A stretch of 64,000 bases of DNA, taken from Deltaproteobacteria bacterium. Its GTDB lineage: Bacteria; Myxococcota_A; UBA9160; SZUA-336. The position numbers and the translations under genes were made by a program. This document shows, piece after piece, positions 1 to 64,000 of the stretch. Positions within the stretch are counted from its first letter, which is position 1. Each line of letters begins with the position of its first letter. The stretch spans positions 2,670 through 66,669 of the forward strand of contig JAJDAJ010000054.1 in NCBI GenBank assembly GCA_029261925.1, written 5' to 3'. A model generated the notes under the pieces. It was not told the origin of the DNA. It did not search any database and was given only the letters and a program-made list of their open reading frames with translations.

Positions 1-810
1 CGAGCGGGGGTCGTCGGTCGGGACGCGCCGCACGTCGACATCCCGGCGCGAGACCGTGGCGCGCACGATCTCCGCCAGCTCGTCGACCGTGTGGTTCGGC
101 CCGCCGGCGTTGTACACGCCGCCGTCGATGCGCTCCGCGGGCAGCTCCACCAGCCGCGCGTACAGGTCCGCCATGTCGTCGATGTGGATGTTGGGGCGCA
201 TCTGCGCGCCCCCGAAGACCTGGATCTGGCCGGTCGACACGGCGTGGTTGGTCAGGATGTTCACCACGACGTCGAGCCTCTGGCGTGGCGCGTAGCCGCA
301 GACCGTCGCCGGCCGCACGATCACCGAGGCGAGCCCGGGATGCCGCAGATCGTGCAGGACCTCCTCGCAGAGCGCCTTGTACTTCGAGTAATCGGTGAGG
401 GGCTCGAGCGAGTCCTCCTCGCTGACGTCGGAATGCGGCTTGACGCCGTAGACGCTCGAGGACGAGGCGTAGATGAAGCGCCCTGCCCCCGTATCCACGG
501 CGGCCCGGACCAGCGGCTCGAACGCGTCGTAGTTGATCGACCGACCCAGGTCCGGGTCGAGCTCGAAGCTCGGGTCGTTGGAGATGCAGGCCAGGTGGAT
601 CACGCAGCTGCAGTCCGCGACCGCCTTGGTCACCAGCCCGGTGTCGCGCAGGTCCCCGCGGATCTGCTCGAGCCGCGGGTGCGGCTGGAGCACGTCGTCG
701 CCAAAGAGATACAGGTCCAGCACGCGGACGCGGTGTCCCAGCGCGAGCAGCCGCGGCACCAGCACGCTGCCCACGTACCCGGCACCGCCGGTGACGAGAA
801 TGGTCTCCAA
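1..810 (-). CDS. NAD-dependent epimerase/dehydratase (extended SDR), 3' end truncated by window edge
   Basis: Manual translation from TTG at 810 (GGAGG RBS): LETILVTGGAGYVGS (GxxGxxG), HLACISND, SSSSVYG, YSKYK (YxxxK). Not in the ORF track because it runs off the window. Confidence 0.9.
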   Translation of the reverse strand, partial: METILVTGGAGYVGSVLVPRLLALGHRVRVLDLYLFGDDVLQPHPRLEQIRGDLRDTGLVTKAVADCSCVIHLACISNDPSFELDPDLGRSINYDAFEPLVRAAVDTGAGRFIYASSSSVYGVKPHSDVSEEDSLEPLTDYSKYKALCEEVLHDLRHPGLASVIVRPATVCGYAPRQRLDVVVNILTNHAVSTGQIQVFGGAQMRPNIHIDDMADLYARLVELPAERIDGGVYNAGGPNHTVDELAEIVRATVSRRDVDVRRVPTDDPRS

Positions 811-940
811 GGGGCCTCCCTGACGCAGCGGGCCGCGCGGCGCACGGCCGACGTCCCGGCATCTGCGGTGGCTTATCGACGTGCGCCGGCACCATCTTTC
901 GGCGTCGAGGCCCCGGGATGGGGCGGCGTTCTGCTCGCGC

Positions 941-1765
941 CTAGAAGCTCACCCCGAGCGGCCGGCGCAGGACCAGCCCCAGCAGCAGCGTGAGGCCCAC
1001 GAAGCCCCAGGTCGCGCCGGAGAGGCCCGCCCACTCCCCGCCGCGCCGCGGATACGCCAGGTGCACCACGCGCACCGGCCCGTTGGCGGGCAGCGGCACG
1101 GCGGCGGGCGATCCCAGGATCGCCGGCGCGCTCGCGCGCCGGGCGGCGGGCGAGACCGAGGCCGGCCCGGAGCCCACGCGAGCGCGCAGCGGCACCGCCG
1201 TACCCCCGAGATCGAGCGACAGCGCCCAGTCTCCCTCGCGGCGGGCACCGACCCGCCACACCAGCTCGCGGGTGCTCTCGATGCGCAGCGGCGGTGTCTC
1301 CTGCGCCAGGCCCTCGGGCAGCGCCAGGCGCGCGGACAGCTCGGTCAGGGGCCCCTCGCGATCGACGCGCGCGGTCAGCAGCGCGGACTCGCCGGGCGCC
1401 AGCGGGCGGTGACCGAAGCGCGTCTCGACCTGCACCAGCATGGCGGCGAACGGCAGCAGCATCAGGGCGAGCGGGGCGAGCGACAGGCGCAGGTACGTCA
1501 GGTTGTGCCGCAGCAGCCGCCCCTGGGCCCGCAGCATCACCAGCGGATCGTCGCGGAAGATCCGCAGCTCCAGGACACAGGCCTTCATGCGGTCCTTGGC
1601 CCGCTCGATGCGCTGCGGGTCGGTGGTCAGGCGATAGGCACCCAGGGCCAGCAGCGCGCCCGGGAGCGCCAGCCACGCCAGCTGCAGCACCAGCGGGGCT
1701 GTGGCCACCGGCCACAGCCACACGTCGAAGAGCGCGTTGAGCGCGCGGTTGAACAGCGGCCACAC
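941..1765 (-). CDS. Membrane protein, DUF106/EMC3/TMCO1-like (Oxa1 superfamily) architecture with inserted soluble domain
   Basis: TM1, charged helical hairpin (TDPQRIERAKDRMK...RAQGRLL), SLAPLALMLLP TM2, beta-rich insert, C-terminal TM3 ending LRRPLGVSF. Family call by eye. Confidence 0.6.
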   Translation of the reverse strand: MWPLFNRALNALFDVWLWPVATAPLVLQLAWLALPGALLALGAYRLTTDPQRIERAKDRMKACVLELRIFRDDPLVMLRAQGRLLRHNLTYLRLSLAPLALMLLPFAAMLVQVETRFGHRPLAPGESALLTARVDREGPLTELSARLALPEGLAQETPPLRIESTRELVWRVGARREGDWALSLDLGGTAVPLRARVGSGPASVSPAARRASAPAILGSPAAVPLPANGPVRVVHLAYPRRGGEWAGLSGATWGFVGLTLLLGLVLRRPLGVSF

Positions 1766-1769
1766 GGCG

Positions 1770-1964
1770 CTACTCGATGTAGCCGAGGCCGCGGAGCTTC
1801 TTCTTCAGGTCCTCGTCCGAGCCCGCGTCCTCGAGGGGCGCGAGCTCACGCTCGAGGACGTGCTCGACGAACTCCTGTGGCGAGGCGTATCCGGCCACGC
1901 GCGCACAGCGCTCGATGCGCTCCCAGAGCTCCGACTGGATCGTGATCCTGTGCCGTCCGAACAT
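1770..1964 (-). CDS. Small ribbon-helix-helix (CopG-like) protein with C-terminal LxxLGY motif
   Basis: 64 aa: ITIQSELWERIERCARVAGYASPQEFVEHVLERE (RHH pattern), tail LKKKLRGLGYIE; GGAGG RBS. Confidence 0.75.
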   Translation of the reverse strand: MFGRHRITIQSELWERIERCARVAGYASPQEFVEHVLERELAPLEDAGSDEDLKKKLRGLGYIE

Positions 1965-1986
1965 CTCGCCTCCGCACTACCCGGGT

Positions 1987-3926
1987 TCAGAAGACCGACC
2001 GGCCGCGCATCCCCTCGAGCGGCTCGACGCCGAACCACTCCAGGATGCTGACCGTCAGGTCGCGCAGACCCGCGCCCGCCGGCTCGTCGAGCGGGATGCT
2101 CGAGACCAGGGTTCCGGGCACGGCGCGCGCGTCCATGCAGTGGTCGCCGCTCCACTCGCGATCGTTGTCCTCGAAGAGCTCCCCGGGAACCTCGCCACGG
2201 GTCGTCGCCCACGACGCGCGGTAGCCGTGCGCGTAGCCGACCAGCACGTCGGGCGCATCGCCCACGGCGGGGCCGCTGTAGGCGCGCTCGCGGGTCAGCG
2301 GCTGCGTGACCACGTGCGCACCGCTGCGCGGATCCGTCCAGGCGGCCAGGCGCCCCGCGATCTCCTCCGCCAGCGCCTCGCGCTCTGCGGGGTCGACCAC
2401 GCCGTGGCGCTCGCGGCCGCGCACGTTGAGGTACAGGGAGTTCAGCCCCACCGCGAAGGCGCGCGTGCGGCTCCAGTCGATGGCACCCAGCCAGCGCGCG
2501 CCGCGGTCCGCCCCGTGCCGCAGGTGCAGGTAGCCCTCGCGCTCCAGCCAGGCATTCAGGTGCACCTGGTGGCGAAACGGCGCGAAGCCGTGGTCCGACA
2601 TGACCACCACCTCGGCGGCGTCGCCCACGCGCTCGAGCACGTCGGCGAGGATGGCGTCGAGCTGCACGTAGGACTCGCGCACGGCCTCGACCAGCGAGCT
2701 GGGCGTGTCCGGTGCGTGCAGCGGGTGAGCGGTGTCCATGTGGCGCCAGAGCATGTGGCTGCGCTGGTCGATGCTGGAGAAGTAGAAGAAGAGCAGCCCG
2801 CCGGGGCCCTGCTCGAGGAAGCGACCGAGCTCGTGGCGCAGCAGCCGGCGGCGCTCGTCGAGCACCAGCTCCGACTGCGCCAGGAACTCGGCCGGCTCGA
2901 GCACGTGCGCCGACAGCGCCTTGGTGTCCTCGGGCATCTCCTGGGTGTAGAAGGGCCCGACGGCCTCCGAGAGCTCGCGGGCGTACGACGCCGGGGCCGC
3001 GATCGGCTGCGCGGGCTCGGCGGGGTCGATGTTGACGGGGCTGGCGTACAGGCGGAAGCCCGGCCGGACGCTCTTGAGATAGAAGCGCACCAGGCCCGGA
3101 ACGCTGGCGACGACCGGCACCAGCTCGAAGCGCACCCGCACCCAGTCGCTCCACTCCCCCTCGCGGAGCAGCACGCGCGCGTCTCCGATGCGGATCTCCG
3201 CGACCGGGTTCTCCGCGTCCACGTGGACCTCGAAGTCCACGCCGGTGCGGGGCGCATCGCGGCGGAATGCGTTGGGCGGACCCTCGAGGCGCGCGCGCGC
3301 CGTGCCCCGGAGCACGTGCACCCGGTGCACGACGCCCCCCGGCACCCGGCCCGGGCTCCACTCGAGAGCATCGGTGTAGAAGCTGAACGTGCCGGGGCTG
3401 CCCTGCAGGTCCGGGGTCCCCATGCCGCTGAGCGCGCGGCCGGCGGTCTCCACCGGCGGGTAGTTCGCGGGCACGCGAAAGATCGTGGTCGGGATGCCCT
3501 TCTCCTCGAGCAGCTCCCAGAACGCACGCCCCCGGCGCAGCAGCTCCGTGCCGCCGCCGCGCAGGGGCACCCGCCACTCGCCGACCGACCAGAACGCGGC
3601 GTCGCGGACCCGCGTGGTGGACATGCGCGGCTGCAGCGTGTCGCGCTCCAGCGCGATGAAGTCGAAGATCCCGTGCTCGCCGGGATTGGTGCCGGTGATG
3701 AAGTCCGACCAGGCCACGGGACTCTGGGGCGGAACGCTGGTCTGCAGGGGGGAAAGCCCGCCCCGCTGCGAGAGCGCGCGGAACGCGGGCAGGCGGCCCT
3801 GGTCCATCAGCTGCCCCAGCAGCCCGGGATCGAGGCCGTCGATGCCCAGCACCACCAGGCGCCGCTCCGTCGCGGCGGCCGGCGCCGTCAGGGCCAGGAC
3901 CAGGAGCCCGGCGAGCAGCCCCCGCA

Positions 3927-3927
<1 letters not shown>
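1987..3927 (-). CDS. Alkaline phosphatase superfamily / type I phosphodiesterase-nucleotide pyrophosphatase family protein, Sec signal
   Basis: VLGIDG, PPQSPVAWSDFITG, DQRSH, SDHG, WSGDH metal-ligand motifs; signal peptide MRGLLAGLLVLALTAPAAA. Confidence 0.88.
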
Positions 3928-6064
<2,137 letters not shown>

Positions 6065-6068
<4 letters not shown>

Positions 6069-6685
6069 GGCTGCTCCTTGCGGTTGCGGTACAGCTCGCC
6101 GTCGATCGCCCGCGCCATCGGCGCGACCTCTCCGGTCAGGCCCAGGAAGCGCTGCACGTGCCCGGCCACCCGCTCGGGCGCCAGCACGGCCTCGTCGTAG
6201 CGCACGTCGAGCCAGCGCACGCCCGGCCGGCGCTGCATCAGGCGCCGCACGTCATCGAGGTGCCGCACGTACAGCTCCCGCGCACGGGCGTCGTCGACCG
6301 GGTTGGGCTCGCCCAGGCGCTCGAGCATCCGGTTCTGCGAGGTGATCACCTCGTCGAGGTCACGCAGCATGAACACGATGCGGTAGCCGTTGCCGGGCGG
6401 CAGCCAGCGCAGCAGCGGGGACACGACCTTGACCGCCTGGCCGCGCGCCTGGCGCACCCAGCGGCGGTCGGGATCGCGCTCCAGTCGCTTGACGCGCTCG
6501 AGCTCGAAGTAGCCATGAGGATTGTCCCGGTCGGCCTCACGCTCGCCGTCGCTGAGCAGCGGCACGCCGCCGGCGGCGAGCATGCGCATCATCATCGACG
6601 TCCCCGAGCGGGGCAGTCCAGAGACGACCACCACGTCGGGCCCCCAGCGTAGTCGGTACCAGATGTTCGCGAGCGTATGAGACAC
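6065..6685 (-). CDS. PAPS-dependent sulfotransferase family protein
   Basis: 5'-PSB loop VSGLPRSGTS, N-P-x-G-Y-F-E, MLRDLDEVITSQ (3'-PB motif); 4-nt overlap with the next gene. Confidence 0.85.
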
Positions 6686-6800
6686 GGATTTTCAGGGCTC
6701 AGCGGGCCGCAGGATCGGGCCGCAGGCTCCCTATCGTCCGCCGGGTTCCCGAACTGCTGCCCCGCTACAGGCCGGAGCCGGGTCGCCGATCTGAACGGGC

Positions 6801-8138
6801 ATGTGCGTCCGAAACACCGTCGCCTGGCTGTCGCTCGTGGGCGCGTGCGCGCTCGGCTGTGTGGTCGAGTCGCGGCCCGCGCCCGACCGCGATCTGGTCG
6901 TGCTGGTCGTGCTCGACACGATCCGCGCGGATCACCTGTCGCTCTGCGGGCACTCGCGGCCCACGTCGCCGGCGCTCGAGGCGATTGCAGCAGCGGGCGC
7001 GAGCGTGCGCTGCGACGCACAGGCGCCCGGCACCTGGACCCTGCCCAGCCACGCCAGCTACTTCACCGGCCTGCCCGTCGTGGAGCACGGCGCGCACTTC
7101 GGCCCGGGCGGCAGGCGCATGCTCTGGGACGTGACGGTCTTCCCGCTCGACGCGCGCGCACCGACGCTTGCCGAGCAGATGGCGGCTGCGGGCTACCGCA
7201 CCGCGGCCGTCTCGGCCAACCCGGTCGTGTCGTCCGAGACCGGCCTGACGCGGGGGTTCGAGATCGTGCGCCGGGCGGGGAGCTTCGGCGAGCTGTACGG
7301 CGAGCGCCTGGAACGCGCGCTGGAGCAGACCCTCGACCAGGTCGCGGAGGACGAGCCGCTGTTCCTGTTCCTCAACGTCGCCGACGCCCACCATCCGTGG
7401 CCCGCGATCCCGCAGGGTCTCGACTGGGTGCCGGAGCGTGCGGGCATGACCTACGGCATCAAGCAGCCCGACAGCCCCTGGCGCCGCTACATGGCCGGCG
7501 AGATGGCCGAGGAGGAGGCCGCGGAGCTGCGCGAGCACAGCACGGACCTGTACGACTGGGGCGTGCGCCGCGCGGACCGCACGCTGGCCGGAGCGCTGGA
7601 GGTGCTGCGCAGGCGTGGCCGCCTCGCGGGCGACCACCGCATCGTGATCACCTCGGACCACGGCGAGTTCCTCGGCGAGCACGGCCTCACGGGCCACTGC
7701 TGCTACCCCTACGAGGCGGTCACGCGCGTGCCCCTGCTGGTGCTGGACAGCAGCGGATCCCCGCAGCTGCCGGGCCCGGTCAGCGCACTGCACGCCTTCC
7801 ACCTGGCGCGGGACGGCGCCCTGCCCCCGGTCCCCGCGCCCCTGGTCTCGGTCGGGTTCCCGAGCCCGAACATGATCGAGCACGTGGGCCGGCTGGGCCA
7901 CGAGCTGGCGGTCGCGAGCTGGTCGGGCACGCGCAAGTCGCTGTGGATCGAGGATCGGCGGCTCGCGTTCGACCTCGAGACGGATCCGGACGAGCTGAGA
8001 CCCCTGCCCGCCGGCGGCCCCGATGCGCTGCTCGACTCGCTCGCGGCGGCGGCACGCGCGTCGCACACCCGCGGCGCGGCAGCCCGTGCCGACGCCGCCG
8101 CGGTGGAGCACCTGGAGGCACTCGGCTACGTGGAGTGA
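6801..8138 (+). CDS. Sulfatase-like hydrolase/transferase (Thr nucleophile), probable exported/lipoprotein
   Basis: VLDTIRAD, WTLPSHASYFTG, SDHGE, C-terminal LEALGYVE; hydrophobic N-terminus with ALGC. Confidence 0.85.
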   Translation: MCVRNTVAWLSLVGACALGCVVESRPAPDRDLVVLVVLDTIRADHLSLCGHSRPTSPALEAIAAAGASVRCDAQAPGTWTLPSHASYFTGLPVVEHGAHFGPGGRRMLWDVTVFPLDARAPTLAEQMAAAGYRTAAVSANPVVSSETGLTRGFEIVRRAGSFGELYGERLERALEQTLDQVAEDEPLFLFLNVADAHHPWPAIPQGLDWVPERAGMTYGIKQPDSPWRRYMAGEMAEEEAAELREHSTDLYDWGVRRADRTLAGALEVLRRRGRLAGDHRIVITSDHGEFLGEHGLTGHCCYPYEAVTRVPLLVLDSSGSPQLPGPVSALHAFHLARDGALPPVPAPLVSVGFPSPNMIEHVGRLGHELAVASWSGTRKSLWIEDRRLAFDLETDPDELRPLPAGGPDALLDSLAAAARASHTRGAAARADAAAVEHLEALGYVE

Positions 8139-8321
8139 CCCCGGAAGGTCGCTCGAGAGTAGCCGACGACACACCCTCCGGGCGGGCGCCTGCGGCAGGC
8201 GGTGCGCATGCGCGGCCCCGGCACCCAGAGCCGGCGCGGACAATCACGCGGCGCCGGCCGGTGCGGCACGGATCTTGATGGACCTGCGCGCATCGAACTC
8301 ACACCCGCGAGGGGAACTCTC

Positions 8322-8750
8322 ATGTCCGAGATCAAGCGCGGCGCCGGCTTCTGCATGCGCTCCGGCTGCCGCGGGTACGCTCACCTGCGGCTGATCGAGC
8401 CCTACCACGCCGGATTCGTCTGCGGCCAGTGCGGAGAGCTGGGCCACGTCGAGCCGGAGTTCGGCGCCAGCGTCGGCACGTCACTCACCTTCAGCGAGGT
8501 GCGGGTGTTCTACGGCTACGACGCCCGCGAGCGCAGCTACCCGTCCGTGGCAGTGGCCACGGACTCCAGCGTGCTGGGTCGCACCGGGGCCTACACGCTG
8601 TTCACTCCGGTGGTGCACTCCGCGGAGCGGGCCCAGAAGCTGGCCGAGAAGCTGCTCGCGCGGCTCAATCACCGCGACGGGGCGCGGCCGCCCGCGCGGG
8701 GGCGCCAGCGCAGCGAGCTGGTAGCCGAGGGCTGGCAGGTCCTGGCCTAG
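8322..8750 (+). CDS. Hypothetical protein with N-terminal Cys zinc-ribbon
   Basis: ATG 8322 with GAGGGG RBS; CMRSGC...CGQC. Confidence 0.6.
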
Positions 8751-8791
8751 GGCGCGACGACGGGTTGCCCGCCCGCGAGGGATGGGCGAGC

Positions 8792-9712
8792 TTGGCCGCC
8801 CTGAGCACCGTCGACCCCGCTGCCGTCCGCGCGTACCTGCTCGAGCTACAGGACCGCATCTGCGCCGCGCTGGAGCGCGTGGATGAGGGCCCCGGCTTTG
8901 CGGAGCAGCGCATCGAGCCTCCCGGCGGCGGCCTGGCGCGCCCCCGGGTGCTCGAGGGCGGGGCGGTGATCGAGAAGGCCGCCGTCAACTTCTCGAACAC
9001 CCACGGTGCCCGGCTCCCGCCGGCGGCGAGCGAGCGCCGGCCGGAGCTCGCGGGCTGGCCGTTCGAGGCCGCGTCGCTGTCGCTGATCGTCCACCCGCGC
9101 AGTCCGTACGCGCCCACCAGCCACTGCAACCTGCGCTTCTTCAGCGTCGACGCCGACGTGCCCGGGGCCTGGTGGTTCGGCGGCGGCTTCGACCTGACGC
9201 CCTACTACGGCTTCAGCGACGACGCGGTGCACTGGCACCGCAGCGCACGCGATGCCTGCGCGCCGTTCGGCGACGCGCTCTACCCGCGGCTCAAGAAGGC
9301 CTGCGACGACTACTTCTACCTGCCGCATCGCGGCGAGCCGCGCGGCATCGGCGGCCTGTTCTTCGACGACCTGGACGAGGGCGGGTTCGAGCGCGCCTTC
9401 GGTCTGGTGCGCAGCATCGGAGACCACTACCTGCCCGCCTACCTGCCGATCCTCGAGCGGCGCGGCCGCCAGCCGTGGGGGGAGCGCGAGCGCGACTTCC
9501 AGCTCTACCGGCGCGGGCGCTACGCCGAGTTCAACCTGATCCACGATCGCGGCACGCGCTACGGACTGCAGTCGGGCCGCCGCATCGAGTCGGTGCTGGC
9601 ATCGATGCCGCCGCTGGCCGCCTGGCGTTACGACTGGCAGCCGGAGCCGGGCTCGCCCGAGGCCGAGCTGTACGAGCGCTTCCTCACGCCCCGCGACTGG
9701 CTCGACACGTGA
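8792..9712 (+). CDS. hemF: Oxygen-dependent coproporphyrinogen III oxidase
   Basis: [58 protein letters not shown]; start approximate (TTG). Confidence 0.95.
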
Positions 9713-9719
9713 GCGAGAC

Positions 9720-10643
9720 GTGAGGACCGAGGCGCGTGACCACCGCGCCCCCGATGGCGCGACGCTGCAGGTGCATCGCTGGCTTCCGGACGGCGAGCCG
9801 CGGCTGCTGGTGCTGCTCGTGCACGGGATGGGCGAGCACGCCGCGCGCTACGCGCCGCTGGGAGCGCGCCTCTGCGAGGCCGGCCATGCGCTGGTCGCCC
9901 CCGACCTGCGCGGCCACGGTGCGGCGCTGGCGCCCGACCAGCTCGGCAAGCTCGGCCCGGGCGGCTGGGAGGGGCTGGTCGACGATGCCGTGCGCATCCT
10001 CGAGGAGGAGAGGCGAGCCGCGGGCGACCCTCCCTGCGTGCTGATGGGACACAGCATGGGCTCGTTCGCCGCGCAGCAGATCGCCATCGAGCGGCGGCCC
10101 GCGCTGACCGGACTCGTGCTATCGGGCTCGACGTGGATGTCGAGCGGCGCACGCCTCGTGGCGCTCTGGCTGGCGCGTCTGGAGAGCTGGCGCCTGGGCC
10201 CCGACGTGCACAGCCCGGTGCTGCAACGCGCGCTCTTCGGGCGCTCGAACCGCGCGTTCGAGCCCGCGCGCACGGCGTACGACTGGCTCTCGCGCGACCC
10301 GGAGCAGGTGGACCGCTACGCGAGCGACCCGGCCTGCGGGTTCGTGGTGGCCAGCGGCGGCGTCGCCGCGATGCTCTCGGCGATCGGGCGCTTCCAGCGC
10401 CCCGCAGCGCTCCGGGCGCTGCCCCGGGATCTGCCGCTGTACGTGTTCTCGGGCTCCCGGGATCCCGTCTCGGGGACGCGCGGCTTCGAGGCCCTGGTGC
10501 GGGCGTATGGCCGCGCTGGGCTGGAGCGGCTGAGCGCCCGGCTCTATCCGGAGGGTCGCCACGAGATGCTCAATGAGCTGAACCGACAGGAGGTTGAGAA
10601 CGACCTCCTCGAGTGGCTGGACGGCGTTCAAGACAGTCGCTGA
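9720..10643 (+). CDS. Alpha/beta hydrolase (lysophospholipase/monoglyceride lipase-like)
   Basis: HGMGEHAARY, DLRGHG, GHSMG nucleophile, RHEMLNE. Confidence 0.92.
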   Translation: MRTEARDHRAPDGATLQVHRWLPDGEPRLLVLLVHGMGEHAARYAPLGARLCEAGHALVAPDLRGHGAALAPDQLGKLGPGGWEGLVDDAVRILEEERRAAGDPPCVLMGHSMGSFAAQQIAIERRPALTGLVLSGSTWMSSGARLVALWLARLESWRLGPDVHSPVLQRALFGRSNRAFEPARTAYDWLSRDPEQVDRYASDPACGFVVASGGVAAMLSAIGRFQRPAALRALPRDLPLYVFSGSRDPVSGTRGFEALVRAYGRAGLERLSARLYPEGRHEMLNELNRQEVENDLLEWLDGVQDSR

Positions 10644-10686
10644 CGGCATGCAAGAACGTCCCGAATCCGTTGAGAAAAAGACACAT

Positions 10687-10715
10687 TTGCACGACCGTGG
10701 ACACCTGCTTACAAT
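10687..10715 (+). promoter_or_regulatory. Sigma70-type promoter
   Basis: TTGCAC-N17-TACAAT with an AT-rich upstream tract. Confidence 0.7.
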
Positions 10716-10721
10716 CTCGCC

Positions 10722-10929
10722 GTCTCCCTCCAAGAGACAAGCAGACAAGTGTCACGCCCACGCTCCGTCGGGCCTCCGGGCCCGGCGGAGCAAGCGCGTT
10801 AAGGGCCCCGGGAGATCACGGAACCAGCCCTGAGCCGTTCCGGGATCGGTCCGGAAAACCCGCCCGGACCTTCCGCGAGGTGCAGCCGACGGACGTGGGC
10901 TTCCCCCGGTGTGAAGCAGACTTCACACC
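10722..10929 (+). ncRNA. Candidate structured sRNA / long 5' leader
   Basis: Directly downstream of the promoter; 10756-10771 pairs with 10886-10900, with nested stems and a 3' hairpin at 10908-10929; no convincing ORF. Confidence 0.4.
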
Positions 10930-11016
10930 CGCCGGCAGCGCACCGGCAGGCGCGTGCGCGTGCGCCGCGCAGCGCCGCCGGCGCGCGCGGGCGCCGCGCT
11001 TGCATCACCGGTCCAC

Positions 11017-11469
11017 GTGCGATCGATCCTCCTGCCACTGTCCCTCGCGAGCGCGCTCGCCTGCGCCGGCCCCGCGGTTCTCCCGCTGGCCCCGCATCCG
11101 GACACGACCGCTGCGCCGCATGCACGCGCGCAGGTGACCCCCGAGGGGACGCGCTGGCTGTCCCTCGATGACCTCGAGCGCACGATCGAGTCCCGGGATC
11201 TCGACGCCGACGGACGCGTCGATGTCCGCGTCGAGTACGGGGCCGACGGACTGCCTGCCCGCATCACCGAGGACGTCGACGGCGACGGCCGCGCCGAGAA
11301 CGTGACCCGGCTCGAGGCCGGGCGCGTGGTCTCGGGACAGCGCGACACCGACGCCGACGGGCTGCCCGATCTGTGGATCCGTCGCCTCTCCGACGGACGC
11401 CTGCGCCACGCCGCCGATCGCGATGCCGACGGCTTCGCGGACGAGGTCTGGATCGAGGGCGAGCCGTGA
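11017..11469 (+). CDS. Putative lipoprotein with four DxDxDG (Ca-binding-like) repeats
   Basis: GTG 11017, lipobox ALAC; DLDADG, DVDGDG, DTDADG, DRDADG. Confidence 0.7.
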   Translation: MRSILLPLSLASALACAGPAVLPLAPHPDTTAAPHARAQVTPEGTRWLSLDDLERTIESRDLDADGRVDVRVEYGADGLPARITEDVDGDGRAENVTRLEAGRVVSGQRDTDADGLPDLWIRRLSDGRLRHAADRDADGFADEVWIEGEP

Positions 11470-11951
11470 TCGATCTCGGTCGAGTGATCCGCGTCAGCGT
11501 CGCGTTCGTGCTCGGCTTCGGGGCGATGGTCTGGTCGGGCGCGGCGGGGCTCGATCAGCTGGGCAGCCCGCGTACCCGGCTGCTCGCGGAGCTGAACGCG
11601 CTTCGCGTCGCCGGCGACCTCGCGCCGCTGACGGCCAGCCCCGCACTCGGGCGCGCGGCGCGCTGGGAGCTGCAACGCCTGGCCGGAGAGCCCGCCGGGA
11701 CGCCGCCCTCTCCGCCCGGGATCCTCGAGCGCGTCGCCCGCGAGCGCGGCTGGAAAGGCGCAGCTGCCCCCCGTGTCCTGGCGCTGCGGGCCGCGGACGC
11801 CGAGCTCCCGTGCAGCGCCCACGCGGGTGCAACCTGGAGTGAGAGCCCGGGTGGGAGGCACGTGCTGCTGGACATCCGCGCGCGTCACGCTGCGCTCGCA
11901 CTCGCGACCGACGCCCGCGGCGCGAGCCTCTGCGTGCTCGTCGTCGGCTAG
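11466..11951 (+). CDS. CAP (SCP-like) domain exported protein, divergent
   Basis: N-terminal TM/signal; LLAELNALRVAGDLAPLTASPALGRAAR; W-S-E-S-P-G-G-R-H-V-L-L; GTGA overlap with the upstream gene. Confidence 0.6.
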   Translation: MIDLGRVIRVSVAFVLGFGAMVWSGAAGLDQLGSPRTRLLAELNALRVAGDLAPLTASPALGRAARWELQRLAGEPAGTPPSPPGILERVARERGWKGAAAPRVLALRAADAELPCSAHAGATWSESPGGRHVLLDIRARHAALALATDARGASLCVLVVG

Positions 11952-12069
11952 CAGGCTGCTGAAAATCGACCGAGGTGGGCTCGCTGGCTGATCGCGTAGC
12001 CCGGATGCCGGACCGTCCCGCAGCTCGCCGACGAGCCCGCGCGTGCCGTGGCCGCATCCGCCCCCAGCG

Positions 12070-12873
12070 TCACGCGGGTCGCTCGCTGCCGGGACGGTGG
12101 CGCGCCTGCTCCGCCATGCGCCCGACCGCGGCCGCCTCGTCGGGGCGCAGGCGTCGCCACTCGCCGGGCCGCAGACCCCGGAGCTTCAGCGGCCCGAACT
12201 GCACGCGCACCAGGCGGCGAACCGGGTGGCCGGCGGACTCGAACATGCGCCGCAGCTGACGCCGCTGGCCCTCCACGAGCTGCACCTGGAGCTTGGTGCG
12301 CGACTCGTCCCGCGACACCAGCGAGATCTCGCACGGACGCGTGTGCTCCCCGGGGCCGATCTCCACCCCGGCGGCGAGGCTCGACATCACCCCGGCGTCG
12401 ACCACGCCGTCCACCGTGACCAGGTAGACCCGCGGGACCTCGAACGAGGGATGCAGCATGGCCTGCGCCAGCAGACCGTCGTTGGTCAGCAGCACCAGCC
12501 CCTCGCTCGCGGCGTCGAGGCGGCCGACCGGGAACAGTCGCTCCCGCGCTCGCACCAGCTCGACCACGGTGCGCCGCGCCTGCGGGTCGTCGGTGGTGGT
12601 GACCACGCCGCGGGGCTTGTGGACGATGTAGTAGCGCGGGGGCGTGCGTGCCGGCAGCCGGCGACCGTCCACCCGCACGCGATCGCGCGCCGGATCGATG
12701 CGCGTTCCGGGCCGCGTGACCACGCGCCCGTTGACGCTGACGCGACCCTCGGCGATCAGCTCCTCGGCCGCGCGCCGCGACGCCAGTCCCGCCGCGGCGA
12801 TGACCTTCTGGAGCCGCTCCCCGCGGGGCCGGTCAGCCCGCGGTCTGGAGCGCCGGTCCGGTCGGCGGCCCAT
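12070..12873 (-). CDS. rluB: rRNA pseudouridine synthase (RluB/RsuA family)
   Basis: S4 domain ERLQKVIAAAGLASRRAAEELI, HKPRGVV, VGRLD; follows scpAB. Confidence 0.92.
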   Translation of the reverse strand: MGRRPDRRSRPRADRPRGERLQKVIAAAGLASRRAAEELIAEGRVSVNGRVVTRPGTRIDPARDRVRVDGRRLPARTPPRYYIVHKPRGVVTTTDDPQARRTVVELVRARERLFPVGRLDAASEGLVLLTNDGLLAQAMLHPSFEVPRVYLVTVDGVVDAGVMSSLAAGVEIGPGEHTRPCEISLVSRDESRTKLQVQLVEGQRRQLRRMFESAGHPVRRLVRVQFGPLKLRGLRPGEWRRLRPDEAAAVGRMAEQARHRPGSERPA

Positions 12874-13489
12874 CCTGACCGTCCTCGGCTGCCGCGTCGT
12901 GCTCCGGCTCCCCCGGCTCGGGGTCGCCCTCGCTCGCGGGGGCACCCGGCGTCCCGCCGCTCGCCTCCTCCAGCGGCTCGAGCTCGCGCAGCGAGGGCAT
13001 GTCGCGCAGCGAGGCGAGGCCGAAGGTCTCCAGGAAGGCCGAGGTCGTGCCGTAGAGCGCGGGCCGGCCCGGGGCGTCGCGGCGCCCGACGATGCGCAGC
13101 AGGTCTCGCTCGAGCAGGCTGCGGATCACCGCGCCGCAGTCCACGCAGCGCACGTCCTCGATCTCGGCGCGGGTGACGGGCTGGCGGTAGGCAATCACCG
13201 CCAGGGTCTCGAGTGCGGCCTTCGACAGCCGCACGCGGCGCTCGGGCTGGGCGCGCAGCAGCAGGTCGCCGTGCTCCGCGCGCGTGCGGAACTGGTAGCC
13301 GCCCGCGATCGACGCGATCTCGTAGGGACGCCCGGTCTCGCGCAGCTGCTCGTTGATCTGCTCGACCGCCTCCGCCACGCGCGCCGGCGTCATGTCGCGC
13401 ATGACCTTGCGCACGGCAGCCACGGACAGCGGCGTGTCGGCCGCGAAGATCAGCGCCTCGAGCTCCTGGAGTCGCTCGGTCTCGCTCAC
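12833..13489 (-). CDS. scpB: SMC-Scp complex subunit ScpB
   Basis: LEALIFA, GGYQFRT, LSKAALETLAVIAYRQPVTRAEIE, PGRPALYGTT. Confidence 0.96.
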   Translation of the reverse strand: MSETERLQELEALIFAADTPLSVAAVRKVMRDMTPARVAEAVEQINEQLRETGRPYEIASIAGGYQFRTRAEHGDLLLRAQPERRVRLSKAALETLAVIAYRQPVTRAEIEDVRCVDCGAVIRSLLERDLLRIVGRRDAPGRPALYGTTSAFLETFGLASLRDMPSLRELEPLEEASGGTPGAPASEGDPEPGEPEHDAAAEDGQDGPPTGPALQTAG

Positions 13490-14403
13490 GTCTCCTCCTG
13501 TGCGTCCGGGCCCGCGGTCGCGGCCTCGCCATCGCCATCCTCGAGGGTCGTGCGCTCGGCGAGCTCCGCCTCGGCGCGGTCGGCCGCCGCGGCGATCTGC
13601 GAGTCATCGGGCGCGCCCTGCACTGCGAGCCGCACCCGGACGGGCCCGACGGGGGCGCCCTCGCTGCCCGTGTTCTGGAAGAGCAGCAGGGCCTGGATCT
13701 TGGCCAGCTCGAGCAGCGCCAGGAACGTGACGACCACGCGCCCCCGGTTCAGCACGCCATCGGCCAGCAGGTCCTCGAAGAGCATCGGAGCACCTTCGAG
13801 GCGGCGCAGGCGGTCCATCACGTAGACCATCCGGTCGCGCAGCGTGAAGCGCTCGAGCTGCACCTGGTGATGGCGCTCCTCGGCCGGGATGCGCGCCAGC
13901 ACGCGCTGCATGGCCTCGACCAGCGCGAACAGGCTGACCGCGAGCTCGGCCTCCCGCTCCGGGATCTGCGACGCATCGGCCTGCCCCTCGAAGACGTCGC
14001 GACCCAGCCGGGGCCGCTCCCCGAGCGCCTGCGCGGCCTCCTGGAAGATCGCGTACTCGGCCAGGCGCCGGGCCAGCTCCGCCCGGGGGTCGAGGCCGGG
14101 GTCGTCGTCCCCGTCGGGATCCACCGGCAGGAGCATCCGCGACTTGATGTGCGCGAGGGTCGCCGCCATCAGCAGGTACTCGGCCGCCACGTCGATGTCG
14201 AGCTGGCGCATCAGCTCGAGGTACTCGAGGTACTGCTCCGACAGCAGGGCGATCGGGATGTTCGTGATGTCGACCTCGTTCGCGCGGCACAGATGCAGCA
14301 GGAGGTCGAGCGGACCATCGAATACGGGGAGGCGCACGGCGCAGGTGGCTGCGCGTGCGATGCCCTCGCCGGGCGGACTGGAGTCGATGACAGGCTGGGT
14401 CAC
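13486..14403 (-). CDS. scpA: Segregation/condensation protein ScpA
   Basis: FDGPLDLLLHL, AEYLLMAATLAHIKSRMLLP, VVTFLALLEL. Confidence 0.96.
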   Translation of the reverse strand: MTQPVIDSSPPGEGIARAATCAVRLPVFDGPLDLLLHLCRANEVDITNIPIALLSEQYLEYLELMRQLDIDVAAEYLLMAATLAHIKSRMLLPVDPDGDDDPGLDPRAELARRLAEYAIFQEAAQALGERPRLGRDVFEGQADASQIPEREAELAVSLFALVEAMQRVLARIPAEERHHQVQLERFTLRDRMVYVMDRLRRLEGAPMLFEDLLADGVLNRGRVVVTFLALLELAKIQALLLFQNTGSEGAPVGPVRVRLAVQGAPDDSQIAAAADRAEAELAERTTLEDGDGEAATAGPDAQEET

Positions 14404-14484
14404 GGCGATCTGGCGGGGGCTACGCCTGCCCGCGCGGGGCGGGCCACGGCCAGAGTACCCCAGCGCCGCCGCCGCGCCAGCGGC

Positions 14485-15375
14485 TCAGCCCGGCGCGCCG
14501 CGCGGATGGCGCTGCTCGACCAGCTCGCGCAGACGCTGGCGCGTGACGTGCGTGTAGATCTCGGTGGTCTCGATGTCGGCGTGGCCGAGGAGCTCCTGCA
14601 CGCTGCGCAGGTCGGCGCCGCCCTCGAGCAGGTGCGTCGCGAAGCTGTGGCGCAGCACGTGCGGCGTGAGGCGCTCCCGCAGGCCCAGCGGCGTCGCGTA
14701 GTGGCGCACCCGGTACCACACCGCCTGGCGGCTCAGCCCGTGGCCGCGTGCCGAGAGGAAGACCGCCTCCTCGGCCGGGTCGCGCAGCCAGCCTGGCCGC
14801 ACGCCGTCCAGGTACTCCTGCAGGGCCTCGACCGCGGGCTCGCCGATCAGCCCGAGCCGTTCCCTGCGGCCCTTGCCGTAGACGGTGCAGGTCCGCGAGG
14901 CCAGGTGCAGGTCGGGCAGGCGCAGGCCCACCAGCTCCGACACGCGCAGACCCGCGGCATAGAGCAGCTCGAACATGGCCCGGTCGCGACGGCCTACCGG
15001 CGAATCGTCGGGGGCCGCGAGCAGCGCCTCCACCTCCACGGCGGCCAGCACGCGCGGCACGCGGCGGCCGCGCCGCGGACGCGCCACGTCGGCGAGCGGA
15101 TCGCTGTGCAGCCAGCCCTGCGCCCGGCAGAACGCCAGGAGTCGCGAGACCGCCGAGAGCGCCCGGCCGCGCGTCGAGGCGGCGCAGCCCCGCCGCGCCA
15201 GGCGGTCGACGAAGCGGCGCACGTCGGCCGCATCGATGCGGGCGGCATCGCCCCCGCCGATCGCATCGGCGAGTCCGGCCAGGTCGCGCGCGTAGGCCTC
15301 GATCGTGGCCGCTGCGAGGCCGCGCTCGACGGCCAGGTGGTCCAGGAAGGCGTCGATCGCGACCTCGACCTTCAA
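14485..15375 (-). CDS. xerD: Site-specific tyrosine recombinase XerD
   Basis: TTG start overlapping the glnD stop; RDRAMFELLYAAGLRVSEL, GKGRRER, TPHVLRHSFATHLLEGGADLRSVQELLGH, TTEIYTHV. Confidence 0.9.
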   Translation of the reverse strand: MKVEVAIDAFLDHLAVERGLAAATIEAYARDLAGLADAIGGGDAARIDAADVRRFVDRLARRGCAASTRGRALSAVSRLLAFCRAQGWLHSDPLADVARPRRGRRVPRVLAAVEVEALLAAPDDSPVGRRDRAMFELLYAAGLRVSELVGLRLPDLHLASRTCTVYGKGRRERLGLIGEPAVEALQEYLDGVRPGWLRDPAEEAVFLSARGHGLSRQAVWYRVRHYATPLGLRERLTPHVLRHSFATHLLEGGADLRSVQELLGHADIETTEIYTHVTRQRLRELVEQRHPRGAPG

Positions 15376-18074
15376 GCGCCCTCGCTCCGCGCGAGCACCT
15401 CGAGCAGCGCGGTCTCGATCTCCTTGCAGCGCCGCTCGTCGGTGACCTTCTGGCCGTGCTGCGACACGTAGAACGCATCGATCGCGCGCCGTGCGCGCGT
15501 CGACGCCCGCGACATCTCGATGTCCAGTCCCAGCTCGCTCAGCGCCGTCGTCACCTCGTGCAGCAGGCCGGGCCGGTCGTTGGTCGAGACGTCGATCACG
15601 GTGTAGAAGTCCGAGGCGCCGTTCGAGATCAGGACCCGCGGCGCCCGCACCCGGACGGCCCCGTCGGGCACCTCCGTGCGGACGCGCCGCACGGGCGGCC
15701 GCTCGTCGCCCTCGAGCGCGGAGTCCAGTCGTCGTCCGATCCGCTGCCGCTCCGAGGCTTCCTCGGGCTCCCCGCCGGCGATCGGCGCCACCTGGTAGAT
15801 CTCGAGCGCCAGCCCGCCCCGCGTGGTGTAGACCGAGGCCCGGAGCACGTCGTGCCCGCAGGCCGTCAGCACCCCCGCGACCCGCGAGAACAGCCCCGGG
15901 CGGTCGCGTCCCAGGACCACGACGCCCCAGAAGCCCTCGGGTGTCTCTCCGGGCCGGAAGCTGTACACGCCGACATCCCGGCCGCTGCGCATGAAGTCGA
16001 GCGCCATGCTCAGGTGCTGGGCGATCTCCTGCGCGTTGTGGTCGAGCACGTAGCGCCGGGGCATGGCCTCGAGCAGCGCCCGCGCCTGCTCCGGATCTCC
16101 GCCGGCCGCGCCCAGCAGCTCCAGCGCACCGGCCTGGTTCTCCTCGGCACGCGTCATCGCGCGCTCCAGGAAGAACTGCGAGGCGTCCCCCTCGCTCGCC
16201 TCGAGCCACTCCGCAGTGTTGCGGTACAGCACGGTGAGCTGGCTGTGCTTCCAGGTGGTCCACGCCTCGGGGGACACGCTGCGGATGTCGGCGACCGTCG
16301 AGAGGTACAGGACCCGGAGCCGCTCGCGCGTCAGGCAGAGCGTGGCCAGGTTCTGGATCGTCCGCGGGTCGTTGACGTCGCGCCGGTCCGCCATGCCGCT
16401 CATGGTCAGATGGTGCAGCACGATGAAGTCGACGATCTCCGCCTCCTCCTCGTCGAGATGCAGCCGCTCCGCCACCGGCGGGATCATCTTCGCGCCCTTG
16501 ACGCAGTGCCCGCCCCCGTAGCCCTTGCCGATGTCGTGGAGCAGGCAGCCGAGGTAAACGGCGAACGGCTGCTCGAGGTCGCGCATGAGCTCCGTCGCGA
16601 GGGGCAGGTCGTCGGCATGGTTGCCCTTGCGGATCCGGCGCAGCTGCTCGACGAGGAAGAGCGAGTGAACGTCCACCGTGTACGTGTGGTACATGTCCTG
16701 CTGCCACAGCCCGAAGAGGTGCTCCCACTCCGGGATGTAGGCCCCCAGCAGGCCGGCCTCGTTGATCGCGCGCAGGGTCCTGTATACCCGTATCGGGGAG
16801 CTCAGGATCTGACGGAAGATGCGCGCGGCCTCCGGGTCACAGCGGAACGCATCGTCGATCAGCGGCACGTGCTCGTGCACCAGCGCCTGGGCGCGCGGAG
16901 AGAGATCCACGTCGTGATGCTGCGCCACCGCGAACGCCGAGAGCAGGCGCTGGGGCCGCTCCTGGAGCAGCGACGCGCGCGGGATCTCGAGCTTGCCGTC
17001 GACGATCGCGAAGCCGTCCGAGACCAGGTACGCGCTGCGCGCCAGGCGGGTCCGGCGCCGATCCACGAGCTGCAGGGCCCGCTCCTGTACGCCGGTGCTC
17101 ACGCGGTGGATGGCCTTGGCGTGCAGGTAGTAGTCCCGCATCAGCTGCTCGGGCGCGGTCTGCTCGGGCGTGTCCTCGAGACCGAACAGGGCGACCAGGC
17201 GCTCCTGCGCCTCGTAGTGCAGGCGGTCGCCCTTGCGCGCGGCGCGCTGCAGCTCGTTGCGGATGCGCCACACGAACTCCAGCGCCTCGACCAGCTCCGC
17301 GACCTCGCCCTCCTCCACGAACGCGTGCTTGCGCAGGTCCTCCGGCGTCCGCACCGCCCACTGCGCGGCGCGGGCGGTCCACATGGCGGTGTGGTGATCG
17401 CGCAGGCCCCCGACACTCTCCTTGATGTTCGGCTGCAGCAGGAAGAGCGACTCGCCCATCTTCGCGTGGCGCTGTGCCTGCTCCTCGAGCTTGCCCTCGA
17501 CGAAGGCAAGCGCGTTCTTGCGGATGTAGCCACGCACGTCGCGCTCCAGCTCGGCGAACAGAGCCAGGTCCCCGATCAGGAAGCGCGCGTCCAGGTACGA
17601 GGTGAGCGTGGGCAGGTCCTGGCGCCCGAAGCGCATGCACTCGGTGATCGTGCGGGTGGCGTGGCCCACCGTCAGGCCCGCGTCCCAGAGCCGGTGCGTG
17701 ATCGTCTCGGCCAGGGTCTCGACGTAGGCGTTGACCTTGCCGCGGTAGATGAACAGCAGGTCGATGTCCGAGCCGAGCGAGAGCTCACGGCGCCCGTAGC
17801 CCCCGACGGCGACCACGGCCATGCCGAAGCTCGCCAGACGCGGGTGCTCCTCGAAGAACGCGTTCTCCGCGACCCGGAACAGGCGCCGGATCAGCCGATC
17901 GATGCCCTCGGCGTGCGCGTCGTTGACCACGCTGCCGCGGGCGCCGCCGTCGTGCAGGGCGAGAACGTGCGCCCGCATGGCCTCCAGATAGGCGGCCGTC
18001 GCCTCGTTCAGCGCCCGGCTGACCGGCGCGCCGGCCCGCTCGTCGGGGAAGAAATCCTCGCAGACCGGCTGCAC
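15372..18074 (-). CDS. glnD: [Protein-PII] uridylyltransferase
   Basis: AVGGYGRRELSLGSDIDL, PNIKESVGGLRD, HTYTVDVH, LLHDIGKG, two ACT domains (DRPGL). Confidence 0.95.
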   Translation of the reverse strand: MQPVCEDFFPDERAGAPVSRALNEATAAYLEAMRAHVLALHDGGARGSVVNDAHAEGIDRLIRRLFRVAENAFFEEHPRLASFGMAVVAVGGYGRRELSLGSDIDLLFIYRGKVNAYVETLAETITHRLWDAGLTVGHATRTITECMRFGRQDLPTLTSYLDARFLIGDLALFAELERDVRGYIRKNALAFVEGKLEEQAQRHAKMGESLFLLQPNIKESVGGLRDHHTAMWTARAAQWAVRTPEDLRKHAFVEEGEVAELVEALEFVWRIRNELQRAARKGDRLHYEAQERLVALFGLEDTPEQTAPEQLMRDYYLHAKAIHRVSTGVQERALQLVDRRRTRLARSAYLVSDGFAIVDGKLEIPRASLLQERPQRLLSAFAVAQHHDVDLSPRAQALVHEHVPLIDDAFRCDPEAARIFRQILSSPIRVYRTLRAINEAGLLGAYIPEWEHLFGLWQQDMYHTYTVDVHSLFLVEQLRRIRKGNHADDLPLATELMRDLEQPFAVYLGCLLHDIGKGYGGGHCVKGAKMIPPVAERLHLDEEEAEIVDFIVLHHLTMSGMADRRDVNDPRTIQNLATLCLTRERLRVLYLSTVADIRSVSPEAWTTWKHSQLTVLYRNTAEWLEASEGDASQFFLERAMTRAEENQAGALELLGAAGGDPEQARALLEAMPRRYVLDHNAQEIAQHLSMALDFMRSGRDVGVYSFRPGETPEGFWGVVVLGRDRPGLFSRVAGVLTACGHDVLRASVYTTRGGLALEIYQVAPIAGGEPEEASERQRIGRRLDSALEGDERPPVRRVRTEVPDGAVRVRAPRVLISNGASDFYTVIDVSTNDRPGLLHEVTTALSELGLDIEMSRASTRARRAIDAFYVSQHGQKVTDERRCKEIETALLEVLARSEGA

Positions 18075-18078
18075 GCGC

Positions 18079-19218
18079 TCACCGTCCAGCGACCAGGCTC
18101 CTCGCGTGCTGGTCGCGATACGCCCGGACACCGCGCGCGATGGAGTGCGCCGCGGTCCGCGCGAAGTCGCGGCTCGCCAGGCGCTTGCCCTCGGCTCGGT
18201 TGGAGACGAACCCGACTTCCACGAGAATGGCCGGCATGTCGGCCTGGAAGAGTACCAGGAAGGGTCCCCGCTTGACGCCGAGGTCCTCGACGCTGCCGTA
18301 GCGCTTGCGGAGGCCGCTGACGAGCGCGTCGTGGACGCTCCCGGCGACCCGGGCCGCGAAGCGCTCGTTGTAGCCCAGCCGCAGCGAGGCCAGGATCTTC
18401 TGGAGCTCGCTCAGCTCCCCCACGCTGGTGCCGTTCTCGCGGGCGGCCACGCGCGCGGTCTGGCGGTCGTAGCGCGTGTCGAGCAGGTAGGTCTCGACCC
18501 CCGAGGTGCGGCGGTTGGGAGAGGCATTGGCGTGGACCGAGATGAACAGATCGGCATCGAGCTGGTTGGCCCGCTGCGTGCGCTGCTGGAGCGTCAGGAA
18601 CTCGTCGCGGTCGCGCGTGAGCACGGCCTCGAAGCCGTCGCGACGCAGCTGCGCCGCCAGCTCGCGCGAGATGCGCAGCACCACGTCCTTCTCGCGCAGC
18701 CGGTCGACGCCGAGCGCGCCCGGATCCTTCCCGCCGTGGCCCGCGTCGACCACGATGCGCTGCACCGGCCGAGTGTCGAAGGCATCGACGCCCGGCGGCT
18801 TCTCGCGCCGCGGCGGCGCCGAGGCGCCCTGCCGGTAGATGTCGGCGACGATCCGGAAGGGATCCCGGAGGTGGAACACGCGGTAGCCGCGCTCCGGGCC
18901 GTCGAGCTCGAGCACGACCCGCGCCCGGGTCAGCGTGTTCTGACCGCCGCGCACGCGGCGAACGGGCGTCGCGCCGCCCCGCTCCCGGACCGCGGCCAGC
19001 GGGCCGTCGAGCCAGACGCCATCGATGTCCACGTACAGCCGCGGCGGCTGCGCCAGCTGGTTGACCTCGTAGTCGACCTCGCGCGAGAGCTCGATCACCA
19101 CCCGGGTATGGGTGTCGTGATCGAACACGCGGATGTCGGCCACGTCGCCCAGGCCCGGCGGACGATCCGCGGCGACCAGGGCCAGCAGTAGCCCCACGAG
19201 CAGCAGCGGCCGCCTCAC
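18079..19218 (-). CDS. amiC: N-acetylmuramoyl-L-alanine amidase (AMIN + Amidase_3)
   Basis: Signal peptide, AMIN domain, [28 protein letters not shown]. Confidence 0.92.
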
Positions 19219-21764
19219 CCGCGCTCCAGCAGCTCGCGCTTCAGGCGCTCGAGCTCGACCAGCGCCTCGAGCGGCGTCATGCGCTCGGGCTCCAGGGCCC
19301 GGATCCGCTCCAGCAGCGGGTCCGGCCCGCCGTCGAAGAGATCGAGCTGGGACGGGGGGCCCTGCCCCGCGCCCCGCGCCAGTCGCGGCCTCCCGCGCTC
19401 ATCGAACTCGCCCCCTTCCAGGTTCGCCAGCACCTCGCGCGCCCGGCGGATGACGGCCGCGGGCAGGCCCGCGTGGCGCGCGACGTCGATTCCGTAGCTC
19501 CGGCTGGCGGCTCCCGGCTCCATGCGGCGCAGGAAGACGACGTCGCCGTCGCGCTCCGCGCAGGTGAAGTGGAAGTTGCGGACAGCGGCCTTGGTTCCCG
19601 CCAGGTCCGCCAGCTCGTGATAGTGGGTCGCGAACAAGGTGCGCGGCCGCAACCCCGGGGCGTCGTGCAGGTGCTCCGCGACCGCCCAGGCGAGCGAAAG
19701 TCCGTCGAAAGTCGAGGTGCCGCGCCCGATCTCGTCGAGCAGCACCAGGCTGCGGGGTGTGGCCTCGCACAGGATCGTGGCGGTCTCGCGCATCTCCACC
19801 ATGAACGTGCTCTCGCCCGTCGCCTGCGAGTCCGACGCACCCACCCGCGTGAAGATCCGGTCGACCGTGCCGATACGCGCGCGCCGGGCCGGAACCCACG
19901 CGCCCATCTGCGCGAGCACCGTCGTCAGCCCCACCTGACGCAGCAGCGTGGACTTCCCGGCCATGTTCGGGCCGGTCAGGATCAGCAGCGCGCCGTCGTC
20001 GCGATCCACGACCACGTCATTGGGCACGAAGCCGTCGCGGACCAGGCCCTCGACCACCGGGTGGCGGCCCTGCTCGATCTCGAGACGCGTGCCAGCGTCG
20101 ATCTCGGGCGCGACGCAGTCGCGCTCGCGCGCCACGGCGGCCAGGGAGCGCACCACGTCGAGCCTCGCGATGCGAGCGCCGAGCTCCCGCAGGCGGCCCG
20201 CCTGCTCGCGCACCCGGCCGCGCAGCGCCTCGAGCACGCGTGCCTCGGCCGCCGCGGCGGTCTCGCGCCCCCGCAGCACCAGGCCTTCCCAGCGCTCGAG
20301 CTCGTCGGTCACGTAGCGCTCGGCGTTCGCCGTGGTCTGCTTGCGCCGGTACTCGCCGGGGACGTCGCCGCTGCGAGCCTTGCTGACCTCGATGCTGTAG
20401 CCGAAGACCCGGTTGTACTTGACGCGCAGCGTGCCGATCCCGGTGCGCTCCCGCTCCCGCGCCTCGAGCTCGGCGAAGAAGCGGTCGCCGTCCACGGCCC
20501 CGCGGCGCAGCTCGTCGACCTCCGCATCCACGCCGTCGCGCACGTAGCCCACGTAGGCCTCGCCCCGGGGCGGCTGCGGCGGGTCGTCCACGAGCGCGCG
20601 CTCCAGCTCCTCGCGCAGCGCGTCCACCCGGTCGCCCAGGGATTCGATCGAGTCCACCGTCTCCACGGCCCGCAGGCTCGCGCGCAGGGCGGCGAGCTCG
20701 CGCGGGCCGCCCGCCGGCAGGCACACGCGGGTGATCAGGCGCTCGAGGTCGCCGACCCCGCGCAGCGCCTGCCCGAGCGCGTCGCGCCGTCGATCGGCCT
20801 CGACCCAGGCCCCGATCTCCGCCTGCCGGTCGCGGATCGCCTGCGGGTCGAGCAGCGGCTCGCCGAGCCAGCGCGTCAGCGCGCGCCGGCCCATGGGCGT
20901 GCGCGTGTCGTCGAGCCACGCCAGCAGCGTGCCCTCGGCTCCGCCGTCGCCCTGGGCACGGAAGAGCTCCAGGTGGCGGCGCGTCGAGGCGTCGATCAGC
21001 AGGTGCGCGGCCGCGCTGTACGGCCGCACGCGCTCGATCTGCTCGAGGGCCAGCGGCTGCAGCGCCGCGATGCGCGCCCAGAGCCCCGCGGCCGCGCGCG
21101 CCCCCGCGCCCGTTCCCTCCAGCCCCGGGGGCAGGCGGCCGACGCGCGCCGCCACGCCCGCGGGGTCGAAGTCCGCATCGGGCACGCAGAGGGGCACCCG
21201 GGTCGTGGCGATCTGCTTGTCGGCGTCGCGCGCGATCAGCTCGCGCGGCGCGATGCGGTCGAGCTCGGCCTCGATCACGGCGCGCTGCTCGGACTCGGTG
21301 CAGCGCAGCTCCCCGGTCGACACGTCGGCAAACGCCAGGCCCCAGCGCTCCCCGTCGTGCAGGACGGCCGCGCTGTAGTTCGCCTGCGCACCCTCGAGCC
21401 GCTCCGCGTTCGCGACCAGGCCGGGGGTGACCACCTCGACGATCTCGCGCCGCACCAGGCCGCGTGCCTGCTTGGGGTCCTCGGTCTGCTCGGCGATCGC
21501 GACCGAGAAGCCCGCGGCCAGCAGCTTGCGGATGTAGCCCTCGGCGGCGTGGTACGGCACGCCGCACATCGGGATCGGATCGGGCGTGTCGCGATCGCGC
21601 GTGGTGAGCACCAGGTCGAGGGCCGGTGCGGCGATCTCGGCGTCGCCCTCGAACAGCTCGTAGAAATCGCCCATGCGGAACAGCAGCAGCGCCTCGCCCG
21701 CCTCGCGCCGGAGCGCGCGGTACTGGCGCATCATCGGAGTGTCGCCGCGCCGCTTCCCACCCAT
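19215..21764 (-). CDS. mutS: DNA mismatch repair protein MutS
   Basis: [51 protein letters not shown]. Confidence 0.98.
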
Positions 21765-21890
21765 CCCGGCGCGAGTCTAGCCCGTATTCCGCGCGCCGCG
21801 GCGGGCGGCGCTGCGGACCGCCCCGCTCCTCCGCGGCAGCCGGGGCCGATCGGGTATGCTGCGCCCCCACCCGAGCCCGGAGGCCCCGGA

Positions 21891-22367
21891 GTGCCGGACC
21901 GACCCTTTCGCATTCTCGGATTGCAGCAGATCGCCGTGGGCGCCGACGACAAGTCGCGCCTGCGGGCCCTCTGGGTCGACCTGCTCGGCCTGACGCCGGC
22001 CGGCAGCTACCGCAGCGAGTCCGAGAACGTCGACGAGGACATCGCGACCGCGGGCGCCGGCGCCTTCCGGGTCGAGGTCGACCTGATGCAGCCCGTCGAC
22101 CCCACGGGGCGGCCCCGGGTGAACGACCCGGCGCTCAATCACGTCGGGCTGTGGGTCGACGACCTGGCGGCCGCGGTCGAGTGGCTGGGCCAGCAGGGCG
22201 TGCGCTTCACGCCGGGGGGCATCCGCAAGGGCGCTGCGGGGCACGACGTGTGCTTCATCCACCCCAAGGGCAACGACGCGACGCCGCGCGGGGGCGAGGG
22301 TGTGCTGATCGAGCTGGTGCAGGCCCCGGCCGACGTGATCGAGGCGTATCGCGCGCTCGAGGCGTGA
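21891..22367 (+). CDS. VOC family protein (methylmalonyl-CoA epimerase/glyoxalase-like)
   Basis: [44 protein letters not shown]. Confidence 0.88.
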
Positions 22368-22381
22368 GCGTCCCCGGCGGC

Positions 22382-23224
22382 ATGCGCGCGCGGACGCCTG
22401 AACTCCGGCAGCGGCTGACGCTGCTGCTCGCCGGCCTGCTGGCGGCGCTCGCCCCCACGCCGGGCTGCTCACCGGTGCCGGAGTCGAGCGCGCTCGTGGT
22501 CGCCACCACCACCAGCGTGCGCGACTCGGGCCTGCTCGACGCACTCCTGCCCGACCTCCGGCGCGAGACGGGGCTCGATCCGAAGCTGATCGCCGTGGGC
22601 ACCGGGGCGGCACTGCGGATGGCGCGCGAGGGCGAAGCCGACGTGCTGATCACCCATGCACCCGCCGCGGAGCGGGAGCTGCTCGATGCGGGCGTGCTGT
22701 CGGCACGCACCCCGTTCATGCGCAACTGGTTCGTGATCGCCGGTCCCCACGAGGACCCGGCCGGGATCCGCCGGCGGTCCGCGGTCGCGGCCATCGCCCG
22801 GCTGCGCGAGCAGGGAGCCCCGCTGGTCAGCCGGGCCGACGAGTCCGGCACCCACCTCCGCGAGACGGCGTTGATGCGCGCTGCGGGCATCGATCCATCC
22901 GAGGGCTGGCCCGGGATCATCCGGACCGGCACGGGCATGGGCGCATCTCTTCAGGTCGCAGGTGAGAGACAGGCCTACATCCTTTCCGACCTCGCGACCT
23001 TCCTCGCCTTCGAGCAGCGCACCGGGCTGGCCGTGCTCTCGGAGCGCGATCCGGAGCTCGAGAACGTGTACGCGGTGCTGCGCGTCGCCGGCACCCCGCA
23101 TCCGGAGGCCGCTCTCGCCTTCGAGGCCTTCTGGCTGCACCCCCGGACCCTCGAGCGCATCGGTCGCTTCGGCGTCGAGCGCCACGGCAGATCGCTCTTC
23201 GAGCCCCTGGGCGGGGATGGCTGA
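22382..23224 (+). CDS. tupA: Tungstate ABC transporter substrate-binding protein
   Basis: TTTS tungstate motif, DSGLL, GTGAAL, SRADESGTH. Confidence 0.88.
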   Translation: MRARTPELRQRLTLLLAGLLAALAPTPGCSPVPESSALVVATTTSVRDSGLLDALLPDLRRETGLDPKLIAVGTGAALRMAREGEADVLITHAPAAERELLDAGVLSARTPFMRNWFVIAGPHEDPAGIRRRSAVAAIARLREQGAPLVSRADESGTHLRETALMRAAGIDPSEGWPGIIRTGTGMGASLQVAGERQAYILSDLATFLAFEQRTGLAVLSERDPELENVYAVLRVAGTPHPEAALAFEAFWLHPRTLERIGRFGVERHGRSLFEPLGGDG

Positions 23225-23873
23225 GCCCCGCCTCGCAGAGATCATCGAGATCACCGCCCGCACCCTGGCGGTGTGCGGCAGCGCGCTCGGCCTGGCGCTG
23301 CTCCTGGGTCTGCCGCTCGGGATCTGGCTGGGACGGCGCGCATTCGCGGGACGCGAGGTCCTGGTCAGCCTGGTCAACGCGGGCATGGGCGCGCCCCCGG
23401 TGGTCGTCGGCCTGGCGGTCGTGCTGCTGCTCTGGCGCTCCGGTCCGCTCGGCGGCCTCCAGTGGGCGTACACGCCGCGCGGCATGGTGCTCGCCCAGGT
23501 ACTGATCGCCCTGCCCCTGATCGTGGGCATCACGCTGGCCGCCGTCGCGTCGCTCGACGACGACTGGGAGGCGCAGCTCGCGACGCTGCGCGTGCCCCCG
23601 CGCTGGCGCTGGTGGCTGCTGCTGCGCGAGATCCGCACCGGAGTGCTCGCGGCCGTCATCGCGGGCCTGGGCGGGATCCTCTCCGAGGTGGGTGCGGTGC
23701 AGATGGTCGGCGGCAACATCGCCGGCGAGACCCGCGTGCTCACCACCTCGATCATGATGTACACGCAGACCGGCCAGTTCGAGGTCGCGCTCGGGCTCGC
23801 GGCGGTGCTGCTGGGACTGATGCTGCTGCTCGCCGCCGGGCTCACCGCGGTACAGCTCGGGGGCCGGCGGTGA
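23217..23873 (+). CDS. tupB: Tungstate ABC transporter permease
   Basis: PPVVVGL, SEVGAVQMVGGNI, TRVLTT. Confidence 0.9.
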   Translation: MAEPRLAEIIEITARTLAVCGSALGLALLLGLPLGIWLGRRAFAGREVLVSLVNAGMGAPPVVVGLAVVLLLWRSGPLGGLQWAYTPRGMVLAQVLIALPLIVGITLAAVASLDDDWEAQLATLRVPPRWRWWLLLREIRTGVLAAVIAGLGGILSEVGAVQMVGGNIAGETRVLTTSIMMYTQTGQFEVALGLAAVLLGLMLLLAAGLTAVQLGGRR

Positions 23874-24946
23874 GCGTGGTGCTGCAGGCGTGGGAGCTGC
23901 ACGTCGAGCGCCGCTCGCGGCGCAGCCAGTTCGAGCTGAGCATCGGCTCGCTTCCCCTGTACGCGGGCGAGGTCCTGGTCGTGCTCGGACCCAACGGCGC
24001 GGGCAAGACGACCCTGCTGCGGGCGCTGGCCGGGCTCGACCCGATCCGCGCCGGCCGCATCGAGGGGCCCGGCAGCGGACGCGCCACGCTGGTCTTCCAG
24101 CATCCGCTGGCCTTCGACGGCAGCGTCGAGCACAACGTGCGCGTCGCGCTGCTGGGACAGGGACTCTCGCGGGGCGAGGGCGCCGGCCGCGTCCGCGGGG
24201 CGCTCGAGCGCTTCGGGATCGGCGGCCTGGCCAGCCGGCGAGCGCGGAGCCTGTCGGGCGGCGAGCTGCGCCGGCTGGCCCTGGCGCGCGCCTTCGCGGC
24301 TCGCCCGGCGGCGCTGCTGCTCGACGAGCCCTTCGAGGACCTCGACGCCTCCGCGCAGGACGCCCTCGCCCGCGACCTGCGGCGCGTCGCGGCCGAGACC
24401 TCGCTGGCCGTGGCCCTGGTCACGCACGACCTGCGTCGCGCGGTCGCGGTCTCGGACCGGCTGGCCGTGCTGGAGGCCGGCCGGCTGCTCCAGACCGGCC
24501 CCACGCAGGAGCTGCTCGAGCGGCCCGCCAGCGTTGCCGTCGCCCGCCGCGTGGGCATGACCAACCTGCTGCGCGGGAGGCTCGGCCCCGCGGCAATCGG
24601 AGACGCGCCGCGCGCGCTCGAGATCGACGCCGAGCACCGGCTTCGCGTGCACGACGCCCGGCCCGAAGGCACGCCGGTGGTGGCAGGGATCCGCGCCGAG
24701 CACCTCAAGCTCGACGCCGGTCGCGGTGCCAGCGATCCGGTGGGCAAGGCGCGGGTGCTCGCCCTGGAGTCCGACGGCGTGGTGACGATCGTGCGCCTGA
24801 GCTGGGCGGGCTTCGAGCTGCACACGCACCTGGTGTCCGGCCGCGGCCTGGCGCGGACCCTGCGCCCGGGCGACGCCGTCACGATCGCGGTCCGCCCGGA
24901 CAGCGTCCGCGTGCTCGACGAGCCCGACGCCGCCCTGAAACCTTGA
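23870..24946 (+). CDS. tupC: Tungstate/molybdate ABC ATPase with C-terminal TOBE domain
   Basis: GPNGAGKTT, LSGGE, LLLDEP, VTHD, C-terminal TOBE-like region. Confidence 0.85.
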   Translation: MSVVLQAWELHVERRSRRSQFELSIGSLPLYAGEVLVVLGPNGAGKTTLLRALAGLDPIRAGRIEGPGSGRATLVFQHPLAFDGSVEHNVRVALLGQGLSRGEGAGRVRGALERFGIGGLASRRARSLSGGELRRLALARAFAARPAALLLDEPFEDLDASAQDALARDLRRVAAETSLAVALVTHDLRRAVAVSDRLAVLEAGRLLQTGPTQELLERPASVAVARRVGMTNLLRGRLGPAAIGDAPRALEIDAEHRLRVHDARPEGTPVVAGIRAEHLKLDAGRGASDPVGKARVLALESDGVVTIVRLSWAGFELHTHLVSGRGLARTLRPGDAVTIAVRPDSVRVLDEPDAALKP

Positions 24947-24994
24947 CAGCAGCGGCCCCGTAGAACGACCGTGAGCCTTCACGCAGGAGAAGCC

Positions 24995-26152
24995 ATGTCC
25001 ATCCCGACCCCGTCCGAGGAGGCCGTGCGCGAGCGCTACAGCGCGGCCGCGAGCGCCCCCGAGCCCGCCCTGTGCTGTCCGGTCCAGTACGACGCGCGCT
25101 ACCTGGCGGCGATCCCCGACGAGGTGATCGAGCGCGACTACGGCTGCGGCGACCCGTCGCGCCACGTGCGCGAGGGCGACGTGGTGCTCGACCTGGGCAG
25201 CGGCGGCGGCAAGATCTGCTTCATCGCGTCGCAGATCGTGGGCCCGAAGGGCCACGTGATCGGCGTCGACATGAATGACGAGATGCTCGCGCTGGCACGC
25301 GCGGCCGCGCCCCGGGTCGCCGAGCGCGTGGGTCACGCCAACGTGGAGTTCCGGCGCGCCCGCATCCAGGACCTGGCGCTCGACCTCGACCGCCTCGACG
25401 CACGCCTGGCGCAGCAGCCGGTCACCAGCGCCGCCGCCTGGGCGCAGCTCGGCGAGGAGACCGAGCGCCTGCGCGCCAGCGAGCCCATGATCGCCGACGG
25501 CTCGATCGACATCATCGTCTCCAACTGCGTGCTCAACCTGGTGCGCGAGGCCGACAAGACCGAGCTGGTACGCGAGATGTTCCGCGTGCTGCGGCGCGGC
25601 GGGCGCATCGCCGTCTCCGACATCGTCAGCGACGAGGCGGTTCCCGAGCACCTCAAGCAGGACCCCGAGCTCTGGAGCGGCTGCATCTCGGGCGCGTTCC
25701 AGGAGCGCGAGCTGCTGCGCAGCCTCGAGGACGCCGGCTTCCACGGCATCGCCATCGACCAGCTCGCGGGCGAGCCCTTCGCGGTGGTCGAGGGCATCGA
25801 GTTCCGCTCGGTCACGGTCACCGCGCACAAGGGCAAGCAGGGCCCCTGCTTCGAGGCCAACCAGGCGGTGATGTACGGGGGCCCGTGGCGCCGGGTCGAG
25901 GACGACGACGGACACGTCTTCGAGCGCGGCGAGCGCGCCGCGGTCTGCGCCAAGACCTTCGAGCTGATGACGCGCGAGCCCTACGCCGACCAGATCATCG
26001 GCCTCGAGCCGGCCGAGGCGATCCCGGTCGAGGCGCGCGCACCGTTCGACTGCTCCCGCACCGCGGCGCGGGACCCTCGAGAGACCAAGGGCGGCACCGG
26101 CGCCAGCGTGGTCCAGGACGCCGCCAGCTGCGCTCCGGGAGAGTGCTGCTAG
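24995..26152 (+). CDS. SAM-dependent methyltransferase, arsenite methyltransferase (ArsM/AS3MT)-like
   Basis: [35 protein letters not shown]-terminal ECC. Confidence 0.8.
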
Positions 26153-26164
26153 CGGACCGGCGGC

Positions 26165-26962
26165 CTAGTCCCGGTCGGCGAACTCGATGCTGCGGAACTC
26201 CGGGCGCGGCGACGAGGTGCGCGCCGACACGGCGCCGTCCACGCACCACGCCGCGCCGTTGACATAGCTGGCGTCGTCGGAGCAGAGGAACGCGATCACC
26301 GCGGCGATCTCGTCCGGACGCCCCAGCCGACCCTGCGGGATCTGGCGCTCGAAGGTCTCGCGGCTCGCGATCGTGTCCAGCCAGCCGCGCAGGGAGTCGG
26401 TCTCGATGGGCCCCGGCAGCACGCAGCACACGCGGATGCCCGCCGCGGCGTTCTCGACGGCGGCGGTGCGGGTCAGGTTGACCACGGCCGCCTTGGCCGC
26501 GCCGTACGCGCCGAGCCCGACCTCGCCGCCGAGCGCGGCACCCGACGACACGTTCACGATCACCCCGCGGCCCGCCGGGCGCATCACCCGCAGCGCCGCC
26601 CGCAGCCCGCGGAAGGTGCCGTCGAGCGTGCCGCTCATGACCTCCCGCCAGCCCTCGTCGTCCACGTCGGCCAGCGCTCCGCCCCCCACGATGGCGGCAT
26701 TGTTGACCAGGCCATCGAGCCGGCCGTGGCGCGCCAGCGCTGCATCCACCGCTCGGTCGAAGGCCCCGGGGTCGCGGATGTCGAGCACGCCGGCGCGGGC
26801 GGCCGCCCCCGCAGCCGTCGCGGTGGCCCGCGCAGCCTCCGGGTCGACATCGGTGACCTCCACCCGGGCTCCCGCACCCGCCAGCCGCAGCGCCGTGGCC
26901 CGACCGATCCCCGCCCCCGCGCCGGTCACCAGGAACACCCGATCCTCGAGCCCGCCGGGCAT
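26165..26962 (-). CDS. Short-chain dehydrogenase/reductase
   Basis: TGAGAGIG, NNAA, YGAAK, PGPIET. Confidence 0.92.
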   Translation of the reverse strand: MPGGLEDRVFLVTGAGAGIGRATALRLAGAGARVEVTDVDPEAARATATAAGAAARAGVLDIRDPGAFDRAVDAALARHGRLDGLVNNAAIVGGGALADVDDEGWREVMSGTLDGTFRGLRAALRVMRPAGRGVIVNVSSGAALGGEVGLGAYGAAKAAVVNLTRTAAVENAAAGIRVCCVLPGPIETDSLRGWLDTIASRETFERQIPQGRLGRPDEIAAVIAFLCSDDASYVNGAAWCVDGAVSARTSSPRPEFRSIEFADRD

Positions 26963-26996
26963 GTCCGGTCCTCCATGAATGCGGCCGACAGCGGGC

Positions 26997-27024
26997 TTGA
27001 CAGCGCTGTCAGCATCTTTACGAT
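26997..27024 (+). promoter_or_regulatory. Sigma70 promoter overlapped by a perfect 14-bp LacI-type palindrome
   Basis: TTGACA-N16-TACGAT; TGACAGCGCTGTCA at 26998-27011. Confidence 0.65.
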
Positions 27025-27070
27025 CCGCCTCGCCGGTCCCCGCCGGGCCAGCATCCTGCCGGAGGATCGC

Positions 27071-28099
27071 ATGACCGACCCCCGCCTGCGTGCCGCGCAG
27101 CAGGCCGTGTCCGACGCGTGTCGCGTCTGCCGCCACGTCCAGGGCGAGATCGCGGAGCTGCGCGCCGAGCTCAAGGACGATCGCAGTCCCGTGACCGTCG
27201 CCGACTGGGCCAGCCAGGCCGTGGTGGTGATGCGCCTGCGCGAGCTGCTCGGCGACGAGGTCGTGATCGGCGAGGAGGACGCCAGCGCGCTGCGCGACGA
27301 CCGCGCCAGCGGTCTGCGCGAGCACGTGCTCGAGAGCGTGCGCCTGGTGCGGCCCGACGCCGGGCTCGACGAGGTGCTCGACGCGATCGGCTGGGCCGGT
27401 CCGACCTCCGACGAGGCCGGATCGCGCGCCTTCTGGACGCTGGATCCGATCGACGGCACCAAGGGCTTCCTGCGCGGCGAGCAGTACGCCGTGAGCCTGG
27501 GCTGGATCGAGGACGGCCAGCCGCGCGTCGGCGCGCTCGGCTGCCCGAACCTGTCGCCCGACTTCGCACGACCCTTCGACGATCCCGATGCGCACGGGCT
27601 GATCTTCTCCGCCGTCCACGACACCGGCGTGGTCGAGGTCCCTGCCGACCGGCCGGAGGCCGACCCGGTGCCGCTGCGGCGCCTCGAGCGCATCGACGGC
27701 GACGCCGCGCGCATCTGCCAGAGCGTGGAGAAGGCGCACACCAACCGGAGCTCCACGCAGCAGGTACTCGACCACCTCGGAATCGAGACCACTCCCGCCC
27801 GGCTCGACAGCCAGGCCAAGTACGCCGTCGTCGCCCGGCGTCAGGCGGATGCCTACATGCGCATGCCGTCGAGCCCCGGGTACATCGAGCGAATCTGGGA
27901 CCACGCCGCGGGCTCCCTGGTCGCGCAGGAAGCCGGCGCCACGGTGACGGACATCCGCGGACGCCGGCTCGACTTCGGGCAGGGGCGGGGCCTCGAGAAG
28001 AACCTGGGTGTGGTCTGCGCGGCGCCAGCGCTGCACGGACCGCTGATCGGAGCCATCGCGGAGCTCGGGCTCGACGAGCCCGCCGGAGAGAGCAAATGA
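27071..28099 (+). CDS. 3'(2'),5'-bisphosphate nucleotidase, HAL2/MET22 type
   Basis: [56 protein letters not shown]. Confidence 0.92.
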
Positions 28100-29004
28100 G
28101 CAGCTACAACCTGACCCACCTCAAGCAGCTCGAGGCGGAGTCGATCCACATCATGCGTGAGGTCGTCGCCGAGTTCAGCAACCCGGTGATGCTGTACTCG
28201 ATCGGCAAGGACTCCTCGGTTCTCGCCCACCTGGCCCGCAAGGCCTTCCACCCGGCTCCGCCGCCGTTCCCGCTGCTCCACGTCGACACGACGTTCAAGT
28301 TCCAGGACATGTACCGGTTCCGGGACAGCTACGCGAAGGAGCACGACCTCAAGCTGATCGTGCACACCAACCAGCAGGGCGTGAAGGACGGCATCAACCC
28401 GTTCGACCATGGCTCGAGTGCGTACACGAACATCATGAAGACGCAGGCGCTGCTCCAGGCGCTCGGACAGGGCGCCTACGACGCGGCGTTCGGGGGCGCG
28501 CGACGCGACGAGGAGAAGTCCCGCGCCAAGGAGCGCGTGTACTCCTTCCGCGACTCCAACCACCAGTGGGACCCGAAGAACCAGCGCCCCGAGCTCTGGA
28601 GCCTGTACAACGGCCGCGTCAAGAAGGGCGAGTCGATCCGGGTCTTCCCGATGTCGAACTGGACCGAGCTCGACGTCTGGCAGTACATCTACCTGGAGGA
28701 CATCCCGATCGTGCCGCTGTACCTGGCGGCCGAGCGACCCGTGGTCGAGCGCGAGGGCAACCTGATCATGGTGGACGACGACCGCCTGCCGCTGCACCCC
28801 GGCGAGAAGCCGCAGATGCGCAAGGTCCGCTTCCGCACGCTGGGCTGCTACCCGCTCTCGGGCGCGATCGAGTCCGAAGCCGATACGCTGCCGAAGATCA
28901 TCCAGGAGATGCTGCTGACCAAGGTCTCCGAGCGCCAGGGTCGAGTCATCGACTACGACGAGGTGGCCTCGATGGAGCGCAAGAAGCGCGAGGGGTACTT
29001 CTAG
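28096..29004 (+). CDS. cysD: Sulfate adenylyltransferase subunit 2
   Basis: [51 protein letters not shown]. Confidence 0.98.
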
Positions 29005-30932
29005 TGGAGATCGTGGAGCAGGAGCTGATCGAGCGCGACATCGAGGCGTACCTGTCGCGGCACGAGCACAAGGAGCTGCTGCGCTTCCTGACCTGCGGGA
29101 GCGTCGACGACGGCAAGAGCACCCTGATCGGGCGCCTGCTGCACGACACGAAGCTGATCTACGAGGACCAGCTGGCCGCGATCCAGCGCGACAGTGCGCG
29201 CGAGGGGTCCTCGGGCGGCGAGGTCGACCTGGCCCTGCTGGTGGACGGCCTGCAGGCCGAGCGCGAGCAGGGCATCACGATCGACGTGGCCTACCGCTAC
29301 TTCTCGACCGAGAAGCGCAAGTTCATCATCGCGGACACCCCGGGCCACGAGCAGTACACGCGCAACATGGCCACGGGGGCCTCCACCTGCGACCTGGCGA
29401 TCATCCTGATCGACGCGCGGCACGGCGTGCTGCCGCAGACCAAGCGGCACAGCTTCATCGTGTCGCTGCTCGGGATCCGTCACGTGGTCGTCGCGATCAA
29501 CAAGATGGACCTGGTGGGCCACGACGAGGAGGTCTACGACCGCATCCGCCGGGACTACCTGGAGTTCGCGGCGCGCCTCGAGATCCCCGACGTGCGCTTC
29601 TTTCCGATCTCCGCACTCGAGGGCGACAACGTTGTCGAGCCCAGCACGAAGATGGACTGGTACAAGCAGGGCCCGCTGCTGTCCTACCTGGAGACCGTGC
29701 ACATCGGCTCCGACCGGAACATGATCGACCTCCGGCTGCCCGTGCAGTACGTGATCCGCCCCGACCTGAACTTCCGCGGGTACGCCGGCACGGTCGCCTC
29801 GGGCATCGTTCGCCCGGGAGACGAGATCCAGGCGCTGCCCAGCGGCGTGCGCAGCCGGGTCAAGGGGGTCCACACCTTCGACGGTCCCCTCGACGAGGCC
29901 TTCCCGCCGCTGGCGGTGGCGGTCACGCTCGAGGACGAGATCGACGTGAGTCGCGGCGACATGCTCGTGCATCCCGGCAACCAGCCGCGCGTGGGCCGCG
30001 ACATCGAGGCCATGCTGGTCTGGATGGGCCAGGAGCCCATGAAGCCCGGGCACCCCTACTTCATCAAGCACGCCACGAGCATGATCGGCGGCAGCATCAG
30101 CGAGCTGCGCTACCGCGTCGACGTGAACACGCTCCACCGCGAGCCGGCCCAGGAGCTCCAGCTCAACGAGGTCGGCCGCGTGCGGGTCGCCCTGAGCCGC
30201 GCGATCGCGTACGACCCGTACCGCAAGAATCGCGTCACCGGGGCGTTCATCGTCATCGACCGCGTCACCAACGGGACCGTGGGCGCCGGGATGATCGTGG
30301 ACCGGGGCGCCGACGTGAGCGGCTGGGACGCCGAGCCGGCGGGCGAGCTGGCCGAGCACTTCAGCCCGGTCAGCCAGGCGGAGCGCGAGGAGCGCTACGG
30401 CCAGCGCGCCGCCACCGTGCTGCTGACGGGCCTGACGGGCGCCGGCAAGACCACGATCGCTCACCAGCTCGAGCGCCGGCTCTTCGACGCGGGCCGGCAC
30501 GTCACCGTGCTCGACGGCGAGAACCTGCGCCGGGGCATCAGCCGTGACCTGGGCTTCAGCGGCCGGGAGCGCTCCGAGAACATGCGCCGCGCCGCGGAGC
30601 TGGCGCGCGTCCTCAACGAGTCCGGAGCGATCTGCATTTGCGCGATGACCGCCCCCGACGCGGGGGTGCGCGGCCTGGCGCGCGAGCGCGTGGGCGCGGA
30701 GCGCTGGATCGAGATCCACCTCGACGCGCCGCTGGAGGTCTGCCGGGCCCGGGCGCCGGAGATCTACGCCCGCGCCGACGCCGGCGAGATCGCCTCGCTG
30801 CCCGGCCTGAGCGGGCCCTACGAGGCACCCGGAGAGCCGGACCTGCGTCTCGCGACCGACCAGCAGCCGGTGGATGCCTGCGTGGACGCCATCGTCCGGG
30901 TCCTCCAGCGGCGCGGGGTCATCGAGGGCTAG
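29004..30932 (+). CDS. cysNC: Bifunctional sulfate adenylyltransferase subunit 1 / APS kinase
   Basis: [42 protein letters not shown]; C-terminal [10 protein letters not shown] kinase domain. Confidence 0.96.
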
Positions 30933-30997
30933 CCACCGGCGATCCCGGAGCTACCGTCAAGCGAATTCCGGCGGCGCCCGATGCGTCGCTCCAGACG

Positions 30998-31966
30998 ATG
31001 GCCCCGGATCGCCCGCAACGCGCAGCCCAGCCCGTCGGCTCCAAGGCCGGCTTCACCATGGTGGAGCTGCTGGTCGCCGTGGTGCTCATGAGCGTCCTGC
31101 TGGTCATGGTGCTCGCCCTGTTCCGCTTCCTGCAGGATTCCGCCGAGCGCATCGACGGCGGGCGCCACCGCGAGCGCGCCGCGCGGATCGTCCTGGACCG
31201 CCTCGAGCAGGAGCTCACCGGCGCCATGCTGGTGCGCCGCGCGGAGGGCTCCGACCCCCTCGCCCATCCCTGGCTCTTCTACGGGGTGGACAGCACGATC
31301 GACGGCGACGACGCCGACCAGCTCCGCTTCGTCACGCAGACCCCGCTCCGCGGGCCCGGAGAGCGCTTCGGGCGAGGTGTGCGCCTGGTCACCTACGCGC
31401 TCGACCTCGACACCGAGGGACGACGGGTGCTCCTGCGGCGCGAGGAGCCCCTGCCCGACCAGCTCGAGAAGGCAATCGACGTGAACGACGCCCAGGTCGT
31501 CGCCCGCGACGTCCACAGCTTCGATCTCGCCTACGCCGGCAGCAGCGGGGGCGACTGGGACTCCACGAGCGTCCAGCAGAGCGACCAGCTCCCCGAGGTC
31601 GTGGAGGTGCGCGTCAGCCTTCTCGAGCGCCTGCGCGACGGCCAGCTCGTGCCCGGCACCCTGGCCTATCGCACCATCGAGCTACCGACCCGCCCCGAGT
31701 ACTTCGACCCACCCGACGGCAGCGGCGCCGGCGCGTGCGAGACCGGAGCGTCGGTGGCCGAGTGCCGGGAGCCGTGGCTGGCGATCATCACCCAGCTCGA
31801 AGACGCCCTCACCACGGAGGACATGGAGACCTCCTTCGCCGCCGTCACCGATGCGTGCTGGCAGAGCGACGACCCCAGCGATGAGCTGTATGACCTGCAG
31901 CTCTACATCAAGGCCAGCATCGTGTCGCTCGACAACCCCGAGGTCCCCGACTGCCCCCTGCCCTAG
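30998..31966 (+). CDS. Prepilin-type N-terminal cleavage/methylation protein (GspJ/PulJ-like pseudopilin)
   Basis: KAG|FTMVELLVAVVLMSVLL, LPEVVEVRVSL; Cys-containing C-terminal extension. Confidence 0.8.
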   Translation: MAPDRPQRAAQPVGSKAGFTMVELLVAVVLMSVLLVMVLALFRFLQDSAERIDGGRHRERAARIVLDRLEQELTGAMLVRRAEGSDPLAHPWLFYGVDSTIDGDDADQLRFVTQTPLRGPGERFGRGVRLVTYALDLDTEGRRVLLRREEPLPDQLEKAIDVNDAQVVARDVHSFDLAYAGSSGGDWDSTSVQQSDQLPEVVEVRVSLLERLRDGQLVPGTLAYRTIELPTRPEYFDPPDGSGAGACETGASVAECREPWLAIITQLEDALTTEDMETSFAAVTDACWQSDDPSDELYDLQLYIKASIVSLDNPEVPDCPLP

Positions 31967-31973
31967 AGGACGG

Positions 31974-33047
31974 TCAGGGGAAGACGGGCGTGGGATTCCG
32001 CGCGCAGTAGGCCGGGGCGCCGAAGATCTTCGCGTTGACGCCGAGGATGTCCGCGACGTTGCAGAGCCCGTCGTCGTTGGTGTCGCAGAGCGGCGTCTCC
32101 GCCTCGAGCTCGAAGATCACCCGGTTGATCGCCAGGATGTCGTTGACGTTCACGAACCCGTCGCCCGTCTGATCCCCACACTCGCAGTCGTTCCCGATCC
32201 CGTTCCCGTCGGCATCCAGCAGGCTGTTGCCCCCGAACTGCGGGCAGAGGTCCTCCCGGTCCACCTCTCCGTCCCCGTCCGTGTCGAACGCCGGCGTGGC
32301 GGCATCGAGATCCGCGAAGAGCCAGTTGGCGTGCGTCGCCGTCCCGTCGTAGCTCTTGCTCCAGACCCCCGTCGCCGGATCGTAGAAGAGCAGATCATCG
32401 TCGGCGTACGTGATGCCCCCGACGCTCCCGCCGGTGCCGAAGGAGGCCACCAGAGCGCCCGTGGTCGACATGAAGTGCAGCGCATCGAGGTCGTTCATGA
32501 AGTCGATGCCGAGCGCAGACGTGTCGGTGTACAGCGTCAGCTCCTGCCCGTCCCAGCGAGCCACATCCTCGTCCGCGATGATCTGGCCATTCACGGCAAT
32601 CGAGATGTCGAACGACAGGAAGATGTCACTCCCGTGCACGAAGACAGCGTCGACATCCGCCTGCGTCGGAACGCCGGCCGCCAGCCCATCAAAGATCTTC
32701 TCGTATGCCGCACCCTGGCGCCGAACCACGTCATCGTCCCGGACGAACATCATCCCGCCACCCACCGCCGGAAGGTCCACCGCGATATCGAGCGAGATCA
32801 CATCGTTGCCATCGGCATCGAAAGAGTGTGCGTCGACGTCTGCAAAATGGGTCACATCCGGCAGATCGCCGACCAGGATCGGATTCACCAGGTCGTCTAC
32901 GCCAATCTGGTCATCCCGCAAGTTGACGCCCGACAACTCGACCATGATGTCGGACGAGAAATCGAGGACGACGAGAGGCTCGGCTCTTGCCGCAACAGAT
33001 AGACTCGTAGCCCAAGCCATCAAAAAAGCGCCCAGCGTCCGGTACAT
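31974..33047 (-). CDS. Secreted acidic protein with thrombospondin-3-like and dockerin-like Ca-binding C-terminus
   Basis: Signal peptide; repeated DVDA..SFD units; DTDGDGEVDREDLCP, DADGNGIGNDC, GDQTGDGFVNVNDI and CDTNDDGLCNVADI. Confidence 0.75.
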   Translation of the reverse strand: MYRTLGAFLMAWATSLSVAARAEPLVVLDFSSDIMVELSGVNLRDDQIGVDDLVNPILVGDLPDVTHFADVDAHSFDADGNDVISLDIAVDLPAVGGGMMFVRDDDVVRRQGAAYEKIFDGLAAGVPTQADVDAVFVHGSDIFLSFDISIAVNGQIIADEDVARWDGQELTLYTDTSALGIDFMNDLDALHFMSTTGALVASFGTGGSVGGITYADDDLLFYDPATGVWSKSYDGTATHANWLFADLDAATPAFDTDGDGEVDREDLCPQFGGNSLLDADGNGIGNDCECGDQTGDGFVNVNDILAINRVIFELEAETPLCDTNDDGLCNVADILGVNAKIFGAPAYCARNPTPVFP

Positions 33048-33248
33048 GCCCTGCCCTCCTCAACCTGCCATCCACAGGGTACCAAGGAACGAAGAAGCGG
33101 TCCCTATGAATCACGGGTCGCGCTCCCGCCGCCGACTCCGGGCATTCCTCCCTCTTGGCCAAATGCGAGAACCCGCTGCCAGCAGGGCCCATTGACGGAC
33201 AAGTTGCCAGGAGATCTCACCACCCCATCCGGGCTAGGATCGCGCGCG

Positions 33249-33815
33249 ATGGATCGGGGGCGGTGGAGTGTGGCGGATCGCCTGGCGGCGGGGCTGCTGG
33301 GGGTGACCGTCGCGATCGGAGTGCTGCTCCTGGCGCTCGGGCTGGGGGACGTGCCGGCGGGCGTCGGGGGTCGGGTGCATCCGACGTACGGGTCGATGAT
33401 GCACGGCGCCGAGGGTGGGCTCGGGAGGCGGCCGGACCTGCTCTGGGGCGGGTGGCTCTACGGTGCGCTGCAGATCGCGTTCTTCGGGCTCTGCTGGGTG
33501 CTGGCGGTGCGCCGGGCCGGTGGGCTGGGGCGCCTGCGACGCGGAACCTGGCTCGCGTTCCTGGCCTACCAGGCCGGCTGGGCGTGGCTGGTCTACGCGT
33601 ATGCGGTGTACGCGCGCGATCCGGAGGCCACGGCGCTGGTCGGCGCGTTCCCGGTGCCGACCGCGGTGATGGTGTACGTGGTCTGGCCGCTGCCCCTGCT
33701 GTTCACCGGACTGTACCTCTGGCGGTTCACCGAGCAGATCCACACGCCCGACGATGAGCGGCGCCTGGCCGAGCTGCTGGAGCGCCACCGCACGGGACCG
33801 GGGGACCGCGCTTGA
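33249..33815 (+). CDS. Multi-pass membrane protein coupled to an SSS symporter
   Basis: About 4 hydrophobic segments; TTGA overlap with the symporter start. Confidence 0.7.
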   Translation: MDRGRWSVADRLAAGLLGVTVAIGVLLLALGLGDVPAGVGGRVHPTYGSMMHGAEGGLGRRPDLLWGGWLYGALQIAFFGLCWVLAVRRAGGLGRLRRGTWLAFLAYQAGWAWLVYAYAVYARDPEATALVGAFPVPTAVMVYVVWPLPLLFTGLYLWRFTEQIHTPDDERRLAELLERHRTGPGDRA

Positions 33816-35305
33816 GCGACCGCGGCCTGATCACGCTGGTCTGCGTGCTGGTCTACCTGGTGTTCTGCCTGGGGACCGGCGTCTGGGCGATGCGGCGCAC
33901 GCACTCGAGCCGGGACTTCTTCGTGGCCGGCCGGAGCCTCGGCGTGTGGGTCAGCGGGATCGCCATCTTCTCGAGCACGCTCAGCGGCTTCGGGTTCGTG
34001 GGTGGGCCGGGTCTCACGTACAGCATGGGCATGAGCTCGGTGTGGATGATCCTGTCCGCGATGACGGGATACACGCTCGCCTTCGCGCTGCTGGCGCGGC
34101 GTCTGCGCGTCATCTCGGAGCTCCGGGACAGCGTCTCCCTGCCCGACGTCGTCGCGGCGCGCTACGGCAGCCGGAGCGCGGGTGCACTGATGGCCGTGGC
34201 GCTGCTGGTCGGCGTGATGGGCTACCTGGCCACGCAGATGCTGGCGATGGCCCGCGTGCTCCAGGACGTCCTGGCGGCGGTCCCGGCCATCGGAGAGCTG
34301 CACCTGGTCACCTGCGTCGCGATCTCGACGGCGGTGCTCCTGTTCTACTGTGTGACCGGCGGAGTCATCGCCGGCGTCTACACGGATCTGGTTCAGGGCG
34401 CCATGATGATCGTGGCCGCCCTGCTGGTCGTGCTCGCAGCGCAGCAGGCCGTGGACGGCGGATTCAGCGGCATGTCCGCGACGATCCTCGCGGACGATCC
34501 AGAGGCGATCGGGCCCTGGGGCACGCTGGGGATGCTCGCCAGCATGTCGATGTTCTTCCTGTTCCTGCTGGGCAACGCGGGACAGCCCCAGGTCATCACC
34601 AAGTTCATGATGATGCGGCGGGTCTCCGACATCCGACGCGTGCTGCCGCTGGCCGTGATCGCCTATACGCTCTCCGCGCTGCTGTGGATGCTCGTCGGGC
34701 TCTCGATGCGGGCCCTGGTGCTCCAGGGCGGCCACGACGAGCTGGGCAACCCCGACCTGGCGTCTCCGGCATTCCTGCAGGCCTTCGCCCATCCGCTGCT
34801 GGCCGGCCTGGTATTCGCGGGGCTGCTGGCCGCGATCATGTCCACCGCCGATGCCTTCCTCAACATCGGCGCGGCCGCGCTCGTCAACGACCTGCCCCGC
34901 GCGCTGCGCGGGCGCCCCCTGGAGCCGGCGCTTCCGGCCGCGCGCATCGCGACCGTGCTGATCGGCGTCCTGGCAGCGGCCTTCGCGCTCTACTCGCACT
35001 ACGCGAACGAGCGGCTGCTCGCGCTGCTCGGCGTCTTCGGTGCAGCGACCTTCACGGCGGCGATCGTCCCCGCGGTCGCGATCGGCTTCAACTGGCGCCG
35101 CGCCACGGGGACCGCCGCGAGCGTCTCGATCGGGGCCAGCGTCGTGATCAACCTGGGCATCGAGATCGCCGACGTGACCCTGCCTTACGGCATCCACGGC
35201 GGGATCCCCGCACTGATCGTCTCGCTGGTCCTGTTCCTGGGGATCTCGCTGATGTCGCCCCCGCCGCGCCTCGATCCGGACATCGAGGCGGCGCTGGAGC
35301 TCTGA
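33812..35305 (+). CDS. Sodium:solute symporter (PutP/PanF family)
   Basis: DFFVAGRSLG, SGFGFVGGPG, YTDLVQG, GQPQV, LAAIMSTAD; many TM helices. Confidence 0.93.
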   Translation: MSDRGLITLVCVLVYLVFCLGTGVWAMRRTHSSRDFFVAGRSLGVWVSGIAIFSSTLSGFGFVGGPGLTYSMGMSSVWMILSAMTGYTLAFALLARRLRVISELRDSVSLPDVVAARYGSRSAGALMAVALLVGVMGYLATQMLAMARVLQDVLAAVPAIGELHLVTCVAISTAVLLFYCVTGGVIAGVYTDLVQGAMMIVAALLVVLAAQQAVDGGFSGMSATILADDPEAIGPWGTLGMLASMSMFFLFLLGNAGQPQVITKFMMMRRVSDIRRVLPLAVIAYTLSALLWMLVGLSMRALVLQGGHDELGNPDLASPAFLQAFAHPLLAGLVFAGLLAAIMSTADAFLNIGAAALVNDLPRALRGRPLEPALPAARIATVLIGVLAAAFALYSHYANERLLALLGVFGAATFTAAIVPAVAIGFNWRRATGTAASVSIGASVVINLGIEIADVTLPYGIHGGIPALIVSLVLFLGISLMSPPPRLDPDIEAALEL

Positions 35306-35306
35306 G

Positions 35307-36299
35307 CTGGACGGCCCCGTTCGCCTCGGGATCCTCGGCGCGGCGCGCATCGCCCCGGCGGCCGTCATCCGACCCGCCCTCGAGATCCCGGAGGCGCAGG
35401 CGTTCGCCATTGCGGCACGGGATCCCGCGCGAGCGCAGGCGTTCGCCGCCGACCACGGGGTCCCTCGGGTCCACGCGTCCTACGACGCCCTGCTGGCGGA
35501 TCCCGACGTCGAGGCGGTCTACGTGCCGCTGCCCAACGCGCTGCACGCGCACTGGTCGATCCGCGCCCTCGAGGCGGGCAAGCACGTGCTCTGCGAGAAG
35601 CCGTTCGCGTCCAATGCCGAGCAGGCCGCCAGCGTCGCGCTGGTGGCGGAGCGGACCGGGCTCGAGGCCGTCGAGGCCTTCCACTGGCGCTACCACGCGC
35701 TGGCCAGCCGGATGCGCGAGATCGTGGCGAGCGGGGAGCTCGGCGAGATCCGCAGTGTCGAGGCGCATGTCTGCTTCCCGCTGCTCTCGCGCGGCGACAT
35801 CCGCTACCGGCTCGACCTCGCCGGGGGCGCGCTGATGGACGCGGGCTGCTACGCCGTCTCGGTCGTGCGCCACCTGGCCGGCGCCGAGCCCGAGGTGACC
35901 TCGGCCCGGGTCAGGCTGGCGTCCCCGCAGGTGGACCGCTGTGCCTCGGCGGAGCTGCGCTTCGCCGACGGTCGCGAGGGACGGATCAGCTGCTCGCTGC
36001 TCTCGGCTCGCCTGCTGCGCGTGAGCGCGCGCGTGCGCGGGAGTCGCGGTCAGATGGCCGTGATCAATCCGATCGCGCCCCACGTCTGGCACCGGCTGCG
36101 CGTGCGCACGCGCGACGGGCGCCGGACCGAGCGGGTCCACGGTGAGTCCACCTACACCGCACAGCTGCGCGCATTCGTCGGCCGGCTGCGCGGCGGCCCT
36201 GCCCTGCCGACCGACGCCGAGGACGCGGTCGCGAACCAGCGCGTCATCGACGCCGTGTACGTCGCTGCCGGACTCGTGCGCCGCGGATACACCCGCTGA
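35307..36299 (+). CDS. Gfo/Idh/MocA oxidoreductase (probable CTG start)
   Basis: Frame extends upstream of the tracked ORF to (L)DGPVRLGILGAARIA; GKHVLCEKP, GGALMDAGCY. Confidence 0.88.
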   Translation: MDGPVRLGILGAARIAPAAVIRPALEIPEAQAFAIAARDPARAQAFAADHGVPRVHASYDALLADPDVEAVYVPLPNALHAHWSIRALEAGKHVLCEKPFASNAEQAASVALVAERTGLEAVEAFHWRYHALASRMREIVASGELGEIRSVEAHVCFPLLSRGDIRYRLDLAGGALMDAGCYAVSVVRHLAGAEPEVTSARVRLASPQVDRCASAELRFADGREGRISCSLLSARLLRVSARVRGSRGQMAVINPIAPHVWHRLRVRTRDGRRTERVHGESTYTAQLRAFVGRLRGGPALPTDAEDAVANQRVIDAVYVAAGLVRRGYTR

Positions 36300-36347
36300 C
36301 CGTCGGCAGCGGTGACGGCGCTCGCCGGCATTCTTATACTCCGCGCG

Positions 36348-36629
36348 ATGGACGCACCCGCGCAGTTCAGCCCGCCCCCGCTCGAGGCGCGTCAGTACCT
36401 GCTCACGCTGATCCTGCTCGGGCTCGGCGCGTGGTGCATTCGCGACGGCTGGTTCAACCCGGACATCGAGCACCGGCTGTTCAACCAGATCGCGGGACCG
36501 GTGCTGATCGCCTGGGCGATCTGGGACGGGCTGCGCATGCGGCGCCGCGAGATCGCCGCCGCCCGGCGAGCCTGGGAGCGGCCGGCGGGGCCCGGTACCC
36601 CGGCCCCGGGCAAGCCCGAGGGAGCCTGA
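36348..36629 (+). CDS. Small 2-TM membrane protein
   Basis: Two hydrophobic segments; sits in an intergenic gap; TATACT -10-like element upstream. Confidence 0.6.
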   Translation: MDAPAQFSPPPLEARQYLLTLILLGLGAWCIRDGWFNPDIEHRLFNQIAGPVLIAWAIWDGLRMRRREIAAARRAWERPAGPGTPAPGKPEGA

Positions 36630-36648
36630 CGCCGGACCCGCGGCGCGG

Positions 36649-37737
36649 CTACATCCAGTCCTGCGGCGCCTCGATCGCGTCGCCCACGATCTCGAGGCAC
36701 TCGTCGACGGTGCCCCACGCCAGGGCGCGGTCCTTGCCGCGGATCGTGAAGAAGTACAGGTCGTTCTCCTCGATGTACCCCTGCCCGCCGTGCAGCTGGT
36801 GGCCGAGCATGGTGACCTCGGGGACCGCCGCCGACGCCGCGGCCTTGCAGGCCGCGACCTGTGCCCGCGTGGCGACACCGCGCTCGAGCGCGTCGAGCGC
36901 CTCGTACGCGAGGAAGCGGCAGCTCTCGACCTCGATGGCCATGTTGGCCGCGTGGTGCTGCACGGCCTGGAAGGTGCCTATGGCGCGACCGAACTGCTCA
37001 CGGATCGAGGTGTAGGCCACGGTCTGCTCGAGCGAGACCTGCATGCAGCTCACGATCTGTACCGAGGTGAGCGCCCGCGCCACGTCGGTCAGGCAGGCCA
37101 GCCCCTCGGGTCCGCACAGGCGCTCGCCGGCCACGCCGTCGTAGCGAACGATCGCCTGCGGCGTGCGCCCGATCGTGGGCCGTGGATCGCACTGGACCGC
37201 AGGATCGCGCGCGTCGACCAGATACAGCCCGACCTCCCCGCCGCGACGCGCCGCCACCAGGTGGTGCGTGGCGAACCGGGCGTAGTCGACGAAGTACTTC
37301 TCGCCGCGCAGGCTGCCGTCGCCGGCGACCTCGGCAAGAACCTCGTCGAGGCGATCGCCCGCCTCGAGCAGCGCCGGCACGACGACGATCCGGGCCGCGG
37401 CGATCTGCCGCACGAGCTCGCGCGCCCGCTCCCCCGCGCCGCAGCGCTGCAGCGTGGCTCCGCAGGCCAGCGCCTCGACCACCGGCACGCAGGCCGCGCG
37501 CCGGGCGATCTCCTCCACCAGCAGACCGGCGGCGATCAGGCCCCCGTCGCCCCCGCCCAGGTCGGCCGGGAACGGCGTCGCCAGCCAGCCGAGCTCGCGG
37601 AGCTGCCCCCAGAGCTTCTCGTCGGCCCGGCCCCCCTTCTCGCAGGCGCGCACCTGGTCCAGGTCCACCTCCTTCTGGAGGAACTCGCGCCAGGTGTCGC
37701 GGAGCAGCACCTGGGTGTCGTTGAGATCCAGCTCCAT
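36649..37737 (-). CDS. Acyl-CoA dehydrogenase family protein (short subunit)
   Basis: REQFGRAIGTFQAVQH, HQLHGGQGY. Confidence 0.9.
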   Translation of the reverse strand: MELDLNDTQVLLRDTWREFLQKEVDLDQVRACEKGGRADEKLWGQLRELGWLATPFPADLGGGDGGLIAAGLLVEEIARRAACVPVVEALACGATLQRCGAGERARELVRQIAAARIVVVPALLEAGDRLDEVLAEVAGDGSLRGEKYFVDYARFATHHLVAARRGGEVGLYLVDARDPAVQCDPRPTIGRTPQAIVRYDGVAGERLCGPEGLACLTDVARALTSVQIVSCMQVSLEQTVAYTSIREQFGRAIGTFQAVQHHAANMAIEVESCRFLAYEALDALERGVATRAQVAACKAAASAAVPEVTMLGHQLHGGQGYIEENDLYFFTIRGKDRALAWGTVDECLEIVGDAIEAPQDWM

Positions 37738-37756
37738 CTCGATCGTTCCTCGTGAC

Positions 37757-38917
37757 TCAGCGCGGCATGCCGAGGCCGCGGGTGGCGATGATCGTGCGCT
37801 GCAGCTCGTTGGCCCCGCCGCCGAAGCGCAGGATCGGCGAGGAGCGCCAGGTGCTCTCGGCGCGGCCCTCCAGGGGCGCCAGCGCCCCCGCCTCGCGGTC
37901 GAGGCCGCCGTAGCGCCCGAGCAGGTCCATCGCGGCGTTGCTCAGCTCGTAGCGCAGCTCGCTGCCGTGGATCTTGGTCATCGACGCCTCGTGCGGGCGG
38001 ATCTCACCGCTGGCGATCGTGACCGCGTTGCGCACCGCCAGCGCCCGGTGCTTGAGCAGCTTGACCTTGAGCCGCGCCAGCTCGTGGCGCACGCGCGCGT
38101 CGCCGAGCTTGCCGGGGCGCTCCTCGCGCAGGTGCGCGATCAGGCTGTCGAAGAGCACCGCGAGGTTCCCCGTGCTCGACAGCCCGACGCGCTCGTGGTT
38201 CAGCGCGTGCATGATGATCGTCCAGCCGCCGTTGAGCGGACCGACGAGGTTCTCCCTGGGCACGCGGACGTTGTCGTAGAACGTCTCGTTCGTGCGCACG
38301 TTCGACATCGTCCACAGCGGCCGCACGCTCACGCCGGGGGTGTCGATCGGCACGATGATCATCGAGATGCCCTGGTGTCGCGGCGCATCGGGATCGGTAC
38401 GGCACGCCAGCCAGATGTGCGTCGCCGACTCCGCGCCCGACGTCCAGATCTTCTGGCCCTGGATCTGCCAGTGGTCGCCGTCGAGGACGGCGCGCGTCCG
38501 CAGGCTGGCCAGGTCCGAGCCCGCATTGGGCTCGCTGTAGCCGATCGCGTAGCGGTGATCGCCGCTCCAGATCGGCGGCAGCAGCTCCGCCTTCTGCGCC
38601 TCGCTGCCGAACTGCAGCAGCGCGGGGGCCACCGAGGTGTAGGTGAGGCTGCCGTACGGCATGCCCCAGTACTCCATGACCTCGACGTAGACGAACTGGT
38701 ACAGCGGGTTCAGATCCCGGCCGCCGTAGGCCTCGGGCCAGCACATGCGGCTCCAGCCCCGCTCGTTGATCTCGTCCTGGAAGCGGCGCACCAGGGGGCC
38801 GCCGCCACCATGGTTCTGGCGGTACTCGTCGAGCAGCTCGGGCGTGCGCCACTTCTGGATGAACTCGGTGAGCTCGCCGCGGAAGTCGAGCAGCTCCTGG
38901 GGCCAGGTGTAGTCCAC
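37757..38917 (-). CDS. Acyl-CoA dehydrogenase (FadE29/FadE26-like catalytic subunit)
   Basis: GYSEPNAGSDLASL, GQKIWTS, NETFYDNVRVP, LNHER, FGGGANELQR. Confidence 0.92.
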   Translation of the reverse strand: MDYTWPQELLDFRGELTEFIQKWRTPELLDEYRQNHGGGGPLVRRFQDEINERGWSRMCWPEAYGGRDLNPLYQFVYVEVMEYWGMPYGSLTYTSVAPALLQFGSEAQKAELLPPIWSGDHRYAIGYSEPNAGSDLASLRTRAVLDGDHWQIQGQKIWTSGAESATHIWLACRTDPDAPRHQGISMIIVPIDTPGVSVRPLWTMSNVRTNETFYDNVRVPRENLVGPLNGGWTIIMHALNHERVGLSSTGNLAVLFDSLIAHLREERPGKLGDARVRHELARLKVKLLKHRALAVRNAVTIASGEIRPHEASMTKIHGSELRYELSNAAMDLLGRYGGLDREAGALAPLEGRAESTWRSSPILRFGGGANELQRTIIATRGLGMPR

Positions 38918-38946
38918 GGGTCCTCCGTCGCGCCGGCGGCGCGAAT

Positions 38947-38960
38947 TGCAACACGTTTCA
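38947..38960. promoter_or_regulatory. KstR-like palindromic operator
   Basis: TGCAACACGTTTCA fits TnnAACnnGTTnnA, 30 bp upstream of the ACAD pair. Confidence 0.5.
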
Positions 38961-39004
38961 CTCCCCGGCTCAAGCGGACGCAGAGCGCAGACGGCCGGGT
39001 CTGC

Positions 39005-39033
39005 CTGACAGCCCGGGCCCGTGCGGCTAGGCT
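39005..39033 (+). promoter_or_regulatory. Sigma70-type promoter
   Basis: CTGACA-N17-TAGGCT. Confidence 0.5.
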
Positions 39034-39057
39034 CCCGCTCGCGAGACGGAGGAGCCC

Positions 39058-39198
39058 ATGCCCGAGTTCACGATCGACGAGGAGATCCAGGCACCGGCGG
39101 GTCAGGTCTGGCCCGTGCTGGCCGACTTCGGCGGCGAGGACATGAGGGGCGCCTACGGCGGCGCGATCCGGGGGCTCCGGGAGCTCGTCGAGAAGTAG
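39058..39198 (+). pseudogene. Internally deleted SRPBCC/polyketide-cyclase gene remnant (46 aa)
   Basis: GGAGGAG RBS; MPEFTIDEEIQAPAGQVWPVLADFGG joined directly to YGGAIRGLRELVEK*. Confidence 0.6.
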
Positions 39199-39220
39199 CC
39201 CGCGCGGCGGAGGATCGAGC

Positions 39221-40255
39221 GTGTCCCGGCGCAGCGCCACCATGCAGGACGTGGCGACGGCCGCGGGCGTGGCCCTCAAGACGGTCTCGCGCGTGGTCAA
39301 CTCCGAGGCGGGCGTCAGCGACGCCACGCGCGAGCGGGTCGAGGCCGCGATCGCCGAGCTGGGCTACGTGCCCAACGCGCCGGCGCGCCGCCTCGCCGGC
39401 GGCCGCGCGGGTCTGCTGGGTCTCGTCTCGTTCGTCGATCCGCACGGCGACGCGGGCGTGGGCGCGACGGCCGAGCTGCAGCGCGGCGCGCTCGCGCGCT
39501 GCCGCGCCGAGGGCCTTGGCATACTGCTGCACCCGTGGATCGACGGCGGACCCCTCGACGTCGAGTCGGCGCTGCGGCTGATCGAGCAGCGCAGCGTGGA
39601 TGCGCTGATCGTGACGCCCCCCGCCGACACGCCCGAGCTGCTCGGCGGACTGCGCGAGCTGGATCTGCCCCACGTGCTGATCTCGCCGTCCGAGGACGCC
39701 GGCGACTCGCCGCAGGTGGTCTGCACCGAGCGCCGGGGTACGCGCGACATGACGCGCTACCTGCACTCTCTCGGTCACCGGCGGATCGCGTTCGTGACCG
39801 GGCCGCCGGGAACCGCGGCCCGCCGCGAGCGACTCGACGGCTTCATCTCGAGCCTGCGCGAGGCCGGCAGCGAGCCGGACCCGGGGCTGATCGTGCAGGG
39901 CAGCACCAGCTTCCGCTCCGGCCTCTCGTCGGGGCGGCTGCTGCTCGACCGCTCCGACCCGCCCACGGCGATCCTGTGCTGGCTCGACGAGGTGGCGGCG
40001 GGCGTGCTGGCCGCCGCGCACCAGCTCGGGCTCAGCGTGCCGACCGATGTGTCGATCGCCGGCCACGGCGACGTGCCCCTGGCGGGCCGCACCTGGCCCG
40101 CCCTGAGCACGGTGCGCCAGCCGCTCGCCGACATGGGCGCGGCCGCTGCGGGGCTGGCGCTGCGCGCGCTGCGCGGGGAGGCCATCGCCGGCACCTGCGT
40201 GGAGCTGCGCACGGAGCTGGTGATCCGCGAGACCACCGCCAACGCACCGGGCTGA
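39221..40255 (+). CDS. LacI family transcriptional regulator
   Basis: ATMQDVATAAGVALKTVSRVVN, LGYVPN, LGHRRIAF, LSTVRQP. Confidence 0.95.
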   Translation: MSRRSATMQDVATAAGVALKTVSRVVNSEAGVSDATRERVEAAIAELGYVPNAPARRLAGGRAGLLGLVSFVDPHGDAGVGATAELQRGALARCRAEGLGILLHPWIDGGPLDVESALRLIEQRSVDALIVTPPADTPELLGGLRELDLPHVLISPSEDAGDSPQVVCTERRGTRDMTRYLHSLGHRRIAFVTGPPGTAARRERLDGFISSLREAGSEPDPGLIVQGSTSFRSGLSSGRLLLDRSDPPTAILCWLDEVAAGVLAAAHQLGLSVPTDVSIAGHGDVPLAGRTWPALSTVRQPLADMGAAAAGLALRALRGEAIAGTCVELRTELVIRETTANAPG

Positions 40256-40267
40256 GCGGCGGGCCCC

Positions 40268-41428
40268 TCAGTCGAGCGCCAGGATCTCGCGCAGGTTCTC
40301 GCCCATCACGCGCTCCTGCTGCCCCACCGGCAGGCCCGCGAGGGTCTCCCGGAACTCCACCGGGCTCGCCAGACCCTCGGGATGCGGGAAGTCCGAGCCG
40401 AAGAGCACCTGCGAGGCTCCGATCTCTCCGACGAGCGCGACGATGTCCTCCTCGTGGTAAGGCGACACGAAGAGGTGGCGGCGCAGGATGGCGCTCGGGC
40501 GCTCGGTGATGCGGCCGCCGGGCCAGGGGCCGTTGCGTCCCATGCCTCCCATCTTGTCCATCACCCGCATCAGGTACGGGACGAAGAGCGACCCGTTCTC
40601 GACCGAGAGCACGCGCACGCCCGGGAAGCGCCCGAAGAGGTTGCCGAAGATCAGCGCGGCGATCGTGTCCATGATCGGCCGGTCGCCGTAGAAGCACGAC
40701 CACTGGAAGGCCGACTGCAGCTGCGACGACGGGTTCGGCTCCTGCCCGAAGTGCACGCTCATCAGCTCGTTGTAGCCCGACTCCCCGATGTGGAAGGCCA
40801 CCCCGATCCCGGCCTCGTCGATGCGGGCCCAGAACGGATCGAAGTGCGGGTCGGCGGGGGATCGGCCGGCCACCGGGCCCGGGCGAAGCGAGATCACGCG
40901 CGCGCCGCGCGCCATCACGAAGCCGAGCTCCTCGACCGCGAGATCCACGTCGACCAGCGAGAGCATCGGTACGCCGAAGATCCGCCCGGCGTGCGCGAAG
41001 CCCCAGTCCTCGTCGAGCCAGCGGTTGAACGCGCGCAGGTTGGCGTAGAGCTGCTCGGTGCCGTCGCGCATGAAGTGCTCGAGGCAGACACCGACCGTCG
41101 GGAACAGGAGCGCCGCCTCGAGACCCTGCTCGTCCATCAGCTTCAGACGCGCCGCGCGGTCGCGGTACGCCGGCTGCATGGGCTCGTGGACCGAGCCGCC
41201 GGTCTCGTCGTAGCGCTTGCGGCGCAGCATCTCGCGCAGCGCGCCGGGCCGGCTGTGCGCGTCGAAGTCCCAGCCGTGCAGGAACGTGAACAGACGCTCG
41301 CCGACCCAGATCCGGTCCTGCTCGTCCACCCGCACGGCGCCGGCGCGGTACGCGGGCTCGATGCAGCGCGTGCCGAAGTCGCGCGGCTCGTAGTAGTGGT
41401 TGTCGGCGTCGACGGGCAGTCGGTTCAC
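40268..41428 (-). CDS. Amidohydrolase_2 family metallo-dependent hydrolase
   Basis: DADNHYYE, FHIG, VENG, FGSDFPHPEG; GGAGG RBS before GTG 41428. Confidence 0.9.
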   Translation of the reverse strand: MNRLPVDADNHYYEPRDFGTRCIEPAYRAGAVRVDEQDRIWVGERLFTFLHGWDFDAHSRPGALREMLRRKRYDETGGSVHEPMQPAYRDRAARLKLMDEQGLEAALLFPTVGVCLEHFMRDGTEQLYANLRAFNRWLDEDWGFAHAGRIFGVPMLSLVDVDLAVEELGFVMARGARVISLRPGPVAGRSPADPHFDPFWARIDEAGIGVAFHIGESGYNELMSVHFGQEPNPSSQLQSAFQWSCFYGDRPIMDTIAALIFGNLFGRFPGVRVLSVENGSLFVPYLMRVMDKMGGMGRNGPWPGGRITERPSAILRRHLFVSPYHEEDIVALVGEIGASQVLFGSDFPHPEGLASPVEFRETLAGLPVGQQERVMGENLREILALD

Positions 41429-41477
41429 GAGACCTCCGGCGTCCATTCCAGCCGGCCGGCGGTCCCGGGTCAAGCGC

Positions 41478-42557
41478 TCAGGTCAGCGTATCCCAGCCGC
41501 CGCAGGTCGGGCAGCGCCAGTGCAGCTCGGCGCTGGGCGCCCCGCAGGCCCCGCACTGCAGGCGGCGCTCGCCGGGGGGCAGGCGCTCGACGAGCTCCTC
41601 GTAGGCCTTGCGCCCGCCGTCCTCGCGGCCGGCCCGGACCAGGGCGCGGGCCAGCTCCGCGCGCGCCGCCAGGTGCTCCGGTGCGCGCGCGACCAGGCGC
41701 TCGAGCAGCTCGATCGCCTCGCCGAGCTCGCCCCGCTCCAGCAGCACGCGCGCCAGCCAGCCCGCGGCCTCGAGATCGTCGCGGTTCGCGTCGAGCCGCT
41801 CGTGCAGCAGGGTCGCGAGCCCGCCGAGATCGTCGGCCGCCCGGTGTGCCTCGAGCAGGCGCGGCAGGATCAGGCGGCCGATCTCCGGATGCAGGTCCAG
41901 CGTGCTCCGGAAGTGCGCGATCGCCCGATCCGCGCGGCCGGCGCGCAGCTGCTGGTCTCCGAGCGCCACGTGCGCCTCGGCGCAGCCGCGGTCCTGGGCC
42001 AGGGCGCGCCTGAACGCGCGCCGCGCCTGGGCCTCATCGCCGTCTCGCACGTGCGTGTTGCCCAGGCCGACCCAGAGGTGCGCCAGCACCCGGCGCGTGT
42101 CGGGGTCACGCGACCCGAGCCGGCGCCGCAGGCGGATGGCCTGCTCCCAGTCGCCCTGCTCCAGGGCGATCTCCTCCAGGGCACGCAGCGCCTCGGGGTG
42201 GCGCGGCCGCTGCTCCAGCAGCTCCTGGAACGAGGCCTCGGCTCGCCCCAGGAAGCCGCCCACGCGGAAATCCAGTGCGAGCCCCAGCAGGGCCTCGGTC
42301 TGGAGGTCCGCCGGAAGGTCCTGGCGCAGCAGCAGGTTCTGGTGGATCTGGATCGCCCGGCCGATCTCGCCGCGGGCCCGGTACACATTGGCGAGCGCCA
42401 GGTAGGCGTCGGACGACGAGGAGTCCAGGCGCGCGGCCTCGGCCAGCGCCACCTCGGCACCGGCCAGGTCGCCCGAGAGCACGTGGCTGAGGGCCGCGCG
42501 CAGCTGGGAGACGACCGTCTCGGGATCCGGCTCCGACCTGCCGCGCCGCCAGCGCAC
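41478..42557 (-). CDS. lapB: LPS assembly protein B (TPR + rubredoxin-like zinc finger)
   Basis: GEIGRAIQIHQNLL, TPRs, CGACG...WRCPTCGGW; follows lapA. Confidence 0.88.
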   Translation of the reverse strand: MRWRRGRSEPDPETVVSQLRAALSHVLSGDLAGAEVALAEAARLDSSSSDAYLALANVYRARGEIGRAIQIHQNLLLRQDLPADLQTEALLGLALDFRVGGFLGRAEASFQELLEQRPRHPEALRALEEIALEQGDWEQAIRLRRRLGSRDPDTRRVLAHLWVGLGNTHVRDGDEAQARRAFRRALAQDRGCAEAHVALGDQQLRAGRADRAIAHFRSTLDLHPEIGRLILPRLLEAHRAADDLGGLATLLHERLDANRDDLEAAGWLARVLLERGELGEAIELLERLVARAPEHLAARAELARALVRAGREDGGRKAYEELVERLPPGERRLQCGACGAPSAELHWRCPTCGGWDTLT

Positions 42558-42564
42558 GCGTCCG

Positions 42565-42885
42565 CTAGCCCGTGTTCACGCGGGTCTTGGTCGTCTCGTC
42601 GAGCGGCACCGTGCGCAGCGCATGGACCTCCTGCTCGAGCTGCGAGATGCGCTTCTTGCTGCGGCGCAGCCGCAGCTTCAGGCGCATCATCGGCAGCGAG
42701 ACGACCAGCGCAGACAGGCCCGCGCCCAGGAGCGTCGAGACCGCCAGTGCGGCCCAGAGCGGCACGTCGTCGAAGCGGGTCAGGTACAGGTCGATGACCG
42801 CGATGTTCAGGCTGTTGAGCGAGCCGATGTAGACCAGTCCCGCGCAGGCGGCGATCACGATCAGCACGACCAGCCAGACGCGCAC
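42565..42885 (-). CDS. lapA: LPS assembly protein A (DUF1049)
   Basis: Two TM segments plus basic coiled-coil tail; between ihfB and lapB. Confidence 0.82.
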   Translation of the reverse strand: MRVWLVVLIVIAACAGLVYIGSLNSLNIAVIDLYLTRFDDVPLWAALAVSTLLGAGLSALVVSLPMMRLKLRLRRSKKRISQLEQEVHALRTVPLDETTKTRVNTG

Positions 42886-42895
42886 GGCGTCCGGC

Positions 42896-43210
42896 TCAGC
42901 TGCCGGCGCCGGGCTCGCCGTCGGGCCCCCGGCGCTCCTCGATCCGCTCCTTGAGCTCCTTGCCCACCTTGAAGAACGGCGTGCGCTTGGCGGGGATCTT
43001 GACCTCCTCGCCCGTCTTCGGATTGCGACCCTCGCGGGCCTCGCGAATCTTGACCTGGAAGCTGCCGAAGCCGCGGATCTCGATCCGATCGCCCTCCTTG
43101 AGCGACTCGGTCATGCTGTCGAAGATCGTGTTGACCACGGTCTCCGTGTCCTTCTTGGAGATGTGCGGGACGCGCAGCGCCACACGCTCGATCAGATCGC
43201 TCTTGGTCAT
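42896..43210 (-). CDS. ihfB: Integration host factor beta subunit
   Basis: MTKSDLIE, RIEIRGFGSF, GRNPKTGE, FKVGKELKER. Confidence 0.95.
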   Translation of the reverse strand: MTKSDLIERVALRVPHISKKDTETVVNTIFDSMTESLKEGDRIEIRGFGSFQVKIREAREGRNPKTGEEVKIPAKRTPFFKVGKELKERIEERRGPDGEPGAGS

Positions 43211-43261
43211 CTACGAAGCGCCCCCACTCGCGTTCCGTCTCGCGGCCGTTCAGGATCCCGC

Positions 43262-44980
43262 CTAGTCGTCGTCGTCGTCGTCAGCGCGCCGCAGCTGGCT
43301 GAGCGCGTCCTGCGACAGCAGGTCGCCCAGCGTGGCCTTCTCGGTCCCGGCCTGGCGGGCCACCCGCTGGATCGCGGAGCGCTCCTCGCGCTCCTCGATC
43401 GCTCGCATCGACAGGGCGATCTTCTGCTCGGACGCGTCGATGCGCACGATCAGCGCCTCGACCTCCTCACCCACCTTCACCACCGTGCGGTGGTCGTCGA
43501 TGTTCTTGCCGACCTCGGACGAGTAGACCAGGCCCTCGATCCCCTCCTCGATCTCCACGAAGACGCCGAAATCGACGATGCTGGTGACCTTGCCCTTGAG
43601 CTTGGTGCCGATCGGGTACTTGGCCGGGATCTGCTCCCAGGGATTGCGCTCGAGCTGCTTGACGCCCAGCGAGAACTTCTCGTTCTCGATGTCGACCTTG
43701 AGCACCACGGCCTCGAGCTCGTCACCCTTGTTGAAGTGGTCCTTCGGGTCGCGGATCTTCTGCGTCCAGGAGATGTCGGACACGTGGATCAGGCCGTCGA
43801 TTCCGTCCTCGATACCGACGAAGACGCCGAAGTTGGTCACGTTGCGGACCGTGCCCTTGACCCGGGTGCCGGGCGGATAGCGCTCCTCGAGCATCGACCA
43901 CGGGTTCGGCTCGATCTGCTTCATACCCAGCGAGATCTTCCGGTTGACCTCATCGACGTCCAGCACGATCACGTCGGTCTCGTCGCCGATCGCCACCACC
44001 TTCGAGGGGTGCTTGACGCGCTTGGTCCAGCTCATCTCCGAGATGTGGATCAGGCCCTCGATGCCCGGCTGCAGCTCGATGAACGCACCATAATCGGCCA
44101 GCGAGACCACCTTGCCGGTGATCCGCTTGCCGATCGGGTAGTGCATGCCGACCTCGCCCCACGGATCGGGCTGCGTCTGCTTCAGACCCAGGCTGACCCG
44201 CTCGCTCTCGGCGTCGAACTTCAGCACGCGCACGCGCACCGTGTCGCCGACCTGGAAGAGCTCCGACGGGTGCGCGATCCGGCCCCACGACATGTCCGTG
44301 ATGTGCAGCAGGCCGTCGATGCCGCCCAGGTCCACGAACGCACCGTAGTCGGTGATGTTCTTGATGATGCCCTCGACGACCAGACCCTCCTGGAGGATCT
44401 CGAGCGTCTTCTCGCGCAGCGACTGGCGCTCGGTCTCGAGCAGCGCACGCCGCGAGAGCACGATGTTGCCGCGGCGCTTGTTGAACTTGATGATCTTGAA
44501 CTTGTGCAGCTCGCCGATCATCCGGTCCAGGTTGCGCACGGGGCGCAGGTCGACCTGGCTACCGGGGAGGAACGCCTTGACGCCCTTGATGTTGACCGAG
44601 AGGCCGCCCTTGACCCGACCCGTGATGACGCCCTCGACCACCTGCGAGTCGTCGTAGGCCCCCGACAGCTGGTCCCAGACGCGGAGCTTGTCGGCCTTCT
44701 CCTTGGAGAGCACGACCTGGCCGTCCTCGTTCTCGGCCTGCTCGACGAGCACCTCGACCTGGTCGCCCGGCTTGATGTGGGCGATGCCCCGGGAGTCGGC
44801 GAACTCCCATGTGGGGATCACGCCCTCGGACTTGGTGCCGACGTCCACGAGGACCTGCTCGGGGTCCACGCTCAGGACCTTGCCGGCGACGACCTCGCCT
44901 TCCTTGACCAGGTGGCTCGTCTTCTCGAACAGATCCGCGAAGCTCTCCTCCGCGGCGGGTGGCTGGACTTGTTCGGTCAT
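43262..44980 (-). CDS. rpsA: 30S ribosomal protein S1
   Basis: Six S1 repeats (AFLPGSQVD, DYGAFVDLGGIDGLLHITDMSW). Confidence 0.98.
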   Translation of the reverse strand: MTEQVQPPAAEESFADLFEKTSHLVKEGEVVAGKVLSVDPEQVLVDVGTKSEGVIPTWEFADSRGIAHIKPGDQVEVLVEQAENEDGQVVLSKEKADKLRVWDQLSGAYDDSQVVEGVITGRVKGGLSVNIKGVKAFLPGSQVDLRPVRNLDRMIGELHKFKIIKFNKRRGNIVLSRRALLETERQSLREKTLEILQEGLVVEGIIKNITDYGAFVDLGGIDGLLHITDMSWGRIAHPSELFQVGDTVRVRVLKFDAESERVSLGLKQTQPDPWGEVGMHYPIGKRITGKVVSLADYGAFIELQPGIEGLIHISEMSWTKRVKHPSKVVAIGDETDVIVLDVDEVNRKISLGMKQIEPNPWSMLEERYPPGTRVKGTVRNVTNFGVFVGIEDGIDGLIHVSDISWTQKIRDPKDHFNKGDELEAVVLKVDIENEKFSLGVKQLERNPWEQIPAKYPIGTKLKGKVTSIVDFGVFVEIEEGIEGLVYSSEVGKNIDDHRTVVKVGEEVEALIVRIDASEQKIALSMRAIEEREERSAIQRVARQAGTEKATLGDLLSQDALSQLRRADDDDDD

Positions 44981-45059
44981 GCTTCCTCTTGCTTCCGGTC
45001 TCGCCGCGACCGACTTCCCGTCGGCCCGGCCGGTTTCCCTGGTGTCTCGCCGCGGGGGA

Positions 45060-45875
45060 TCACGGCAGTTTCTCCGAGCGCTCTCGGGCCTCTTCGAGCG
45101 CCTGCTCCAGCGCCACGCGATCTCCTCGCTCCAGAGCCCCGAGAATCCCCTTCAAACTGGACTGGAAGCGCGCCATCTCTTCGGCGACGCGCTCCCGGTT
45201 CATGAGCAGAATCTCGCACCACAGCTTGGGGTTGCCGCGGGCGATGCGGATGAAATCATGCAATCCCGGCCCGGCCCACGCGAGCACCTCCTCGCCGGGC
45301 AGGCCCCGGGCGAAGGCGAAGGCTATCACGTGAGGCGCGTGTGACAGCGCAGCCGTGATGGCATCGTGATCCTCGGGCGTACGTCGGACCGTAAGTGCGC
45401 CGAGACACTGCCAGAATTGTTCGATCCGGTCCACCACCGACGGGCTCTCGGTGCCCGCCGGCGTGACGAAGCAGGTCCGGCCCTCGAACAGGTCCGCCCG
45501 GGCAGCCCCCAGCCCCGAGGCGTGGCCGCCCGCCATCGGATGCGCCCCCACACATCTCTCCGGATGCGAGAGGCAACGCCGGGCCAGCTCCGCCATCGGG
45601 CCCTTCACGCTGGCCACGTCGGTCAGGAGCGTCTCCGGGCCCAGGTGAGGCGCCAGACCGGTCAGTACGCCCTCCATGGCGTCGACCGGGACCGCCAGCA
45701 CGACCAGGTCGGCCCAGCGGGCCGCCTCGGCCAGCTCGATCAGCGGGATGTCCCCGGCGCTCTCCAGGTAGGGATCGACTCCGCGGATCTCGGCCGCCGC
45801 GCCGTGCTTGCGCGCGGCCAGCGCCACCGAGCCGCCGAGCAGCCCGAGCCCGACCACCGCCAGCCGCCCGATCAA
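45060..45875 (-). CDS. tyrA: Prephenate/arogenate dehydrogenase
   Basis: VGLGLLGGS, TDVASVK, HPMAG, HDAITAALSHAPH. Confidence 0.9.
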   Translation of the reverse strand: MIGRLAVVGLGLLGGSVALAARKHGAAAEIRGVDPYLESAGDIPLIELAEAARWADLVVLAVPVDAMEGVLTGLAPHLGPETLLTDVASVKGPMAELARRCLSHPERCVGAHPMAGGHASGLGAARADLFEGRTCFVTPAGTESPSVVDRIEQFWQCLGALTVRRTPEDHDAITAALSHAPHVIAFAFARGLPGEEVLAWAGPGLHDFIRIARGNPKLWCEILLMNRERVAEEMARFQSSLKGILGALERGDRVALEQALEEARERSEKLP

Positions 45876-46972
45876 CGTCCCAGCTCCAGGCGCAGCGCCT
45901 CCAGGAAGCGCTCGTTCTCCTCCGGGACCCCGACCGTCACGCGCAGGTGCCGCTCCAGCCCGAAGCCGGCCATCGGCCGGGTGATGACGCCGCGTCGGAG
46001 CAGCCCGTCATAGATCTCCGCCGCCCCGGGACCGACCTCGATCAGCAGGAAGTTCGCGTCGCTGGGGGCGTAGCCCAGGCCCAGCGCACGCGCTCCGGCC
46101 TCGAGCTGCTCCAGACCCGCGTGCGTGAGCTTGCGCACGCGCTCCACGTGCGCAGCGTCGGCCAGCGCCGCGCGCGCCGCGACCTGCGCCAGGCTGTTCA
46201 CATTGAACGGGTGGCGCGCGCGCGCCAGGAACCCGATCAGCTCCGCGTCCCCCACGCCGTAGCCCACCCGCAGCCCGGCCAGCCCGTGGATCTTCGAGAA
46301 GGTGCGCAGCACCACGAGCGTGCGGCGGCGCTCGAGCGCGCCGATCGCGTCGGGAAAGTCGGTCCGGCGCACGTACTCGAAGTAGGCCTCGTCGGCCACG
46401 ACGATCACGCGCTCGGGGATGCCGTCGAGCAGCCGCTCGAAGTCAGCGGCACCGATCGAGATCCCCGTCGGATTGTTGGGATTGGCCAGGAAGAGCACGC
46501 GCGTGCGCTCGCCCACGGCCGCGATCAGGGCGTCCACGTCGGCGCGCAGCTCCGCGTCGAGGGGCACCTGCACGGCGCGCGCGTTCGAGGCCGCCGCGAG
46601 GATCGGGTACATGGCGAAGCTCGGCCAGGCGAACAGGCACTCGTCGCCCGACGCGAGGAAGCAGCGTCCCAGCAGGTCGAGGACCTCGTCGGAGCCCGCA
46701 CCGCAGAGCAGCTGCCCGGGCTCCACCCCGAGCGCCGCGGCGAGGTCCTGCTTGAGGTACGGCGCGTCGTCCTCGGGGTAGCGGTGCAGGCCCCCGAGCT
46801 CCGCGCGCAGGGCCTCGATCACGCGCTCCGACGGCCCCAGCGGGGCCTCGTTGCTCGCCAGCTTGATCGAGCCCCGGATGCCCAGCTCCCGCTCCAGCTG
46901 CTCGATCGGCTTGCCCGGCTGGTAGGGCCGCAGCTCGCGGACGTGCGCGTTGACGAGGTCGGCGAGCTTCAC
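45872..46972 (-). CDS. hisC: Histidinol-phosphate / aromatic aminotransferase
   Basis: YQPGKP, KLASNE, NPNNPTG, DEAY, RTFSKIHGLAGLRVGY. Confidence 0.95.
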   Translation of the reverse strand: MKLADLVNAHVRELRPYQPGKPIEQLERELGIRGSIKLASNEAPLGPSERVIEALRAELGGLHRYPEDDAPYLKQDLAAALGVEPGQLLCGAGSDEVLDLLGRCFLASGDECLFAWPSFAMYPILAAASNARAVQVPLDAELRADVDALIAAVGERTRVLFLANPNNPTGISIGAADFERLLDGIPERVIVVADEAYFEYVRRTDFPDAIGALERRRTLVVLRTFSKIHGLAGLRVGYGVGDAELIGFLARARHPFNVNSLAQVAARAALADAAHVERVRKLTHAGLEQLEAGARALGLGYAPSDANFLLIEVGPGAAEIYDGLLRRGVITRPMAGFGLERHLRVTVGVPEENERFLEALRLELGR

Positions 46973-48057
46973 GACGACGCCTGCGGGTAGCTGCCGAGGA
47001 CCTTCACGAACTCGCAGCGCGGCCGCAGCTCGTCGATCGCGCGCGCCACCACCGGATCCTGGGCGTGGCCCTCGAAGTCGCAGAAGAAGACGTACTCCCA
47101 GGCGCGCACCCGCGTCGGCCGCGACTCGATCCGCGTCAGGTTCACGCCGTTGTGCGCGAACGGCTCGAGCGCGCGGTACAGGGCACCGCTCTGGTCGCGC
47201 TTGATCGAGAACAGGATCGAGGTGATGTCGCGATCGCTGGGCGGCGGAGCGCTGCGGCTGATCACCAGGAAGCGGGTCGTGTTGTCGGGGTTGTCCTCGA
47301 TGCCCGAGCGCACGATCTCGAGGCCGTAGATCTCGGCCGCGGCCGGGCTCGCGATCGCCGCGGCTCCGGCCTGGCCGACGACCCGCTCCGCGGCCGCCGC
47401 CGTCGACGCGGTGGTGTGCTGCTGCGCCGACGGCAGGTTCAGCTCGAGCCAGCCGCGGCACTGCGCGAGCCCCTGCGGGTGCGAGTAGACGTCGCGGATC
47501 GCCTCCAGGCCCGGGTCGCTGGCCAGCAGATCGTGATGGATCGCCACGTGGATCTCGGCGCAGATGACCAGCGGGGAGTCGACCAGGAGGTCGAGGGTGT
47601 GGCTGACCACGCCCTCGTTGCTGTTCTCGACGGGCACCACGCCGAACTCGGCGCTGCCCGCCTCGACCCGCTCGAAGATCTCGTCGGTGGTGCCGGTCGG
47701 CCCCAGCTCGGCCATCTGCCCGAACTGCTGGATCGCGGCCTGGTGCGTGTACGTGGCCCGCGGTCCCAGGTAGGCCACGCGCACCCCGCGCTGCAGCGCG
47801 ATCGACGCCGAGATGATCTCGCGGAAGACCTTCCGGATCGCCGGCGTCGGGAACGGCCCGGGGTTGCGACGCTCGAGCCGCTCGAAGATCTCGAGCTCGC
47901 GTCCGGGCACGAACGGCGTGTCGGCCGCGATCTGCCGCTTGAGCTGGCCGATCTCCGCGTTGCACCTCGCCCGCTCGTTGAGCAGCTCCAGGAGCCGGTC
48001 ATCGAGGGCGTCGATCTTCTCGCGCCAGGCCTTGATCTCGTCGCGCGGGTCGCTCAC
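46969..48057 (-). CDS. pheA: Chorismate mutase / prephenate dehydratase
   Basis: REKIDALD CM domain, VPVENSNEG, SHPQGLAQC, NTTRF, LTRIESRP. Confidence 0.96.
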   Translation of the reverse strand: MSDPRDEIKAWREKIDALDDRLLELLNERARCNAEIGQLKRQIAADTPFVPGRELEIFERLERRNPGPFPTPAIRKVFREIISASIALQRGVRVAYLGPRATYTHQAAIQQFGQMAELGPTGTTDEIFERVEAGSAEFGVVPVENSNEGVVSHTLDLLVDSPLVICAEIHVAIHHDLLASDPGLEAIRDVYSHPQGLAQCRGWLELNLPSAQQHTTASTAAAAERVVGQAGAAAIASPAAAEIYGLEIVRSGIEDNPDNTTRFLVISRSAPPPSDRDITSILFSIKRDQSGALYRALEPFAHNGVNLTRIESRPTRVRAWEYVFFCDFEGHAQDPVVARAIDELRPRCEFVKVLGSYPQASS

Positions 48058-48188
48058 GGCGCGCAAGCATACCCCAGCCTTTCCGGCACGCCAATAGATT
48101 CCCCTTCTAGGTCGCGCACTTGGGGCGTACCCCGGGAACCGCCGGGGCGCGGCCCCGGCGCCGGGCCGCGCGTGTACACTCGCGCGCC

Positions 48189-48827
48189 ATGGGATCGGTC
48201 CTCATCGGCCTCACCGGGGGCATCGGCACGGGCAAGTCGCGGGTCGCCGACCTGCTCACGGAGCTGGGCGCCGCGGTCGAGTGCTCCGATCTGATCGTGC
48301 GCGAGCTGCAGGCTCCCGGAGCGCCGGCGCTCGAGGCCATCCGGGCGGAGTTCGGGACGGAGTACATCACCGCGGGTGGCGAGCTCGACCGGCCGAAGCT
48401 CGGCGCCCTGGTCTTCGGCGATGCCGAGGCGCGCGGCCGGCTCAACGCCCTGATGCACCCGCTGGTCACCGACGAGCTGCGCCGGCGCGCCGAGCGCCAG
48501 CAGGACGCCGGCGTGCCCGTGGTCGTCGTCGACATCCCCCTGCTGCTCGAGGGACGGCGCTCGGGGACCGGCGCGGGCGCGGTGCTGCCCTTCGACGAGA
48601 TCGTGGTGGTCTACGCGAGCGAGACCCAGCAGATCGAGCGCGTGATGGCGCGCGACGGCCTCGACGCCGACGCCGCCCGCGCGCGTGTTGCGGCGCAGAT
48701 GTCGATCGAGGACAAGCGCGCGTTCCCGGGCGTGATCGTGGTCGACAACACCGGCGACTGGTCGGTCACCGAGAAGCAGGTGCGCGAGCTGCACGCGCGC
48801 TGGGTCGCGGAGGCCGGCGCGCGCTGA
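48189..48827 (+). CDS. coaE: Dephospho-CoA kinase
   Basis: IGLTGGIGTGKS, LDRPKLG, DIPLLLE. Confidence 0.93.
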   Translation: MGSVLIGLTGGIGTGKSRVADLLTELGAAVECSDLIVRELQAPGAPALEAIRAEFGTEYITAGGELDRPKLGALVFGDAEARGRLNALMHPLVTDELRRRAERQQDAGVPVVVVDIPLLLEGRRSGTGAGAVLPFDEIVVVYASETQQIERVMARDGLDADAARARVAAQMSIEDKRAFPGVIVVDNTGDWSVTEKQVRELHARWVAEAGAR

Positions 48828-48834
48828 GCGACGC

Positions 48835-49667
48835 TCAGCCGGCCCGGGCGTCGCGCACGGCGGCGGCGAGCTCGCGCACGAACGACCCGGCGGCGGCGAT
48901 CGCCGTCGACGGGCTGTCCGCCCGACCGATGCGTTCGACCAGCGCGCTGCCCACGATCACACCGTCGGCAATCCGCGCGACCCGCGCCGCATGTGCGGGG
49001 GTCGAGATGCCGAAGCCCACGCACACCGGCGTGGAGGTCACGCGCTGGAGGCGGCCCACCAGCTCCGAGAGATCGTCGGCGAGCTCGGTGCGCGCGCCGG
49101 TCACGCCCGTCACGCTGACGCAGTAGACGAAGCCGCGCGCGCCGTGCGCGATCCGCACCACGCGCTCCGGGGTGCTGGTCGGCGCGCACAGCGGGATCCG
49201 GTGGACCCCGGCCGCGGCGCAGGCCTGCGAGAGCAGCGGCCTCTCCTCGAACGGCGTATCGGCCAGGATCAGGCCGTCCACGCCCACCCGGGCGCAGTCG
49301 CGCGCCAGCCGCTCCTCCCCGTGGCTCAGCACGTTGTTCAGGTAGCCCATGAGCAGCAGCGGGACCTGCGAGACCTGGCGCACCGCCTGCACCGTGGCGA
49401 TCACCTGGTCCAGCCGCGTGCGATGCTGGAGCGAGCGCAGCGAGGAGAGCTGGATGGTCGGTCCCTCCCCGATCGGATCACTGTGCGGCACCCCGAGCTC
49501 CACGATGTCGGCACCGGCGCGCTCCAGCTCGAAGACCAGCTCGGCCGTGGTCTCCAGGTCGGGGTCCCCGGCGGTCACGAAGACCACGAGCGCGGCGCGC
49601 CCCTCGTGGCGCAGGCGCTCGAAGCAGGCGTCGATCCGGTTCGAGCCGGCGCTCGCCGGCGCGGCGC

Positions 49668-49671
<4 letters not shown>
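48835..49671 (-). CDS. trpA: Tryptophan synthase alpha chain
   Basis: [42 protein letters not shown]. Confidence 0.96.
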
Positions 49672-51460
<1,789 letters not shown>

Positions 51461-51464
<4 letters not shown>

Positions 51465-52240
51465 CTCGCTCCCCTCAGCTCGCGCAGCGCCTCGCCGGGC
51501 TCGGCCGCGCGCATCAGCGCCTCGCCGACCAGGAAGGCGCCCACCCCCAGCGCATCCAGGTCCCGGAGCACGGCGGCCGAGTCCAGCCCGCTCTCGCTGA
51601 CCAGGGTGACGCCGCCGGCCAGCGGCGCGAGCCGGCGCGTCACCGCGACGTCGGTCGCGAAGCTGCGGAGATCGCGATTGTTGATCCCCACCAGGTCCGC
51701 GCCGCTCGCGAGCGCGCGCTCCATCTCGGCCTCGTCGTGCACCTCGACCAGCACGTCGAGCTCCAGGCCGCGGGCCGCCGCGAGCAGGTCGCGCAGGCGC
51801 GCGTCGTCGAGCGCGGCCACGATCAGCAGCACGGCGTCGGCGCCGGCCGCGCGTGCCTCGAGCAGCTGGAGCGGATCGATGGTGAAGTCCTTGCGCAGCA
51901 CGGGCAGGCTCACGGCGTCGCGCGCGGCGCGCAGATCCTCGAGCGCGCCGCGGAAGAAGTCGCGGTCGGTGAGCACCGAGAGCGCGGCGGCGCCGGCCGC
52001 GGCGTAGGCGCGCGCGATCCCCGCGGGCTTCGCACCCGGCCGGATCTCGCCCTTCGACGGCGATGCGCGCTTGAACTCGGCGATCACGCGCGGCCGCGGT
52101 CCGTCGCGCAGCGCGCGCGCGAAGCCGCGCACCGGGCTGGCCGCCGCGAGGGCCTCGCGCAGCCGCGCCTCGCCCGGGTCGCGGCGCAGCCGGGCAACCT
52201 CCTGCGCCTTGCGCTCCAGGACCTCGTCGAGGATCGTCAC
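51461..52240 (-). CDS. trpC: Indole-3-glycerol phosphate synthase
   Basis: [34 protein letters not shown]. Confidence 0.96.
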
Positions 52241-53253
52241 GCCGCGGGCTCCTGCGTGAACGCCGCGAATCGCTCGAGCAGGCTCGTGGCGGCCCCCGAG
52301 TCGATCGCGTCCGCGGCGACGGCCGCCCCCTCCTCCGGGGTCTCGACCCGACCGGCCACGCAGAGGCAGGCCGCCGCGTTGAGCAGCACCACGTCGCGCC
52401 GCGGACCGCGCTCCCCGGAGAGCACGGCGCGCGCGATCCCGGCGTTCTGTGCGGCGTCGCCGCCGGTCAGATCGCCCTTGCGCCCGACCGGGACCACGCT
52501 GCCGGCCGCGAGCTCGAAGCGGCGCTCGCGGCCCTCCTCCCAGGCGTGCACCAGGGTGGGCGCCTCGATCGAGAGCTCGTCGAGTCCGTCGGTACCGTGC
52601 ACCACCCAGGCGCGCTCGACGCCGAGCTCGACCAGGGCCCGCAGCGTGGGCTCCACGAGCCGCGCGTCGGCCACGCCGATCAGCTGACGGCGCACCCGCA
52701 TCGGATTGGTCAGCGGGCCCAGGCGGTTGAAGATCGTGCGGATCCCGAGTCGCGTGCGGATCGGGGCCACGCGCGCCATGGCAGGGTGGCAGGCGCGCGC
52801 GTACAGGAAGCCCATCCCCACCTCGCGCACCGCGGCCGCCATGCGTGCGGGGGGCGCGTCGAGGTTCACGCCGAGCGCCTCGAGCACCTCGGCGCTGCCG
52901 CACTTGCTGCTCGCCGCGCGATTGCCGTGCTTGGCCACCGGCACGCCGGCGCCCGCGCAGACCAGCGCCGAGACGGTCGAGATGTTGAAGCTGTCCGAGC
53001 CGTCGCCCCCGGTCCCGCAGGTGTCGATCGCGCCCGCCGGCGCGGCCGGGAGCTCCACGGCGAGCTCGCGCATGGCCTCCGCTGCCCCCGCGACCTCGTC
53101 CACGGTCTCGCCGCGCGTGCGCAGCGCCGCGAGCAGCGCGGCGATCTCCACGTCGTCGGCATCGCCGCTCATCAGGGCACGCACCAGCTCGCGCGCCTCG
53201 GAGCGCGTCAGCGTCTCGCCCGCGACCACCCGCTCGAGCGCCGCCCGGATCAT
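52237..53253 (-). CDS. trpD: Anthranilate phosphoribosyltransferase
   Basis: [27 protein letters not shown]. Confidence 0.96.
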
Positions 53254-53824
53254 GCCGCCCCCGCCAGGCGCAGGAAGCCGCCGAGCAGCTGCTTGCCCTG
53301 CCCGGTCAGGATCGACTCCGGGTGGAACTGGACGCCCACGACGGCGTGCGTGCGATGGCGCACGCCCATGATCTCGCCGTCGTCGGTCCACGCGGTGACC
53401 TCGAGGGTCCCCGGCAGGCTCGAGCGCTCCAGCGCCAGCGAGTGATAGCGCGTGGCCTCGAACGGCTGCGGCAGTCCCTCGAAGATGCCCCGAGCATCGT
53501 GATGGATCAGCGAGGTCTTGCCGTGCATGAGGCTGCGGGCGGCGATCACGCGCCCCCCGAACGCCGCGCCGATCGACTGGTGCCCCAGGCAGACGCCCAG
53601 GATCGGCAGCTCCCCGGCGTAGCGCCGGATCACGTCCACGCTGATGCCGGCCTCGCGGGGCGTGCACGGCCCGGGTGAGATCACGATGGCCTCCACGCCG
53701 CGCGTGCCGATCTCCTCGACGCCAATGGCGTCGTTGCGAACCACGTCGCAGCCGGCCCCCAGCTCCCCCAGGTACTGCACCAGGTTGAACGTGAACGAGT
53801 CGTAGTTGTCGATCACCAGCAGCT

Positions 53825-53828
<4 letters not shown>
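53250..53828 (-). CDS. trpG: Anthranilate synthase component II (glutamine amidotransferase)
   Basis: [33 protein letters not shown]. Confidence 0.95.
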
Positions 53829-55363
<1,535 letters not shown>

Positions 55364-55427
55364 GGGCCGTTCCTCATGGGGGACGCAGGCTTGCACAGCG
55401 CCCGCGGAGCGTCAACCTGAGCGGCGC

Positions 55428-56330
55428 TCAGGCCGCGATCGCGCCCGAGATCTCGCCGTCGCGGGTCATGCGCACGCTCGGCAGGCCGAGCGCGTCGAGC
55501 CACGCGGGGCCCTCCGGCGCGCCGCGCAGCATGGCGATGGTCGACGCGCTGCCCGCGATCAGGCAGCTCGGGGCCTGCACGCTGACGCAGGTCAGGCCGC
55601 CGTCCGCGGGCCAGCCGGTGCGCGGGTCCAGGATGTGCCCGTAGCGAATGCCGTCCACGAGCATGCAGCGCTCGTAGTCCCCGCTCGAGGCCAGCCCCCC
55701 GCTCGACAGGCGGATCGAGGCCATGGCCGCCCCCGCCTGCCGCGGGTGGCGCACGCCCACGCTCCAGCCCTGCCCGTCGGGTCGCGGCCCGATCACGGCG
55801 AGGTCTCCGCCGAGATCCACCATGCCGTGCTCGACCCCCGCCTCGCGGCAGCAGGCCGCGGCGCGATCCACGGCGTACTCCTTGCCGATGCCCCCGAGGT
55901 CGAGCTCCATGCCGGCGAGCGGCAGGACCAGCCGCGGGGGGGCCCAGGTCAGGCGAGACCAGCCCACCCGCTCCAGCACGGCCGCCACCTCCCCGGCCGC
56001 GGGCACGCAGCCGGAGTGGAAGTCCCAGACCCGGCGCAGCACGCCGGAGGTGATGTCGAAGAGCCCGTCGCTCTGCTCCCAGCAGGTCTGCGCGTAGTCG
56101 AGCAGGTGCGCGGTCTCGGGATCGAGGTCGACGCCCTTGGCGTCGCCGGCGCTGCGATTGATCGCCCCGAGCAGGCTGTCGTCGCGGTAGCGCGAGTACT
56201 TGCGCTCGATGCGAGCGATCTCGGCGCGCGCCGTCCGCGCCGCGCCATCGAGCCGGTCGCGGTCGGGGCCGTAGAGCCGCAGCTCGCAGGGGCTCCCCAT
56301 GGCCCGGAACGTGTAGCGGCCCTCGTTCAC
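55428..56330 (-). CDS. apbE: FAD:protein FMN transferase (no signal peptide)
   Basis: FRAMGS, SDGLFDIT, LDLGGIGKEYAVD, LGGD, ASSGDYER, HILDPRTGWP. Confidence 0.93.
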   Translation of the reverse strand: MNEGRYTFRAMGSPCELRLYGPDRDRLDGAARTARAEIARIERKYSRYRDDSLLGAINRSAGDAKGVDLDPETAHLLDYAQTCWEQSDGLFDITSGVLRRVWDFHSGCVPAAGEVAAVLERVGWSRLTWAPPRLVLPLAGMELDLGGIGKEYAVDRAAACCREAGVEHGMVDLGGDLAVIGPRPDGQGWSVGVRHPRQAGAAMASIRLSSGGLASSGDYERCMLVDGIRYGHILDPRTGWPADGGLTCVSVQAPSCLIAGSASTIAMLRGAPEGPAWLDALGLPSVRMTRDGEISGAIAA

Positions 56331-56343
56331 GCCGCCGCGTGCC

Positions 56344-57630
56344 TCACCACAGGAAGGTCAGCCCGATCGTGACGACGTCGTAGTCCACCAGACCCGGGGA
56401 CTCGCGCGCATCGTCGTCGAAGCTGAGATCCTCGCTCGAGAAGTAGTTGTCCCAGGCGGCCGTCAACATGAAGTCGTGCTTGCCGGTCCAGGGCGTGCGG
56501 AAGCGGTACTGCGCCTTGACGCCGAAGAGCATCGAGCCGTAGGCCGAGAGCCGGTAGTCGCTCGAGCGCTCCTTGCTCACGCTCTCGCCGAGATCGAAGT
56601 ACGGCCGGTAGAAGTCCGCCTCGCTCTGCGAGTAGTACCGGAACGACGGGATGATCGCGAGGCGCCGCCCGAGCTGCTGGTGCCAGGCCAGCGCAACGGT
56701 GTGCGAGGTCACGCCCCAGGTATCGAGGTGCAGGCGATACTCGCCCTGCAGCGTACCGTCCAGCTCGCGCACGTGGCCGCGCACGCTCGTGGTCCAGGCG
56801 AGCTGGTGGCGCGAGTCGGGCCGGTTCTCGGCGACGATCACGCCCCCGTCCTGGTGCCAGACCGCCTTGTAGGGATCGGAGAGGTAGCCGTCGGAGAACT
56901 TGTACGTGACGTTGGACTGGATCAGCGAGGCCCGGTTGAGCAGCTGCGAGAGACCCAGCATCAGCGTGTAGGTCTTCTTCTCCTCGCTGGTCGGCCGCGT
57001 CGAGAAGAGCTCGGCATCGGTCGGCTCGATCTCGTCGAGCGAGACGTCCAGCCCGAGCGAGAGGGTCGTGTTGCCCTCGTTGAAGCTGGTGTCCCCGTTG
57101 ATCCCGAGGTTGATCGCGCTGTAGTCGTTCTCGCTCGAGTAGCCGGCCGCGAAGCCCAGTCGTCCGGTGTCCGAGTATCGGTTGTACTGCACGAGGACGT
57201 CGTCGCGGGTGTCCTCGATGGTCGCACCCGTCATGAACTGCAGGGGCTCGGAGCCCGGCCCGGGGATGTCCGGGATGGTGTACCAGGGGCTCGCACCCGA
57301 CATGGTCTCGTGCACGAGCTCGATCGAGAGATCCGAGCTCGACGTGAGCGGCGCCCGCACCGTGAACTGGTGCATCTCGATCTCGTAGCGCTCGGTCTCG
57401 CCCACGAAGACCTTCGAGCTGTCGATCTCGTCCTCGGTGTAGCTGCTGAAGCTGTACTCCGCGGTGTAGCGATCGACCGGAGTGTCGGCCCGGGCCGCCT
57501 GCGGCAGCGATGAGAGCGCGAACGCACTGCCCCAGAGCGCGTGCAGCGTCTGGCTCAGCGGGCCGTTACGCCGCCGGTCGAGTCTCTGGTCACGCCGCCG
57601 CTGGTGGCGATTCCTTGCTGGTCTGGCCAT
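56344..57630 (-). CDS. DUF3570-like outer-membrane beta-barrel protein
   Basis: ETMSGAS, SSENDYS, GYLSDPYK, RPDSR, RYYSQSEADFY, SDYRLS; C-terminal aromatic TFLW; located between DUF4266 and apbE. Confidence 0.8.
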   Translation of the reverse strand: MARPARNRHQRRRDQRLDRRRNGPLSQTLHALWGSAFALSSLPQAARADTPVDRYTAEYSFSSYTEDEIDSSKVFVGETERYEIEMHQFTVRAPLTSSSDLSIELVHETMSGASPWYTIPDIPGPGSEPLQFMTGATIEDTRDDVLVQYNRYSDTGRLGFAAGYSSENDYSAINLGINGDTSFNEGNTTLSLGLDVSLDEIEPTDAELFSTRPTSEEKKTYTLMLGLSQLLNRASLIQSNVTYKFSDGYLSDPYKAVWHQDGGVIVAENRPDSRHQLAWTTSVRGHVRELDGTLQGEYRLHLDTWGVTSHTVALAWHQQLGRRLAIIPSFRYYSQSEADFYRPYFDLGESVSKERSSDYRLSAYGSMLFGVKAQYRFRTPWTGKHDFMLTAAWDNYFSSEDLSFDDDARESPGLVDYDVVTIGLTFLW

Positions 57631-57675
57631 CGTCTACCCCCCGGAGAATCAAGGCCTGGTCGAGCTGGATCGGGA

Positions 57676-58005
57676 TCAGTTGCAGCCGCAGCCGCCGCCG
57701 CCGGCGCCTCCACCGCCCAGCGACGACTCCTTGCTGAAGAAGATGTGGTTGCGGCGCGCCGTCTCGATCGGATCCGGCGTCCACTGCATCTCGGTCTTGG
57801 AGAGCAGATCACGCTCCCACGGCTGTACGCGCACGAGCTCCTCGCGCTCGAGGAGCCTGGCGATCAGGCTCCGCGACTGATCCACCTTCTCGCTCGTGAA
57901 CTCTTTCGTGCGCTCGTAGTACTTCGGCGGGCCGGTCAGGGAGCAGCCGCTGGTAACCAGTATGGCGAGCGTCGCGAGGGCCAGGGATGTGCTTCTTCGG
58001 ATCAT
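57676..58005 (-). CDS. DUF4266-like lipoprotein with C-terminal GGGGCGCN
   Basis: Lipobox TSGC; VQPWER, H..FSKE.S.GG..GGGGCGCN. Confidence 0.85.
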   Translation of the reverse strand: MIRRSTSLALATLAILVTSGCSLTGPPKYYERTKEFTSEKVDQSRSLIARLLEREELVRVQPWERDLLSKTEMQWTPDPIETARRNHIFFSKESSLGGGGAGGGGCGCN

Positions 58006-58103
58006 CGCTGTGTCTCCACGAGGAACGGATCGACCGCTCGGGCCACCGCCCCGTGATGCATCTCACCTGCGCACGGGAGCGCGTGGATCGAGTTCTCGGG
58101 CTC

Positions 58104-58256
58104 CTATCGGTCCCGCGCTGCCGGGGATGTAGACCCGCAAGGCGCCTGCAGCTTCCCGGTCCGGGCCCGCGCGCCCGAACGCGGATCGCCGATCGCGAGG
58201 CTTCTGGCGACAGTGGTGATCACTGTCACAAGGTCGGCCCCCGGCAGCGCCGAAGA
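58104..58256. promoter_or_regulatory. Divergent promoter region with inverted repeats
   Basis: 12-bp IR GCGCTGCCGGGG (58115-58126) / CCCCGGCAGCGC (58239-58250); palindrome GACAGTG-N5-CACTGTC (58209-58227); sigma28-like elements on both strands. Confidence 0.5.
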
Positions 58257-58312
58257 GATCTGCGAGTCAGCAGCAGAGGGGAGCGCTGCTCGGGAAGACT
58301 GACCAGAGGAGC

Positions 58313-59497
58313 GTGATGAACACCCCAGGCCAGATGCGGCGCCACACCTGCTGGTGCCTCGTTGCCACCGCCGTCCTCGCGTTCTCGATCCCGGCGGCGG
58401 CCGGGCCCCGGGAGCAGGCGAGGCGCATGCACGACCGCCTCGCGGGCGTACCCCCCACTCCGGCCGTCCTCGACGCCATGGAGGCGTTGATCAACGCCGG
58501 CGACGAGATCGGCGCCGCCAACCAGGCGATGTCCCATCCCCTGTTCTACAGCTCCGTGCTGAAGAACTGGGTCGCGCCGTGGACCAACGTCGAGCAGACG
58601 GTCTTCGTGCCGCTGAACGACTACACCGCCACGGTCATCGGGATCATCCGGGACGACCGGCCCTTCACCGAGGTGCTCACCGCGGACCTGGTCTACGTGG
58701 GCTCCGGGAGCGTCACGAGCACGCCCTACTCCCACACCGACAACGCGCACTACCAGCAGCTCGAGGACCAGCGGGTCGATCTCTCGAACCCGGCCAACCT
58801 GATCCCGGTCACCCAGTCCGGCCTTCCCGGCTCGATGCTGAGCCCCGCGGACACCGCGGGCGTGATCACGACCCGCGCCGCCGGCGAGGCCTACTTCTCG
58901 GCCGGCACCAATCGCCGCATGTGGCGCTACACGGCCATGAACTACCTGTGCCGCGACATGGAGCAGCTCAACGACATCACGCGGCCCTCGGACTGGATCC
59001 GCCAGGACGTCACCCGCAGCCCGGGTGGCGACAGCCGCATCTTCCACAACACCTGCGTGGGCTGCCACAGCGGCATGGACCCGCTCTCCGGCGCCTTCGC
59101 GTACTTCGAGTGGGATGCCGACCAGATGCGCGTCATCTACACGCCCGGCCAGGTCCAGGCCAAGCACCTGATCAACTCGACCTCGTTCCCGTTCGGCTAC
59201 GTCACCACGGACGACAGCTGGGAGAATTACTGGCGCAGTGGACCGAACGCCCTGCTCGGCTGGCGCGCCGCGGCCTCGAGCGGCAACGGGCCCAAGGGCC
59301 TCGGCGAGGAGGTGGCCATGAGCCGCGCATTCTCCGAGTGCCAGGTCCTCAAGGCGTTCGAGCAGATCTGCCAGCGGCCTCCGCTCGACCCGACGGAGCG
59401 CGCCGAGATCCAGCGCATCGCCGACGTGTTCGAGGCCCAGAACTACAGCATGCAGCGCGTCTTCGCAGAGGTCGCGGTGTACTGCACGGCGGACTGA
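58313..59497 (+). CDS. Exported protein with single CxxCH heme-binding motif
   Basis: Signal peptide ending AAA; CVGCH; GAGGAG RBS. Confidence 0.8.
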   Translation: MMNTPGQMRRHTCWCLVATAVLAFSIPAAAGPREQARRMHDRLAGVPPTPAVLDAMEALINAGDEIGAANQAMSHPLFYSSVLKNWVAPWTNVEQTVFVPLNDYTATVIGIIRDDRPFTEVLTADLVYVGSGSVTSTPYSHTDNAHYQQLEDQRVDLSNPANLIPVTQSGLPGSMLSPADTAGVITTRAAGEAYFSAGTNRRMWRYTAMNYLCRDMEQLNDITRPSDWIRQDVTRSPGGDSRIFHNTCVGCHSGMDPLSGAFAYFEWDADQMRVIYTPGQVQAKHLINSTSFPFGYVTTDDSWENYWRSGPNALLGWRAAASSGNGPKGLGEEVAMSRAFSECQVLKAFEQICQRPPLDPTERAEIQRIADVFEAQNYSMQRVFAEVAVYCTAD

Positions 59498-59538
59498 CGG
59501 CGCGCGCCGTCGGACCCCTGACTTCATCGGAGGCATCC

Positions 59539-61710
59539 ATGCGAGCCCCCAGCTTCATCCATCCTTCCCTGCACGCGACCGGCGCCCTGCTGCTCGCCGT
59601 CGCCTTCCTCGCCGCCTGCGGCGGCGGCGGTGGCGGCGGTGGTGGCGGCGACGACGCCAGCGCCCAGGCGACCAGCACCGGCACGTCCGGGGGCAGCAGC
59701 GGCAGCGCCTTCATTCCCACCGGCAACGGCATCGACGGAGAGTCGGCGTTCGCCCAGACCGTCTACCCGCTCACCAGCCAGTACTGCACCGGCTGCCATG
59801 CCGGCGCCGGTCCGGGATTCCCGCACCTGGCGCATCCCGATCAGGGGACCGCGTACCGCGCGGTGATCGACAACCAGAAGGCCAACTTCGCCAACCCGGA
59901 TGCCTCGCGCCTCGTGCTGCGGCTCTCCGTGGACCAGCACTACTGCTGGAGCTCCTGCGCCGCGGACGGCCAGACGATGGCAACGGCGATCACCGACTGG
60001 GCCAACCTGATCGGCTACACCGGCGCGGCCGGCGGCAACGGCAACACGGGCAACGGCGGCGGCCAGGTCGCCGGCGTCGCGGCGAGCTACTCGAACGTGT
60101 TCGCGAACGCCACGGCGGCCGAGAGCCAGCGCGACCAGTCCAACCTGATCGCCCTGTACACCTTCAAGGAGGAGTCGGGCGACTCCACGCTCGACGTGTC
60201 GGGCGTGCCGCCTTCGATGCATCTCGACCTGTCGGGCGGCTACACCTGGCTGCCCGGAGGTGGCCTCGAGATGAGCGGCGGCCGCGCCGTGGCCACGAGC
60301 ACGGACAGCCAGAAGCTGTTCAACCGCATCGCCAGCGGGCGCGGCAGCCAGGAGTACTCCATCGAGGCCTGGGTGATCCCCGCGAACACGGATCAGGAGG
60401 GCCCGGCGCGGATCGTCACCTACTCGGATGACACCCAGAACCGCAACTTCACGCTCGGCCAGGTCCAGTACACCTACGTGTTCCGGAACCGCTCCAGCAA
60501 CCCCGCGGTTTCCCCGAACGGGACCCCCGAGCTCCAGACGTCGGACGACGACGAGGACCTGCAGGCCACCCTGCAGCACGTGGTCGCGACCTACGACCAG
60601 GTCAACGGCCGCCGCATCTACGTGAACGGCATCTACACGGACGACGCCGACGCGGTCGCGCCCGACATGATGCTCAACTGGAACCCGGGCTACCAGTTCG
60701 CCCTGGGCAACGAGGTCAGCGGCAACCGGCGCTGGTTCGGCCAGCTCAAGCTGGTGGCGGTCTATGACCGGGCGCTGCCCGAGTCCCAGATCGCGCAGAA
60801 CTACCTGGCGGGTGCCAGCGACAAGTTCATCCTGCGCTTCGGCCTGGACGACTACCTGACCGCCGGCGACTTCATCGAGTTCGAGGTCAGCGACTTCGAC
60901 GCCTACAGCTACCTGTTCTGCTTCCCGACCGTGCACTCGGCGATGGGCGGCTCCTTCGGCATCGAGGGCCTGCGGGTGGCGGTCAACGGCACCGCACCGG
61001 TCGCGAGCCAGAGCTTCAAGAACGTGGATTCCATGGTGACCCAGCCGGTCGAGCTGCTCTCCGGGCTCTGCTCGGTGGTCCCCAAGGATCTGGGGGTGGC
61101 CCTGGACCAGTTCTCGATCTGGTTCGACCTGATCGCGAGCACGGACCTGCGCGCGCCCGAGGATCCGCCCGAGCCGATCGTGGACAACTCGGTGCTGGAC
61201 CCGCTGCCCCTCACGGGCATCCGCGACTTCGACCAGATCAACAACACCCTGGCGGAGATCACGGGCGTCGATCCGAACACGTCCTCGGTGCTGCTCACCT
61301 TCGACGCGGTGCGGGAGCAGCTGCCGATGAACACGGACGTGCGCTCCTTCGTGACCGCGCAGCAGGTGGGCATCGCGAAGCTCGCACTCGAGTACTGCAA
61401 CGAGCTGGTCGAGTCGCCCACCCTGAGGACGGCCTTCTTCGGGCCCTTCGTGTTCGACCGTGACGCCGTCACGGCGTTCACGGCCCAGGCCGATCGCGAC
61501 CTGATCATCAACGCGCTGATCCCGCACGGGATCGGACAGGGTCTCGCCAATCAGCCGACCGCGGCCGAGATCGCCTCGGTGCTCGAGATGCTGATCGACG
61601 ACCTGATCGCTGGCTGCACACCGGCGACCTGTCCGGCAGAGCGCACGCGGACCGTGGTCAAGGGGGCCTGTGCGGCCGTCCTCGGCAGCGCGGCCGTTCA
61701 CCTCCAGTGA
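59539..61710 (+). CDS. Lipoprotein with CxxCH cytochrome c domain and LamG/concanavalin-like domain
   Basis: Lipobox LAAC, Gly linker, CTGCH; LamG motifs YSIEAWV, HVVATYD, IYVNG, VAVYDRAL. Confidence 0.85.
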   Translation: MRAPSFIHPSLHATGALLLAVAFLAACGGGGGGGGGGDDASAQATSTGTSGGSSGSAFIPTGNGIDGESAFAQTVYPLTSQYCTGCHAGAGPGFPHLAHPDQGTAYRAVIDNQKANFANPDASRLVLRLSVDQHYCWSSCAADGQTMATAITDWANLIGYTGAAGGNGNTGNGGGQVAGVAASYSNVFANATAAESQRDQSNLIALYTFKEESGDSTLDVSGVPPSMHLDLSGGYTWLPGGGLEMSGGRAVATSTDSQKLFNRIASGRGSQEYSIEAWVIPANTDQEGPARIVTYSDDTQNRNFTLGQVQYTYVFRNRSSNPAVSPNGTPELQTSDDDEDLQATLQHVVATYDQVNGRRIYVNGIYTDDADAVAPDMMLNWNPGYQFALGNEVSGNRRWFGQLKLVAVYDRALPESQIAQNYLAGASDKFILRFGLDDYLTAGDFIEFEVSDFDAYSYLFCFPTVHSAMGGSFGIEGLRVAVNGTAPVASQSFKNVDSMVTQPVELLSGLCSVVPKDLGVALDQFSIWFDLIASTDLRAPEDPPEPIVDNSVLDPLPLTGIRDFDQINNTLAEITGVDPNTSSVLLTFDAVREQLPMNTDVRSFVTAQQVGIAKLALEYCNELVESPTLRTAFFGPFVFDRDAVTAFTAQADRDLIINALIPHGIGQGLANQPTAAEIASVLEMLIDDLIAGCTPATCPAERTRTVVKGACAAVLGSAAVHLQ

Positions 61711-61729
61711 GAGCCTGTGGAGCAATGAG

Positions 61730-63217
61730 ATGAGACGCAAGGCGAACCTGAACCCCGACGCACCCCTCCAGCTGGAGGGCCACGGCCGACCCGTGAGCCG
61801 CCGCGACTTCCTGTCGCGGGGACTCATCTCGGGCGCGGCCATGGTCACGGCCCCGAGCCTGCTCAACCTGCTGGTCTCGCCCCGCGCCCTGGCGCAGTTC
61901 GCGGACTGCGGGGTGGGCGGCGGCGGGGGCAAGATCCCCTTCCTGTGCTACGACCTCGCCGGTGGCCTGAACATCGCCGGGTCGAACGCGCTGGTCGGGG
62001 GCCCGGGCGGGCAGCTCGACTTCCTGTCCGTGGGTGGCTACGAGAAGCTGGGATTGCCGGCTGCCATGACCCCGGATCGCGCCGGCCAGGTCAGCGCCGA
62101 GCTCGGGCTGCTGTTCCACTCGGACAGCGCCCTGCTCGCCGGGATCATGTCCAAGACGTCGCAGACCACCCGCGACAGCACCAACGGCACCGTGCTGTGC
62201 ACGCGCTCGGAGAACGACACCCAGAACAACCCGCACAATCCCATGTACGGGATCAACAAGGCGGGCGCGGACGGCAACCTGGTGGCGCTGATCGGAACCT
62301 CGAACTCCGACTCGGGCGGGCGGTCGATCCAGCCGATGTCGATGTTCGATCCGGCTGCGCGACCCACGAAGGTGTCGTCGGGGCGGGACGCGACCGGGCT
62401 GGTCGACACCGGCAAGCTGGTCGAGCTGCTCGACCAGAACGACGCGGCCGCGGTGATGAACTCGATCGAGCAGATCAGCGACATGAAGCTGAACCGCATC
62501 ACCGAGGACGCCTCGCTGGAGGACCTGATCCACTGCGGCTACGTGGAGGCGACGGACCTGGTCTCGACGTTCGGTGACCCGACGCTGCTGGACCCGCTCA
62601 ACGACCCCGACATCAACGGCGGGATCTTCGATGCCGCGGAGCTGGATCAGGGCCGCTTCCAGAAGACGGCGGCCGTCATGAAGCTGGTCGTGGAGGGCTT
62701 CGCCGGCGCGGGCACGATCGAGAACGGTGGCTACGACTACCACGACAGCACGCGCGCCACCGGCGAGATCCGGGACTTCCTGGCCGGCCAGATGATCGGC
62801 GCGGCGCTGGAGTTCGCGGCCCTGCGCTCGCAGCAGCTCATGATCTACGTGTTCTCGGACGGGTCGGTGGCCAGCGACGGCACCATCGACACCTCGCCCG
62901 AGGGCCGGGACAAGGGCGTCTGGCGCGGCGACAACAGCTCGACCTCGGCCGGGATCATCTTCGTGCACGACCCGGCGGGACGGCCCGCGCTCGTGGGACC
63001 GGGCGCCCAGATCGGGTACTTCCGGCCCGACGCCTCGATCGAGACGGCCGCCACGCGGATCAGCAACAACGTGCCGCTGCTCGCCGAGGCCATCGTGCTC
63101 AACTACATGGCCCTGCACAACGACGTCGGTAACTTCTCGACCGTCCTGCCCGGCCACGGCCTGGGCAACACGCCCGCCGACCTCGACGCGCTGATCGCCT
63201 TCGCGCCCATCCGCTGA
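61730..63217 (+). CDS. Tat-exported protein (DUF1501/DUF1552-like)
   Basis: SRRDFL twin-arginine signal, DLAGG, GYDYHD, FSDG. Confidence 0.75.
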   Translation: MRRKANLNPDAPLQLEGHGRPVSRRDFLSRGLISGAAMVTAPSLLNLLVSPRALAQFADCGVGGGGGKIPFLCYDLAGGLNIAGSNALVGGPGGQLDFLSVGGYEKLGLPAAMTPDRAGQVSAELGLLFHSDSALLAGIMSKTSQTTRDSTNGTVLCTRSENDTQNNPHNPMYGINKAGADGNLVALIGTSNSDSGGRSIQPMSMFDPAARPTKVSSGRDATGLVDTGKLVELLDQNDAAAVMNSIEQISDMKLNRITEDASLEDLIHCGYVEATDLVSTFGDPTLLDPLNDPDINGGIFDAAELDQGRFQKTAAVMKLVVEGFAGAGTIENGGYDYHDSTRATGEIRDFLAGQMIGAALEFAALRSQQLMIYVFSDGSVASDGTIDTSPEGRDKGVWRGDNSSTSAGIIFVHDPAGRPALVGPGAQIGYFRPDASIETAATRISNNVPLLAEAIVLNYMALHNDVGNFSTVLPGHGLGNTPADLDALIAFAPIR

Positions 63218-63390
63218 GCGGGGCCCGACCCTCCAGACCCTGATCCCGGGTCGCCGGCCGGCGCGCGAACGTCGGCGGGCGGCCCGGGCGCCGTGCGCGC
63301 GCCGCTGGCCGGCGCGGGGCCCGGGAGCACCGGGGACTGGAGCACTCCGGGTGCAGGCGGCTACTCCTCTGTATGGAGAGGAGGGACCGC

Positions 63391-64000
63391 ATGGCACGCA
63401 GCCGGGACATCCCGCGCAGCTTCCTGCACCACGGCGTGGATGCCGCCGGGGCGCTGGTCGCCATCGACGCGGTCGAGCGCGGCCGCACGGCGCTCGCCTG
63501 TCCGTACTGCGCCACGGGGCTGATCGCGAAGAAGGGTCGGATCCTCGCGCCGCACTTCGCGCACGACGGGCCCACCTGCCGCGAGGCTCACGAGGGCGCC
63601 GCGGCGCGGGTCCCCCTCCACGACGACTTCGCGACCCTGGAGCCGCTCGGTCGTGCCGACCTGCGCCTCTGCGCGCAGCTGCTCCGGCGCGAGATCAACC
63701 ACACCTCACTGCGGGGCTGGCGCCGCTCGTCGCTCCGGCGCCTGGTCGAGGCGGAGCTGATCGAGGAGGTGCCCCGCGGCGAGCGCTGGGTGAACGGGGT
63801 CGGCTCACACCGCCACACCGCCTGGGGAGAGCAGATCGTCGCGGCCACGCGCTACCGTCTGGCCCTCGACGATCTCGTCCGCGTGCAGGAGCGCGCGGCG
63901 CTGCGGAAGCTCGACCGCCTCGAGGACCGCGCCCGCGACGGCGAGGGCGACGAGCGACCGTCAGTGGATCTGCGTCTGTATCGCGCACAGCTCGCGCGAC
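63391..64000 (+). CDS. CoiA-type Zn-finger protein, probable GIY-YIG/T5orf172 nuclease family (truncated at window end)
   Basis: Manual translation: GVDAAGALVAIDAVERGRTALACPYCATGLIAKKGRILAPHFAHDGPTC ... DLRLYRAQL; AGGAGG RBS. Confidence 0.65.
   Translation, partial: MARSRDIPRSFLHHGVDAAGALVAIDAVERGRTALACPYCATGLIAKKGRILAPHFAHDGPTCREAHEGAAARVPLHDDFATLEPLGRADLRLCAQLLRREINHTSLRGWRRSSLRRLVEAELIEEVPRGERWVNGVGSHRHTAWGEQIVAATRYRLALDDLVRVQERAALRKLDRLEDRARDGEGDERPSVDLRLYRAQLAR

Follow-up and report, generated by a model that had tools for sequence, protein, structure and literature searches.

A DUF106-like protein, a candidate bacterial member of the Oxa1 superfamily, encoded in a conserved enzyme operon

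Results

The window, by which we mean the whole stretch of DNA analysed, comprises 64,000 nt from a Deltaproteobacteria bacterium (UBA9160; SZUA-336; GCA_029261925.1, contig JAJDAJ010000054.1, positions 2,670-66,669 of the forward strand), and it carries a run of genes on its minus strand that are described here in the direction of transcription. A PF13469/PF00685 sulfotransferase (6065..6685, minus strand; 206 aa, Pfam E 1.4e-13) overlaps with its stop, by 4 bases, the start of the gene for a membrane-anchored enzyme of the AP superfamily (PF01663; 3927..6068, minus strand; 713 aa, Pfam E 4.5e-34). This is followed by an exported paralogue with a signal peptide (PF01663; 1987..3927, minus strand; 646 aa, Pfam E 4.6e-32), a 64-aa ribbon-helix-helix (RHH)-like protein (1770..1964, minus strand), and a DUF106/Ylp1-like (Oxa1-superfamily) membrane protein of 274 aa with a GTG start (941..1765, minus strand), recognized from its open reading frame, family profiles and an AlphaFold2 (AF2) model. 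The last of these is a genuine gene, present as a single copy upon a search of its genome and having a GC content of 0.95 at third and 0.54 at second codon positions, and all of the stretches quoted for it by an earlier note on this DNA (TDPQRIERAKDRMK, SLAPLALMLLP and the C-terminal LRRPLGVSF) lie within the 274-aa frame. Sulfatase-like lipoproteins are also found among the neighbouring genes.

This arrangement is widely kept among relatives. The order of anchored enzyme, exported paralogue, 64-aa protein and DUF106-like gene is found in 70 of the 73 loci with enough flank, in 90 of 91 loci the gene for the 64-aa protein immediately precedes that for the DUF106-like protein, and a sulfotransferase homologue occurs no more than 1.5 kb from the cluster in 55 of 62 testable loci. 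Eighty loci were drawn from a narrower alignment (A3), the motifs of which bias them towards one subfamily. The 64-aa protein is itself highly conserved (mean column identity 72%), including a C-terminal tail that reads LGYIE here and LGYIS in orthologues. Its closest Atlas clusters are automatically named CopG/RHH (scores 0.94-0.95); it matched no Pfam family, its NCBIfam match was NikR at E 0.062, and a profile search of the PDB returned nothing significant, the best RHH-like entry being 1y9b at E 0.94.

The nearest solved folds to a model of the 713-aa enzyme (AF2 pLDDT 84.8) are those of NPP, SPAP/PafA and phosphonoacetate hydrolase, with E-values of about 1e-8 to 1e-7. The 20 residues following its transmembrane (TM) helix have a net charge of +7.8 (n=74), and the catalytic domain is predicted to be cytoplasmic. 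Among the orthologues listed for the 646-aa enzyme, most have a lipoprotein-type signal. Sequence searches of the PDB found no solved relative of either this exported enzyme or the sulfotransferase.

The AF2 model of the DUF106-like protein (mean pLDDT 85.9, pTM 0.73) contains helices at residues 2-20, 25-47, 50-69, 74-117 and 250-266, with strands between 127 and 236. TM1 (1625..1693, minus strand; residues 25-47) is a helix in the model and aligns to TM1 of the archaeal protein MJ0480. It is followed by a cytoplasmic helical hairpin or coiled coil (1481..1624, minus strand; residues 48-95, with model helices at 50-69 and from 74 onward), which is the most conserved segment of the protein at a mean top-residue frequency of 0.75. 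TM2 (1415..1480, minus strand; residues 96-117) contains P98 and P105, a P-x6-P pair that is invariant in both orthologue alignments (A1 and A5), along with a nearly invariant Q112. A predicted periplasmic, Ig-like (filamin-repeat-like) beta-sandwich then occupies residues 118-247 (1025..1414, minus strand), and TM3 (residues 248-266, modelled as a helix at 250-266) together with the basic C-terminus LRRPLGVSF completes the protein (944..1024, minus strand). W253 of TM3 is invariant, and the orthologue alignments identify Q112 and W253 as conserved polar or aromatic positions. The anatomy claimed by the earlier note (TM1, hairpin, P-x6-P TM2, beta-rich insert, and TM3 with LRRPLGV) is thus borne out by the model and the alignments, with the insert measuring about 125 aa. 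As a prediction, the model also has the three-TM core with a hairpin between TM1 and TM2 that is seen in the DUF106 branch. Across 57 orthologues, K+R per 100 aa amounts to 16.4 in the hairpin, 25.4 in the C-terminus and 6.3 in the N-terminus, while the insert is net acidic. In the predicted topology the N-terminus is outside and the C-terminus inside, the hairpin between TM1 and TM2 is cytoplasmic, and the Ig-like domain between TM2 and TM3 is periplasmic; the N-out/C-in assignment is made by the positive-inside rule only.

Three separately built profiles, searched against 177,635 PDB sequences, had a single and common significant match, MJ0480/Ylp1 (DUF106, 5c8j), with E-values of 9.6e-11 (A1), 4.6e-9 (A5) and 4.7e-4 (A8, built from the second subfamily described below). 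These matches are co-linear and carry little bias (0.2, 2.7 and 0.1 bits, respectively). In the A1 and A5 profiles P98 and P105 align with both TM2 prolines of MJ0480, and W253 and the closing LR.xLG align with its TM3 (172-197), although the TM3 stretch alone is not significant (i-Evalue 110-360). PF01956 is the commonest Pfam family among the orthologues (12 of 57 at E<=1, best E 4.6e-5; the next family has 4 of 57). It matches 2 of 14 proteins in another orthologue set and is found on 17% of the members of one Atlas cluster of bacterial proteins, and 2 of 13 close homologues bear the JGI name 'DUF106 family'. The profile comparison that the earlier note had called for therefore succeeds for the family and fails for the window protein itself, which has no PF01956 match at E<=1 in Pfam and whose gene is missed by a PF01956 search of the genome. 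As the window protein falls below Pfam's threshold, its membership rests on profile-level evidence, as a divergent branch. The structural comparison proposed in the same note gave no clear superposition on a solved Oxa1-superfamily member: Foldseek of the whole model against the PDB returned nothing at E<=0.001 and matched Ig-like domains to the insert only, and a second structure search of the PDB again gave Ig-like matches only, its 5c8j row being a Fab chain as opposed to MJ0480. The missing Pfam match of the single sequence and the outcome of the structure searches might suggest a chance likeness produced by transmembrane and coiled-coil composition, but we consider this very improbable, given that three separately built profiles find the same single PDB protein co-linearly and with little bias, that the TM2 prolines, the TM3 tryptophan and the closing LR.xLG are all in register with it, and that PF01956 is the most frequent Pfam match in orthologues. 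The profile evidence instead supports placing the protein, as a bacterial representative, in the DUF106 branch of the Oxa1 superfamily, beside Ylp1, EMC3 and TMCO1.

The genome also encodes a canonical YidC on another contig (PF02096, 200.9 bits), and this is its only PF02096 match; the DUF106-like protein has no match to PF02096 (60KD_IMP). Judged by these family assignments, the DUF106-like protein is an accessory beside the housekeeping YidC and not the housekeeping insertase itself. Its full-length homologues, of about 270-290 aa, fall into 1828 clusters at E<=1e-3 and 1220 at E<=1e-10. The family is patchy among bacteria, being found in 41 of 401 sampled genomes of the window's phylum, and its carriers include Acidobacteriota, Myxococcota, Gemmatimonadota and other phyla; we take the pathway to which the gene belongs to be widely transferred. 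A search for shorter homologues yielded fragments of 30-140 aa only and no bridging short forms, and a single-protein search of genome contigs for related loci found no relative.

The anchor of the 713-aa enzyme is formed by a conserved module (5901..5993, minus strand) that consists of Y26-I-G-P-G-A-G32, a TM helix at residues 33-56, and a closing W-P-x-R. Of the 91 loci, 74 have the motif, among them every one of the 73 with at least 4.5 kb upstream, and its top-residue frequency (0.94) exceeds that of the TM helix (0.71) and of the preceding signal-like segment (0.39). A second, distant subfamily of the DUF106-like protein, related to the first with an hhalign probability of 98.7% (E 2.3e-16), includes a 159-aa form that has no insert. 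Directly upstream of the gene in 5 of 5 loci of this subfamily is a stand-alone small protein with the same module, a tiny polypeptide with an acidic tail. The enzyme anchors and the stand-alone proteins align without gaps, with Y, G, P, G, G and P invariant; in the first subfamily the module is preceded by the signal-like segment, and in the second by just 12-17 hydrophobic residues. The gene for the 64-aa protein is absent from the second subfamily's loci. In 3 of its 4 testable loci a PF13469 gene immediately follows the DUF106-like gene; membrane-anchored ASST arylsulfotransferase genes occur in two loci, and in one there is no sulfotransferase or ASST in the vicinity. A metagenome scan for the second subfamily gave one locus only. 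One reduced locus (L109) consists of the anchored enzyme, the DUF106-like gene and the sulfotransferase alone. Relatives retain the proline pair of TM2 and the anchor module, and some of them have no Ig-like insert or no 64-aa protein.

The anchor module matched no PDB sequence at E<=10 and no consistent Pfam family; with regard to EMC6 homology, 1 of 27 sequences matched PF07019 (E 0.046). Any resemblance to partners of the EMC6, GET2 or OPTI type would be one of role only. When the N-terminal 80 residues of the enzyme were modelled in complex with the DUF106-like protein, the score was 0.00 against a mark of 0.32 and the fold of the partner was itself uncertain; this counts neither for nor against an association. 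The anchor motif and the second subfamily that shares it are new here. The earlier note had linked the DUF106-like protein to the TM-anchored phosphodiesterase, and this link is strengthened because the invariant motif of the anchor accompanies DUF106-like genes even where the enzyme is absent. Its overall interpretation is accordingly supported in part, for this link and for the DUF106 family assignment, the latter by way of the profiles, PF01956 in orthologues, and the modelled three TM helices with hairpin.

Discussion

A literature search of openly accessible main texts found no paper on a bacterial DUF106 family, and the relevant parts of several papers present DUF106 ('archaeal YidC') as a lineage of archaea and eukaryotes whose place in bacteria is taken by YidC (PMC5868721, PMC8675477, PMC8662606, PMC5898192). 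The window protein shares with MJ0480/Ylp1 a profile similarity that spans the N-terminal helix, TM1, hairpin and TM2 and continues into a co-linear TM3, the same order of elements, the TM2 P-x6-P, a tryptophan at the start of TM3, and an end just past LR.xLG. Unlike MJ0480, it is bacterial, accessory to a canonical YidC and patchily distributed, has an Ig-like domain of ~125 aa in the TM2-TM3 loop, and is encoded in an enzyme operon, whereas archaeal yidC is placed near secY and ribosomal protein genes in the part of PMC5898192 that bears on this point. Bacterial YidC (PF02096) belongs to the same superfamily but to a different family, and is a separate gene in the window genome. YidC acts together with Sec and places small clients of the N-out or hairpin type in the membrane; in Gram-negative bacteria it independently carries a periplasmic beta-sandwich, P1, but its core has five TM helices and P1 follows the first TM helix and precedes the second, instead of separating the final pair of core helices.

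Coupling of a three-TM Oxa1-superfamily protein to a small membrane partner is described, in the sections of PMC8675477 concerned, for EMC3-EMC6, GET1-GET2 and TMCO1-OPTI, and is predicted there for archaeal Ylp1-MJ0606. The bacterial DUF106-like gene is likewise always encoded with a conserved TM module, but this module is single-span, has the Y-x-G-P-G-x-G motif and can be fused to an enzyme; moreover, this putative partner has no detectable homology to EMC6. With these parallels in mind, it is reasonable to postulate that the DUF106-like protein would form a membrane unit of two parts with the single-span segment (Y-x-G-P-G-x-G, 24 residues, P-x-R, then basic residues) that in the window genome forms the N-terminal anchor of the 713-aa AP-superfamily enzyme. 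The anchor is predicted to have a very short outward-facing N-tail, the kind of client handled by Oxa1-type insertases, and the most probable mechanism is that the DUF106-like protein inserts it and afterwards stays associated with it, in the manner of EMC3, GET1 and TMCO1 with their small membrane partners. In this way the cytoplasmic enzyme would be held, probably along with the adjoining sulfotransferase, at the membrane groove of the DUF106-like protein, with the exported paralogue on the opposite side, where the periplasmic Ig-like domain could contact it. From homology, predicted architecture and topology, and conservation of gene context, we infer both the anchor binding and the insertase activity, as well as a pathway chemistry of sulfation-linked cell-envelope modification. 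Since the anchor segment is always adjacent and a sulfotransferase usually so, the DUF106-like gene seems to provide the membrane core of an envelope-modification module not described before. That it acts as a dedicated Oxa1-type partner or insertase for the anchor, within a sulfation-linked pathway, is the explanation we favour, and we put its chances at about even.

The same pair could instead serve as a conduit or flippase, a role that we hold to be rather unlikely: the DUF106-like protein and the anchor would together carry a small amphiphilic intermediate through the inner membrane by way of a membrane-thinning hydrophilic groove. The cargo would come from the cytoplasm, where the sulfotransferase and the anchored enzyme would make it as a sulfated or phosphorylated lipid or aryl compound, and the exported AP-type paralogue, or ASST in the second subfamily, would finally pass the group to envelope targets. 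ASSTs need no PAPS. The placement of the membrane unit between cytoplasmic and exported paralogous enzymes, the usually adjacent PAPS-type sulfotransferase, the membrane-anchored ASST-family genes at two loci of the second subfamily, and the sulfatase-like lipoproteins among the neighbouring genes are each consistent with such a conduit, as is the description of YidC, in the portion of PMC11997395 that deals with it, as both an insertase and a lipid scramblase. However, Oxa1-type proteins are established as protein insertases, for which scrambling is a side activity, and one locus of the second subfamily has no sulfotransferase or ASST nearby.

A purely transient form of the YidC-independent insertase put forward in the earlier note is likewise doubtful in our estimation. 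The protein would here place the 713-aa enzyme's anchor, possibly along with further proteins of the pathway, in the membrane without YidC and then release it, forming no stable complex. A short N-out tail followed by one TM helix is the classical client type of Oxa1/YidC (Pf3 coat, M13 procoat), and the anchor has just this form; the strict operon linkage also agrees with this reading. Nevertheless, clients need hydrophobicity, not invariant interfacial motifs of fixed spacing, a YidC is already present in the genome, and the sole obvious client in the second subfamily would be a tiny protein with an acidic tail.

More speculative, and in our view less probable again, is a mobile trans-membrane relay of sulfuryl (or phosphoryl) groups operating in several bacterial phyla through cytoplasmic loading, Oxa1-type flipping and exported transfer. 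The PAPS-dependent cytoplasmic sulfotransferase and the groove-tethered AP-type enzyme would load an amphiphilic carrier, the archaeal-type Oxa1 protein and its Y-x-G-P-G-x-G partner would flip this carrier across the inner membrane, and exported AP-type or ASST enzymes would move the group to envelope polymers. If true, this would be the first bacterial DUF106-type machine and the first Oxa1-family protein dedicated to the movement of a small molecule or lipid, and it would explain sulfation outside the cytoplasm without periplasmic PAPS.

Last, the fold may have been reused as a membrane tether that has no insertion or transport activity, with the hairpin recruiting the 64-aa protein, the sulfotransferase or the enzyme domain and the Ig-like domain recruiting the exported paralogue. 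Ig-like domains commonly bind proteins, the hairpin is the best conserved part of the protein, and the 64-aa neighbour is extremely conserved and almost invariably adjacent, but some relatives have neither this neighbour nor the Ig-like insert and still keep the TM2 prolines and the anchor module, and we regard a purely scaffolding or regulatory role as improbable.

Conclusions

A large bacterial DUF106 branch would change the picture of an archaeal and eukaryotic lineage only, as it coexists with YidC, is wired into an enzyme operon, and has one particular conserved membrane segment as its constant companion. Such a branch would offer a genetically simple system in which to study how an Oxa1-type groove deals with just one dedicated partner or client, and would indicate that insertase scaffolds can be recruited to pathway-specific jobs. 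It would also mark an uncharacterised envelope-modification pathway, linked to sulfation, in several phyla.

Family assignment and predicted architecture

The minus-strand open reading frame at window positions 941-1765 encodes 274 amino acids, and every stretch of sequence that the earlier note had quoted from it is indeed present. Its GC content is 0.95 at third versus 0.54 at second codon positions, as in the neighbouring genes, and the gene is single-copy in its own genome (5.5 Mb, 111 contigs). On its own, the protein has no Pfam or NCBIfam match. A word-indexed search returned 13 homologues, two of which are named 'uncharacterized membrane protein (DUF106 family)' by JGI, while an exhaustive search returned 1828 clusters at E<=1e-3 (1220 at E<=1e-10 and 86 at E<=1e-30), with a length of about 270-290 aa for most of the best 150.

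Run against the complete set of PDB sequences, a profile built from 14 homologues (A1) had a single match at E<=10, namely MJ0480 (5c8j; E 9.6e-11), the archaeal DUF106/Ylp1 protein. The alignment (10-121 versus 11-126) spans the N-terminal helix, TM1, the hairpin and TM2; the TM3 stretch is co-linear and individually non-significant. MJ0480 was likewise the sole significant PDB match (E 4.6e-9) of a profile of 57 orthologues translated from genome loci (A5), the next best being a filamin Ig repeat aligned to the beta-rich insert of the TM2-TM3 loop (E 0.21). In the reverse test, PF01956 (EMC3_TMCO1) was found in 12 of the 57 orthologues (best E 4.6e-5; runner-up family in 4) and in 2 of a set of 14. 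P98, P105 and W253 are invariant in the family and, with the terminal LR.xLG, align to the same MJ0480 residues. We regard homology to the DUF106 branch of the Oxa1 superfamily as established at the level of sequence profiles; the membership proposed earlier stands for the family, and the window protein is a divergent member, itself below the Pfam threshold.

An AlphaFold2 model, for which 14 homologues served as input (mean pLDDT 85.9, pTM 0.73), consists of an N-terminal helix (residues 2-20), TM1 (25-47), a helical hairpin (50-69 and 74 onward, the latter continuing into TM2, which ends at residue 117), a beta-rich domain (strands 127-236) and TM3 (250-266). Across the 57 orthologues, lysine and arginine number 16.4 per 100 residues in the hairpin, 25.4 at the C-terminus and 6.3 at the N-terminus, and the insert carries a net acidic charge. 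This distribution fits the N-out/C-in topology of Oxa1 proteins, with a predicted cytoplasmic hairpin and periplasmic Ig-like domain. Conservation peaks in the hairpin (0.75) and TM2 (0.71) and is lowest in the insert (0.54).

A canonical YidC (PF02096, 200.9 bits) is encoded on a different contig of the same genome; the DUF106-like protein is not the housekeeping insertase and is accessory. The family is present in 13 of 61 related genomes and in 41 of 401 genomes sampled evenly across the phylum (33 of 339 among those of good quality). A motif-seeded scan, in which each species was represented by a single genome, yielded 218 relatives, and the MAG labels of the 80 loci that were kept are Acidobacteriota (Thermoanaerobaculia, Vicinamibacteria and 'Marinacidobacterales'), Gemmatimonadota, Myxococcota and Gammaproteobacteria. 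Atlas neighbour clusters extend the range to Aminicenantota and Planctomycetota. An RpoB fragment of the window's genome shares 70-72% identity with its counterpart in a Myxococcota-labelled MAG and 56-60% with those of three other phyla, while a fifth genome gave no match to this query; the window's genome is thus probably Myxococcota-like.

Operon and conserved gene context

In the window, minus-strand genes for a sulfotransferase (6685-6065), a 713-aa PF01663 enzyme (6068-3927) and its 646-aa PF01663 paralogue (3927-1987) overlap or abut, followed after gaps of 22, 4 and 130 bases, respectively, by those for a 64-aa protein (1964-1770), the DUF106-like protein (1765-941) and an NAD-dependent epimerase/dehydratase (810-1; PF01370, E 4.8e-37). 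The epimerase, beyond the 130-base gap, is a non-conserved neighbour, matched in 1 of 11 relatives' loci. Gene order was counted in the 73 of 91 related loci whose upstream DNA extends for 4.5 kb or more: anchored enzyme, paralogue, small protein and DUF106-like gene follow one another in 70, and in 2 more with split matches, while one (L100) is without the exported paralogue. The 64-aa protein was detected in 90 of the 91 loci, the exception having too little upstream DNA; its mean column identity is 72%, its ...L.GLGY tail is invariant, and its similarity to ribbon-helix-helix proteins is weak. Of 62 testable loci, 55 have a sulfotransferase homologue no more than 1.5 kb from the cluster; it is encoded on the opposite strand in 49 of these and, as in the window, on the cluster's own strand in 6.

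The structure model of the 713-aa enzyme (pLDDT 84.8) is closest, among solved folds, to bacterial NPP, the alkaline phosphatases SPAP and PafA, phosphonoacetate hydrolase and the ENPPs (E ~1e-8 to 1e-6). Over the 20 residues past its TM the net charge averages +7.8 (+3 to +11, n=74), and on this charge pattern its catalytic domain is predicted to be cytoplasmic. The 646-aa paralogue bears a signal peptide in the window and a lipoprotein-type signal in most of the orthologues listed, so the two are predicted to lie on opposite sides of the membrane.

Three loci (L070, L054 and L097) have additional full or partial copies of the alkaline phosphatase (AP)-superfamily enzyme upstream of the main one, which suggests local duplication. 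At L109 (6774-9564, in genome G134), the anchored enzyme lies within an 817-aa frame whose N-terminal part matches S-adenosylmethionine decarboxylase (PF02675, E 7.8e-6), with a separate 115-aa PF02675 gene just upstream, and the DUF106-like match of the phylum search is covered by a 1072-aa open frame; these long frames reflect either gene fusion or overlap of genes in one open frame.

A C-terminal tail, ...E.L..L[RK].LGY[IV]x, is common to three kinds of protein. In the window it ends the 64-aa protein (1770-1964, minus strand) and a sulfatase-like lipoprotein (6801-8138, plus strand; LEALGYVE), and elsewhere it ends many sulfatase-like and other proteins near the module, several of them in L018-L105. 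A second frame in the same genome (C77:82313-83866), with a lipoprotein-type N-terminus and termed sulfatase-like without a family scan, ends LRALGYIE. In all, 4 of the 6754 coding-like frames of this genome end LGY[IVLM]x, 3 of them LGY[IV]E, and 44 long frames carry the tail in the related loci, over-extended frames of the 64-aa protein included. Subfamily-2 loci lack the tail, which may serve as a docking motif or signal.

The anchor module and a second subfamily

The anchored enzyme begins with a signal-like segment of poor conservation (top-residue frequency 0.39), after which come a nearly invariant A-Y-[IV]-G-P-G-A-G (0.94), a well-conserved TM (0.71) and, as the fourth part, W-P-F-R and basic residues. 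This arrangement occurs in 74 of 91 loci, and none of the 73 with sufficient upstream DNA lacks it.

Weak matches of the phylum-wide search (E 3.5e-9 to 3.4e-5) define a second subfamily, which, as judged by hhalign, is homologous to the first (probability 98.7%, E 2.3e-16, 236 columns). The top PDB match of a profile of three members (A8) is again MJ0480 (E 4.7e-4; next 0.39). Proteins of this subfamily either measure about 250-260 aa and have the insert, again between TM2 and TM3, or are short and insert-free, as in a 159-aa example of roughly archaeal Ylp1 size. Neither the AP-type enzymes nor the 64-aa protein is encoded at subfamily-2 loci. Directly upstream in all five examinable loci (L107, L108, L110, L111, L112) is a gene for a small protein with 12-17 hydrophobic residues, Y-[IV]-G-P-G-P-G, a TM, [WQ]-P-[LI]-R, basic residues and an acidic tail. 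These proteins align without gaps to the enzyme anchors, with Y, G, P, G, G and P invariant and a constant module spacing of 24 residues; the module has no consistent Pfam family and no PDB sequence match.

A PF13469 sulfotransferase lies directly downstream in 3 of 4 testable subfamily-2 loci, and ASST-type arylsulfotransferases occur in 2; L112 has neither. The latter enzymes (L107:4267-5724 and L110:7027-10152; PF14269/PF05935) are membrane-anchored and adjoin the anchor-protein/DUF106-like pair together with the PF13469 gene. The next upstream gene at L107 encodes a protein with three Kazal inhibitor domains, and L111 has a GDP-mannose dehydratase and glycosyltransferases alongside. At L109, a reduced subfamily-1 locus, all that remains is the anchored enzyme, a sulfotransferase and the DUF106-like gene. 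As such, from the 73 of 73 enzyme anchors, the five of five small proteins and L109, the Y-x-G-P-G-x-G anchor is the constant partner of bacterial DUF106-like genes, and the sulfotransferase is the next most constant.

Discussion

Beyond the homology, predicted architecture and topology, accessory status and gene-context couplings demonstrated here, we infer that the DUF106-like protein and the anchor module form a two-part membrane unit, in which the former would insert the anchor and then retain it. The retained anchor would position the cytoplasmic enzyme (in subfamily 2, the acidic tail) at the groove of the DUF106-like protein, and the unit would act in a sulfation-linked envelope pathway. 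We regard this insert-and-hold reading, within such a pathway, as having an even chance of being correct. The module is predicted to span the membrane once, N-out, and to translocate only a very short tail, as is classical for clients of Oxa1/YidC insertases. Its invariant interfacial motifs and fixed spacing, however, suggest that its contact with the DUF106-like protein is lasting and specific rather than passing. The pair would be analogous in role to EMC3-EMC6, although the module has no detectable EMC6 homology.

It is also conceivable, if unlikely, that the protein is a conduit or flippase that would carry an amphiphile bearing a sulfate or phosphate group between the cytoplasmic and the exported enzymes.

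Equally improbable, in our estimation, is a purely transient form of the dedicated insertase that the earlier note proposed. We consider a scaffold with neither insertase nor transport activity very unlikely. Chance similarity to DUF106 is scarcely credible alongside the profile matches to MJ0480.

Anghel 2017 (PMC5868721), Lewis & Hegde 2021 (PMC8675477), PMC8662606 and Makarova 2015 (PMC5898192) describe DUF106/Ylp1 as archaeal with eukaryotic descendants. Full-text searches of openly available articles turned up no account of a DUF106 family in bacteria. The link is already hinted at by automatic annotation, in the names given by JGI and in the PF01956 matches of some members. The present analysis adds the shared anchor module, the enzyme-free second subfamily with its insert-free minimal form, and the locus counts; we class the finding as a branch of the Oxa1 superfamily that is bacterial, embedded in an operon and coupled to a partner.

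Follow-up and report, generated by a model that had tools for sequence, protein, structure and literature searches.

The six genes described here make up two divergently transcribed halves, a flavin-thiol module and a trio encoding two putative haem proteins and a Tat-exported protein, which adjoin each other in two phyla of bacteria and therefore very likely work together. The present data comprise gene content, motif conservation, a modelled fold, and the linkage across the two phyla. All coordinates refer to the window, the whole stretch of 64,000 nt that was analysed, which comes from a Deltaproteobacteria bacterium (GCA_029261925.1, contig JAJDAJ010000054.1) and contains the following features:

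55428..56330, minus strand: ApbE-family FAD:protein FMN transferase, 300 aa (PF02424, E 7.7e-74)
56344..57630, minus strand: DUF3570 protein, 428 aa (PF12094, E 1.9e-64)
57676..58005, minus strand: DUF4266 lipoprotein, 109 aa (PF14086, E 1e-20)
58006..58312, no strand: divergent intergenic region between the DUF4266 and cyt1 genes, 307 bp (delimited from the sequence)
58313..59497, plus strand: cyt1, exported protein with one CxxCH, 393-394 aa (CVGCH at residues 248-252)
59539..61710, plus strand: lipoprotein with CxxCH and a LamG domain, 723 aa (PF13385, Laminin_G_3, E 5.2e-18)
61730..63217 (ORF opens at 61670), plus strand: Tat-exported protein with the SRRDFL motif, 495 aa, without a Pfam family

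The likely start of the Tat gene is 61730, since the called protein (P0001) consists of 495 residues. The first-pass annotation, made from the letters alone, had listed the same six genes (DUF4266, DUF3570, and apbE on the minus strand; CVGCH, CTGCH/LamG, and SRRDFL proteins on the plus strand), and both the open reading frames and the family assignments were borne out. Close homologues of each of the six proteins number in the thousands, and other genomes repeat the gene order, which places the locus far above chance. An unrelated trp operon adjoins the flavin module in the window. The divergent intergenic region contains the palindrome ACAGTGgtgatCACTGT (positions 58210-58226; 1 copy in the window vs 0.05 expected), which was not found in the related loci; a search of 58006..58312 for sigma-70-like sites found none.

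Linkage of the two halves across genomes

The Tat protein served to fetch 80 loci, 56 of which retain the full 10 kb upstream and could be evaluated. All 56 encode both cyt1 and the LamG lipoprotein, and DUF3570 is encoded upstream in 49 of them, a thioredoxin with the WCxPC motif in 43, DUF4266 in 41, ApbE in 28, and DsbD in 20. In unbiased genome samples, the Tat protein is found in 26 of the 301 Myxococcota and 37 of the 300 Gammaproteobacteria. DUF3570 is present in 23 of these 26 myxococcotal genomes vs 85 of the 275 others, and in 35 of the 37 gammaproteobacterial ones vs 32 of the 264 others, although kin genomes are not independent, so that fewer separate events lie behind these counts than the figures suggest. 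The DUF3570 gene lies within 10 kb of the trio, in divergent orientation, in 20 of the 26 trio genomes of Myxococcota and within about 11 kb in 23 of the 37 gammaproteobacterial ones; in the gammaproteobacterial loci checked singly, it was adjacent in 5 of 5. The first-pass annotation had called for a co-occurrence analysis and would have counted a failure of the halves to co-occur as a refutation; the analysis found the two halves next to each other across both Myxococcota and Gammaproteobacteria. The order within the cluster varies: the junction is occupied by DsbD in Myxococcota and by a haem beta-propeller and small barrels in gammaproteobacteria, and in Alteromonas the ApbE gene has moved beside the Tat gene with the two halves still together.

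Two sets of observations count against a joint system. DUF3570 is missing nearby in 7 of the 56 evaluable loci, and a complete trio-carrying genome, G128, has no match to PF12094 anywhere; the trio can thus work without the flavin module. Conversely, DUF3570 modules are common in genomes that lack the trio (the 85 and 32 genomes mentioned above). In one locus without the module, L071, a multihaem protein similar to MtrC and MtrF is encoded before cyt1 instead, which suggests that electron-supply modules are interchangeable. At least one complete genome and 7 loci with the trio alone, the location of most DUF3570 genes elsewhere, and the trp operon next to the flavin module could all be accommodated if the two halves were mere neighbours kept by descent, with no shared function. 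Such an explanation is very improbable, given that the adjacency is seen in two phyla despite differing internal order and differing flanking genes and that DUF3570 is so much more frequent in trio genomes than in the others of both samples.

The tight pairing gives a candidate partner to each of two widespread gene sets that were described years ago but have no assigned function: the DUF3570/DUF4266/ApbE flavin module and the planctomycete-type modules of cytochromes with a Tat enzyme. The flavin module was present in 108 of the 301 Myxococcota and 67 of the 301 Gammaproteobacteria genomes sampled, and the text of a 2021 survey (PMC8238504) counts hundreds of its clusters. The pairing is also found in cultured strains of Alteromonas and Aliiglaciecola, which makes both functions amenable to testing.

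Conserved motifs and predicted properties of the proteins

The minus-strand half is the published “DsbD-type” flavinylation module. As presented in the text of the survey, such clusters consist of ApbE, DUF3570, a thioredoxin-like protein, and DUF4266, with or without DsbD (Meheust, Huang, Rivera-Lugo, Banfield & Light 2021, eLife 10:e66878; PMC8238504); ApbE flavinylates DUF3570, and two [S/T]GA[S/T] motifs in the Chlorobium luteolum protein were shown experimentally to be flavinylated. The first-pass annotation had named ApbE, DUF3570, and DUF4266 (usually with a thioredoxin) as a set noted in flavinylation surveys. DUF3570 is presumed to be an outer-membrane barrel, and its motifs mark it as a probable ApbE substrate: the window copy carries two flavinylation motifs, SGAS at residue 111 and TGAT at residue 134, and among 25 Myxococcota-type relatives, 21 retain the pair and all 25 retain one or more. 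The C-terminal residue is Phe, Trp, or Tyr in 29 of 29 complete relatives, and the window copy ends in Trp. The DUF4266 protein has the lipobox LVTSGC, its Gly-rich C-terminal tail finishes with GGGCGCN, and an alignment of 22 sequences shows residues G103-N109 to be invariant in all of them.

The first-pass statement that no thioredoxin is present holds for the locus, where neither thioredoxin nor DsbD was found and the gap between DUF4266 and cyt1 is only 307 bp, but not for the genome. A DsbD gene and a TlpA-like thioredoxin gene, whose products are 53-55% identical to the in-cluster copies of relatives, are paired on contig C37, together with a secretin-like gene that is likewise a neighbour seen in relatives.

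In the trio, the cyt1 residues C248, C251, H252, and M255 are invariant in an alignment of 27 sequences, with CxxCH in 27 of 27. The LamG lipoprotein carries the lipobox LAAC, CTGCH at residue 83, a LamG/concanavalin-like domain (residues 269-419), and a C-terminal domain without a known family that has conserved cysteines (Cys at 620, 693, 698, and 711) and for which an Atlas search returned no named neighbour. Of 68 relatives, 63 retain its CxxCH motif, with two copies in the gammaproteobacterial forms, and its total of 11 cysteines is close to that typically kept by the relatives (~11). CxxCH motifs that are unconserved and haem-free had been named beforehand as grounds for abandoning the proposal; the motifs turned out to be conserved in both families, and we infer that both proteins bind haem. 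A cytochrome c maturation system (CcmF/CcmC-type genes on contig C48) is encoded in the same genome. The cyt1 family comprises 1590 representatives at E ≤ 0.001. Scores of the window protein against the PSD2, PSCyt3, and PSCyt2 profiles (E 0.015-0.24) do not reach the Pfam cut-offs; among the 27 family members, 23 match PSD2 (best E 2.1e-6) and 13 match PSCyt3, so that cyt1 might be a distant, faint relative of the planctomycete PSD2 (DUF1585) and PSCyt3 (DUF1588) domains. A search of the PDB with cyt1, by sequence and by fold, gave no match.

The Tat protein has an RR pair in 69 of 69 sequences (R44 and R45 being invariant) and scores 16.4 bits against the TIGR01409 Tat-signal profile, with a cut-off of 16.7. 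Its structural model, of middling confidence (pLDDT 70), has the fold of the alkaline-phosphatase/sulfatase superfamily, including the core alpha/beta fold: all 50 of the 50 VIA-align rows listed are enzymes of the alkaline-phosphatase superfamily (Z 9.4-11.8, with 212-253 residues aligned over residues 86-513), and the top Foldseek matches belong to the same superfamily but have E values of 3e-3 or higher. At least 97% of the 69 sequences share D95, D356, H358, and C80; C80 is invariant (69/69), and C289 is found in 67 of the 69. D95 and the pair D356/H358 are candidates for the metal-binding Asp after strand 1 and for the Asp-x-His pair of the superfamily. Of the earlier description of this protein as a cofactor- or metal-loaded enzyme, the model favours the enzyme-like metalloprotein part; the fold is not one known to hold a redox cofactor.

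Candidate electron relay and alternative roles

The reading preferred here, with about an even chance of being correct, is that the six genes specify a single conserved system of the envelope, built in two halves, in which a thiol-to-flavin-to-haem relay serves the trio. How electrons would pass, in which direction, to what substrate, and where in the cell is inferred as follows. The TlpA-like thioredoxin and DsbD, here encoded on the other contig, would bring in reducing power from cytoplasmic thioredoxin, and the DUF4266 lipoprotein would offer a C-terminal Cys-Gly-Cys arm. FMN attached covalently by ApbE to the DUF3570 barrel would act as a converter between the two-electron dithiol and the one-electron c-type haems. 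The haems of cyt1 and the haem/lectin lipoprotein, which would accompany the Tat-exported metalloenzyme with its alkaline-phosphatase fold, could then serve either that enzyme or the substrate that its lectin partner binds, probably a glycan-like polymer of the envelope or of the surroundings. Such a relay would bring the power of cytoplasmic thioredoxin to haem proteins at the outer membrane, and its Tat enzyme would be the first in the alkaline-phosphatase superfamily to be tied to redox chemistry.

The relay is supported by the linkage described above, by the Ccm system and the C37 genes of this genome, and by the conservation of redox motifs in DUF3570 (two [ST]GA[ST]), DUF4266 (GGGCGCN), and both haem proteins (CxxCH). 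The first-pass annotation had proposed a heme-flavin-thiol conduit across the outer membrane, linked to an enzyme acting on an extracellular substrate; the pairing of the halves, the conserved CxxCH motifs, and the enzyme-like Tat protein bear out part of this proposal, of which the passage of electrons across the membrane and the extracellular substrate are conjectural. Several observations count against the relay. The ApbE protein in the window lacks a signal peptide (there is an in-frame stop 9 codons upstream of its GTG start), yet the protein it would modify is exported; in Myxococcota-type relatives, too, the ApbE domain begins right at the start, and Alteromonas-type ones have a signal peptide. 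Many gammaproteobacterial DUF3570 proteins encoded beside the trio have a single motif, often SSAS, a putative flavin site. The structure model of cyt1 is poor near CxxCH, and the modelled fold of the Tat protein is of the hydrolase/transferase type, with Asp and His residues in what looks like the usual metal-site pattern and without a known redox cofactor site.

The route from DsbD to TlpA/CcmG-type thioredoxins is the classical reducing pathway for apocytochromes, which speaks for an alternative role in maintenance rather than conduction: DsbD, the TlpA-like thioredoxin, and DUF4266 would reduce or protect the cysteines of the trio in the oxidising periplasm, and no electrons would pass to a substrate. 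Candidates are C80 and C289 of the Tat protein, the 11 cysteines in the LamG lipoprotein, and those of the CxxCH motifs as long as no haem is attached. The steady cysteine content of LamG protein relatives, the near-complete conservation of both Tat cysteines, the position of the WCxPC thioredoxin as the most constant neighbour after DUF3570, and an MsrA gene located downstream of the Tat gene in locus L004 all fit such a role. It leaves nothing to do, however, for flavinylated DUF3570 and ApbE, the best-conserved partners (49 of the 56 loci); the genome has its separate Ccm system elsewhere, and the survey text describes the module with non-cytochrome partners as well (PMC8238504). Maintenance is considered a rather unlikely role.

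It is improbable, but conceivable by analogy with the Sox system, that the haem proteins oxidatively join a small sulfur or thiol-reactive substrate to the Cys arm of DUF4266, with the sulfatase-fold Tat enzyme hydrolysing the adduct and thioredoxin/DsbD rescuing the mis-oxidised carrier. The parts would correspond to Sox parts one for one: the c-type cytochrome SoxXA makes the conjugate and SoxB then frees sulfate hydrolytically, steps for which the haem proteins and the Tat enzyme, with its modelled sulfatase/phosphatase fold, would be the counterparts. The invariant GGGCGCN end of DUF4266 resembles the C-terminal GGCGG tail on whose Cys SoxY bears its substrate, as the text of PMC6067878 describes it. 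The correspondence is one of analogy alone, with DUF4266/DUF3570 pairs found in many clusters without the trio (also in the survey text, PMC8238504), the flavin barrel and the lectin domain left without a clear role, and most carriers, judged by the names of their records, seeming to be heterotrophs. SoxB, moreover, is not known to be an alkaline-phosphatase-fold enzyme. The more specific proposal that DUF4266 is a SoxY-like swinging-arm substrate carrier and not a simple electron carrier, its Cys-Gly-Cys loaded by the haem proteins, the adduct hydrolysed by the Tat enzyme, and the carrier reset by flavinylated DUF3570 and thioredoxin/DsbD, is a long shot; if true, it would mean that a Sox-type pathway had arisen a second time, without relation to the first, and would give PSCyt/DUF1501-like modules their first function.

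Comparison with known systems

The first-pass description of the system as functionally undescribed stands only in part: the flavinylation of DUF3570 and the cluster around it have been published (PMC8238504), and the trio, an unnamed set of highly conserved families, resembles published but unexplained PSCyt/DUF1501 modules of Planctomycetes and Verrucomicrobia described in PMC3542564. The minus-strand half is like the DsbD-type cluster in its ApbE, DUF3570 with two [S/T]GA[S/T] motifs, and DUF4266 with a C-terminal CxC, here all on one strand, to which thioredoxin and DsbD are added in related loci. It differs in having thioredoxin and DsbD on another contig (the survey text itself counts 316 clusters without DsbD), in its ApbE without a signal peptide, and in facing a haem/lectin/phosphatase-fold trio that is unmentioned in the main text of the survey (PMC8238504).

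The likeness to the Sox system (SoxYZ, SoxXA, SoxB, SoxS/W, and SoxV) would extend to the Gly-rich C-terminal arm with its Cys, the c-type cytochromes, the hydrolase, the thioredoxin of the periplasm, and the reductant importer of the DsbD/CcdA type. Pfam and NCBIfam scans of the six proteins matched no Sox families; the hydrolase fold differs, and the flavinylated barrel and lectin domain set the present system apart, so that it is an analogue and not a member. Porin-cytochrome conduits, of which MtrCAB is one, combine genes for an outer-membrane barrel, a lipoprotein, and haem proteins. Genes for a barrel, a lipoprotein, and haem proteins are similarly grouped here, and in locus L071 the flavin module is replaced by an MtrC/MtrF-like protein; unlike in MtrCAB, there are no multihaem wires, with one CxxCH per protein, and the redox group of the barrel is predicted to be a covalent flavin.

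Modules of DUF1501 with PSCyt1-PSCyt2-PSD1 proteins, with or without Laminin_G_3, are described for Planctomycetes, Verrucomicrobia, and Lentisphaerae in the text of two earlier studies (Kamneva et al. 2012, PMC3542564; He et al. 2017, PMC5615132). Like the trio (RR in 69 of 69 sequences, cyt1 and LamG in 56 of 56 loci), they pair a Tat-signal enzyme-like protein with CxxCH proteins, possibly with Laminin_G_3. An Atlas lead connects the Tat protein to DUF1501 clusters (score 0.92), and the two align end to end by motif order (the RR signal, the first strand with GG-D, and GGYDYHD opposite WDxH). The DUF1501 profile (PF07394) matched 0 of 30 members of the Tat family at E ≤ 1, and hhalign of the family against 15 DUF1501 proteins gave a probability of only 13-25% (P 8e-4, 392 columns). 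Unlike the modules described in these studies, the present one has its haem part split over two genes, is hosted by Myxococcota and Gammaproteobacteria, and is linked to a flavin/thiol module.

Gene content of the locus and its counterpart on a second contig

The region has a G+C content of 66-75% and contains six convincing genes in two divergent sets separated by a gap of 307 bp. The minus strand carries a DUF4266-DUF3570-ApbE module and the plus strand a trio that comprises an exported protein with one CxxCH motif (referred to as cyt1), a LamG lipoprotein, and a Tat protein. The ORFs and families of all six, as described in the first-pass annotation, are borne out by Pfam E-values and sequence motifs.

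Genes at the locus (window numbering)
49668-55396, same strand as apbE: complete trp string (trpE, trpG, trpD, trpC, and a trpF-trpB fusion)
55428-56330, minus: ApbE (PF02424, E 7.7e-74)
56344-57630, minus: DUF3570 (PF12094, E 1.9e-64)
57676-58005, minus: DUF4266 (PF14086, E 1e-20)
58313-59497, plus: cyt1, exported, 394 aa, with CVGCH
59539-61710, plus: LamG lipoprotein, 723 aa, lipobox LAAC, CTGCH at residue 83 (Laminin_G_3, E 5.2e-18)
ORF opening at 61670, plus: Tat protein with SRRDFL, third of the plus-strand genes

The Tat gene probably starts at 61730, because its called homologue P0001 is 495 aa long, and is followed by a CoiA-like gene. The trp string, which begins 31 bp downstream of apbE, looks like the product of a local rearrangement, as its position is occupied by other genes in relatives. 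Searches of the divergent region and of the apbE-trpE gap turned up no sigma-70-like promoter and no terminator. The divergent region contains a perfect palindrome, ACAGTGgtgatCACTGT (58210-58226), which occurs once in the window versus 0.05 expected; it is not conserved in related loci and was therefore dropped as a candidate shared operator.

The earlier remark that no thioredoxin is present holds for the locus but not for the genome. A TlpA-like thioredoxin and DsbD, which share 53-55% identity with their counterparts inside the clusters of the related loci L004 and L002, are encoded outside the window on contig C37 (about 46697-50933), adjoined by a short-secretin homologue (PF00263 plus the GspD C-terminal part). 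Since these are homologues of genes found inside the cluster in relatives, the system in this genome is, judging by homology, split over two loci. Just past the window end (67032-70520 on contig C54), there are genes for three family-less proteins of about 206, 188, and 765 aa, one of them a lipoprotein; homologues of about 209, 185, and 713 aa accompany the cluster in 16-20 of the related Myxococcota-type loci.

Linkage of the two halves in Myxococcota and Gammaproteobacteria

From 562 confirmed loci in species-representative genomes, the 80 best were chosen with the Tat alignment; 24 of these, with less than 9.5 kb upstream, were set aside, and 56 were evaluated. Genes for cyt1 and the LamG protein are present in all 56 loci, DUF3570 in 49, a WCxPC thioredoxin in 43, DUF4266 in 41, ApbE in 28, a hydrazine-synthase-alpha-like haem beta-propeller in 25, and DsbD in 20. 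The seven loci without DUF3570 are L017, L021, L022, L039, L051, L068, and L071. In the Myxococcota sample, the Tat protein is encoded in 26 of 301 genomes, and DUF3570 in 23 of those 26 versus 85 of the 275 others; the DUF3570 gene is divergent and less than 10 kb away in 20 carriers, sits on a different contig in 3 with fragmented assemblies, and is absent in 3. One of the last 3 is the complete single-contig genome G128, which carries the trio and has no PF12094 match. The gammaproteobacterial counts, made by hand from two tables (67 DUF3570 genomes, including G367, which is flagged unpublished), are similar in form: the Tat protein in 37 of 300 genomes, and DUF3570 in 35 of these 37 versus 32 of 264 others. 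Among the carriers, DUF3570 lies within ∼11 kb in 23, is clearly non-adjacent or absent in 4, and is undecidable in 10; it was found at the locus edge in all five gammaproteobacterial loci inspected individually. Co-occurrence of the two halves in other genomes, on which the first-pass annotation had staked its reading, is thus seen in 49 of the 56 loci and in the samples from both phyla. No P-value is attached to this linkage because kin genomes are not independent.

The gene order differs between the two phyla. In Myxococcota, a forward short-secretin gene precedes the reverse-strand ApbE, DUF3570, DUF4266, thioredoxin, and DsbD genes, which are followed by the forward cyt1, LamG, and Tat genes. 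In Gammaproteobacteria, the reverse-strand series is DUF3570, DUF4266, thioredoxin, a small barrel, an SH3-barrel, and the haem propeller, again followed by forward cyt1, LamG, and Tat; in Alteromonas, ApbE is encoded immediately past the Tat gene. That the adjacency survives this rearrangement argues for a shared function of the two halves, and the reading that they are mere neighbours, for which the seven loci and G128 might be cited, appears highly improbable.

Several loci show further features. In gammaproteobacterial loci L025, L031, L034, L054-L058, L063, L069, and L072-L081, the junction is occupied by the HZS_alpha-like beta-propeller protein (∼900 aa, 1-2 CxxCH), which replaces DsbD, and by a pair of small OMP barrels, one of which contains an SH3 domain. 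A conserved string 3′ of the Tat gene in the same loci encodes a second thioredoxin (SSRCxxC), a 236-aa protein of no assigned role, two large TPR proteins, ExbB, two ExbD, and a TonB-like protein. In L004, an MsrA gene (PF01625, peptide methionine sulfoxide reductase; 11483-12232) lies directly 3′ of the Tat gene. In genome G148 (contig C27, 16412-18472), the match covers only the last 79 Tat residues, ∼750 bp from a DUF3570 gene, and possibly marks a cluster copy that has decayed or been rearranged.

Proteins of the trio

Homologues of cyt1 are numerous: of 8000 candidates scored, 7978 clusters match at E ≤ 0.001, most of them with 60-80% identity and without a name. A profile of cyt1 recovers 1590 representatives clustered at 50% identity. 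The CxxCH motifs, which the first-pass annotation had named as refuting its reading should they be unconserved and haem-free, are well preserved: C248, C251, H252, and M255 are invariant in cyt1, and the motif of the LamG protein is retained in 63 of 68 relatives, with two copies in gammaproteobacterial forms. No Pfam family matches cyt1 above threshold; of 27 family members, 23 are matched by PSD2 (DUF1585; best E 2.1e-6), 13 by PSCyt3, 11 by Cytochrome_CBB3, and 5 by PSCyt2. A PDB sequence search with cyt1 gave no matches at E ≤ 10, and Foldseek with its model, which is poor at residues 220-302, gave a best E of only 3.4. The best 150 hits of the profile search were close family members only, with no bridge to planctomycete proteins.

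The LamG lipoprotein has further Cys residues at 620, 693, 698, and 711, and an Atlas search with its C-terminal part returned no named neighbour. In L017 (4504-9954), L021, and L022, which have no DUF3570 gene within 10 kb, this protein is enlarged to 1700-1800 aa and contains cadherin-like, Big_9, and He_PIG repeats and a second CxxCH.

Homologues of the Tat protein (7921 clusters at E ≤ 0.001 among 8000 candidates scored) are likewise mostly 60-80% identical and unnamed. There was no Pfam or NCBIfam match, nor any PDB sequence match at E ≤ 10. The structure model has moderate confidence (pLDDT 70, pTM 0.73); Foldseek returned nothing at E ≤ 0.001, the top rows being a sulfatase, phosphoglycerate mutases, and alkaline phosphatases. 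A Foldseek-independent structure search gave Z scores of 9.4-11.8 over residues 86-513, and all 50 matches listed were sulfatases, NPP/ENPP, phosphoethanolamine transferases, LtaS, phosphoglycerate mutases, or alkaline phosphatases, which form a single superfamily. Residues D95, D356, H358, C80, and C289 are each retained by no fewer than 97% of 69 sequences. C177 was rejected as a sulfatase-like formylglycine site because it is present in only 29 of the 69, and the public name "general secretion pathway protein GspF" (record P0088 and Atlas clusters) receives no support from the fold.

A candidate electron relay and related modules

Taken singly, each half is of a known kind. The minus-strand half is the module already published in PMC8238504, which describes DsbD-associated clusters and 316 clusters without DsbD and calls their function uncertain; in Chlorobium luteolum, the cognate ApbE has been shown to flavinylate a DUF3570 protein at two [S/T]GA[S/T] motifs (Meheust et al. 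2021, PMC8238504). Of the first-pass view that the six-gene system is functionally undescribed, what stands is the pairing of the halves, of which we found no mention in the parts covered of the literature on DUF3570, DUF4266, DUF1501, and DUF1585/DUF1588. The terms Laminin, PSCyt, DUF1501, sulfatase, and twin-arginine are absent from the main text of PMC8238504, the supplementary tables of which may mention the pairing.

DUF3570 of the window contains SGAS at 111 and TGAT at 134. Among 25 Myxococcota-type relatives, 21 have both motifs and all have at least one; many gammaproteobacterial copies have a single motif, often SSAS. A signal peptide and a C-terminal F, W, or Y (29/29 complete relatives) fit an outer-membrane barrel. 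The DUF4266 lipoprotein ends in GGGCGCN, invariant in 22/22 sequences. ApbE lacks a signal peptide in the window, where an in-frame stop precedes the start by 9 codons, and in Myxococcota-type loci L005, L008, L009, L013, L014, L020, L044, L061, and L066; Alteromonas-type copies have one. That the signal-less ApbE instead flavinylates the Tat protein was rejected, as the proteins of the trio contain no [ST]GA[ST] motif. Complex prediction for DUF3570 (47-428) and DUF4266 (21-109) with cyt1 (31-394) as partner scored 0.02 versus a mark of 0.32 and is evidence neither for nor against.

These parts could form a thiol-flavin-haem relay serving the trio, to which we give about an even chance. DsbD would hand electrons of cytoplasmic thioredoxin to the TlpA-like thioredoxin, which would reduce the Cys-Gly-Cys arm on DUF4266; the flavins covalently held by DUF3570 would accept two electrons and release them singly to cyt1 and the LamG lipoprotein through their c-type haems, and these haems might serve the phosphatase-fold enzyme or a lectin-held substrate. 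What is observed directly is the gene set, the motif conservation, the fold of the Tat protein, and the linkage between the halves. The cytochrome c maturation system encoded in the genome fits such a relay. In L071 (from an Agarilytica MAG), a locus that has no DUF3570 module, an MtrC/MtrF-like multihaem protein with CarboxypepD_reg (4066-5994) stands in the place of the module, directly upstream of cyt1, which suggests that electron suppliers are interchangeable. Against the relay count the signal-less ApbE set opposite an exported DUF3570 substrate, the single-motif gammaproteobacterial copies, the absence of the module from 7 of 56 loci and from G128, and the fold of the Tat enzyme, which is hydrolytic, not redox. 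The first-pass interpretation is partly supported, by the linkage of the halves and the conserved CxxCH motifs; its electron passage across the outer membrane and its extracellular substrate gain no support. A maintenance role for the thiol module appears unlikely. A Sox-like carrier-arm pathway, which the GGGCGCN tail of DUF4266 and a matching cast of parts would suit, is an analogy that we regard as quite improbable.

The relay reading aside, the trio seems distantly related to the DUF1501/PSCyt/PSD1 modules, the function of which is likewise unexplained in the passages that treat them in PMC3542564 and PMC5615132. An Atlas search with the Tat protein led to DUF1501 clusters (score 0.92; a lead only). 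Alignment by hhalign with 15 DUF1501 proteins from related genomes had a probability of just 13-25% and ran end to end, through the RR signal and first strand, with GGYDYHD opposite WDxH. A search of the genome for HXXSHH/DUF1552 (PF07586) gave no match. By profile, the trio does not belong to these modules of Planctomycetes and Verrucomicrobia, which occur with or without Laminin_G_3.
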